From an uncultured Actinomycetota bacterium (GTDB taxonomy: Bacteria > Actinomycetota > Actinomycetes > Mycobacteriales > Mycobacteriaceae), in NCBI GenBank assembly GCA_963809285.1, contig CAWEIY010000002.1:494033-526032 (forward strand): a DNA stretch of 32,000 bases. The letters run 5' to 3'. The position numbers were made by a program, and so were the translations under genes. The notes under the pieces are model-generated. The model made no database searches, was not told the origin of the DNA, and saw nothing but the letters and a program-made list of their open reading frames with translations. Shown here in pieces: positions 1-32,000 of this stretch (positions within the stretch are counted from its first letter, which is position 1; every line of letters begins with the position of its first letter).

Positions 1-120
1 GTTCTGACCCCAAGGGGATCGCAAACCGTTGCGCGACGGACCAATAGGTGAGTTTCATTTGTGATAGCGCCGGTGATAGCGCAACTGACAGTCGCCTTAT
101 GACCCGCTCACGGTGCTCAC

Positions 121-444
121 GTGGCTCATGTGATTACTGGTACCGTCGATCGCCGCGGCCGTTCTACGGAAGTATCGACGGCCGTCGACGCCCGGCAGTA
201 CGCTGACGCAATGGCGCTGTTGCTGGCCGGGTTGATCGCGCTGGTGGTGACGGTCTGGGTGGTGATCGTCGGTAGCGTCTGCGTGGCCGTCGCGGTGCGC
301 ATGGTCGATCGGCGCGCCGAGCGCATCGAGGCCCGACGGCGGCGGCTGGCCGAGTTGGCCGCCCGCGCCGACGAACAGAATCGCCTTCTGATGCAGGGCG
401 ACGAGCGCGGCGTTTACGGCGAATTTCCACCCGCTGCAGCGTGA
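121..444 (+). CDS. hypothetical small membrane protein
   Basis: 107-aa ORF with GTG start and high GC3 codon bias. One hydrophobic segment (LLLAGLIALVVTVWVVIVGSVCVAVAV) is followed by an Arg/Glu-rich helix. No family recognised. Confidence 0.4.
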   Translation: MAHVITGTVDRRGRSTEVSTAVDARQYADAMALLLAGLIALVVTVWVVIVGSVCVAVAVRMVDRRAERIEARRRRLAELAARADEQNRLLMQGDERGVYGEFPPAAA

Positions 445-461
445 TTCGCGCCGACGGCGCC

Positions 462-2426
462 CTAGACGACCGGTGGGACCGGGCAGTGCACCACCCCGCA
501 CACCGTGCGGAGCAGCTCGGACTCCTCCTCGGTGACGACCTTGTCGGCCGTTATCGTCGTCACGACAGCGGTAACCAGGGTGGCCTTGTCGTTGCCTTCC
601 AGCCCGTCGATCACCGGCCACACCCGTTCGAGCGCAAACACGTCCTTGACCGGCAGGTACGGAATCCGCGCCTGGGGGTATGCGACCGAGATTCCCGCCT
701 GGAAGGCCGCGGCCGCGGCCGACGGGTCGCTGTTACCGGCCTGCGCCAGCACAGCGATGAGGCAACAGATCGCGTTTTGGGCGCTGGCCAGGCTCTGGCG
801 CGTGCTCTTCCACGGTGATGTTGACGTCAGAGCCTCGTTCAGGCCAACGAAAACGAGTGTGCCAAGACAGTATTCGAAGATATCGATCTGACCGTCGGCG
901 TTGATCAGTTCGCCGAGAACCGTTGTCATCACTCGCGTCTGGGCCTCGGGACAACCACGCAGAGCGGGGAACGCGATGGAGGCGAGGGGCAGTCGCAGGC
1001 TGGGGTCAAGGTGCGCCAGCTTTCCGGCAGATAGCCATGACTCGTCGGCCAACGGCTTGCCGTGATACCGGGCGACAATCCAGTACTGGGCCTGCCGGAC
1101 ATTCTGGTTGCGATCGAAGATGAGCCCGTAGATCAGCGGAACCGCAGTGGCGGGATTGTGGGCGAGGTCGGTGAGGTTCTGCGGTATCTCTTTGCGGATG
1201 CGCACCCCCGCCTGGTAGGACGCGGCGGTCGGATTGCCCACCGTCGCTGCGTAATCGCGGGCATCGGGACGGGGTTGGGCAGCTTGCTGTGCCGGGGGGC
1301 CGGGTTGGGCAGCTTGCTGTGCCGGAGCCGCAGCTTGCTGGGCCGGAGCGCCCGCCAAGCCCATCCGGGCGTCCTCTTCCAATCCGTTAGGCGGCTGATA
1401 GTGCCAACGCTTCCGCAGTTCGTCGAGGTTGCCCGGTTTGAAGCCCGGCTCGAGCGCCTGGATGCGCTTGATGAGCGGCGGGTGAGTCGCGTACAGCGAA
1501 GAAAAGAAACTGGACACAGACACGCCCTCGCCGAACAGCATGTGGCTCACGTTTTCGGTCTTGGGGCTGCGCAACCCGGAGCCGGCCTCGAGCCCACCGA
1601 TCTTCTTCAGCGCGCCCGTCAGCCCGCTCGTCTGCCGCGTGAACTGCACCGCCGACGCATCGGCCAGGGACTCCCGCTGACGACCGACGGCCGCCTTGAT
1701 CAGCCGCCCGAAGAAGATTCCGATCCAGCCCGCCGCCAGCACGAAGAATCCCACCGCCGCCACCCAGAGGCCGAAGCCCTCATCGTCGTCGCTGCCGCGG
1801 CCGCCGCTGAAGTACATCACCGTCCGGCCGATCACCGCCAACGCGGTGATGCCGGCAAGCACCCCGATGAGGCGCAGGCTCAACCGCATATCGCCGTTCA
1901 CGATGTGGCTGAACTCGTGTGCGATCACGCCCTGGAGTTCCTCGCGGTTGAGCCGGTCGAGCGAGCCCTGGGTGACGCACACGGCCGCATCCGCCGGCGT
2001 GTATCCGGCGGCGAACGCGTTGATCCCCGCTTCCTTTGGCAGGTAATACAGCACCGGCACCGGTGTGCTCGACGCGATCGCGATTTCTTCGACGACGTTG
2101 CGATACCGCTTGAGCTGAAGGTCCGTTGGATTGTCCGGTATGCGTACCGCACCCAGGCTCTCGGCAACCCTGACCCCGCCGCCCTGGCGCAGCGACAGCG
2201 TCTTGACGATCGACACGCCGGCGATCATCAGCAGCACAACGCCACTCACCACCACCGTTAGCGCGATCACTTGCTGCGGCGTCAGCGGCTCCCGTTTCGC
2301 GAGCACCATTGCCGTGATGGCGATGAAATCCACCATCGAGGTAATTGCGAGTACGGCCAAGACGAAAAGGAACACCAGCCTTTTCGACGCCGCACGTACG
2401 TGCCGCTGGCGGTCGAAGAAATCCAT
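462..2426 (-). CDS. M48-family zinc metalloprotease with a long C-terminal extension
   Basis: 654-aa ORF with ATG start. N-terminal TM segments are followed by the HEXXH zinc motif (VIAHEFSHIVNGD) and further TM segments, as in HtpX/Ste24-type peptidases. A Pro/Ala/Gln linker leads to a ~280-aa C-terminal region. The gene lies 20 bp downstream of lemA on the same strand. Confidence 0.85.
   Translation of the reverse strand: MDFFDRQRHVRAASKRLVFLFVLAVLAITSMVDFIAITAMVLAKREPLTPQQVIALTVVVSGVVLLMIAGVSIVKTLSLRQGGGVRVAESLGAVRIPDNPTDLQLKRYRNVVEEIAIASSTPVPVLYYLPKEAGINAFAAGYTPADAAVCVTQGSLDRLNREELQGVIAHEFSHIVNGDMRLSLRLIGVLAGITALAVIGRTVMYFSGGRGSDDDEGFGLWVAAVGFFVLAAGWIGIFFGRLIKAAVGRQRESLADASAVQFTRQTSGLTGALKKIGGLEAGSGLRSPKTENVSHMLFGEGVSVSSFFSSLYATHPPLIKRIQALEPGFKPGNLDELRKRWHYQPPNGLEEDARMGLAGAPAQQAAAPAQQAAQPGPPAQQAAQPRPDARDYAATVGNPTAASYQAGVRIRKEIPQNLTDLAHNPATAVPLIYGLIFDRNQNVRQAQYWIVARYHGKPLADESWLSAGKLAHLDPSLRLPLASIAFPALRGCPEAQTRVMTTVLGELINADGQIDIFEYCLGTLVFVGLNEALTSTSPWKSTRQSLASAQNAICCLIAVLAQAGNSDPSAAAAAFQAGISVAYPQARIPYLPVKDVFALERVWPVIDGLEGNDKATLVTAVVTTITADKVVTEEESELLRTVCGVVHCPVPPVV
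1272..1346. repeat. in-frame 30-bp tandem repeat inside the M48 protease gene
   Basis: gggttgggcagcttgctgtgccgg occurs at 1272-1295 and again at 1302-1325, with a partial third unit at 1330-1346. On the minus strand it encodes the reiterated PAQQAAQP linker. Confidence 0.8.
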
Positions 2427-2446
2427 GGGCCCGGATCAGGCGCGGA

Positions 2447-3094
2447 TCAGAACTGAACGCGCGGAGCTTCGCGCGCCTCCGGAGCGGCTGCCTCAAGCGG
2501 TGCTGCCGCGGTGAAGCCGAACATGCCCGCGAACAGGGCGGCCGGGAACACCTCGCGCTTGTTGTTGTAATTCATGACCGTGTCGTTGTAGGCCTGGCGG
2601 GCGAAAGCAACACGGTTCTCAGTCGAGGTGAGTTCCTCCGAGAGTTGCATCATGTTCTGGTTGGCCTTGAGGTCTGGATATGCCTCACGCAGCGCGAACA
2701 GCTTGCCGAGAGCTCCAGTCAGCGCGCCTTCCGATGCCGACAGCTGACCCATGGCGGCGGGGTCACCCGGGTTGGCGGCGGCGGCGGTCCGTGCGGTGAC
2801 CGCGGAGTTGCGTGCCTGAACGACCGCTTCAAGGGTGCCGCGCTCGTGGGCCATGTAGGCCTTGGCGGTTTCGACGAGGTTCGGGATCAGGTCGTGACGC
2901 CGGGTCAGCTGGACGTCGATCTGCGCGAAGGCGTTCTTGTAGCCGTTCCGCGCACGGACGAGCGAGTTGTAGACGCTGAACGCAAAGAACGCGAAGAACA
3001 ACAGGATCACCAGGACTACGGCGACCACAACAATGCTTATGACCACTTGTTCCGCCTTTGCTGTTGGTACGGACAGTTCTCGCCATGGTGCCAC
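2447..3094 (-). CDS. lemA: LemA family membrane protein
   Basis: 215-aa ORF with GTG start and an N-terminal TM helix. It shows the LemA-type pattern YNSLVRARNGYKNAFAQIDVQLTRRHDLIPNLVETAK. It sits immediately upstream of the M48 protease on the same strand. Confidence 0.85.
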   Translation of the reverse strand: MAPWRELSVPTAKAEQVVISIVVVAVVLVILLFFAFFAFSVYNSLVRARNGYKNAFAQIDVQLTRRHDLIPNLVETAKAYMAHERGTLEAVVQARNSAVTARTAAAANPGDPAAMGQLSASEGALTGALGKLFALREAYPDLKANQNMMQLSEELTSTENRVAFARQAYNDTVMNYNNKREVFPAALFAGMFGFTAAAPLEAAAPEAREAPRVQF

Positions 3095-3261
3095 AATTGT
3101 CCGAAGTCGATGGCGACTAGTGCCACCCGACGGCTGGTTGGGCTCGCGTACCGGGTAGTTAGCCGCGAGACACCCCCGTCATCGGCGAACGCGGCATCAA
3201 GTGCCTGATCTCACCGCCAGGGTGAAGTGCCGTTGGTGACGTGTGGAGCTAATCTCCGCGC

Positions 3262-3450
3262 GTGCGCAACATCCAGACCATCGACGGGGAACTCCGGCTA
3301 CTGGTCGCGATTCGCCACATGGTCCGCGAGGCCGACGGTCGGTCGCCGAGTACCGCGCAGATAGACGGGTTGCTGGATGAGCGGGCGGCCGTAGCCGCAG
3401 CACGATGGTGGCCACGCTTGGAATCAGCCGAGCAGCCAGCTATGCGGTAG
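3262..3450 (+). CDS. small hypothetical protein, window-internal paralog family (copy A)
   Basis: 62-aa ORF with GTG start (VRNIQTIDGELRLLVAIRHMVREADGRSPSTAQIDGLLDER). It is clearly paralogous to 4286-4447 at both protein and DNA level, including about 45 bp upstream. Confidence 0.45.
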   Translation: MRNIQTIDGELRLLVAIRHMVREADGRSPSTAQIDGLLDERAAVAAARWWPRLESAEQPAMR

Positions 3451-3544
3451 CAGCGTTATCGCCGGCGTGGGAGAACCGGCGTGGGAGAAACAGCGACCGC
3501 GTGCCGGACGTGTGGCACCGAGCCCTCGAGAAGGCGCGGTTCTG

Positions 3545-3904
3545 TCAAGGACGTGGCTCACCGGTTGCCGAGCTCGCCGCTGATGATGTCATCCGGTTCT
3601 CGACCTTGAACGCTCCGGCGAAGCGAACCTCCAAAAGCTCGGTGAGGTCGCCCGCGGCGTGGCGGTCTTCGATAGCCGCCCGAAATCGGGCAGCCGTATC
3701 TGCAACGTCACCGGTCAGCGAGTAGATAGCCAGAAATCCCGGCTCGCCAGGTTCCGTGCTTCGGTAGAGCGTCGCTGTGTCGACGCCGTCCACGGCGAGA
3801 GCATTACGAAACTGGACCTCCGCGTACCAGGTCAAGAACTCCTCAACGCGCTCCTCGTCACGACAACTGGTGAGGGCAACGAAGATGCCATCGCCATCGC
3901 TCAT
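3545..3904 (-). CDS. hypothetical protein
   Basis: The track ORF is 3545-4024. I prefer the internal ATG at 3904 (MSDGDGIFVALTS...), which gives 119 aa, because the upstream 40 aa are Arg-rich junk. Coding-like GC3; no family recognised with confidence. Confidence 0.45.
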   Translation of the reverse strand: MSDGDGIFVALTSCRDEERVEEFLTWYAEVQFRNALAVDGVDTATLYRSTEPGEPGFLAIYSLTGDVADTAARFRAAIEDRHAAGDLTELLEVRFAGAFKVENRMTSSAASSATGEPRP

Positions 3905-4285
3905 TCGCTCTGCTCCCGTCGCTCCCAACAAATCTCGATGGGCGATCGAGACTCGACCGGTCGACGGCCGCTCTCCACCGCTTCGTGGTCCATCATGGCA
4001 GTGCTCGACGGACCGCCGACGCAATAACTGCTTGAGGCGACCTCAGTTCCAACGCAGCCCCAACTCGGCCAAGAGGGCATACTCGGCTGCGAATGGCTTC
4101 TTCGGTTTGCGCCTAACCGCCTTCGTAGTCAGGCTGCGGCTGCCGATGTACACCGGGACGAACAGTTCCCCCAGCAGTCGATCCGGTGCTCCAACTCCAC
4201 CAGGCGAGATGTTCAATCTGAACCTTTCCTCGTCCGGTCACGTGGGTGAAGTGTGAATAACAGTGCGCGGCCTCAAGCTCCGCGC

Positions 4286-4447
4286 ATGCGCGACCTCGAG
4301 ACCATCGACGCCGAACTACGGCTAGTAGTCGGGGCGTGGCGCCTAGCTCGGGTGTTGAACGACCGGACACCGAGCACTGCGGACATAGACGAGCTGCTGG
4401 ACGAGCGCTCGGCAGCCCTCAGCCGCATTGAGGTCCATTCGGCCTAG
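4286..4447 (+). CDS. small hypothetical protein, window-internal paralog family (copy B)
   Basis: MRDLETIDAELRLVVGAWRLARVLNDRTPSTADIDELLDER. The ATG at 4286 aligns with the start of copy A; the track start at 4253 is probably too far upstream. Confidence 0.45.
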   Translation: MRDLETIDAELRLVVGAWRLARVLNDRTPSTADIDELLDERSAALSRIEVHSA

Positions 4448-4710
4448 GGAGTGTGCCCGGCAAAGACGCCGAGTATCCGAACAGATGGGCTTTGCCTGGG
4501 GGTGGTTCCCCAGCCTCACATGGGTGGCATGGCACAGCACAAGTTCGACGCAAAGTAACAACCAACAAATCAGGAGACAACAATGTACGGAATCGATCTC
4601 GACCCGCAAACCACATCCGACTATTGGGCATACTACTTGCGCGTCATGAAGGAGGCGAAGACGCATTGAGCGCCCGTTCGACCTGGCATGGTTGATAACG
4701 AGACCAAGGG

Positions 4711-5178
4711 CTATGGGGCCATGCCGGAGTCGATCCAGCGTTGGAAGACGTTTATCTTTTCGGCGCTCCAGGCGCCGTCACAGGGCATCGACCCATCGCG
4801 AAGGCGTTCGACGATGGCCGCCGCGTGGGACTTGACGTCGGTGTAGGACCACAGGTCGAACGCCCACTTCATCGACTCACGGTCATCTTGCCGGAACAGC
4901 GGTTTGATGTTGCGCTCGAACACGACCGGCTCGCCTGCGCCTGGTAGTGGCACAGGCGGCGCGGTCGACGATTCGGTGTGACTCGTGCCGGGAGGAGGGG
5001 ACGCTGGTGTCCCGTGCCCCACTATTCCGGGAGTGGTGCTGGCTTGTGAACCGAAGTTGATCGACGGGTGCTGCTCAGATGTCGGGGCGGAACTCGAGCA
5101 GCCGGAGACCAACGCGACAGCCGCCGCCGTCGCGGCCACGGCCGGCAGCGCGGTGAGCGAGCGATGGGGCTGAGGCAT
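4711..5178 (-). CDS. putative lipoprotein
   Basis: 155-aa ORF with a signal peptide and lipobox (AAAVALVSGC). A Pro/Ser/Thr-rich linker is followed by a C-terminal domain containing FERNIKPLFRQDDRESM...MPCDGAW. A GGGAGG Shine-Dalgarno sequence lies about 12 nt upstream of the ATG. Confidence 0.7.
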   Translation of the reverse strand: MPQPHRSLTALPAVAATAAAVALVSGCSSSAPTSEQHPSINFGSQASTTPGIVGHGTPASPPPGTSHTESSTAPPVPLPGAGEPVVFERNIKPLFRQDDRESMKWAFDLWSYTDVKSHAAAIVERLRDGSMPCDGAWSAEKINVFQRWIDSGMAP

Positions 5179-5302
5179 GACGGTTGTAAGCCTCCCTGGT
5201 GGATAACGAGCCCGCGGATGCGAAGTACTCGCTTAGAGGTAGGGCGGCGAGTTACACCGGCCGCACCAACGCCGCGGCGTCTCACTTCTTGCCTCACAAC
5301 GT

Positions 5303-5398
5303 GCCAACGCCGAGAAGGGCATTCAGGCGGTCAAGAAAGCCGCTGCCTACGCGGCCGTTGTCGACCTGACCGAAGAGGGCGCGAAGAAATCAGGGTGA
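5303..5398 (+). pseudogene. C-terminal remnant of a YegP/DUF1508-like gene (copy A)
   Basis: Encodes ANAEKGIQAVKKAAAYAAVVDLTEEGAKKSG*. There is no start codon and no upstream homology in frame. It is about 80 percent identical to 9600-9680 by eye. Confidence 0.4.
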
Positions 5399-5399
5399 A

Positions 5400-5510
5400 G
5401 TGACGCCGGTCGCGCGCGGACATACCCCCGCACTGGCTGCGGACTGGGGTATCGAAGGCCTCGAGAAGGCGTTCGGCGGCAGGACGGTCTATGCGGGCTT
5501 GAGCGTAACG
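5400..5510 (+). pseudogene. possible 5' remnant of an ABC-transporter ATPase gene
   Basis: A GTG at 5400 begins 1 bp after the remnant stop codon. The translation ...IEGLEKAFGGRTVYAGLSV resembles the N-terminus of ABC ATPases, but no Walker A motif follows. It abuts the 3' end of the oxidoreductase gene. Confidence 0.3.
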
Positions 5511-5527
5511 TGCTGTGCCTGGGAGTG

Positions 5528-6490
5528 TTACGCCACGTTCAGCAGGATCTTGCCGCCACGGAGGAGATGCTGCACCGCGTCCTGGATGTGCTCGAGGGGG
5601 TACACGCCCGCCACGGGGACAACGAGGGCGCCGTCGGCCACCAGCGGTGCCGCCTCACGAATGACAGGCACCACCTTGTCGCGGTAGTCGAAGTCGCCGA
5701 CAAAGAATCCGCGGACGGTGAGGTGCTTGCCGACCAGTGTCGAGGTGTCGACCCACATGGGTTCGTCCCTGGCCCAGGAATAGCTGACCAACCATCCACC
5801 GTCGGACAGCAATTCGAGCAGCCGCGCCACCCCCGGACCACCGACGGCTTCCACTGCCAGCGCCACTCGCGCGTCGCCGATCACTGCACGAACATCGCCG
5901 ACCGCATCGGGGTCATCGACGTGGACCACGTCGGCCCCGGCTGCTGTGAGCTCGGCGAACGTTGCGTCGTCACGGACCAGGTTGATCGTCTTCAGTCCAC
6001 GAAGTTTGGCTAGCGCGATCAATGACCGTCCCACACCGGAGTTCGCGGCGTTCTGAACCACCCAGTCACCGGGCTGCAGGGGGGTGCATTCACTGAGCAT
6101 CAACCCTGCCGTCGGGGGGTTGCTGCCCAGCATCGAGTACTGCTCGATGTTGCCGCCGGCGGGGAGTGCGAACAGGCCGTCGGCGGGCACGACGAGCCGC
6201 TCACGCCACGCACCGGCATACAGGGGTAGCACGACCAGATCGCCGACTTGAAGTCCATCGACCTCGGCGCCAGTGGCAAGCACGCGGGCGACCCCCTCTG
6301 CGCCTGGTATGTGGGGCAGGGGTGGTCGCGCCAGCATGCCGCTGACAACCAGTAGGTCGTGTTTGTTCAACGGCGAGACCTCAACGCTCAACAGAACTTC
6401 ATGCGGACCCGGTGGCGGCGGCTCCTCGATGTCGACGACGCGGAGCACCTGCGCGGGGTCGCCGAACTGTTCCATCTGGATGGCGCGCAT
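5528..6490 (-). CDS. zinc-independent MDR-superfamily oxidoreductase (quinone oxidoreductase / enoyl reductase-like)
   Basis: The track ORF extends to 6535. I prefer the ATG at 6490 (MRAIQMEQFGDPAQVLRVV...), giving 320 aa. It has the GroES-like N-domain and a Rossmann motif region (AANSGVGRSLIALAKLRG) typical of QOR/ETR-type MDR enzymes. Confidence 0.85.
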   Translation of the reverse strand: MRAIQMEQFGDPAQVLRVVDIEEPPPPGPHEVLLSVEVSPLNKHDLLVVSGMLARPPLPHIPGAEGVARVLATGAEVDGLQVGDLVVLPLYAGAWRERLVVPADGLFALPAGGNIEQYSMLGSNPPTAGLMLSECTPLQPGDWVVQNAANSGVGRSLIALAKLRGLKTINLVRDDATFAELTAAGADVVHVDDPDAVGDVRAVIGDARVALAVEAVGGPGVARLLELLSDGGWLVSYSWARDEPMWVDTSTLVGKHLTVRGFFVGDFDYRDKVVPVIREAAPLVADGALVVPVAGVYPLEHIQDAVQHLLRGGKILLNVA

Positions 6491-6566
6491 ATCAATTCCT
6501 CTCGATCGAAAGGTCAGGCCGCTATGGAGGACCATCCGACTCCGCTGTGGTACGTAGCGTAAGGCA

Positions 6567-6906
6567 ATGAGTCTGAGCCGGAAGGTCTACGCGCCGCTCC
6601 CTCCCTACGCCGACGAACGGCGGTTCGCTGACGCGTGCTGCGACGAGCTTGCGCCGTACTTCCACATCGAGCGTGAGGTGCCGCTCACTCGCTGGACAAA
6701 GGTGACGCTGATCGTGGACGCAGTGATGCGGCCCCGCGATCCGACGCCATGGAAGGACGACCAGCCGATCTTCGCGGTCGAGTTCAGGAGCGTTCGAAAT
6801 CGACTGGCACGTTCGATACAGCCTGGGCGGCGCAGTCTGTCGACGGGTTTACAACCTGCGTACAACACAGGCGTTTCCAAACCGCTTATCAGGCGCATAT
6901 GTGCTA
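6567..6906 (+). pseudogene. possible gene remnant truncated at the tRNA fragment
   Basis: The first ~75 codons have coding-like GC3 (…IVDAVMRPRDPTPWKDDQPIFAVEFRS, faintly PD-(D/E)xK-like). Composition then degrades and the frame reads straight through the tRNA-Tyr fragment. Confidence 0.25.
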
Positions 6907-6965
6907 GTGGTGGCAGGTACTGGATTCGAACCAGTGAAGCTTTCGCGACGGATTTACAGTCCGCT
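6907..6965 (-). repeat. orphan 3' portion of tRNA-Tyr (distal att repeat)
   Basis: 59 bp identical to 14447-14505. It covers the tRNA from the anticodon stem-loop through the T arm, acceptor stem and CCA. No matching 5' half follows it. Confidence 0.9.
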
Positions 6966-7299
6966 GACACGCATTCGCCTGTGTTCGCTGGTGTTCAGTT
7001 TCACCGGGACTACCAGCGCTTTTTAGCCTCGGACGTTCACCGGTATTCGCGGGCGTCGGGCACGAGATGTGACACGCTCGTGACACCGAGAATTCTTCCC
7101 GCAAAATGCGGATGGCCCCGGCGGCGGCAGGCAGCGCCCCGGGGAATGGCCGACCAACAAGGAGTCGACATACGTCACAAGCGACCACCCGCGGCGCCGG
7201 GCCGAGGCTACGATCACATCGCTTAGAGCGATGCCGCAAATGGTGCCGCGTGAAGAGGAATACATGCCAGCTAAACCCAGGAAAATCACGCTCGCGGCG

Positions 7300-7647
7300 C
7301 TAGCCGTCTGCTCGATTCTTGCCGCCCTGCGCACGGCCGACGAACCGCCAGCCGCCCCCGACGGGGATGTTGCCCAGCTTCTTGACATCGACATGGATTA
7401 GGGCGCCGGGATGATCGTGTTCATAACGGCGAATCTGTTCACCGGTGCGGATGTCGATGTGCGACAACCGGTTGAGCCGGCACCGCACAAGCACCGCATG
7501 AACTGTCGAGGCCGCAACAGACAATCTGGAAGCGATCGCCAACGGCGATAGCCGATACCGCCATCGCAAGTGCACAATCCGTCGAACGACAACGCCTGGC
7601 GTGCGGTTGGGACTGTGGTGAGGTCGACTCGACCTATCCGACATCCC
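7300..7647 (-). mobile_element. IS481-family transposase internal fragment
   Basis: Translation DRSSRPHHSPNRTPGVVVRRIVHLRWRYRLSPLAIASRL...GEQIRRYEHDHPGALIHVDVKKLGNIPVGGGWR matches the region from the HTH to the first catalytic Asp of IS481-type DDE transposases. The N-terminal ~45 aa and the rest of the DDE domain are missing. Confidence 0.7.
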
Positions 7648-7656
7648 GGCCGCACC

Positions 7657-7716
7657 CATAGCCAAATCCGTTGCCGCCGAGGTCATCATCTCCGGCGCCG
7701 CGATCACATACGACAT
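7657..7716 (-). pseudogene. PE-family gene N-terminal stub fused in frame to the IS481 fragment
   Basis: MSYVIAAPEMMTSAATDLA resembles the canonical PE N-terminus (compare [19 protein letters not shown] at 10319 and MSNVMVAPEFVRQAAGQL at 13329). PE homology stops after about 20 codons. Confidence 0.55.
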
Positions 7717-7857
7717 GCACGTCCACCGCCTAACTAGCTAGCCCCTGGTTGTCACTAGCCCGGCGGTCCCTCCACCCGCATGGGTGTAAGGATCATAGAC
7801 AGTCTTGGGCTGTCCGTTACTGGCTTTTGTAAATAGTCGGCAGCCCCACCGCCGTGA

Positions 7858-7947
7858 CTGCGCGACATCGAGACCATCGATTCCGAGCTGCGATTGGTGG
7901 CGGCTCTTCGCTGCCCGCCCAGGCGGGGCCGCTCTACGGGCCGATGA
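7858..7947 (+). pseudogene. degenerate third copy of the small paralog family
   Basis: Encodes LRDIETIDSELRLVAALR. The start position is CTG and is directly preceded by an in-frame TGA. A premature stop follows, and the ADEGQEP stretch that weakly aligns with IDELLDER lies in another frame. Confidence 0.35.
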
Positions 7948-7950
7948 GGG

Positions 7951-8241
7951 TCAGGAACCGGCCTCTCCGAGCAGGCGTAGTTGGGCCGCTGCTATCAGTG
8001 CCTCGGCTTCTGCAATTACTGCTTCTGCCGCCGCCTTCGCTTCTGCCGCTGCCGCTGCCGCTGCTGCCTCGGCCTCTGCTTCCTCGGCGCGGCGCGCCGC
8101 GTCTCCGCGAGTCACCGCCAGCGCGTAAATCAACACCCCGGCGCAGGCTACGACGGACACCACCGGCCCCGCTGCGGCGGTGACGATGAACGCAAAGGAA
8201 AAGCTCAACACAATGAGCCAAATAAGCCTCCTCATCATCAT
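7951..8241 (-). CDS. hypothetical small membrane protein with Ala/Glu-rich tail
   Basis: 96-aa ORF with two hydrophobic segments followed by AEEAEAEAAAAAAAAEAKAAAEAVIAEAEALIAAAQ. Codon usage is AT-richer than neighbouring genes, so this could be a foreign gene or a spurious ORF. Confidence 0.35.
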   Translation of the reverse strand: MMMRRLIWLIVLSFSFAFIVTAAAGPVVSVVACAGVLIYALAVTRGDAARRAEEAEAEAAAAAAAAEAKAAAEAVIAEAEALIAAAQLRLLGEAGS

Positions 8242-8411
8242 GGACGTTAAGTCGGCTCGTACCGCATTTACGTTACCCAGGACCCGCAGGAGATCCGCGA
8301 CCTCGCGACCATGCGCGAACTGGCCTCCAAGGTGCTGGCGTCGGCCGACGACGAGATCGACGCGCTTAACGCTGACTGAAACCTCCTCAGTCGATCCATC
8401 CGCCGTCTAAC

Positions 8412-8492
8412 CGGAACCAGCGCGCAACAGTCCGCGGCTGAATAGTTGATCGGGCCGCCCCTGCTCTCCTCGGGGGCGGCCCGAATGTTCAG
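8412..8492 (+). repeat. ~80-bp hairpin repeat element, copy 1
   Basis: GGAACCAG...CTGAATAGTTGATCGGGCCGCCCC-tgctctcctcg-GGGGCGGCCCGA...TCAGG. It lies between the convergent 3' ends of the 8251-8379 remnant and the SDR gene. Confidence 0.85.
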
Positions 8493-8606
8493 GCGAGCAG
8501 CCAGTCCCCATAGCTGATGGCTGCCCAAACTCCGCAATAGGGGCAACGCCAGACGATTCACCACCTGCACTGCGATCATCGCCATTGACTTCCAGCACGT
8601 GCGTCA

Positions 8607-9392
8607 TCACAGGGTAGTGACGAAGCCGCCGTCGATGCGATAGTCGGATCCGGTGGTGTTCCCGGCGCGGTCGCTGGCAAGGAAGACGACGAGGTCGGCG
8701 ACTTGTTCGGGAGTGGTGAAACGGCCCGTCGGAGTGTTGTTTGCGATCGTCGCCCGGAGTTCCTCGGCCGTCCGGCCGTCGGCGGCGGCATACTCAGCGG
8801 CCAACCTGCCCTCTTCGGTCCAAATCTCGGTCAGCACCGCCCCCGGGCTGACCAAGTTAACTCGGATGTTCTTCGGCGCCAACTCTATTGACAATGCTTT
8901 CGAAAAATTGGCGACGGCAGCTTTGGCGGCGCAATAGTCATAGGTCTCGGGATTGGCAAGGTAGGCGTTGATCGAGCCGATAATGACGATAGAGCCACCG
9001 CCACGCCTTTCGATCTGGGGCAGTGCGGCGCGGGTGGATCGCACGGCGGCCATCACGTTGAGATCCCACGACGCTTGCCACTCGTCGTCGGTGATGCTGG
9101 CCAACCCGCCCGCGCGCACCTTCGCACCGCCGACGTTGTTGACCAGAATGTCGATCCCGCCGCGCTCGGCTGCCACGGCGACCAGCTCGTCGGCGGCGCC
9201 GGGCTGGGACAGGTCGACGGGCACGAACGACACCTGCCCCATCTCTTGAAGCGCCGGCAGTCCCTTCCCAGGGGTCCGTGACCCGGCTACCACGTGCACT
9301 CCCGCATCCACGAGGGCTTTGGCGATCGCGAAACCGATGCCCTTGCTGGTGCCGGTGACCACTGCGGTCTTCCCCGATAGATGCAGATCCAT
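8607..9392 (-). CDS. short-chain dehydrogenase/reductase (classical SDR)
   Basis: The track ORF extends to 9527. I prefer the ATG at 9392 (MDLHLSGKTAVVTGTSKGIGFAIA), giving 261 aa. Motifs TGxxxGIG, NNVG and YDYCAAK (YxxxK) are present. Confidence 0.9.
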   Translation of the reverse strand: MDLHLSGKTAVVTGTSKGIGFAIAKALVDAGVHVVAGSRTPGKGLPALQEMGQVSFVPVDLSQPGAADELVAVAAERGGIDILVNNVGGAKVRAGGLASITDDEWQASWDLNVMAAVRSTRAALPQIERRGGGSIVIIGSINAYLANPETYDYCAAKAAVANFSKALSIELAPKNIRVNLVSPGAVLTEIWTEEGRLAAEYAAADGRTAEELRATIANNTPTGRFTTPEQVADLVVFLASDRAGNTTGSDYRIDGGFVTTL

Positions 9393-9545
9393 GCCCGTCC
9401 TTCCCGCGTCCGCGGCGCGCACGACGCTACCGGTGTACCGTGACCGACCGGCTAGACGATCTGCACCGGCAAGCGTCGGGGCGATAAACCGCGACCGTAC
9501 CCCAGCAAATGGCCCTGGGAGCCTCACCGCTCGGGGGCCGTTGTT

Positions 9546-9680
9546 TTCAAGGCAGCCAACGGCGAGATCATCGCCGCCAGCCAGGCATCTGAAAAGAAGG
9601 CCAACGCGGAGAAGGGAATTGAGGCGGTCAAGAAAGCCGCTGCCGACGCGGCAGTTGTCGACCTGACCGAAGTGAAGTGA
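9546..9680 (+). pseudogene. remnant of a YegP/DUF1508-like gene (copy B)
   Basis: FKAANGEIIAASQASEKKANAEKGIEAVKKAAADAAVVDLTEVK* fits the DUF1508 repeat pattern (LKAxNGEIIxxS...A.KGIxSVK). The frame is open back to 9456 but contains no ATG, GTG or TTG. Confidence 0.5.
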
Positions 9681-9740
9681 CGCCAGCCGCGGCGTCCTGG
9701 ACCCACCGCGACATCCCGCGCTGCTCGATTGAATAGCGTC

Positions 9741-10088
9741 TCAGCGCGCGCCCGAAAAGGTGACCGGGTCATCGGGCCAGCCCGATCCTTCGCGGTGGAC
9801 GGCCGTCACATAGACCAGCACGCAAGTGGCGATGACGAGTGCCAGTGTTATCAGAGCCAGCACCCAAGTGGCCCTCGTTAAGCGCGCCGTCGCCCGACGG
9901 TCCGCTTTCATCCGGTGCTCGACCACCCAGGCATCCATAAGATTCTGCGGGCTGATATTGGTGGTTTGCGGGGAGACAGCGAATGCCTTCCAAATCGCGA
10001 CAAGGCGTTCCTTGTCCACCTTGGTAGGCAGGGGCAGCTGGTCTTCGTTGTCCTTCTTACTCACGGTGTTTGAGGCTAGCGGGCGCAT
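9741..10088 (-). CDS. hypothetical single-pass membrane protein
   Basis: I prefer the ATG at 10088 (MRPLASNTVSKK...), giving 115 aa with a C-proximal TM helix (TWVLALITLALVIATCVLVYVTAV). The longer track ORF (to 10394) would translate through hairpin repeat copy 2. Confidence 0.5.
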   Translation of the reverse strand: MRPLASNTVSKKDNEDQLPLPTKVDKERLVAIWKAFAVSPQTTNISPQNLMDAWVVEHRMKADRRATARLTRATWVLALITLALVIATCVLVYVTAVHREGSGWPDDPVTFSGAR

Positions 10089-10098
10089 CTGCGGCGAC

Positions 10099-10182
10099 GG
10101 AACCAGATCGCTCCCGTCCGCATCTGACTTAGTTGATCGGGCCGCCCCTGCTATCCCCTGGGCGGCCCGATTCATCGTCAGG
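10099..10182 (+). repeat. ~80-bp hairpin repeat element, copy 2
   Basis: GGAACCAG...CTGACTTAGTTGATCGGGCCGCCCC-tgctatcccct-GGGCGGCCCGAT...TCAGG. It lies in the divergent region between the 10088 start (-) and the PE_PGRS start (+). Confidence 0.85.
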
Positions 10183-10318
10183 GGCTCTGACCACACGGTG
10201 AAACGGTGGTTGAACAATGCCGATTTGGGCTGCGTTACCAATTCGACGCGCGTAGCGTTCTGCCGCTGTCTTGAGGATTGTTCTAAGGTGGTGTCGCCCG
10301 AGGTGATGGGAGCCGCAG

Positions 10319-12223
10319 ATGTCGTCTTTTGTGGTCGCAGTACCGGAGGCTTTGGCCACCGCGTCGCAGGATTTGACCGGGATCGGATCGGCAATCCGGG
10401 CGGCCAATGCGGCGGCAGCAGCGCCCACGACAGGGGTGCTGGCCGCCGCGGGTGATGAGGTGTCGGCGGCGATCGCGTCGCTGTTTTCCGGCAATGCCCA
10501 GCAGTATCAGGCGCTGAGCGCCCAGGCCGCGGCGTTTCATTCCCAGTTCGTGCAGACCCTCAATGCGGGTGCGGCTGCCTACGAGAGCACCGAGGCCGCC
10601 AACGTCACGCAGACTCTGCTGAGCACGGTCAACGCGCCCACAGACCGTCTGCTCGGGCGTCCGCTGATCGGCAACGGCGCCAACGGCACGACCAACGCGC
10701 AAGGGGTAGGCACGCCCGGCGGGGCCGGGGGGATCTTGTACGGCAACGGCGGCAACGGCGGGAATAGCACCGTTACCTCCGGGGCACCCGGCGGTAACGG
10801 CGGTCCGGCCGGGTTGATCGGCACCGGCGGCACCGGCGGTATGGGCGGGCGGGGCGCCGCCGGCGGGGCGGGCGGCATCGCGGGGTTGCTGTGGGGCAAC
10901 GGCGGTTCCGGCGGCCCCGGCGGGCCCGCCGCCGGCACCCTCACTGGCGGTAGCGGCGGTCCCGGCGGCATCGGAAGGTTGTTCTTCGGCAACGGTGGCA
11001 CCGGCGGGGTCGGCGGAGCCGGCGGAACCGGTGCAGCCGGCGCAGGCGGGGAGGGCGGGGCGGGCGGCCTCCTGTTCGGCCACGGCGGCAACGGCGGGGC
11101 CGGCGGAGCCGCCGGGGCCGCCGGAACCGGCGCAGGCGGGAGGGGCGGGGAGGGCGGCCTCCTCTTCGGCACCGCTGGCACCAGCGGAGCCGGCGGGTCC
11201 AGCAACGCCGGCGCCCCCCTCGTGCTCACGGCCAACAACCAGGTGGGCGTCATCGGCGTGGCGAACACGGCGTTAATCCTGGGCGGCACCGGATTCACCC
11301 CGCTACATGCGCTCACCGGCGCGACAGGGCCGGGTATCTCTGGCTACGTCACGGCAGTGGAGCAGCTCTACCTCTCCTCCAACTATGCCGGGTACACCCC
11401 GGAATTCCTGGTAACGCCGGAGGAGTTATACCCGCTTACCGGCCTGAGAAGCCTGACTTTCGACGTGTCGGTGGCGCGCGGTGTCAACGATCTGAACGCT
11501 GCGATCATGGCCCAACAGGCAGCGGGACACAGCACCGTCGTTTTCGGCTACTCCCAGAGCGCCACAATAGCCACCCTGGAAGAGCGCCATCTCATGACCC
11601 TGCCTGCCACCCAACGGCCGAGTACCGACCAGCTCTCCTTCGTGCTGGTCGGCAATCCGGACCGGCCCGACGGCGGGCTCCTCGAGCGCTTCAACGGTCT
11701 CTTCATCCAAGATTTGGGCTTCACCTTCTTCGGCGCGACCCCGGTCAATGCCTACCCGACCACCGATATCGCGATCCAGTACGACGGCGCCGCCGACTTC
11801 CCGCAGTACCCGCTCGATATCTTTGCGGACGCCAATGCCGTCGCGGGCTTCATTTCCCTGCACCCCCAGTATTCGTATCTCACGCCCAGCCAGATTGCGT
11901 CAGGTGTGATCGAGCCGGTGTCCCCGACGGACACCGAGACCACCTACATCCTGATTCCAACCCAGAACCTGCCGCTGCTGGACCCGGTACGTGCCATCCC
12001 CTTCGTGGGGAACCCGCTGGCCGACCTGGTGCAACCGGACTTGAAGGTGCTCGTCGAATTGGGCTACGACCGCAGCGCATATCAGGATGTGCCGACCCCC
12101 TCTGGGCTGTTCCCGAACGTCGACCCGGCCACCGTCGCCGCCGAGCTGCAGCAAGGGGCCGTGCAAGGTGTCAACAACGCACTGGCCGATGAGGGATTGC
12201 CGGCGCTGCCGGGTCTTGTCTGA
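10319..12223 (+). CDS. PE_PGRS family protein with C-terminal PE-PPE (alpha/beta serine hydrolase-like) domain
   Basis: 634 aa. The PE domain spans residues 1-95 ([24 protein letters not shown]...) and includes a YxxxE secretion motif (YESTE). A Gly-rich region with GGxGG-type (e.g. GGAGG, GGNGG) repeats covers about residues 125-300. The C-terminal ~320 aa carries the nucleophile-elbow-like [10 protein letters not shown] (Ser412, nt 11552-11554) and later conserved Asp and His candidates ([14 protein letters not shown]). Confidence 0.9.
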
Positions 12224-12407
12224 GCATCCGTTGATCAGCGGATCGACTCGCCCGTGGTTCCGAGGGTTTGCGTTCCGGCGCGCTGCGCGACCGGTGAAAG
12301 CCACCGAGTTCCTTTTAAAGGAACCCCGGAATGACCAGTTGCCTTGTCGATCCCTAAATAGAAATACCCACCGCATCATCGGGAACCGTCGGCGTCGCCC
12401 CAGGGAT

Positions 12408-12492
12408 GGAACCAGCGCGCCGCCGCGCGCGTCTGAATAGTTGATCGGGCCGCCCCTCGCTCTCCTGGGGGCGGCCCGATCTCTCGGTCAGG
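12408..12492 (+). repeat. ~80-bp hairpin repeat element, copy 3
   Basis: GGAACCAGCGCGC...CTGAATAGTTGATCGGGCCGCCCC-tcgctctcctg-GGGGCGGCCCGATC...TCAGG, with a perfect 14-bp stem. It lies about 185 bp downstream of the PE_PGRS stop. Confidence 0.85.
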
Positions 12493-12549
12493 TGGGGTTG
12501 CGCCGTTCAGCGGATCCGCATTTACGGCCGAGCTGGACGGGTTGACACA

Positions 12550-12885
12550 ATGACCGCCATGGACACCCCGTTGATGCGGCTCGCGCGCTACATCGACGAC
12601 CACTACGGCGACCCGCTACTATCCGAGCCCGGTGACGACGTCCGCATCTATCGCACCGCATCAATGACGCTGTGCTGTCGCGGTTTCGGCCCCGAAGACC
12701 GAACCGACCCGGTGACGGTGCCGATCGAGACCGCCGCCGCCACACTGTCCTCGACACCCTCGGAGATCGTCGACGTCGCCCTGTCCGACAAAATCACAGA
12801 CCCAGACAACCTTGGCGTCGTGCTGGTCACTGACGGGTTGTGTTTGCACGTGCAGCGCTCATGGCTGGATGCGGTGGCCGACTAG
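12550..12885 (+). CDS. hypothetical protein
   Basis: 111-aa ORF with ATG start and strong GC3 bias typical of real mycobacterial genes. No family recognised. Confidence 0.5.
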   Translation: MTAMDTPLMRLARYIDDHYGDPLLSEPGDDVRIYRTASMTLCCRGFGPEDRTDPVTVPIETAAATLSSTPSEIVDVALSDKITDPDNLGVVLVTDGLCLHVQRSWLDAVAD

Positions 12886-13328
12886 ATGGCAGCCAGCACC
12901 GGCACAACGGAGCCTTGTGGCTCCACAACATCAGGACGACTACTGCATGCCGGGCGGTTGACCGATGCTGAATGTGTTCCGTGCACACCCCCAAACGTTA
13001 AGGAGGTGAGTTAGACGCTAGCGCAGATTCTGAGTCCCGAGATGATAGGCACGGTTGCGATTGCATCGTGGTCTGTGATCGGTCGACGCCAGCGCCAACG
13101 TATCCGCCGCGCCTGGACGCAAATTCGAAACAAATTTTCTGTGCAGGAGCCGTCACGCTCAGCACCGTGGGCGGTGGAACCGGCCCCAGGAACCCCTTCG
13201 AACCCAGGGGCCGGCCCACCTTTTTCTCGGCGCGGCTAGGAAGTTAGCTGTTTTAAGGATTTCGATCGCGCCGACCCCTTTCCTTCGATACGCTTGTTGT
13301 TCTTCATGTGTCTGATAGGAGGTAGGCC

Positions 13329-13793
13329 ATGTCCAATGTGATGGTGGCGCCGGAGTTTGTGCGCCAGGCGGCAGGGCAATTGCAGAACATTGGCTCCTCC
13401 TTGACTGAGGCCAATGCGGCGGCATCGACGCCCACGACCGCGGTGCTGGCCCCGGCTAGTGATGAGGTGTCGGCGGCCATTACGGCGCTGATGGGAACCC
13501 ACGCTCAGCAGTTCCAGGCCGTCAGTGCCCAGGCGGCGAAGTTTCATAGCCAGTTCGTGGGCTTGTTGAACACTGGCGCGGCCGCGTACTCGGGCACCGA
13601 AGCCGCCAATACCCAACCCCTCGCCGATCTAACGCCCGAAGAAATCGTAGATATCAACCACAAGGACGCGGCCTTAATCGAAGCGCTAGCGGAAAACGAC
13701 CTCCGCGCCGGACGTTCCGACCTGACACGCATCGACGACAGAATACGTAGGTACACCCTGCTCAAAACGCTTATACCGATCTATAGCCCCTAG
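13329..13793 (+). CDS. PE family protein (PE domain plus short unique tail)
   Basis: 154 aa (MSNVMVAPEFVRQAAGQLQNIGSSLTEANAAASTPTTAVLAPASDEVSAAITAL...) with a YSGTE (YxxxE) motif. A GGAGG Shine-Dalgarno sequence lies 5 nt upstream of the ATG. The C-terminal ~55 aa are AT-richer. Confidence 0.8.
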   Translation: MSNVMVAPEFVRQAAGQLQNIGSSLTEANAAASTPTTAVLAPASDEVSAAITALMGTHAQQFQAVSAQAAKFHSQFVGLLNTGAAAYSGTEAANTQPLADLTPEEIVDINHKDAALIEALAENDLRAGRSDLTRIDDRIRRYTLLKTLIPIYSP

Positions 13794-13890
13794 CCGGCGG
13801 CGCCCAAAAGCGATGCGGCTCAACTGCGCTCCGTTTGGGTCAAGTGCTTTCATGCTGGGAACGCGGCGCCCGCAGGGATGCAGGAGGTAA

Positions 13891-14418
13891 GCCGTCGCCC
13901 TCGCGGGCGCCGACGAGTTGCCGCCGCGCTCCATTCGTATTGCGGAAAACCGGATTTACCTTCCGGGCCGAATCGTGGAGAGCACCCCCAAATCCAAGGC
14001 GTCCAATCGGACATTGCCTATGCCTGACGAAATTGTGGAAATCCTCAAGGCGGCCCGCAAGCGCCAACTTGAAGAGCGGCTGGCATTCGGGGTCGGATAC
14101 GGCGGCGCGGAATACGTCGGCACCGATGAGACCGGCCAGCCGTACACCCCCAACGTCCTGTCGTATCGCTGGGGCAGGATGCTCGACGTGTTGGAGATCA
14201 AGCGGGTGCGGCTACACGACGCGCGGCACAGCTGCGCGACCCTAATGCATCACCGGCAGGTGCCCATCGCCGTCATCGCCGCGTGGCTGGGGCACGCCAA
14301 CGCAGCGTTCACCATGGCCACCTACGCACACTCCCAAGACGCCGCGCTGCGGTCCGCCGCAGGCAGTTTCGGTCGAGGTGTGACATTCGGTGACACCGAA
14401 GCCGGCTCGGGGGACTGA
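13891..14418 (+). pseudogene. tyrosine recombinase (phage-type integrase), C-terminal catalytic fragment only
   Basis: Translation ...PKSKASNRTLPMPDEIVEILK...RLHDARHSCATLM...IAAWLGHANAAFTMATYAH contains the Arg, HxxR and terminal Tyr catalytic motifs. The frame is closed by TAA at 13888-13890, so at most ~175 aa remain of an expected 330-400 aa. It ends 29 bp from the tRNA-Tyr 3' end. Confidence 0.8.
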
Positions 14419-14447
14419 CGCACCCCCAGAAACATGCTCTGAGCTGG

Positions 14448-14531
14448 TGGTGGCAGGTACTGGATTCGAACCAGTGAAGCTTTCGCGACGGATTTACAGT
14501 CCGCTCCCATTGGCCGCTCGGGCAACCTGCC
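14448..14531 (-). tRNA. tRNA-Tyr (anticodon GTA), with encoded CCA
   Basis: Manual cloverleaf: GGCAGGT-TG-CCCG-AGCGGCCAAT-GGGA-G-CGGA-CTGTAAA-TCCG, then TCGCGAAAGCTTC as the remaining stretch containing the long variable arm, then ACTGG-TTCGAAT-CCAGT-ACCTGCC-A-CCA. As I recall the E. coli tRNA-Tyr sequence, the layout is near-identical. Confidence 0.95.
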
Positions 14532-14600
14532 GCCAGACAGGTTACAACGAACGGGTAGACAGGGCACAAACGGCTATCACCGGATGAAAGGACGGATCGA

Positions 14601-15092
14601 ATGGCTGACTCATCGTTCGACATCGTCAGCAAGGTCGACCGGCAGGAGGTCGACAACGCGTTGAATCAGGCGGCCAAGGAGCTGGCCACCCGCTTCGACT
14701 TCCGCGGCACCGACACCAAGATCGCGTGGAAGGGCGACGAGGCCGTCGAGCTGACGTCGTCGACTGAGGAGCGCGTGAAGGCGGCCATCGACGTCTTCAA
14801 GGAGAAGCTGATCCGCCGCGACATCTCGATGAAGGCGTTCGACGCCGGGGAGCCGCAGGCGTCGGGGAAGGCCTACAAGGTCACCGGCACGCTCAAGCAG
14901 GGCATCGACAGCGAGAACGCCAAGAAGATCACCAAGCTCATCCGCGACGAGGGACCCAAGAACGTCAAGACCCAGATCCAGGGCGACGAGGTCCGCGTCA
15001 CCAGCAAAAAGCGTGACGATCTGCAGGCCGTCATCGCGATGCTGAAGAAGGCCGACCTGGACGTGGCGCTGCAGTTCGTCAACTACCGGTAG
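14601..15092 (+). CDS. yajQ: YajQ family (UPF0234) nucleotide-binding protein
   Basis: 163 aa ([36 protein letters not shown]...) with the typical YajQ N-terminus and length. The position corresponds to Rv0566c. Confidence 0.9.
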
Positions 15093-15134
15093 CAATGCAC
15101 GCCCGTGTCAGATACGCGCCGAGCGTGACGTCAC

Positions 15135-15160
15135 GGCGAAAATTCGCGCCGTTTTTCGCC
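15135..15160 (+). terminator. candidate hairpin downstream of yajQ
   Basis: GGCGAAAA-ttcgcgccgt-TTTTCGCC, with 8-bp arms, lies 43 nt after the yajQ stop. There is no clear U tract. Confidence 0.3.
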
Positions 15161-15204
15161 GTGGCGTTACGCTCGCCGCGCTCGTTTTCGAAGCGAGGTT
15201 CGCG

Positions 15205-16713
15205 ATGACACCAACCCCCCGGGAAGCCGACTACTTCGACGTCATCATCGTCGGCGCCGGCATCTCCGGCATTGGCGCGGCCTACCGGATCACGGAGCGC
15301 AACCCGCAGTTGACCTACACCATTCTGGAGCGGCGCGCGCAGATCGGCGGTACCTGGGACTTGTTCCGCTACCCCGGTGTTCGCTCGGACAGCACCATCT
15401 TCACGCTGTCTTTTCCGTTCGAGCCGTGGACCCGGAGAGAAGGGGTCGCCGACGGCGTCCACATCCGCGAATACCTGACCGCCACCGCGCACAAGTACGG
15501 CATCGACCGTCACATCCAGTTCGAGAGCCACGTCCGCTCGGCGGATTGGGATTCGTCCACCGACACGTGGACCGTCACCGTCGAACAAGACGGCGCCAGC
15601 AAGCTTTACCGCGGCCGGTTCGTGTTCTTCGGCAGCGGTTACTACAACTACGACGAGGGCTACACCCCCGACTTCCCCGGCATCGAACGTTTTGGCGGCA
15701 CCGTCATACATCCCCAGCACTGGCCGGAAGACCTGGACCACGCCGGCAAGAAGATCGTGGTGATCGGCAGTGGAGCCACGGCGATCACGCTGATCCCGTC
15801 GCTGACCGACCGCGCCGAAAAGGTCACCATGCTGCAACGTTCGCCGACCTACATCCTTTCGGCGTCCAAATACGGCGCCCTCTCCGCTGTGGCTCGTAAA
15901 GTGTTGCCCCGCAGAGCTTCCCACTTAGTCATTCGGATGTACTACGCACTAGTGGAGGCGGTGCTCTGGTTCTTTTCCCGCAAGGCCCCGGGGTTAGTCA
16001 AATGGCTGCTGAGGCGCACCGCGATCAACAACTTGCCCGACGGCTACGACGTCGACACCCACTTCAAGCCGCGGTATAACCCGTGGGACCAGCGGATGTG
16101 TTTGATCCCCGACGCCGATCTCTACACCGCGATCACCGCGGGCCGCGCCGAGGTGGTCACCGATCACATCGATCATGTCGACGCCGCCGGCATCGCGCTC
16201 AAATCCGGCGGACACCTCGACGCCGACATCATCGTCACCGCCACCGGGCTACAGCTGCAGGCGCTCGGCGGCGCGGCGATCAGCCTGGACGGCGCCGAGG
16301 TCAAGCCGCAGGACCGCTTCGTCTATAAGGCGCACATGCTCGAAGACGTGCCCAACCTGTTCTGGTGCGTGGGCTACACCAACGCGTCGTGGACGCTGCG
16401 CGCCGACATCACCGCCCGGGCAACGGCAAAACTGCTGGCGCACATGGCTTCTCATGGCTACACCCACGCCTACCCACACCTGGGCGACCGACCAATGGCC
16501 GAAAAACCGTCCTGGGACATTCAGGCCAACTATGTGAAGCGGGCGTTGCACGCACTGCCCAAGTCCGGCACCAAGCGGCCGTGGAACGTACGGCAGAACT
16601 ATCTCGCCGACGCCATCGACTTCCGGTTCGACCGCATCGAGGAGGCGATGGTGTTCGGCGGTGCCGGCGACCACTCGGGTGAACCGCTACAAAATGCGCG
16701 GTTACGGCAATAG
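15205..16713 (+). CDS. flavin-containing / Baeyer-Villiger-type monooxygenase
   Basis: 502 aa with an FAD motif (IIVGAGISGIGAA), an FMO/BVMO fingerprint region (FGGTVIHPQHWPED) and a second Rossmann motif (VVIGSGATA). Position and sequence resemble Rv0565c. Confidence 0.9.
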   Translation: MTPTPREADYFDVIIVGAGISGIGAAYRITERNPQLTYTILERRAQIGGTWDLFRYPGVRSDSTIFTLSFPFEPWTRREGVADGVHIREYLTATAHKYGIDRHIQFESHVRSADWDSSTDTWTVTVEQDGASKLYRGRFVFFGSGYYNYDEGYTPDFPGIERFGGTVIHPQHWPEDLDHAGKKIVVIGSGATAITLIPSLTDRAEKVTMLQRSPTYILSASKYGALSAVARKVLPRRASHLVIRMYYALVEAVLWFFSRKAPGLVKWLLRRTAINNLPDGYDVDTHFKPRYNPWDQRMCLIPDADLYTAITAGRAEVVTDHIDHVDAAGIALKSGGHLDADIIVTATGLQLQALGGAAISLDGAEVKPQDRFVYKAHMLEDVPNLFWCVGYTNASWTLRADITARATAKLLAHMASHGYTHAYPHLGDRPMAEKPSWDIQANYVKRALHALPKSGTKRPWNVRQNYLADAIDFRFDRIEEAMVFGGAGDHSGEPLQNARLRQ

Positions 16714-16723
16714 GCTGATCCCC

Positions 16724-17749
16724 ATGACAGCTGCGAAGCGCGAACCCAATGTCGTTGTCCTCGGTGGCGGTTCCTGGGGGACCACAGTGGCGTCAATCTG
16801 TGCGCGCCGCGGACCGACGCTGCAATGGGTGCGCTCCGAGGCGACCGCCAAGGACATCAACGACAATCACCGCAACAGCCGCTACCTCGGCAATGACGTC
16901 GACCTGAGCCTCACCCTGCGCGCCACCACCGACTTCGCCGAGGCCGCCAACTGCGCCGACGTCGTGGTCATGGGCGTGCCGTCCCACGGTTTCCGGGGCG
17001 TGCTCACCGAGCTGACCAAAGAACTGAGGCCGTGGGTGCCGGTCGTGTCACTGGTCAAGGGGCTCGAGCAGGGCACCAACATGCGGATGTCGCAGATCGT
17101 CGAGGAGGTACTGCCCGGCCATCCGGCGGGCATCCTGGCCGGCCCGAACATCGCGCGCGAGGTGGCCGAGGGGTATGCCGCCGCGGCGGTGCTGGCAATG
17201 CCCGACCAGCATCTGGCCACCCGGTTGGCCGCGTTGTTCCGCACCCGGCGGTTCCGCGTGTACACCACCGACGACGTCATCGGGGCGGAGATGGCCGGAG
17301 CACTGAAGAACGTCTTCGCCATCGCGGTCGGGATGGGTTACTCGCTGGGCATTGGTGAAAACACGCGCGCACTGGTGATCGCGCGCGCATTGCGCGAGAT
17401 GACGAAGCTCGGCGTGGCATTGGGCGGAAACCCTGACACCTTCCCCGGGCTGGCCGGCCTGGGCGATCTCATCGTCACCTGCACCAGCCAACGTAGCCGA
17501 AACCGCCACGTCGGTGAGCAACTCGGCGCCGGTAAACCGATTGACGAGATCATCGCATCGATGAATCAGGTCGCCGAGGGCGTGAAGGCCGCCAGCGTGA
17601 TCATGGAGTTTGCCAACGAATTCGGCCTGAACATGCCGATCGCCCGCGAGGTCGACGGGGTGATCAACCACGGCTCGTCGGTCGAGCAGGCCTACGAGGG
17701 CCTGGTCGCCGAGGTCCCCGGACACGAGGTCCACGGCTCGGGGTTCTGA
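16724..17749 (+). CDS. gpsA: NAD(P)H-dependent glycerol-3-phosphate dehydrogenase
   Basis: I prefer the ATG at 16724 (MTAAKREPNVVVLGGGSWGTTVA), giving 341 aa. The Rossmann GxGxxG is present, together with conserved GpsA segments (GPNIAREVA, ALKNVFAIAVG, NRHVGEQLG). Confidence 0.9.
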   Translation: MTAAKREPNVVVLGGGSWGTTVASICARRGPTLQWVRSEATAKDINDNHRNSRYLGNDVDLSLTLRATTDFAEAANCADVVVMGVPSHGFRGVLTELTKELRPWVPVVSLVKGLEQGTNMRMSQIVEEVLPGHPAGILAGPNIAREVAEGYAAAAVLAMPDQHLATRLAALFRTRRFRVYTTDDVIGAEMAGALKNVFAIAVGMGYSLGIGENTRALVIARALREMTKLGVALGGNPDTFPGLAGLGDLIVTCTSQRSRNRHVGEQLGAGKPIDEIIASMNQVAEGVKAASVIMEFANEFGLNMPIAREVDGVINHGSSVEQAYEGLVAEVPGHEVHGSGF

Positions 17750-17942
17750 CTCAGCAAGCCGGCCGCGCGTAACGAAAAGATTTGCATTCGCTATGCTTAC
17801 GGCTCTTCAGCTTGACCGCGCATTGCCGCCCACCTACCGTCTAACGAGGTAGCCAGGCTTCTGCCTGCGGACTGGCGCGACTGTAATCGTTTGTGCGCCA
17901 ACAAGCTACGCCCCCACCACCACCTAACGAGGGAACTGACCG

Positions 17943-19439
17943 ATGCATCGGATACGAGCGGCTATCCGGCACGACTTGCCTTCGTCGCTCGTGGTTTTCC
18001 TGGTCGCACTTCCTTTGTCGGTGGGAATCGCGATCGCTTCGAACGCACCGGTGCTCGCCGGCCTGATCGCCGCGATCGTCGGAGGAATCATCGCCGGAGC
18101 ATTGGGCGGATCGCCGCTGCAGGTCAGTGGCCCCGCGGCCGGCCTGACGGTCGTCGTCGCCGAGCTCGTCTCCGATTTCGGTTGGGGAATAACGTGTTTA
18201 ATCACCGTTGCCGCCGGTGTGCTACAGGTTCTGTTGGGGCTCAGCCGAGTTGCGCGCGCCGCACTGGCGATCTCACCCGTTGTCGTCCACGCCATGCTGG
18301 CCGGCATCGGGATCACGATCGCACTGCAACAGTCGCACGTATTGCTGGGCGGGAAGTCCAAAAGCACGGCCTGGCACAACCTCATTGGCCTGCCCGGGCA
18401 GATCGTCGGTGCGCACCGGCCCGGGGTTCTCTTGGGCGTCCTGGTGATCGCCATCCTGATCACCTGGCGGTGGGTTCCGGCCAAAATACGCCGGGTGCCG
18501 GGACCGCTGGTCGCCATCGTGGTTGTGACGGTGATCTCGATCGCCTTCCCGTTCAACGTGAGGCGGATCGATCTCGACGGGTCGCCGCTGGATGCGCTGC
18601 AATTGCCGGACCTTCCCCACGGTGACTGGGGCGCGATCGGGATCGGCGTCATCACCGTCGCGCTCATCGCCAGCGTGGAGAGCCTGCTGTCGGCGGTTTC
18701 CGTCGACAGGATGCATCACGGCCCGCGCACCGACTTCGACCGCGAGCTGATCGGACAGGGGGTCGCAAACGTCGTGTCGGGGACCGTTGGCGGGCTGCCG
18801 ATCACCGGTGTGATCGTGCGCAGCTCAACCAATGTCGACGCGGGCGCGAAATCACGCGCCTCGGCGATACTGCACGGCGTCTGGATCCTGCTGTTCACGG
18901 TTCCATTCGCGGAGTTGGTCGAAGAGATCCCGACCGCCGCCCTTGCCGGCCTGCTCATCGTCATCGGAATTCAGCTGCTCAAGCCCGCGCACATCGAAAC
19001 CGCAATGAAGCACGGGGATCTCGCCGTCTACGTGGTAACCGCGGCCAGCGTCATCTTCCTCAATCTGTTGCACGGCGTGATGATCGGGCTCGCTCTGGCC
19101 ATCGTGTTGACCGGATGGCGGGTGATTCGGCCCCGGGTCGAGGCCAAGCCGGTCGGTGACCAATGGCAGGTGGTTGTCGAGGGGGCGGCATGCACGTTTC
19201 TCACTCTGCCCCGGCTGACGCGGGTGCTGGCGTCCGTGCCTTCCGGAACGGTTGTCGTCGTGGACATTTCGGTCCACTACATCGATCACGCCGCGCATCA
19301 GGCGATCACCGACTGGCAGCGCCAGTACGAGGCGACGGGGGGCACGGTTAGGCTCCGTGGGATGCCCGAGACGGGCCACCTCGCCGGTAGGCGCCCCCGT
19401 GACTTAATCGAGCGCGAAAGGCCCGAGGCCGCTGCTTGA
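17943..19439 (+). CDS. SulP-family anion transporter with C-terminal STAS domain
   Basis: 498 aa. The N-terminus LPSSLVVFLVALPLSVGIAIASNAPVLAGLIAAIVGGIIAGALGGSPLQVSGPAAG is typical of SulP. There are multiple TM segments and a STAS-like tail. Confidence 0.9.
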   Translation: MHRIRAAIRHDLPSSLVVFLVALPLSVGIAIASNAPVLAGLIAAIVGGIIAGALGGSPLQVSGPAAGLTVVVAELVSDFGWGITCLITVAAGVLQVLLGLSRVARAALAISPVVVHAMLAGIGITIALQQSHVLLGGKSKSTAWHNLIGLPGQIVGAHRPGVLLGVLVIAILITWRWVPAKIRRVPGPLVAIVVVTVISIAFPFNVRRIDLDGSPLDALQLPDLPHGDWGAIGIGVITVALIASVESLLSAVSVDRMHHGPRTDFDRELIGQGVANVVSGTVGGLPITGVIVRSSTNVDAGAKSRASAILHGVWILLFTVPFAELVEEIPTAALAGLLIVIGIQLLKPAHIETAMKHGDLAVYVVTAASVIFLNLLHGVMIGLALAIVLTGWRVIRPRVEAKPVGDQWQVVVEGAACTFLTLPRLTRVLASVPSGTVVVVDISVHYIDHAAHQAITDWQRQYEATGGTVRLRGMPETGHLAGRRPRDLIERERPEAAA

Positions 19440-19458
19440 TTGGTCGCCGCCGCGGCTA

Positions 19459-20313
19459 TCACCCCCGCGCCATCGCCTCCAGCCGGCGGATCCGGTCTTC
19501 GATCGGCGGGTGCGTCGAGAACATCGAGCCCATCCGCTCGCCCGCGCGGAACGGGTTGGCGATCATCAGGTGCGCCTGGCTGGCCAGCTGGGGCTCGGGT
19601 GGCAGCGGGGCCGCCTGCACCCCACCGGAAATCTTGCGCAGCGCCGACGCCAACGCCAGCGGGTCGCCGGTCAGCAGGGCGCCCGACTCGTCCGCCTGGT
19701 ACTCGCGCGACCGTGACACCGCAAGCTTCACCACCGTCGCGGCAATCGGGCCGAGCAGCGCAACCAGCAGCAGCGCAAGGGGATCGCCGCCCTGACGGTC
19801 GCCGCCGCGGAGGAACATCGCGATGTAGGACAGCGCGGTGATCACCGACGCCAGCGCGCCGGCAATGCAGGAGATCAGGATGTCGCGGTTGTACACGTGC
19901 GAAAGCTCGTGTCCCAGCACCGCGCGCAACTCGCGCTCGTCGAGGATCTCAAGGATGCCCCTGGTGCAGCACACCGCCGCGTTGCGCGGGTTGCGGCCGG
20001 TGGCGAACGCATTGGGCGCGTTGGTGTCGCTGATGAACAGCCTGGGCATTGGCTGGTGTGCGGTGGTGGCCAGTTCGCGCACGATCCGATACATCGCCGG
20101 CGCCTGTACCTCGGAAACCGGCACCGCGTGCATCGCCCGCAGCGCCATCTTGTCGCTGTTGAAGTAGACGTAGACGTTCATGCCGACAGCGAAAAGCACC
20201 GCCAAAAACAGCGCCGTCCTGCCGAACAGTGCCCCGATAAACACGATCAACGTGGACATACCGACCAACAGGGCGAAGGTCTTCAACCTGTTGGCCTGCG
20301 GATGCCAGGTCAT
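19459..20313 (-). CDS. htpX: HtpX heat-shock membrane protease (M48B)
   Basis: 284 aa with the HEXXH motif ([12 protein letters not shown]) and four TM segments. An AGGAGGA Shine-Dalgarno sequence precedes the ATG. It closely resembles Mtb HtpX (Rv0563). Confidence 0.92.
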
Positions 20314-20407
20314 CAGTGTCCTCCTACGAACACTCGTTTATTGCTCACTACAACCAATTGAACGCCCGGGATGACCTTCCGGGTTCCGTGACCCGCCGCA
20401 ATCAGCT

Positions 20408-21415
20408 CTAGCCGTGCCGGCTGACCGTGTAGTCGACCAGCGTCTCCAACGCCTGCCGGCCGGGGACGTCGGGCAAAAAGCCCAGCTCCTGGCGTGCTTG
20501 CTCCGCATACTGCGTCAGGAAGTGCTTGGCCTTGGCCATCCCGGGCGACGCCCGCAACAGCGTCAGCGCCTCGGCCACCACCTCGTCGTCGTCGATGGGT
20601 CCGGCCAGCACCTCGCGCAGCCGCGCCGCCTCGGGCCCGGGCTCCCGCAACGCGTAGACCATCGGCAGGGTGTGCACCCCTTCGCGCACATCGGTACCGG
20701 GTAGCTTGCCGGAGTCGCGGGAGTCACTGTCAATATCGATGATGTCGTCGGAGATCTGAAAAGCGGTGCCGACGATGCCGCCAAGGCGCCGTAGCCGCTC
20801 GACCTGATCGCCGTCGGCGCCCGAGAACATCGCGCCGAATTCGCCCGCCGCGGAGATCAGGCACGCCGTCTTCTCGTACACCACCTTCAGGTAGTGCTCG
20901 ACCGGATCCGCCCCATCGGCGGCGCCCCGGGTCTCGCGCATCTGCCCGGTCACCAGTTGGGCGAATGTCTCGGCAATAAGCCGCACCGCCTCCGGTCCCA
21001 GCCGCGACACCAACCGCGACGCCGTGGCGAACAGGTAGTCGCCGGCCAGGATGGCGACGTTGTTGCCCCAGCGCACGTTGGCGGTGGGCGTGCCGCGACG
21101 GACCTCCGCCTCGTCCATCACGTCATCGTGGTAGAGCGTGGCCAGGTGCACGAGTTCGATGACCGCGCCGGCGATCGTCACCTCCGCGGCGTCGGGGTTG
21201 GGTCCGATCTGCGCGGACAACACGGTGAAAAGCGGCCGGAACCGCTTACCGCCGGCCTTGAACAGGTGCGTCAGTGAGTCGGTCATCACCGCGTCCGCGC
21301 TGCGCAGCTCGGTGTCCATGAGCTGCTCGATCCGCTCGACACCGTCGCGCACGGTCGTGGCGAACCCGGCATCTCCGAAGTCGAATCCCGCAACCACCGT
21401 CGCCGGAGTACTCAC
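20408..21415 (-). CDS. grcC1: polyprenyl diphosphate synthase (GrcC1-like)
   Basis: A GTG start at 21415 gives 335 aa (VSTPATVVAGFDFGD...). DDxxD motifs are present (LYHDDVMDE, FQISDDIIDI). The 691-aa track ORF is an artefactual upstream extension. Confidence 0.9.
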   Translation of the reverse strand: MSTPATVVAGFDFGDAGFATTVRDGVERIEQLMDTELRSADAVMTDSLTHLFKAGGKRFRPLFTVLSAQIGPNPDAAEVTIAGAVIELVHLATLYHDDVMDEAEVRRGTPTANVRWGNNVAILAGDYLFATASRLVSRLGPEAVRLIAETFAQLVTGQMRETRGAADGADPVEHYLKVVYEKTACLISAAGEFGAMFSGADGDQVERLRRLGGIVGTAFQISDDIIDIDSDSRDSGKLPGTDVREGVHTLPMVYALREPGPEAARLREVLAGPIDDDEVVAEALTLLRASPGMAKAKHFLTQYAEQARQELGFLPDVPGRQALETLVDYTVSRHG

Positions 21416-21430
21416 CCGACCAACATACTG

Positions 21431-22657
21431 GTGAGCGTGGAGCTGGGAGCCGAAGTGGTGGTCGTGGGCGCCGGACCTGCCGGTTCGGCGGCGGCCGCCT
21501 GGGCCGCCCGCGCGGGTGGCGACGTGCTCGTCATCGACTCCGCCAGCTTCCCCCGCGACAAGGCGTGCGGCGACGGGCTGACACCGCGCGCGGTCGCCGA
21601 GCTGGAACTGCTGGGGCTGGGCGACTGGCTCGATACCCGCATCCGGCACCGGGGCCTCCGGATGAGCGGATTCGGCGGCGAGGTGGAGGTCGACTGGCCC
21701 GGCCCGTCCTTCCCGTCGACCGGCAGCGCCGTGGCCCGCCTCGAGTTGGACGACCGGATCCGCAAATGCGCCGAGGACTCCGGGGCTCGGATGCTGCTGG
21801 GGACCAAAGCCGTTGCCGTGCACCATGACTCGTCGAGACGGGTGGTTTCGCTCACGTTGGCCGACGGGACCGAGGTCCGCTGCGGCCGGCTGATCGTTGC
21901 CGACGGGGCCCGGTCGTCGCTGGGCCGCAAGCTGGGCCGGCGCTGGCACCAAGAGACGGTCTACGGCGTCGCCGCCCGCGGATATCTCACCACTGAGCGC
22001 GGCGACGACCCGTGGCTGACGTCGCATCTGGAACTGCGGTCCCCCGACGGCGCGGTACTGCCGGGCTACGGCTGGATCTTCCCGTTGGGCAACGGCGAGG
22101 TGAACATCGGCGTGGGAGCGTTGTCGACGTCCAAACGGCCCGCCGACCTGTCGCTGCGGCCACTGATCTCGTACTACACCGACCTGCGCCGCGACGAGTG
22201 GGGCTTCACCGGCGAGCCGCGGGCCGTGGCGTCGGCGCTGCTGCCCATGGGCGGCGCGGTCTCCGGGGTGGCCGGACCCAACTGGATGCTGATCGGCGAT
22301 GCCGCCGCCTGCGTCAACCCGCTGAACGGCGAAGGCATCGACTACGGCCTCGAGACCGGCCGGCTGGCCGCCGAGCTGCTGGACGGCCGCGACCTGTCGC
22401 ACGCGTGGCCCTCGCTGTTGCAGCACCACTACGGACGCGGGTTTTCGGTCGCCCGCAGGCTGGCGTTGTTGCTGACCTTCCAACGGTTCCTGCCCACCAC
22501 CGGGCCGATCGCGATGCGCTCCACGACGCTCATGACCATCGCGGTGCGGGTGATGGCCAATCTGGTCACCGACGACGATGCCGACTGGGTGGCGCGGGCC
22601 TGGCGGGGCGGTGGGCGGTTGTCCCGGCTGATCGATCGCCGAAAACCGTTTAGCTGA
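21431..22657 (+). CDS. menJ: geranylgeranyl-reductase-family flavoprotein (menaquinone side-chain reductase MenJ-like)
   Basis: 408 aa with an FAD motif (VVVVGAGPAGSAAA). It is near-collinear with my recollection of Mtb Rv0561c across its whole length. Confidence 0.9.
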   Translation: MSVELGAEVVVVGAGPAGSAAAAWAARAGGDVLVIDSASFPRDKACGDGLTPRAVAELELLGLGDWLDTRIRHRGLRMSGFGGEVEVDWPGPSFPSTGSAVARLELDDRIRKCAEDSGARMLLGTKAVAVHHDSSRRVVSLTLADGTEVRCGRLIVADGARSSLGRKLGRRWHQETVYGVAARGYLTTERGDDPWLTSHLELRSPDGAVLPGYGWIFPLGNGEVNIGVGALSTSKRPADLSLRPLISYYTDLRRDEWGFTGEPRAVASALLPMGGAVSGVAGPNWMLIGDAAACVNPLNGEGIDYGLETGRLAAELLDGRDLSHAWPSLLQHHYGRGFSVARRLALLLTFQRFLPTTGPIAMRSTTLMTIAVRVMANLVTDDDADWVARAWRGGGRLSRLIDRRKPFS

Positions 22658-22846
22658 AATCGTTTTGCGACCCGGTGCGGGCCACCGAGACTGCGGCCAG
22701 CGCTACAGGATGGCCAGCGGGCCCACTCTGGGCGCAGTCTCGATGTCCTCAACGCAGACTCGGCAACGGACGCCCCGGGCAAGCACGGTTCAGCGGCGCA
22801 GATGGTCCACACGCTTCAGCGGCCCTAACGGTCCGTATCAATTTCG

Positions 22847-22875
22847 TTGACATATATCAAGGTGCTTGATATACC
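22847..22875 (+). promoter_or_regulatory. predicted sigma-A-type promoter driving a leaderless methyltransferase mRNA
   Basis: TTGACA (22847-22852), a 17-bp spacer, then an extended -10 TGaTATACC (22867-22875). The predicted +1 falls 7 nt after the -10, on the A of the ATG at 22882. Confidence 0.5.
22853..22873. promoter_or_regulatory. perfect 9-bp inverted repeat (candidate operator)
   Basis: TATATCAAG-gtg-CTTGATATA occupies the promoter spacer and overlaps the -10 element. Confidence 0.5.
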
Positions 22876-22878
22876 TAG

Positions 22879-23556
<678 letters not shown>

Positions 23557-23572
23557 GTGTATAGTCCAGCTA

Positions 23573-23938
23573 ATGAACGCTATGAGGCTGGCTATTATCG
23601 GCGCACTGGCTGGCGCGGCCATCGCACTGGCCGCGCCGGCACAGGCCGATCCGATACCGAGCACGCCGTCGCCGCCCACCGACTTCGACGCGCCATTCAA
23701 GAACACGGTCAACGGCTTCGGCATCTATGGTCCTCAGGACCAGCTCGCCTGGATGGGCAAGATCAGCTGTGATCGGATCAACAGGGGCGTGGACACCGAC
23801 CCGTACAAGTCGGCCAACTTCATCCAGAAAAACCTGGCGCGGGGCACGACCCAGGGTCAGGCGTTCCAATTCCTGGGCGCCGCGATCGACCACTACTGCC
23901 CCAACCAGGTCGGTTTCATCCAGGGCGCCGGCCACTAG
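23573..23938 (+). CDS. secreted DUF732-like protein (Rv0559c-like)
   Basis: 121 aa from the ATG at 23573. A signal peptide ends in AAPAQADP, followed by a mature domain with two Cys (KISCDRI...DHYCP) typical of DUF732. Confidence 0.8.
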   Translation: MNAMRLAIIGALAGAAIALAAPAQADPIPSTPSPPTDFDAPFKNTVNGFGIYGPQDQLAWMGKISCDRINRGVDTDPYKSANFIQKNLARGTTQGQAFQFLGAAIDHYCPNQVGFIQGAGH

Positions 23939-23945
23939 GCCCTCG

Positions 23946-24647
23946 TCAGTCGGCTTGTCCAAGCGGCTTGTAGCCCGCGTGCAGGGCCACGATGCCGCCG
24001 GTTAGGTTGCGCCATCGCACCGCCGACCACCCGGCCGCTGAAATCTGGTGCGCCAGCGTGGCCTGGTCGGGCCAGGCCCTGATCGACTCGGCGAGATACA
24101 CGTAGGCCTCGGGGTTGCTGGACACCGCCCGCGCCACCCGCGGCAGCGCCCGCATCAGGTACTCCTTATAGACGGTGGCGAACGGCGCACTGGTGGGGGT
24201 GGAGAATTCGCACACCACCAACCGGCCGCCGGGTCGGGTGACGCGGAGCATCTCGCGCAGCGCCGCCTGCTGGTCGACCACGTTGCGCAATCCGAAACTG
24301 ATGGTGACCGCGTCGAATACGCCGTCGCCAAACGGCAGCTTGGTCGCGTCACCGGCGACTTTCGGCACCCTGCGACGAGTTCCTGCCGCCAGCATCCCGA
24401 CCGAAAAATCGGCCGCCACACACCATGCCCCGGACTTCCCCAATTCCACGGTGGACACCGCGGTGCCCGCGGCCAGGTCCAGCACCTTCTGACCGGGCCC
24501 GATGCCCAGCGCCGACCGGGTGGCTCGTCGCCAGTGGCGGTCCTGACCCAGCGACAGCACGGTGTTGGTCACGTCATACCGGCGGGCGACGCCGTCGAAC
24601 ATCGACGCGACGTCCCGGGGGTCCTTGTCCAAGGCCGCGCGACTCAC
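23946..24647 (-). CDS. menG: demethylmenaquinone methyltransferase (MenG/UbiE; annotated menH in Mtb)
   Basis: A GTG start at 24647 gives 233 aa ([41 protein letters not shown]...). It has a SAM motif ([10 protein letters not shown]) and is almost collinear with Mtb Rv0558 as I recall it. Confidence 0.92.
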
Positions 24648-24701
24648 GACTCGACGGTACCGCGCGGGAATGGGACGCCGACGCACGCGTTGTAGCAGTG
24701 C

Positions 24702-25526
24702 GTGACTGAAAAAGTTTGGTTTATCACGGGTACATCGCGCGGCTTCGGACGGGAATGGGCGATAGCCGCGTTGGAGCGGGGCGACAAGGTCGCCGCCACG
24801 GCGCGCGACACGGCGACGCTGGACGACTTGGTGGACAAGTACGGCGAGGCGCTGCTGCCGATTCGGTTGGACGTCACCGACCGCGACGCCGACTTCGCGG
24901 CGGTCAAGCAGGCGCACGATCATTTCGGGCGCCTGGACATCGTGGTGAACAACGCCGGGTACGGCCAGTTCGGGTTCGTCGAAGAGCTGTCCGAGCAAGA
25001 GGCACGGGATCAGATCGAGACCAATGTGTTCGGCGCCCTATGGATCACCCAGGCCGCGTTGCCCTATCTGCGCGAGCAGCGCAGCGGGCACATCATCCAG
25101 GTGTCCTCCATCGGGGGCATCACCGCGTTTCCGTTGGTCGGCATATACCACGCCTCGAAGTGGGCGCTGGAGGGCTTCTCGCAGGCGCTGGCTTCCGAAG
25201 TCGCGCCGTTCGGTGTGCACGTCACATTGATCGAACCCGGCGGCTTCGACACCGACTGGGCCGGCCCGTCGGCCAAGCACGCCGATCCCCTGCCCGCATA
25301 CGGCGAGGTTCGTGCCGCGGTCGAGGCCGAGCGCCGTACCCGGTGGGCCAGCCCGGGCGATCCGTCCGCGTCGGCGGCCGCGCTGCTCAAGGTGGTCGAC
25401 GCCAAAGAGCCGCCGCTGCGGGTGTTCTTCGGCGCTTCCCCGCTACAGACGGCCAAGGCCGACTACGAAAGCCGGTTGCGCAATTGGGAACAATGGCAGC
25501 CAGTGGCTGAGCTGGCCCAGGGCTAG
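24702..25526 (+). CDS. short-chain dehydrogenase/reductase
   Basis: 274 aa with GTG start and the motifs [13 protein letters not shown] and [10 protein letters not shown] (YxxxK). Confidence 0.88.
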
Positions 25527-25535
25527 CCCAAAGGG

Positions 25536-26690
25536 TCACTCCCCCTGGGCGTATCGCTTCGCGAACATCCGCCTTCGGGCGAAGGGCGACAGCACCGCCT
25601 CGTAGTGGCCGAGCAGTTCGTCGCAGATGACCGGCCAGCTGCGGCCGAGCACACTGCGCCGGGCTGCGGGCGCATAGCGGTGTCGTTCCGCGAGCAGGTG
25701 CGCGACAGATTCGGGCAGCCGGGCCTCGAACTCGTTGACGGGCAGCAGGAGTCCGGTGCGATACGGAGCCACCAGGTCGCGCGGTCCGCCGGCGTCGGGG
25801 GCGATCACCGGCAGGCCTGATGCCAGCGCTTCTTGCACGACTTGGCAAAACGTCTCGTGCTCACCGGTATGCACGAAGACGTCCATGCTGGCATACGCCG
25901 CGGAGAGCTCCTCGCCGTACAGCGCACCGGTGAAAACCGCTGTGGGCATTGCCGATTGCAGTTTGGACTGGTCTACGCCGTCGCCGACGATGACGAGTTG
26001 CACAGAGTCGTTGGCGGCCAGCGCGATCAGCCGCTCGACGTGCTTCTCCGGCGCCAGCCGGCCCACGAACCCGACGATCGGCTTGCCGTGCGGCGACCAC
26101 CGCTGTCTGAGCGCGTCGCTTCGCGCCGACGGTGCGAACCGCAGCACGTCGACCCCACGCGCCCATCGATGCACCCGCGGGAAACGATGGGCAACAAGGG
26201 ATTCCATCGTCACGCTGGATGGAGCCAGGGTACGGTCGGCGAGGCTGTGTAGGTGGCGGAACCACGCCCACGCCGCCCGCGTCGTCATCGGGATGCCGTA
26301 GCTTGCCGCAAAACCGGGCACGTCGGTTTGGTACACCGCGACAGTCGGCACCCCGAGCCAGCGAGCCGCTTTCACGCCGCCGTAGCCGAGTAGCGCCGGC
26401 GACGCCAAATGCACGACGTCGGGATCGAATCCGCGTAGCACACTGACCATTCGGGGCATGGGCACACCGAGCGGCAAGGTGGTCACTCTCGGGAACATGC
26501 GAGACGGCACCCGGTGCACCCGGATGCCGTCATGAATGCGGTCTGCGCGGGGTTGACCCGGAGGATTGTCGGGCGCGATGACGAGCGCCTCGTGACCGGT
26601 CCGACGCAGATGCTCCAGGACGCGCAGCACTGAGTTGCTGACACCATTGACATTGGGGAGGAATGATTCGGCGACGATTGCAACGCGCAC
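25536..26690 (-). CDS. mgtA: GT4-family glycosyltransferase (mannosyltransferase MgtA/PimB'-like)
   Basis: 384 aa with GTG start ([40 protein letters not shown]). The E(x7)E-type GT4 C-terminal region ([22 protein letters not shown]) is present. It resembles Rv0557. Confidence 0.9.
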
Positions 26691-26768
26691 GACACCACTG
26701 TGTCAGCATCGGCTTTCGGCAAGGTTGCCTACGGGCATACGTCGTGCGAAATCTGCTGGTCGCGCGCC

Positions 26769-27296
26769 CTAGGATGCCGGTTGTACCGACCCGCCCCCGG
26801 CCTCGGCCCGACGGTCCAACCACCTGTCCAGCAGCGTCAGGCCGACCAAGGCCAGCGTCGCAACCAGCCACGCCACCACCGCGATGGACCCCGCCGGAAT
26901 GATCGACAACCCGGCGTTACGGTGCTGCACCCGAACCAAGTTCGGGTCGTTTTTGTTGTATTCGACGTATATCCGCATGCCCGTCGACAATTGGGACGGA
27001 TACAGCACACCGAGTTCGGGACGGTAGGTGACGCGTTCGGGTGTGACGAATTCGATGGTGGAGCGCCGCGGCCCGGCGCTGAGCACCTCCGCCTGCGCCA
27101 CCCCCATGTTGTGTCGAATCGCAAGGTCGTCGCGCCAGGCGCCGGCCACCAGCAGCAACGACTGCAGCGTGACCAAACCGGTCAGGATCAAGACCGCAAT
27201 CCGGGCCCACCGCAACACAATCCTGGCCCGTGTCTTCGGCGGTTCGTCGCTGCGGCCATGAATCAGGAGACGCAGCAACACTTTTGGAGATATCAC
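26769..27296 (-). CDS. conserved membrane protein (Rv0556-like)
   Basis: 175 aa with two TM segments. Its GTG start overlaps the menD stop codon (GTGA at 27293-27296). Confidence 0.7.
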
Positions 27297-28930
27297 AGAG
27301 CGGCCTTGATGGCGGCATGGAGCTGTCGCAGCGAGGAGCGATCCGCTTTGACCTCCAGCACCCGCATGCCGGGCCCCGGTTCGTCGAGGGCCGCGTTGAG
27401 CTCGTCGACCTCGATCTGCCGGCTCTCAACGTGGTATGCCCGGCACAGCGCACCCACGTCCACGTCGTGCGGGGTCCCGAAGATTCGCGACGACACGTCG
27501 GAGAACCGCGGGTCGCCCTGCTCGAGCAGTTCGAAGATGCCACCGCCGTTGTCGTTGGACACCACGATCGTGAGGCGGCGCGGGATCGGTTCGGTGGGGC
27601 CGATCAGCAGCCCGGAGCTGTCGTGGACGAACGTCAGGTCCCCGATCAGCGCGACGGTGCGAGCCCCGTGGGCCCCCTCAAAAGCCAGAGCCGCCCCGAT
27701 GGCGGTGGACACGGTGCCGTCGATGCCGGCGACCCCGCGGTTGGACCGAACCCGGATGTCGGCCGTGGACAGGCCCACCAGCGCCGCGTCGCGAACCGGG
27801 TTGGACGCCCCGAGCACCAGCTGGTCCCCCGGCCGCAGCGCGTCGGCCACGGCCGCGGCGACGTGCAGCCCGGTGGTCAGGGGGTGCGCCTTGAGTTGAC
27901 CGCGCACCGCCTCATTCGCGTGCCGGTTCATCTCCGCGCAGCGGTGCAGCCACGCCGGGTGGGGCGTCCCGGTGGTGACCGCCCGCGTGCCGGTGGCCTG
28001 CGAGTTGCCCGACACGTCCGGCCAGCGCGGCCCGGTGGTCAGCGCATACACCGGTACCTGGGGGTCGGCCAGCAGCGCCGACACCGGACGGTGCAACGTG
28101 GGCCGGCCGAGCATGATCACCTGCTTCGGGCGCAGCAGCGGCAGCGCCAGCGGGTGCAGCGGATTGGCCGGGGCCGGGGCCGTGGGCTCGGCGACGGTGG
28201 GCAACTGCGCGAGGTTGGGCTGCACGCCCGCGCCGTGTCCGGCGATGACGACCGTGTCGGGCGACAGGTCGATATCGAGCGGCTGGTCGAACGTGACCGG
28301 CGGCGTGTGAGTCCACGGCTTCCCGTCGGGCCGGCCTGCCGGGGTCACGGCACCGTGGGGTTCCGGCTCCGGCACCAAGGGCTCGCGCAGCGGGATGTCG
28401 AACTGCACGGGCCCGGCGTTGGCGGTGCGAGATCCGGTGGCGGCCGCCAACACTCGGCAGGTGGCCGAGCGCCACGTGGCGTTGAACGAATCCATCCGCT
28501 CGGGCGCGTCCTCGGCCAGTCCGAGGCTGATGGTGGCGCGAACCTGGGTGCCGAAGTAGCCCAGCTGCTCCATGGTCTGGTTGGCCCCGGTGCCCAGCAG
28601 TTCGTAGGGCCGGTTGGCCGACAGCACGATCAGGGGCACCCGCGCGTAGTTGGCCTCCACCACCGCCGGACCGAGGTTGGCGACGGCGGTGCCCGACGTC
28701 ATCGCGACACACACCGGCGCGTCCGCGGCGATCGCCAACCCGATGGCCAGATAACCGGCGGTGCGCTCGTCGATGCGAACGTGCAACCGGATCCGGCCGG
28801 ACCGGTCGGCGTCCTGCAGCGCGAATGCCAGCGGCGCATTCCGCGACCCGGGGCAAAGCACCACATCGCGGACGCCGCCGCGGATCATCTCGTCAACGAC
28901 GACGCGGGCCTGTGTCGTCGAGGGGTTCAC
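27293..28930 (-). CDS. menD: SEPHCHC synthase (2-succinyl-5-enolpyruvyl-6-hydroxy-3-cyclohexene-1-carboxylate synthase)
   Basis: 545 aa with GTG start ([37 protein letters not shown]). A ThDP-binding region is present ([12 protein letters not shown]...NDNGGGIF). It closely resembles Mtb MenD (Rv0555). Confidence 0.93.
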
Positions 28931-28976
28931 TCCTACAGGGTGTCACAGCAGGAGGTCACGGCTGACTATGGATCAA

Positions 28977-29002
28977 CACCAGCCACACCAGCCACACCAG
29001 CC
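28977..29002. repeat. 9-bp tandem repeat (about 2.9 copies) upstream of menD
   Basis: caccagcca caccagcca caccagcc, located 47-72 bp upstream of the menD GTG (read on the minus strand). Confidence 0.9.
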
Positions 29003-29027
29003 GCCGGCGGGTCGGCGATCGATTTCC

Positions 29028-29057
29028 GAAAGCGATAGCGAAAGCGATAGCGCTTTC
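29028..29057. repeat. 12-bp tandem repeat (2 copies) ending in a hairpin; candidate terminator after bpoC
   Basis: gaaagcgatagc appears twice (29028-29051). GAAAGCG-atag-CGCTTTC (29040-29057) forms a 7-bp stem 10 nt downstream of the bpoC stop on the minus strand. Confidence 0.6.
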
Positions 29058-29066
29058 CAAAACAGC

Positions 29067-29855
29067 TCACGCCTTGACGCCGGCAAAGAACTGCAGCACC
29101 GCGGCGTTGACGGCCTGCGGCCGCTCCAAGAACCCGAGATGCCCGGTGTCGGGGACCTGCAGAAAACGACCGTTGGGCATCGCATCGGCGACCTCGCGCC
29201 CCAGGTAGGGCGGCGTCACGATGTCGTCGGAGAAGCCGAGCACCAGCACCGGCGCGGCGATGCTGCGGTAGACGGGCAGCCGGTTGGTGTGCGGAGCGAT
29301 TACCAACTGGCGGCGCAGTCCCGGCGTCTGCTTGGTCGGCCAGGTGGAGAACATCGCGATCCAGTCGGCGACGGCGTTGTCGTCGTTGATCGTCTTGCGC
29401 GAAAAGCTTTCCAGCAGACGAGCCCTCGCGTCGGCTACGGGGGGCAGCTGGATACCGGAGGCGTAGAGCTCGACCTCGGCGTCGTGAAAGAACTGACGGG
29501 CGCGGTCCAGTCGGCCGCGAGTGGCCATCAGCACCGCGGCGCTGACCAGTTCGGGCCGCGACACCATGAGTTCCGCAGCGATGAACGCACCCATCGAGAC
29601 CCCGACGATCCGCGCCGGCGCGGCACCCAGCGACTCGATCAGCTCGGCGGTGTCGGCGACCATCGTCTGCGTCGTGAATCCTTCGGCGTTCTCGGTGGCG
29701 CCGACCCCGCGGTTGTCGAACGTGATGACCCGGTATCCGGCCGCCAAAAACGCGGGAACCTGATGCGGATGCCAGGTGCGTCCGAGGCCGCCGCGGCCGG
29801 CGATGAAAACAACGGGCTCGCCGGCCCCTTGGTCGTCGTAAGCCAGGTTGATCAC
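29067..29855 (-). CDS. bpoC: alpha/beta-fold hydrolase (BpoC-like)
   Basis: A GTG start at 29855 gives 262 aa (VINLAYDDQGAGEPVVFIAGRGG...). The nucleophile elbow GVSMG is present. It is collinear with Mtb Rv0554 as I recall it. The 597-aa track ORF is an artefactual extension. Confidence 0.88.
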   Translation of the reverse strand: MINLAYDDQGAGEPVVFIAGRGGLGRTWHPHQVPAFLAAGYRVITFDNRGVGATENAEGFTTQTMVADTAELIESLGAAPARIVGVSMGAFIAAELMVSRPELVSAAVLMATRGRLDRARQFFHDAEVELYASGIQLPPVADARARLLESFSRKTINDDNAVADWIAMFSTWPTKQTPGLRRQLVIAPHTNRLPVYRSIAAPVLVLGFSDDIVTPPYLGREVADAMPNGRFLQVPDTGHLGFLERPQAVNAAVLQFFAGVKA

Positions 29856-30823
29856 CCGCACGACGGTACAAGCAGCGGATAGCACGCCCTGACCCGGTCG
29901 ATCCACCACTGCCGGCGCTCGGGTGGCGCGCCAAGCGCCTGCAGGCGCGCCGGGTCGGGCGTCACCGACCCGACCGGGAGGAAGCCGTCGGTGGGCCCGG
30001 CGACGTCTGCAACGTCTTCGACGAACAGCCCGCCGGTGCCCAGCCCGCAGGCATGACGGAGTTGCGGCAGCGCCGCTGCGGCGGTCAACCCGGCGGCGAT
30101 CCCCACCGCCGAATCGAGCGCGCTGGAGACCACGACCGGGATGTCGATCTGGGCGGCGATCTCCAACAGCGACGAAACCCCGCCCAGCGGAGCGACTTTC
30201 AGCACCGCTATGTCGGCGGCTTGGGCACGGACCACGGCGAGCGGGTCGTCGGCCTTGCGGATGCTTTCGTCGGCCGCGATCGGCACGTCGATCCGCCGGC
30301 GTAGCGCGGCGAGTTCGTCGACCGTGGCGCAGGGCTGTTCGAGGTACTCGAGCGGACCGTCGGCGGTCAGGGCGGCCGCGGCCTGCGCCGCCTCCTCGAC
30401 GCTCCAGCCGCCGTTGGCGTCGACCCGCACGGTCGGTACCAGTTCGCGCGTCGCGTTGACCCGGTCGACGTCGTCGGCGAGCGTCTGCCCGGGTTCGGCG
30501 ACCTTCACCTTGGCCGTGCGGGCCCCCGGAAACCGGGCCAACATCTCGCCCACCCGGGCGGCGGGAACGGCCGGCACGGTGGCGTTGATCGGGATGCGGT
30601 CGCGTCGCACCGCCGGGGGCCCGCGGTAGGCACCCTCGATGCCCGACGCCAGCCAGCGCGCGGCCTCCCGCGGCCCGTATTCGACGAACGCCCCGAACTC
30701 GCCCCACCCCGCCGGCCCCTCGATCAACGCGAGTTCGCGGATGGTGATGCCGCGGAACCGCACCCGCATCGGCAGCGCAACCACGTGCAGGCGGTCCAAA
30801 AGGTCCGCTAGGGCGGGTGTCAC
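29852..30823 (-). CDS. menC: o-succinylbenzoate synthase (enolase superfamily)
   Basis: A GTG start at 30823 gives 323 aa (VTPALADLLDRLHVVALPMRVRFRGITIRELALIEGPAGWGEFG...). The enolase-superfamily metal ligand region (VDANGGW, YLEQP, ADES) is present. It resembles Rv0553. Confidence 0.9.
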   Translation of the reverse strand: MTPALADLLDRLHVVALPMRVRFRGITIRELALIEGPAGWGEFGAFVEYGPREAARWLASGIEGAYRGPPAVRRDRIPINATVPAVPAARVGEMLARFPGARTAKVKVAEPGQTLADDVDRVNATRELVPTVRVDANGGWSVEEAAQAAAALTADGPLEYLEQPCATVDELAALRRRIDVPIAADESIRKADDPLAVVRAQAADIAVLKVAPLGGVSSLLEIAAQIDIPVVVSSALDSAVGIAAGLTAAAALPQLRHACGLGTGGLFVEDVADVAGPTDGFLPVGSVTPDPARLQALGAPPERRQWWIDRVRACYPLLVPSCG

Positions 30824-32000
30824 CGCTGGTAAACCCGGCGGCCCGCCAGAAACGTCGCACGCACCTCCAGATCGGCGATCCGCTCCGGCGGCACCGTTCG
30901 CGGATCGGCCGACAGCACCACCATGTCGGCGTACTTGCCGACCTGCAGTGAGCCGATCACGTCGTCGGTGAACAACTGCCAGGCGGCGTCGATCGTCTGT
31001 GCGCGGATCGCCTGTTCGACCGTCAACCGCTCCTCGGGCGCCAGCACCCGGCCGCTGGGCGCCGTGCGGGTCACGGCCACGCTGATGTTGCGCAGCGGCT
31101 CCTCGGGGGTGACCGGTGGATCGTTGTGCAACGAGATGCGCATACCGGTCGCTACCGCGGATCCCGCTGGCATCCAACGGGATCCGCGCTCCGGCCCGAA
31201 CAGGCCGTCGACGATGATGTCGCCCCAGTAGTGGATCTGGTCGACGAAGATGCTGCAGGTGACGCCGAGGTCGGCGGCGCGCCGGAGTTGGTCGTCGCGG
31301 ATGGCGCCGACGTGTTCGAGACGTAGCCGGTGGTCTGGACGCGGATTGCGGCGCAGCGCTTCCTCATACACGTCGAGGATGGTGTCGACGCCGGCGTCGC
31401 CCTGCACGTGGCAGGCCATCGGCCAGCCCAGCGGGAAGTAGGCGCCGACGATTTCGCTGAGCTGCTCGCGGGTGTAGTTGGCGTGCCCGCAGGAACCCGG
31501 CGGCACCCCGATGGTGCGGGTGGCCGCGGTGTCCAGGTACGGAAAGGACAGGTCGATGTTGCCCACCCACGGCGAGCCGTCCACCCAGATCTTGATGCCG
31601 ACCTGACGCAGCATGTCGTCACCCTCGCCGGGGGTGGCGTCGGTGCGCATCTGCGGATTGGAGACCTCGTAAGTGCGCAGCCGGACGGTCAGTTCGCCCC
31701 GCAGCTGTTCGACCAACGGCCGAAACCCGGGGTCGAAGGCCATCTCCGAGCAGGTGGTCAGGCCGGCGCGGTTGAGCCGGGCACACTCGGCGAGCAGCAT
31801 CGCCGGGTAATCGCCGGGCCGGATGGCCCCGCCCAGCAGGGGAAACACCGCGCCGGTTTCCTCGGCGGTGCCGTCGAGTTCGCCTTGGGCATCGCGACCG
31901 TACTTGGCGCCCTTGGGATCCGGGGTGTCCCGGCTCAGACCACCGCGCCGGGCGGCGTGCGAATTGAAATAGGCCTTGTGCCCCGAGTTGTGGATGATCA
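30820..32000 (-). CDS. metal-dependent amidohydrolase (amidohydrolase-3 / YtcJ-like, Rv0552-like), 5' end outside the window
   Basis: The reading frame stays open from the stop at 30820 to the window edge. I checked all codons from 31849 to 31998 and found no stop. Motifs HVQGDAGVD and LRLEHVGAI are typical of the family. Confidence 0.85.
   Translation of the reverse strand, partial: IIHNSGHKAYFNSHAARRGGLSRDTPDPKGAKYGRDAQGELDGTAEETGAVFPLLGGAIRPGDYPAMLLAECARLNRAGLTTCSEMAFDPGFRPLVEQLRGELTVRLRTYEVSNPQMRTDATPGEGDDMLRQVGIKIWVDGSPWVGNIDLSFPYLDTAATRTIGVPPGSCGHANYTREQLSEIVGAYFPLGWPMACHVQGDAGVDTILDVYEEALRRNPRPDHRLRLEHVGAIRDDQLRRAADLGVTCSIFVDQIHYWGDIIVDGLFGPERGSRWMPAGSAVATGMRISLHNDPPVTPEEPLRNISVAVTRTAPSGRVLAPEERLTVEQAIRAQTIDAAWQLFTDDVIGSLQVGKYADMVVLSADPRTVPPERIADLEVRATFLAGRRVYQR

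Follow-up and report, generated by a model that had tools for sequence, protein, structure and literature searches.

Among described systems, the closest to the locus reported here are phages that integrate at tRNA-Tyr. The predicted attB of Che9c is a tRNA-Tyr gene, over ~57–60 bp (the coordinates span 60 bp; 53/57 identity to M. tuberculosis) (PMC2884959), and in phages Dori and Mycofy1 30 bp separate the stop of the integrase gene (int) from a tRNA-Tyr-like attP, which lies on the opposite strand. A comparable arrangement exists in bacterial chromosomes. In the complete genome of Mycobacterium sp. M23085 (locus L036), a gene for a 396-aa integrase is followed by tRNA-Tyr, together with genes for a 1201-aa TrwC-like relaxase and hsdR/hsdS, and the int–tRNA-Tyr arrangement is repeated at loci L060, L059 and L064. 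Full-length relatives of the integrase thus occur in other mycobacteria, beside tRNA-Tyr, as well as in phages that target this tRNA gene. With regard to secreted proteins, PE/PPE genes have already been reported within predicted M. avium and mycobacterial genomic islands (PMC7823733), and ESX-secreted cargo has been reported in prophages, as toxin cassettes in M. abscessus, with likely ESX-secreted proteins in Che9c, Dori and Sbash (PMC10654092). Given these precedents, the finding of PE genes in an att-bounded island is less unusual than a sequence-only reading of the present locus had suggested.

The window analysed is a stretch of 32,000 nt, in which an island of 7.5 kb adjoins tRNA-Tyr. 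The whole is best explained (probability roughly 85%) as the decayed remnant of a phage-like mobile element in a Mycobacterium tRNA-Tyr gene, later remodelled; such an island is of an ordinary kind. ARAGORN predicts a single tRNA in the window, an intact tRNA-Tyr(GTA) on the minus strand (14448–14531; Rfam tRNA, 52.6 bits). A segment comprising the encoded CCA, the acceptor 3' strand, the T arm, the variable arm and the entire anticodon stem–loop (14447–14505) is repeated with 59/59 identity at 6907–6965, and similarity reaches 66 bp, with two mismatches, from positions 6900 and 14440. A 57-nt core pattern matches only the two repeat copies in the window and nothing in 100 shuffles, which bears out the perfect repeat described previously. 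The left copy diverges past 6965 and therefore lacks the tRNA 5' half, as had also been claimed. It is a displaced 3' part of tRNA-Tyr, the attR core, and the copy within the intact tRNA is the attL core. Comparison with Dori and Mycofy1 places the inner boundary of the left copy at the end of attP homology: both in the phages and in the window, attP/attB homology ends at ...ACAGTCCGC. Both copies carry a rare T-stem variant (CTGG/CCAG) which is absent from sister lineages. This implies either that the incoming attP matched the host exactly or that gene conversion occurred later.

The family-specific motif TGTGACA-N3-6-GTGACA occurs only twice in the window (7068–7085 and 14379–14395), with none expected. 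The first occurrence lies in a putative P' arm-type integrase-binding site (CGAGATGTGACACGCTCGTGACACCGAGA; 7063–7091, plus strand), 103 bp inside the left core. The motif recurs 104 bp past the core of the Dori attP, and ~103 bp past a partial tRNA copy at locus L077. The second is a putative P arm-type site (TGTGACATTCGGTGACA; plus strand) in the 3' end of the integrase gene, 52–68 bp from the core. In nearly all family members retrieved, the motif lies either in the int–att spacer or within the 3' end of the integrase gene (39 matches in 2.3 Mb), and analogous repeat pairs are present at L044 and L077. The attP boundary shared with the phages, and the arm motifs on both sides at phage-like spacing, indicate that attL and attR, each with a core and an arm, are real. 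The proposal that they were left by a tyrosine integrase recombining between the anticodon loop and the 3' end of the tRNA gene is strongly supported by these features, by the full-length relatives and by the absence of the island from a near-identical strain.

The integrase gene itself is a pseudogene (13876–14418, plus strand) of which only the C-terminal 177 codons are present. The open frame begins after an in-frame TAA (13888–13890) and stops at 14416–14418, 29 bp from the tRNA 3' end. Profile searches identify it as integrase-like (Pfam Phage_integrase, 4e-13, profile positions 62–170 of 172; PHROG 1 integrase, 3e-26). In tblastn comparisons it aligns to residues 220–386 of the 396-aa integrases of L036 and L060, with 50–51% identity, and the alignment keeps K, HxxR, H and Y. 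The codon of the box-I catalytic Arg (GCRR, 13876–13887) lies just upstream of the TAA, so the open frame retains only Lys, HxxR, His and Tyr; the earlier description was correct as to the fragment, the TAA, the spacing, HxxR and Tyr, but not in placing the Arg within the frame. The N-terminal part (~219 residues) was not found by tblastn anywhere in the window. Its loss, with the in-frame TAA, makes the element immobile on its own, as had been suspected. The closest integrase relatives (68–70% identity) adjoin tRNA-Leu(TAA), not tRNA-Tyr, and an intact version of this particular element was not found.

In strain L083, with flanks ~99.7% identical, a different 1.5 kb replaces 6961–14500, and in the sister lineage L086 only 1.03 kb separates the LemA-side flank from tRNA-Tyr, versus 11 kb in the window. 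In L083, the sole near-identical strain, the tRNA is split and a different insert is present, perhaps through an assembly problem, and a clean empty site, with the left trailer joined directly to intact tRNA-Tyr, was not seen in the same species. The sequence to the left of 6907 is not the conserved core that had been assumed: relative to sister lineages the variable region is ~3422–14447 (11 kb), including a quinone-oxidoreductase gene apparently acquired horizontally, and the left side of tRNA-Tyr differs in most of 80 Mycobacterium species. Composition does not set the island apart, as its tetranucleotide usage is that of the core (r 0.94–0.96) and its GC3 is only slightly lower. Counted against the reading as a decayed element are the lack of a clean empty site, this host-like composition, the shared T-stem variant, the location of the closest integrases at tRNA-Leu(TAA) and the lack of an intact relative. 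The block as a whole acts like one allele at a hypervariable locus on the downstream side of tRNA-Tyr, and its present spread from strain to strain probably depends solely on homologous recombination in the flanking DNA. Excision in trans by a cognate integrase might occur, since the two att sites both seem complete.

The most plausible reading of the 6.6 kb separating the arms is a remodelled patchwork of genes and scraps. Searches of PHROG, Pfam and NCBIfam revealed no phage or transfer gene families in it, in agreement with the sequence-only reading, and the contents which that reading had listed were all confirmed by domain matches, tblastn and repeat comparison. Nearest the left arm, on the minus strand (7249–7727), the 5' end of a PE gene (~20 codons and upstream bases; 78% identity to the start of the L091 PE gene) is fused to an internal piece of an IS481 transposase (residues 34–189 of 330; tblastn with a Gordonia IS481 transposase, 66% identity; NCBIfam NF033577, 1.9e-25). 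No IS ends are present at this scrap. A frameshifted scrap of a small-protein paralogue (LRDIETIDSELRL...; 7856–7940, plus strand) has further copies in the left flank (3239–3380 and 4286–4440). It is followed by a minus-strand orphan ORF of 96 aa (7951–8241), predicted to encode a small membrane/Ala-rich protein and without a match in Pfam, PHROG or NCBIfam. A 74-bp hairpin repeat (GATCGGGCCGCCCC...GGGGCGGCCCGATC), which belongs to no Rfam family, is present in three copies, at 8412–8484, at 10096–10171 (inside a doubtful minus-strand ORF, 9741–10394) and at 12405–12480. Between the first two are a short-chain dehydrogenase/reductase (SDR) gene (8607–9527, minus strand; domain from residue ~46; Pfam adh_short_C2, 1e-49; NCBIfam NF005095, 4e-69) and a ~110-bp segment (9600–9691) with 93% identity to the left flank (5303–5414). 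An intact PE_PGRS serine-hydrolase fusion (10319–12223, plus strand) consists of PE, PGRS and PE-PPE domains (Pfam, 9e-35, 5e-18 and 6e-80) with a GYSQS motif, and its product is presumably an ESX/type VII substrate. Further to the right, both on the plus strand, are an orphan ORF of 111 aa (12550–12885), with five relatives only among 1.84 billion representative proteins and no family match in Pfam, PHROG or NCBIfam, and a 154-aa PE gene (13329–13793) in which a PE domain (Pfam, 1e-32) and a LipY-like linker (NCBIfam LipY model positions 3–110, below cut-off) precede an unrelated tail.

The sequence shows the following steps. A mobile element with a tyrosine integrase of the Che9c/Dori family, which could have been an integrative mobilizable element or a temperate phage, entered tRNA-Tyr by recombination in the anticodon stem–loop. 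The new tRNA 3' part supplied by the element, together with the P arm, became attL (14379–14505), and the old 3' part, displaced by 7.5 kb, forms attR with the P' arm (6907–7091). Decay then removed the first ~219 codons from int, along with every gene for replication, structure or transfer. Most of the interior content, we infer, was put together by recombination, illegitimate or homologous, either following integration or in the accessory region of the element itself, rather than carried as phage cargo; the internal order of events is likewise inferred.

It is unlikely that the PE_PGRS, PE and SDR genes are true accessory cargo and that a single internal deletion later took the core genes together with two-thirds of int from its 5' side; on this view the island would record horizontal pe gene delivery through site-specific integration. 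The genes do sit between att sites that retain both arm motifs, the block is missing from the 99.7%-identical strain, distant homologues of the PE-PPE hydrolase domain occur in some mycobacteriophages, and the reports cited above of ESX-secreted proteins in phages and prophages (PMC10654092) and of PE/PPE genes in predicted M. avium islands (PMC7823733) point the same way. However, no PE domain was found in 50,697 phage records, nor among the element-side genes at 39 viral loci of this integrase family, where the single PE match (L112) is host DNA beyond the tRNA. The closest relatives of the PE_PGRS hydrolase lie on chromosomes, in core contexts; the homology does not extend past the gene and is mosaic from one domain to the next. 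The island gene is colinear with P0243, at 87% aa identity in the C-domain and 65% in the PE domain. It is therefore probable that the PE genes did not belong to the element's original cargo. In addition, the interior scraps and the host left-flank copies need several events, not one deletion, and point to later remodelling; the view of the PE-family genes as cargo is thus unsupported.

Separate integrations (tandem accretion) are a distinctly improbable source of the two repeat copies. The left copy and its flank would then be the end of an older island, the integrase fragment would belong to a later, unrelated element, and 7.5 kb would be the size of no single element. Region 3422–6906 is likewise lineage-specific and holds a gene whose 97–98% identical counterparts lie in unrelated contexts, one of them a Nocardia assembly. 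The trailer (6849–6906) matches sequence adjoining tRNA-Tyr in L039, the site of a different, outward-reading integrase; in the sister L084 there is a second type of island, in which a 28-nt partial copy is accompanied by an N-terminal integrase fragment; and the T-stem variant of both copies is missing in sisters. On the other hand, the P' arm motif inside the left copy has the family, orientation and spacing that a partner of the P arm at the integrase fragment should have, the cores are identical throughout, no third partial tRNA-Tyr copy is present in the window, and leftward accretion is compatible with the 7.5-kb unit being one element. It is scarcely credible that the direct repeat arose, instead of by site-specific recombination, through segmental duplication or as an artefact of assembling a genome from a metagenome. 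The window is apparently a metagenome assembly (best protein matches solely from ENA/NCBI metagenome contigs), the related L083 assembly has indel errors as well as its odd split tRNA, and the island is host-like in composition. Against this, the end of the repeat is exactly the end of phage attP homology, the repeat is flanked by arm motifs in the manner of the Dori attP, an integrase fragment of the right family lies at the right distance and on the right strand, and L044 and L077 have their analogous pairs.

As the remnant of an integrated element, the island can be compared with several known systems. With the attP–int cassettes of Che9c, Sbash and Mycofy1 (Chenonavirus) and Dori it shares one integrase family (46% aa identity over the surviving 160 residues, catalytic positions all aligned), an int stop ~30 bp from the 3' part of tRNA-Tyr on the opposite strand, tRNA homology from the CCA to the anticodon stem, and an arm motif on both sides with a P' spacing of 103–104 bp. 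Unlike these phages (50–65 kb), the island has 7.5 kb, keeps the last third of int only and holds no phage gene; identity to their integrases is moderate, the closer relatives being those that use tRNA-Leu(TAA). The elements of the L036/L060 type have an integrase in matching position and orientation and an arm motif in the int–tRNA spacer, but their integrases are full-length and they encode a relaxase/helicase of the TrwC type as well as a type I restriction system; their genes were not found in the window. Like the PEST cassettes, which place type VII-secretion substrates in prophage accessory regions near att sites (PMC10654092), the island holds such putative substrates between att sites. 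Those cassettes are WXG100/polymorphic-toxin/immunity triplets, whereas canonical PE and PE_PGRS proteins, with no toxin/immunity pair and a putative link to the element, are encoded here. As in the tRNA-gene islands identified by Islander, an intact tRNA and a displaced 3' fragment form the two ends, and a tyrosine integrase gene adjoins the intact tRNA (PMC4383910). Here, unlike in those islands, only a pseudogene fragment of the integrase remains and the composition is not atypical; standard island finders that require an integrase call may therefore miss such an island.

A single tRNA, tRNA-Tyr(GTA), is encoded in the window, on the minus strand at 14448–14531 (ARAGORN, with which Rfam concurs); it is also the sole match in an Rfam scan of 3000–15500. 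The 59 bases at 14447–14505, which span the encoded CCA, the acceptor 3' strand, the T arm, the variable arm and the entire anticodon stem-loop, recur at 6907–6965 in the same orientation and with 59/59 identity. A 57-nt core pattern matches these two sites only within the window and none in 100 shuffles, confirming the repeat described in the sequence-only reading, and a sensitive scan of the window revealed no third, degenerate att copy. The left copy diverges beyond 6965 and thus lacks the tRNA 5' half. It is therefore a displaced direct copy of the anticodon-loop-to-3'-end part, at the other end of the segment from the intact tRNA, as in islands formed by recombination in the anticodon loop. 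In an alignment of att regions, homology between phage and tRNA stops at ...ACAGTCCG(C/T), and the left copy ceases to match at the identical base.

Adjoining the intact tRNA is a fragment of a tyrosine integrase gene. The frame 13891–14418 matches Pfam Phage_integrase (PF00589) at 4e-13, over profile positions 62–170 of 172 only, and also PHROG 1. Comparison with full-length integrases of 396–437 aa found beside tRNA-Tyr in other mycobacteria reveals homology from 13876 to approximately 14376, with 50–51% identity over residues 220–386 (of 396). The Lys (TPKSK), HDAR (HxxR), GH His and Tyr residues all sit on invariant columns of the integrase alignment. GCRR, with the box-I Arg codon (13882–13887), is followed directly by an in-frame TAA (13888–13890) that severs this Arg from the remaining motif residues. 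Full-length proteins of the family are ~390–400 aa and possess N-terminal arm-binding and core-binding domains, an architecture of which the window fragment falls short: a tblastn search of all 32 kb found nothing corresponding to the N-terminal ~219 residues. The loss of these residues, together with the in-frame TAA, indicates that the gene is dead, a pseudogene fragment representing the C-terminal third rather than a functional member of the family. Its stop codon lies 29 bp from the tRNA 3' end, so that the fragment adjoins the regenerated tRNA in the Dori/Mycofy1 geometry.

The motif TGTGACA-N3-6-GTGACA occurs twice in the window (0 expected). The P-side occurrence, at 14379–14395, lies within the int 3' end, 52–68 bp from the core; the P'-side occurrence, at 7068–7085, is 103 bp inside the left copy. 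There are 39 matches over all the loci fetched for comparison (2.3 Mb), 37 of them beyond the window (for example at 1740 and 1970 in L087, 11152 in L112 and 9780 in L036). Nearly all are at the 3' end of related integrase genes or in the spacer between int and the tRNA, always on the integrase strand, and the motif is retained at the integrase 3' end or int–att spacer irrespective of whether the sequence there is coding. Phage Dori has the motif both at the 3' end of int and 104 bp past the attP core, and in locus L077 a copy lies ~103 bp past a partial tRNA copy. We infer that TGTGACA-N3-6-GTGACA represents candidate P and P' arm-type integrase-binding sites. The predicted sites flank the core on both sides, as arm-type repeats do in an attP of the Che9c/Dori type. 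The candidate arm site may aid att mapping and the design of tRNA-Tyr integration vectors for this integrase family.

Taken together, the boundary matching attP, the geometry of the int fragment and the predicted arm sites on both sides show that the segment was correctly interpreted as a mobile island. Its identification as the remnant of a decayed, self-immobilised tyrosine-integrase element of the Che9c/Dori family, in tRNA-Tyr and with apparently complete att sites, is well anchored. The proposed history begins with an attP × attB exchange of the Dori/Che9c type in the anticodon stem-loop, which would have generated attL (14379–14505, the tRNA-side end) and attR (6907–7091, the displaced-copy end). 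The element then decayed and immobilised itself, and its interior was probably rebuilt, leaving a strain-variable allele in which a PE_PGRS hydrolase gene, still intact, is found alongside others.

A crossover in the anticodon loop is expected to leave one repeat copy from the host and the other from the element. As the copies are identical, either attP matched the host exactly, or gene conversion occurred later, or accretion occurred earlier. A tandem accretion involving the left copy would be consistent with the T-stem variant CTGG/CCAG, which is present in both copies and absent from the sister lineages; we consider it improbable. The exact repeat sequence was found, among the other loci compared, in L030 and in the left copy of the near-identical strain L083 only. 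The tRNA-Tyr 3' half is itself a mosaic across Mycobacterium (loci L001–L086), with four T-stem and two variable-arm variants in combination, as would be expected where integrating elements replace the 3' half again and again.

Base composition neither supports nor refutes the presence of an island. The GC content is 0.631, compared with 0.64–0.70 in the core, and GC3 is 0.66–0.81 compared with 0.77–0.95; the island–core tetranucleotide correlation of 0.94–0.96 is at the level seen between core regions. The segment is thus not set apart by any of the three measures proposed in the earlier note. A donor within Mycobacterium would yield such values, and with a related mycobacterial donor atypical composition is not required of an island.

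Three informative contigs (L083, L084 and L086) were reached through the flavin monooxygenase gene beside yajQ. Between yajQ and the monooxygenase gene, all three and the window share a 28-nt inverted repeat (15115–15189 in the window), which Rfam matches weakly and below threshold to the Mycobacterium sRNA Ms_IGR-8 (26 bits; gathering score 44). The species-level comparison consists of one strain, L083 (ENA ERZ25039522 contig_83228), which differs from the window by 0–4 positions per 500 bp over 3.9 kb on the left and 7 kb on the right (~99.7% identical flanks). It matches the window to 6960 and resumes at 14501, carrying an unrelated 1508 bp in place of the 7.5 kb (within L083 7728–9330, which corresponds to window 6900–14535). 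The 7.5 kb is therefore not universal within the species. The L083 insert comprises an MPT63-like DUF1942 gene, a PAS_3 gene and a MerR/HspR-like gene, the outer two of which are cut at the junctions, and it splits tRNA-Tyr precisely between the anticodon loop and stem. Neither an intact tRNA-Tyr nor an arm motif was found in the 21.5 kb of L083. This split-tRNA allele may be an aberrant product of integrase-mediated recombination or, given the indel errors in the L083 assembly, an assembly problem.

In L086, from a sister lineage (~94% nucleotide identity), 1.03 kb separates the LemA-side flank from tRNA-Tyr, where the window has 3422–14443. The whole 11-kb variable region is absent from L086, so this region exceeds the island as first delimited, the 7.5 kb of which is missing from L083. 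The second sister lineage, L084, has an island of another type at tRNA-Tyr, with a 28-nt partial copy of the acceptor and T arm (L084 3827–4232). This partial copy is preceded by 22 bp resembling window 14426–14447, and an Integrase_N_phage fragment lies at the tRNA-distal end. In two other species (L039 and L010), a homologous trailer is joined straight to tRNA-Tyr. Of the empty site sought in the earlier note, no exact instance was found in the same species, for which L083 was the strain compared.

The left part of the variable region contains a zinc-type quinone oxidoreductase gene (5528–6535, minus strand). Over a homologous stretch at 5531–6526 it has nucleotide identities of 98.3% to a JGI metagenome locus (L094), 96.8% to a Nocardia sp. 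contig (L082) and 92.9% to L081. The contexts of these copies are all unrelated, homology stops at the gene edges, and the gene behaves like a gene-sized mobile unit. It was discarded as a left-flank anchor for the empty site for the same reason, its copies being in unrelated contexts.

The interior of the island begins on the left with the P' arm. This is followed by a PE::IS481 scrap that lacks IS ends, in which ~20 PE codons and upstream bases are fused to residues 34–189 of an IS481 transposase (330 aa), and by a small-protein gene fragment (7856–7940) that is frameshifted and has two paralogues in the left flank. The three small-gene paralogues (3239–3380, 4286–4440 and 7856–7940) encode (V/M)R(N/D)(I/L)(Q/E)TID(G/A/S)ELRL...LLDER, and the first is conserved beside LemA in sister lineages. 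Beyond the fragment are an orphan ORF of 96 aa, an SDR gene and, at 9600–9691, a ~110-bp copy with 93% identity to left-flank 5303–5414. The left-flank copy has a 20-bp insertion relative to the other, and both read on the plus strand as the C-terminus ...ANAEKGI(Q/E)AVKKAAA(Y/D)AAVVDLTEVK*. There is then an intact PE_PGRS protein, with a PE domain, a Gly-Ala-rich PGRS region and a C-terminal PE-PPE domain predicted to be a serine hydrolase (Pfam, all above cut-offs); it is colinear with its relative P0243 and the GYSQS motif is conserved. An orphan ORF of 111 aa (12550–12885) has five relatives among 1.84 billion representative proteins, which give no functional clue. A PE gene of 154 aa couples a LipY-like N-terminus (PE domain and linker) to an unrelated tail, and the integrase fragment forms the right end.

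A 74-bp repeat with a GC hairpin of 12–15 bp (GATCGGGCCGCCCC...GGGGCGGCCCGATC; −38 to −51 kcal/mol) occurs in the island only, at 8412–8484, 10096–10171 and 12405–12480. Rfam has no family for it, and none of the other fetched loci contains it. The hairpins were rejected as marks of cassette boundaries, as their positions differ from the edges of homology.

PHROGs, Pfam and NCBIfam gave no phage, replication or transfer families in the interior. No prophage genes (structural, lysis, replication or immunity) were found; the three databases returned the integrase, the transposase scrap and the SDR only. By tblastx the island has int alone in common with the element in L112, one of the viral-collection loci with the closest integrases. 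No relaxase, coupling protein or oriT was detected by family match, and the relaxase of L036 is unmatched in the window. The orphan and intergenic stretches had no match in any fetched locus (tblastx and blastn).

The suggestion that the PE-family genes are cargo of the element is possible but not favoured. For the hydrolase domain, the closest relatives (86–93% amino acid identity) belong to PE or PE_PGRS genes at unremarkable chromosomal positions, such as those in L089, where the relative sits between glnA4-like and cobB/map/ispG genes, and L091, another core context. DNA homology of the PE_PGRS gene to its relatives breaks off no more than 15 bp from either end of the gene, and divergence between its domains is uneven, with 90% nucleotide identity in the hydrolase part compared with 74% in the PE part. 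No PE domain was found in 50,697 phage records, and the lone PE match among the viral loci, in L112, is in host DNA past tRNA-Leu. All of these observations argue against cargo. PE/PPE genes have been reported previously inside predicted islands of M. avium (PMC7823733), and ESX-secreted cargo in Mycobacterium prophages, with likely ESX-secreted proteins in Che9c, Dori and Sbash (PMC10654092). The association of PE genes with islands therefore has precedent, and is less unusual than first supposed. As both att sites appear intact, with the core and both arm motifs, excision with a cognate integrase in trans is conceivable. That the pe and pe_pgrs genes travelled horizontally with a Che9c/Dori-family element as its cargo, and that the 7.5-kb block could still excise and transfer with an integrase supplied in trans by a co-resident phage or element, is improbable. 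If true, it would provide a site-specific route for PE/PPE spread besides duplication and ESX-linked expansion; unless it is proven, the view of PE/PPE evolution is unchanged. The window also shows that intact PE_PGRS genes, differing between near-identical strains, can reside in decayed islands.

A YajQ-anchored scan, with one genome per species, gave at least 80 Mycobacteriaceae loci. In all of those listed, synteny is retained to the right of tRNA-Tyr and broken at the tRNA 3' end, beyond which the loci divide into many groups with unrelated left flanks. The 3' side of tRNA-Tyr is thus a recombination hotspot across the genus, of which the window is a well-documented example. None of the loci listed is conspecific with the window or shares its left flank. 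Among the matches listed, at least four (L036, L060, L059 and L064) encode a full-length relative of the integrase, placed and oriented as in the window. The one in L036, which is a complete genome, is accompanied by a 1201-aa TrwC-type relaxase and hsdR/hsdS.

A search of viral contigs with the integrase fragment alone gave no match; an IMG/VR profile search with the integrase family gave 39 loci. The closest integrase found, in L112 (70% amino acid identity, and 75% nucleotide identity over 427 bp), adjoins tRNA-Leu(TAA) (L112 11227–11303), and that of L134 (68%) is likewise beside tRNA-Leu(TAA) (L134 1437–1511). Viral and metagenome contigs yielded no relative above 70% (the best in metagenomes, at 70%, being on short contigs) and no intact form of the window's particular element. 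The full-length relatives that the earlier note proposed to seek were thus found at the level of the integrase family, which is shared with phages and mycobacteria using tRNA-Tyr. The tRNA-Leu(TAA) and tRNA-Tyr(GTA) genes have a common anticodon arm, GACGGATTT(TA/AC)AGTCCGCT, in which two loop bases differ. This suggests core recognition at the anticodon stem-loop and easy target switching within the family, and the closest integrases, in using tRNA-Leu(TAA), hint at how such switching occurs. The value of the finding lies in the candidate arm site, this relationship between tRNA-Leu and tRNA-Tyr, and the small chance that PE genes are cargo.

A single integrase family is common to temperate phages (Che9c and Dori) and relaxase-bearing elements. 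In the phage collection, the window fragment matches the tyrosine integrase of Rhodococcus phage REQ2 (56%) and those of mycobacteriophages Dori, Mask, Mao1, Sejanus, Mycofy1, ThulaThula, Che9c and Sbash (46%). Che9c is predicted to integrate at a tRNA-Tyr site of ~57–60 bp (60 bp by coordinates; 53/57 positions identical to M. tuberculosis) (PMC2884959). In Dori, Mask, Mao1 and Mycofy1, a 65-bp tRNA-Tyr-like segment lies on the opposite strand 30 bp past the int stop codon, the same geometry as in the window.

Follow-up and report, generated by a model that had tools for sequence, protein, structure and literature searches.

The window, as we call the whole 32-kb stretch of mycobacterial DNA that was analysed, contains a genomic island with an intact tRNA-Tyr gene at its right boundary and a partial copy of that tRNA at its left. 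The left direct repeat is 66 nt long and 97% identical to positions 14440–14505 (repeat family D9). Between these ends lie three copies of a short repeated element, a possible degenerate fourth copy, and several genes:

6900..6979, minus strand: partial tRNA-Tyr copy, which forms the island's att-like left direct repeat (tRNA model, 22.7 bits)
8412..8497, plus strand: element copy 1 (covariance model, 89.8 bits)
8413-8447, plus strand: 5' box of copy 1, with three-frame stops at 8439-8449
8448-8461, plus strand: left arm of copy 1, GATCGGGCCGCCCC
8462-8472, plus strand: spacer (loop) of copy 1, TGCTCTCCTC(G)
8472-8485, plus strand: right arm of copy 1
8489-8493, plus strand: TCAGG of copy 1
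8607..9527, minus strand: SDR oxidoreductase gene separating copies 1 and 2, against the element orientation
9726..9798, plus strand: possible degenerate fourth copy (weak covariance-model match, 21.5 bits, E about 1e-4)
10098..10183, plus strand: element copy 2 (86.7 bits), with variant stop block CTGACTTAGTTGA and loop TGCTATCCCCT
10319..12223, plus strand: PE-PGRS gene (PE-PPE domain) separating copies 2 and 3, in the element orientation
12407..12492, plus strand: element copy 3 (84.4 bits)
13918..14418, plus strand: truncated tyrosine integrase that retains the C-terminal catalytic part and converges on the tRNA gene (ORF; PF00589, E=4e-13)
14448..14531, minus strand: intact tRNA-Tyr(GTA), the right island boundary (tRNA model)

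The initial annotation of this DNA described three repeats of shared architecture on the same strand, and the present analysis bears this out. The 19-mer TAGTTGATCGGGCCGCCCC occurs exactly three times in the window (0.02 occurrences are expected from shuffles), the three copies score 84–90 bits with the covariance model, and each, on the plus strand, opens with GGAACCAG. The GC stem (13–15 bp), the loop variants (GCTCTCCT vs GCTATCCC) and the TCAGG tail likewise match the earlier description, as do the stop codons: copies 1 and 3 place TGA, TAG and TGA across all three frames (at 8439, 8443 and 8447 in copy 1), and the variant block of copy 2 gives stops in two. Folding returned stable plus-strand hairpins of −37 to −51 kcal/mol, with z-scores of −2.3 to −4.3. 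In the possible degenerate copy, TTGAATAG is preserved, as is the outer stem ATCGGGCC..GCCCGATC, and the inner stem-loop is lacking. The gene contexts originally given for the copies are roughly right, with the SDR gene following copy 1 and the PE-PGRS/PE-PPE gene lying between copies 2 and 3.

What did not survive a genome-wide search is the view of the repeat as private and confined to this island. The source genome carries ~18 copies at 11 loci, and the family extends to many other mycobacterial genomes and to soil metagenomes: its core is present, patchily, in 24 of 201 genomes of the genus (38 copies in one of them), and the element is found on more than 120 soil-metagenome contigs. Copies cluster in variable islands, mostly linked to tRNA and integrase genes, whose cargo includes PE/PPE genes, oxidoreductases, kinases, cyclases and many small secreted proteins. 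Six of the 11 source-genome loci have a tyrosine recombinase gene no more than 4 kb away, mostly with tRNA genes alongside, where chance is estimated to give ~4%. A search of window positions 6000–15000 against Rfam, judged by the families' gathering thresholds, yielded tRNAs only, and relaxing the E-value limit to 10 did not change this; no match to the element was found among plasmids, phages, viral contigs or paper text. The family is widespread in soil mycobacteria and apparently so far undescribed.

Across the family, the element is ~80 bp long. A 5' box leads into a pair of inverted 14-bp arms (GATCGGGCCGCCCC / GGGGCGGCCCGAT), which enclose a spacer of 11 nt (TGCTCTCCTCG) that is asymmetric and conserved in sequence. 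The 5' box reads GGAACC-N13-GTCCGCGTCTGAATAGTT, which can also be written as GGAACC, ~13 variable nt and GTCCGCGTCTGA(A)TAGTT; both edges of the element are sharp, with information content rising from below 0.3 to 1.6–1.9 bits at GGAACC. Conservation is uneven, at 80–99% in the core, spacer and arms and 55–70% in the variable stretch. Arm symmetry is maintained by changes on both sides (12 cells vs 2.1 in shuffles, with none of 500 shuffles as high). Since the uneven conservation includes unpaired positions, and since arm changes are compensated, selection appears to act on the sequence itself. Conservation of the 5' box and loop across genomes also upholds the earlier argument that this is a dispersed, specific element, rather than a shared terminator or some generic GC-rich hairpin. 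Half-sites and one hybrid between subfamilies are present, with breaks at the stem base.

Two aspects of orientation stand out. Firstly, neighbouring copies (up to 10 kb apart) point the same way: 32:2 in genomes (p=7e-8) and 34:2 in independent metagenome contigs, with 70:4 overall. Secondly, the way the element points bears no relation to the direction of the genes around it. Genes between neighbouring copies are co-oriented with the element in 15 cases and anti-oriented in 22, and 24% of copies lie between divergent genes. Replichore polarity is absent in the source genome, where GC skew places 6 loci on the leading and 5 on the lagging strand.

A selfish, non-autonomous mobile element of MITE-, REP- or PATE-like type, inserting into intergenic island DNA via a transposase encoded elsewhere, could produce the sharp edges, the numerous dispersed copies, the patchy distribution in the genus and an array such as that at L104:6119-6403, in which three diverged copies lie head to tail. 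We nevertheless regard such an origin, of which the MITE and REP-like versions had been put forward for this repeat, as quite improbable, for several reasons. No target-site duplication was found (the longest k-mer shared by the flanks averages 4.09, vs 4.02 ± 0.08 in re-paired controls), nor was a terminal inverted repeat (GGTTCY lies 3' of the stem in only 4 of 99 copies), a conserved target motif or an empty site, that is, the flanks without the element. The Y1/RAYT transposase (PF01797) is absent from three carriers (G000, G109 and G086) and present in one non-carrier and in control genomes; a search for Y2 transposase gave no match, but nor did its control give a signal. Copies are as diverged within genomes as between them (identity 0.77 in both), and the nearest relatives of the source-genome copies are mostly in other genomes, with no sign of a copying burst in one genome. 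Random insertion would not be expected to yield the observed co-orientation, and the IS110 copies close to one array have insertion points away from the element. MIRU, REP/BIME and Correia-type repeats are similarly intergenic, 40–150 bp long, furnished with GC-rich internal inverted repeats, sometimes tandem, and sometimes of effect on transcripts. The present element differs in having no terminal inverted repeat, target-site duplication or RAYT, and in forming co-oriented arrays at the mosaic joints described below. MIRU, which is described in PMC3184786 and is marked by small ORFs that overlap flanking genes within operons, is set apart here by description rather than by sequence comparison.

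Comparison of the flanks shows that the element lies where otherwise different stretches of DNA meet. Among copy pairs, 106 share the upstream flank only, 104 the downstream flank only and 29 both; the pairs are in many cases drawn from related genomes or samples and so lack independence, and those sharing one flank represent 20 and 31 independent groups, arranged in combinatorial chains. Copy 3 of the window is an example: it is 97% identical to the copy at L014:3523, and its ~100-nt upstream flank recurs in two other genomes (L014 and L029), in which the downstream flanks differ. Within the element, positions 0–28 show above-background identity linked to the upstream flank and positions 61–78 show such identity linked to the downstream flank, with the spacer linked to both; the upstream linkage does not decay across positions 0–27. 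The 5' box, in other words, goes with the DNA upstream of it and the 3' arm with the DNA downstream. Individual exchanges map to positions 58–72, and a few to 31–43. One case of module presence/absence polymorphism was found, in which L058 carries two elements, E1 and E2, around a 540-bp module, and L034 and L046 carry a single hybrid element. Up to position 57 the hybrid agrees with E1 at all 13 informative sites, and from position 69 it agrees with E2 at all 4. E1 and E2 are only ~77% identical, and the exchange falls in their longest identical run (11 nt); a microhomology deletion over those 11 nt would explain this case.

Because the exchange point is not a single nucleotide, and because the invariant left arm is uninformative, a homologous or microhomology mechanism fits these maps nearly as well as a site-specific one. 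Taken further, this could mean that the element is a passive, functionless patch of homology—the conserved 3' flank of old mobile genes—used by RecA or microhomology recombination. Such a patch would by itself create co-oriented arrays and mosaic joints, given that Campbell-type homologous insertion yields direct repeats; the broad exchange region (approximately positions 30–72), the use of the longest identical run in the one deletion/insertion case, and the finding of no recombinase tied to the element in the genomes examined all agree with it. It is, however, an unlikely account of the family as a whole. Copies that are only ~77% identical over 80 bp make a poor RecA substrate, uniform crossovers predict a decay of upstream linkage that is not seen, and the uneven conservation and compensated arm changes imply selection on the sequence.

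Could the element instead act in RNA? It would then be part of the transcripts of cargo genes, its stop block ending incoming translation and its very stable hairpin ending or stabilising the transcript, or being cut by RNase III, and the position at joints would merely reflect modules breaking between genes. The stability of the hairpin suits such a role, and further observations point to some function at this level: (i) G-U-compatible changes are in modest excess on the plus strand (67, vs 38 on the minus strand); (ii) the first 8 nt 3' of the stem are T-enriched, and a GTCA/TCAG motif able to pair with TCTGA occurs in 28 of 73 tails vs 7 of 73 controls; and (iii) ~11 upstream co-oriented genes end inside the element or within ~30 nt of it, and its 3' edge coincides with the ends of ~9 downstream anti-oriented genes. 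Sequence-conserved gene-end hairpins also have a mycobacterial precedent in TRIT, a palindromic element of Mycobacterium without a U-tract, for which a trans-acting factor is suspected (PMC3152330) and RNase III processing has been proposed (PMC13714241).

As a full explanation we nonetheless judge the RNA-level role to be rather unlikely. The element has no U-tract, reportedly required by mycobacterial RNA polymerase (PMC3993855), and none of the three window copies was called by a terminator scan that demands at least 5 T in 8. Together with an orientation that ignores gene direction and with the copies between divergent genes, this led us to reject a canonical intrinsic terminator despite the hairpin, and it speaks against the stop-and-terminate cassette suggested previously. 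The co-orientation of neighbours, the conserved unpaired 5' box and the conserved loop sequence would be left unexplained. Copy 3, moreover, lies 184 nt downstream of the PE-PGRS stop codon, and the terminator scan places that gene's own terminator-like hairpins upstream of the copy. Nor is the element likely to be TRIT itself. Both are sequence-conserved hairpin repeats without a U-tract that occur at gene ends and only in Mycobacterium, but TRIT is ~50 nt long, reportedly occurs in most mycobacteria (with 147 copies in M. tuberculosis) and overlaps stop codons at ~−8, whereas the present element has a 40-nt one-sided 5' box, sits in islands and has its limited distribution; this distribution argues against identity, with TRIT distinguished by description and not by sequence.

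Since the element sits at joints of swapped blocks of acquired genes, it is most likely a DNA recombination site and not a private terminator. Our leading proposal, which may well be correct but is offered with some caution, is that it serves as a recombination joint for gene modules in the mycobacterial island mobilome; the strongest features are the co-oriented arrays, the position at mosaic joints and the island linkage. Under this proposal, co-oriented copies would cross over and modules would thereby enter, leave and be exchanged, for instance by Campbell-type insertion and excision of a circle bearing one copy. Exchange inside the palindrome would keep the 5' box and left arm upstream and the right arm downstream; the polarity of the site would come from its asymmetric spacer, and the 5' box, present on one side only, would serve as an accessory arm. 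A protein-binding module, another role raised at the outset, is compatible with a recombination site. A secondary RNA-level effect of the three-frame stop and stable hairpin is possible, and the recombination model does not need it.

As to what acts at the candidate joint, a dedicated site-specific recombinase is conceivable, if doubtful, and action of RecA or microhomology on the repeat is unlikely. The integrases next to arrays are diverse (23–53% identity), and each apparently has a tRNA att site of its own. Several parallels exist among known sites. The lox, FRT and dif core sites likewise consist of two inverted protein-binding arms with an asymmetric spacer that sets polarity, and cer and psi carry accessory sequence on one side only, as does the element; known tyrosine-recombinase core sites have an overlap of 6–8 bp, shorter than the 11-nt spacer. 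IMEX elements and the pdif modules of Acinetobacter plasmids are, as here, site-bounded gene modules without a recombinase of their own. The Xer dif/pdif site is a 28-bp XerC/XerD site with modules between inverted pairs, while the present sites form direct pairs, a comparison made by general description only; dif is also A/T-rich, and the GC-rich arms are not known to resemble it.

There is also a likeness in organisation to integron attC arrays, including CALINs, which lack an integrase. There, too, short palindromic sites (57–141 bp for attC) are co-oriented and separate modules of 0.3–6 kb, modules are shuffled combinatorially between loci, each site is for the most part passed on together with one adjacent module, and genes for tyrosine recombinases are close by. 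The element differs in that its sequence is conserved, not just its structure; in carrying GTTGATC 5' of the stem, where attC has GTTRRRY at its 3' end; in modules whose genes face either way, where integron cassette genes mostly follow the site; and in forming many short arrays per genome in tRNA-linked islands, where an integron is one platform. No integron integrase was found in 5 carrier genomes (TIGR02249, best score 79 bits vs a curated cut-off of 265). An integron cassette array was considered and rejected: the sites are co-oriented, but integrase, gene orientation and a sequence-variable structure with 3' GTTRRRY are wanting.

A more specific possibility, which we put forward only tentatively, is that soil mycobacteria possess an integron-independent gene-cassette system, in which a putative recombinase moves promoter-bearing modules at a lox-like site of ~80 bp. 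That site would comprise inverted arms, an asymmetric spacer and an accessory box on one side, and the modules, PE/PPE genes included, would be inserted into and excised from tRNA-linked genomic islands. No native integron system is known in Actinobacteria, and we are aware of little work on how mycobacterial genomic islands gain and reshuffle their cargo. Were the element to act in RNA, it would be a second class of sequence-conserved mycobacterial hairpin beside TRIT, whose mechanism remains open. As a joint sequence, it would be of practical use as an annotation marker for the flexible genome in environmental and opportunistic mycobacteria, and would offer a testable handle for finding a new recombination system.

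An initial annotation of the window described three same-strand copies of an ~80 bp hairpin repeat (the element), and held the family to be private to the surrounding island. The positions of all three are borne out by sequence matching and by a covariance model built from copies in the same genome (assembly GCA_963809285.1), with which they score 84–90 bits; the model also returns a weak fourth hit:

8412–8497, + strand: element copy 1 (sequence and covariance model)
9726–9798: weak fourth hit (covariance model, 21.5 bits), retaining TTGAATAG and the outer stem, inner stem-loop missing
10098–10183, + strand: element copy 2 (sequence and covariance model)
12407–12492, + strand: element copy 3 (sequence and covariance model)

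Every copy opens with GGAACCAG. The stop block had been read correctly—copies 1 and 3 place TGA, TAG and TGA in three different frames, and copy 2 has stops in two—as had the GC stem (13–15 bp), the loop variants and the TCAGG tail. The 19-mer TAGTTGATCGGGCCGCCCC occurs three times in the window, against 0.02 occurrences expected from shuffles, and there are no others at ≤3 mismatches. A 73 nt duplicate with 93% identity (D8; 5303–5375 and 9600–9672) codes for the last part of a YegP/DUF1508-like ORF; the degenerate element at 9726–9798 comes 46 nt after its second copy, and in another element-bearing locus, L027, a homologue of the same gene is followed by a full element.

The three copies lie inside a segment of ~7.5 kb, in the following setting:

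3262–3450, 4253–4447 and ~7855–7947 (remnant): ~62 aa MR(D/N)(I/L)(E/Q)TIDxELRL protein family
6900–6965 and 14440–14505: 66 nt direct repeat bounding the island; 3' part of tRNA-Tyr
13918–14418: truncated tyrosine integrase, convergent with tRNA-Tyr
14448–14531, − strand: tRNA-Tyr

Comparison with 40 relatives gave counterparts for just two parts, the tRNA side and the far left flank; the segment is therefore a strain-specific integrated island. Among the genes it carries are an SDR gene (− strand), a PE-PGRS/PE-PPE gene and a PE gene. At the island's left end lies an ORF (7300–7716, − strand) in which a PE-like N-terminus is fused to transposase/integrase-core-like sequence (..HVDVKKLGNIP..); it has no Pfam match and is probably the decayed gene of a mobile element. 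Immediately 5' of copy 3, positions 12290–12406 are AT-rich, contain a palindrome (ttccttttaaaggaa), and form part of a ~100 nt upstream flank; a terminator-like hairpin is found at 12292–12306.

The family proved not to be private. The window's own genome (5.36 Mb in 18 contigs) carries ~18 copies, spread over 11 loci and for the most part grouped in clusters of 2–4, and another genome, G109, yields 38 covariance-model hits. Of 201 genomes examined in the genus, 24 contain a 25-mer core at ≤3 mismatches (a reversed-pattern control gave zero matches in the same 201). The element is thus patchy, whereas TRIT, the closest described mycobacterial object (compared by description only), is reportedly ubiquitous. 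An exact-match scan of species-representative genomes gave 60 stretches, nearly all from Mycobacterium isolates or soil MAGs; the covariance model upheld full-length copies in these, and did not uphold one Nocardia stretch and five from non-actinobacterial bins. Cultured strains are among the carriers: Mycobacterium sp. 852002-10029, Mycobacterium sp. 852002-51057 and M. numidiamassiliense. At least 120 stretches came from a metagenome scan, with soil projects the source of all matches listed. One full-length copy (L065; 48 bits) sits on a contig of a MAG labelled Bacteroidales, probably a mycobacterial contig in the wrong bin. Searches of plasmids, phages and viral contigs gave zero matches, an Rfam scan at relaxed threshold passed tRNAs alone, and the searchable literature held no match by sequence or by topic. 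A search of the own genome for a family consisting of the hairpin alone, with the CTCTCC loop, added just two copies. Elsewhere, three diverged copies follow one another head to tail without an intervening gene (L104:6119–6403, equal to G109:C10:154118–154402), the middle one belonging to a subfamily whose arms read GGGCCGGC.. and whose loop reads AATCCTCC.

The element consensus is CGGAACCAGATCGCCCTAGTCCGCGTCTGAATAGTTGATCGGGCCGCCCCTGCTCTCCTCGGGGGCGGCCCGATTCATC. Its 5' edge is sharp, rising from 0.0–0.3 bits per position upstream to 1.4–1.9 bits at GGAACC, and the information-content profile contains no target motif there; the 3' edge follows GGGGCGGCCCG, beyond which lies a weak T-enriched tail (GTCA/TCAG motif in 28/73 tails versus 7/73 controls). 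Conservation is 80–99% in GGAACC, GTCCGCGTCTGA, the arms and the 11 nt loop, and 55–70% at positions 8–20 and in the tail. Copies are 0.77 identical both within and between genomes, and the nearest relative of a copy usually lies in another genome. This uneven conservation, together with equal divergence within and between genomes, points to selection acting on the sequence rather than to a recent burst of copying. In a sample of copies collected with the model, not by exact-word matching, pairing is seen in 92% of stem cells, and both-sided stem changes number 12 versus 2.1 in shuffles (0/500 shuffles as high); arm symmetry is therefore maintained. Both a hairpin and a pair of equivalent protein-binding arms would account for such symmetry. 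In L038:7134 and L052:5068–5186 the loop is replaced by a common ~40 nt insert (TGTGCCC..AAATTGTT, between CCCCTG and GGGCGG). Three other ideas about the element's sequence were set aside: a coding 5' box (frame RNQIALVRV*; substitutions show no synonymous bias, as judged by eye), a tRNA/att origin of the box, which is unsupported (tRNA-Val(CAC) gave the highest-scoring local alignment, a score reached by 1/100 shuffles, but nhmmer was empty), and a common upstream motif, GCGTGCGCGAGGAACT, which occurs in only 6/86 copies.

A MITE or REP-like role had been among those first proposed. We found neither target-site duplications nor terminal inverted repeats, which separates the element from MITEs, and searches for a RAYT/Y1 transposase, on which REP/PATE membership depends, came back empty in three carrier genomes. 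With no copying burst seen either, an element that inserts itself in MITE or REP fashion is improbable. The element likewise departs from integrons in integrase (searched for in five carrier genomes, absent), gene orientation and attC anatomy, and a search for Y2 (IS91/ISCR) transposases, run without a positive control, gave no match. Targeting of the element by IS110 was rejected, as the IS termini in L052 lie ~250 nt from the element.

A second proposed role, a stop-and-terminate cassette, would have the element act in RNA as a stop codon block plus hairpin. The hairpin is stable, the tail is enriched in T, some stop codons fall in or at the element, and the plus strand has a G-U bias. However, copies have no U-tract and a terminator scan does not pick them up, so that the element does not qualify as a canonical terminator; its orientation also disregards gene direction, and both co-orientation and the conserved 5' box are left unexplained. 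We consider an RNA-level role unlikely.

That co-orientation is pronounced. Neighbouring copies ≤10 kb apart point the same way in a ratio of 32:2 in genomes (p = 7e-8) and 34:2 in independent metagenome contigs (70:4 overall). Transcription direction does not account for it, because the genes between co-oriented copies are themselves mixed (15 co-oriented, 22 anti-oriented). Replichore polarity was also rejected: GC skew puts six own-genome loci on the leading and five on the lagging strand.

The flanks of the element, moreover, are shuffled. Among all usable copy pairs, many of which are not independent, 106 share only the upstream 60 nt, 104 only the downstream 60 nt, and 29 both; the one-sided pairs form 20 (upstream) and 31 (downstream) independent groups. 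These groups chain combinatorially: the ~100 nt upstream flank of window copy 3 is conserved with copies in two other genomes (L014 and L029), where the downstream flanks differ; L014 and L032 have a common downstream flank, and L032 and C2:78045 in the own genome a common upstream one. Excess identity along the element is linked to the upstream flank at positions 0–28 and to the downstream flank at 61–78; within the spacer it is linked to both. In individual informative cases the linkage switches at positions 58–72, while a minority switch at the 5' base of the stem (directly after GTTGATCGGG), one being a hybrid of two hairpin subfamilies. The mapped exchange zone is broad, in part since ascertainment makes the left arm invariant. 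Half-sites also occur (box and left arm without right arm; right arm and tail without box).

A module polymorphism was also seen. Locus L058 consists of copy E1, a 540 bp module and copy E2; L034 and L046 carry a single element with the upstream flank of E1 and the downstream flank of E2. This element matches E1 at 13/13 informative positions through 57 and E2 at 4/4 from 69, mapping the exchange to TCGGGGGCGGC; at 11 nt, this is the longest stretch over which E1 and E2 agree completely. Empty sites, with a copy's two flanks joined, were not found among the loci examined, and comparing the island and two other loci with relatives gave no clean filled-versus-empty pair because whole regions are variable.

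Co-orientation, mosaic joints and module polymorphism are what recombination between directly repeated sites would yield; we favour, at a little below an even chance, a reading of these sequences in which the element functions as a recombination joint. Part of that reading is a dedicated site-specific system with a putative recombinase, which we hold to be doubtful, the remainder being recombination of unspecified mechanism. The division reflects the broad exchange zone, the non-independence of many pairs, and the single module indel, which could be explained as a microhomology deletion. A passive patch of homology, which we keep separate from recombination-joint function, is quite unlikely. 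The palindrome, asymmetric conserved spacer and one-sided conserved box resemble the core site of a recombinase together with an accessory arm, an arrangement that would account for the conservation of unpaired positions.

Neighbouring genes are varied (PE/PPE, SDR, hydrolase-cyclase, kinase, and numerous small proteins). Gene calling in the islands used a simple, purpose-written codon-usage caller that is noisy for small genes. The commonest neighbour family is that of ~62 aa proteins beginning MR(D/N)(I/L)(E/Q)TIDxELRL.., found at 18 element-bearing loci; a Pfam search gave no match, and its sole database relatives are labelled 'hypothetical'. Its reading frame enters the element at C2:800368 and in L038/L019, ending at the stop block. 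Paralogous small genes lie within the own-genome arrays at C1:14.4–15.0 kb, C16:70–72 kb and C8:612 kb (L086, L087, L089), encoding a Trp/Gly-rich motif (..WCPGEFWDPGWGDNWDWGRCHDW..) read from flanking sequence. At C10:124328–126504 in the own genome, three tyrosine-recombinase hits stand side by side, and may constitute a 'recombinase in trio' element. Six of the 11 own-genome loci lie ≤4 kb from a tyrosine recombinase gene, usually adjoining tRNA genes (Tyr, Gly, Lys, and a Val/Cys/Gly cluster), and the order array, integrase, convergent tRNA recurs in L043, L047 and L104. The integrases near arrays share just 23–53% pairwise identity; the element therefore belongs to a pool of cargo, and not to a single island lineage.
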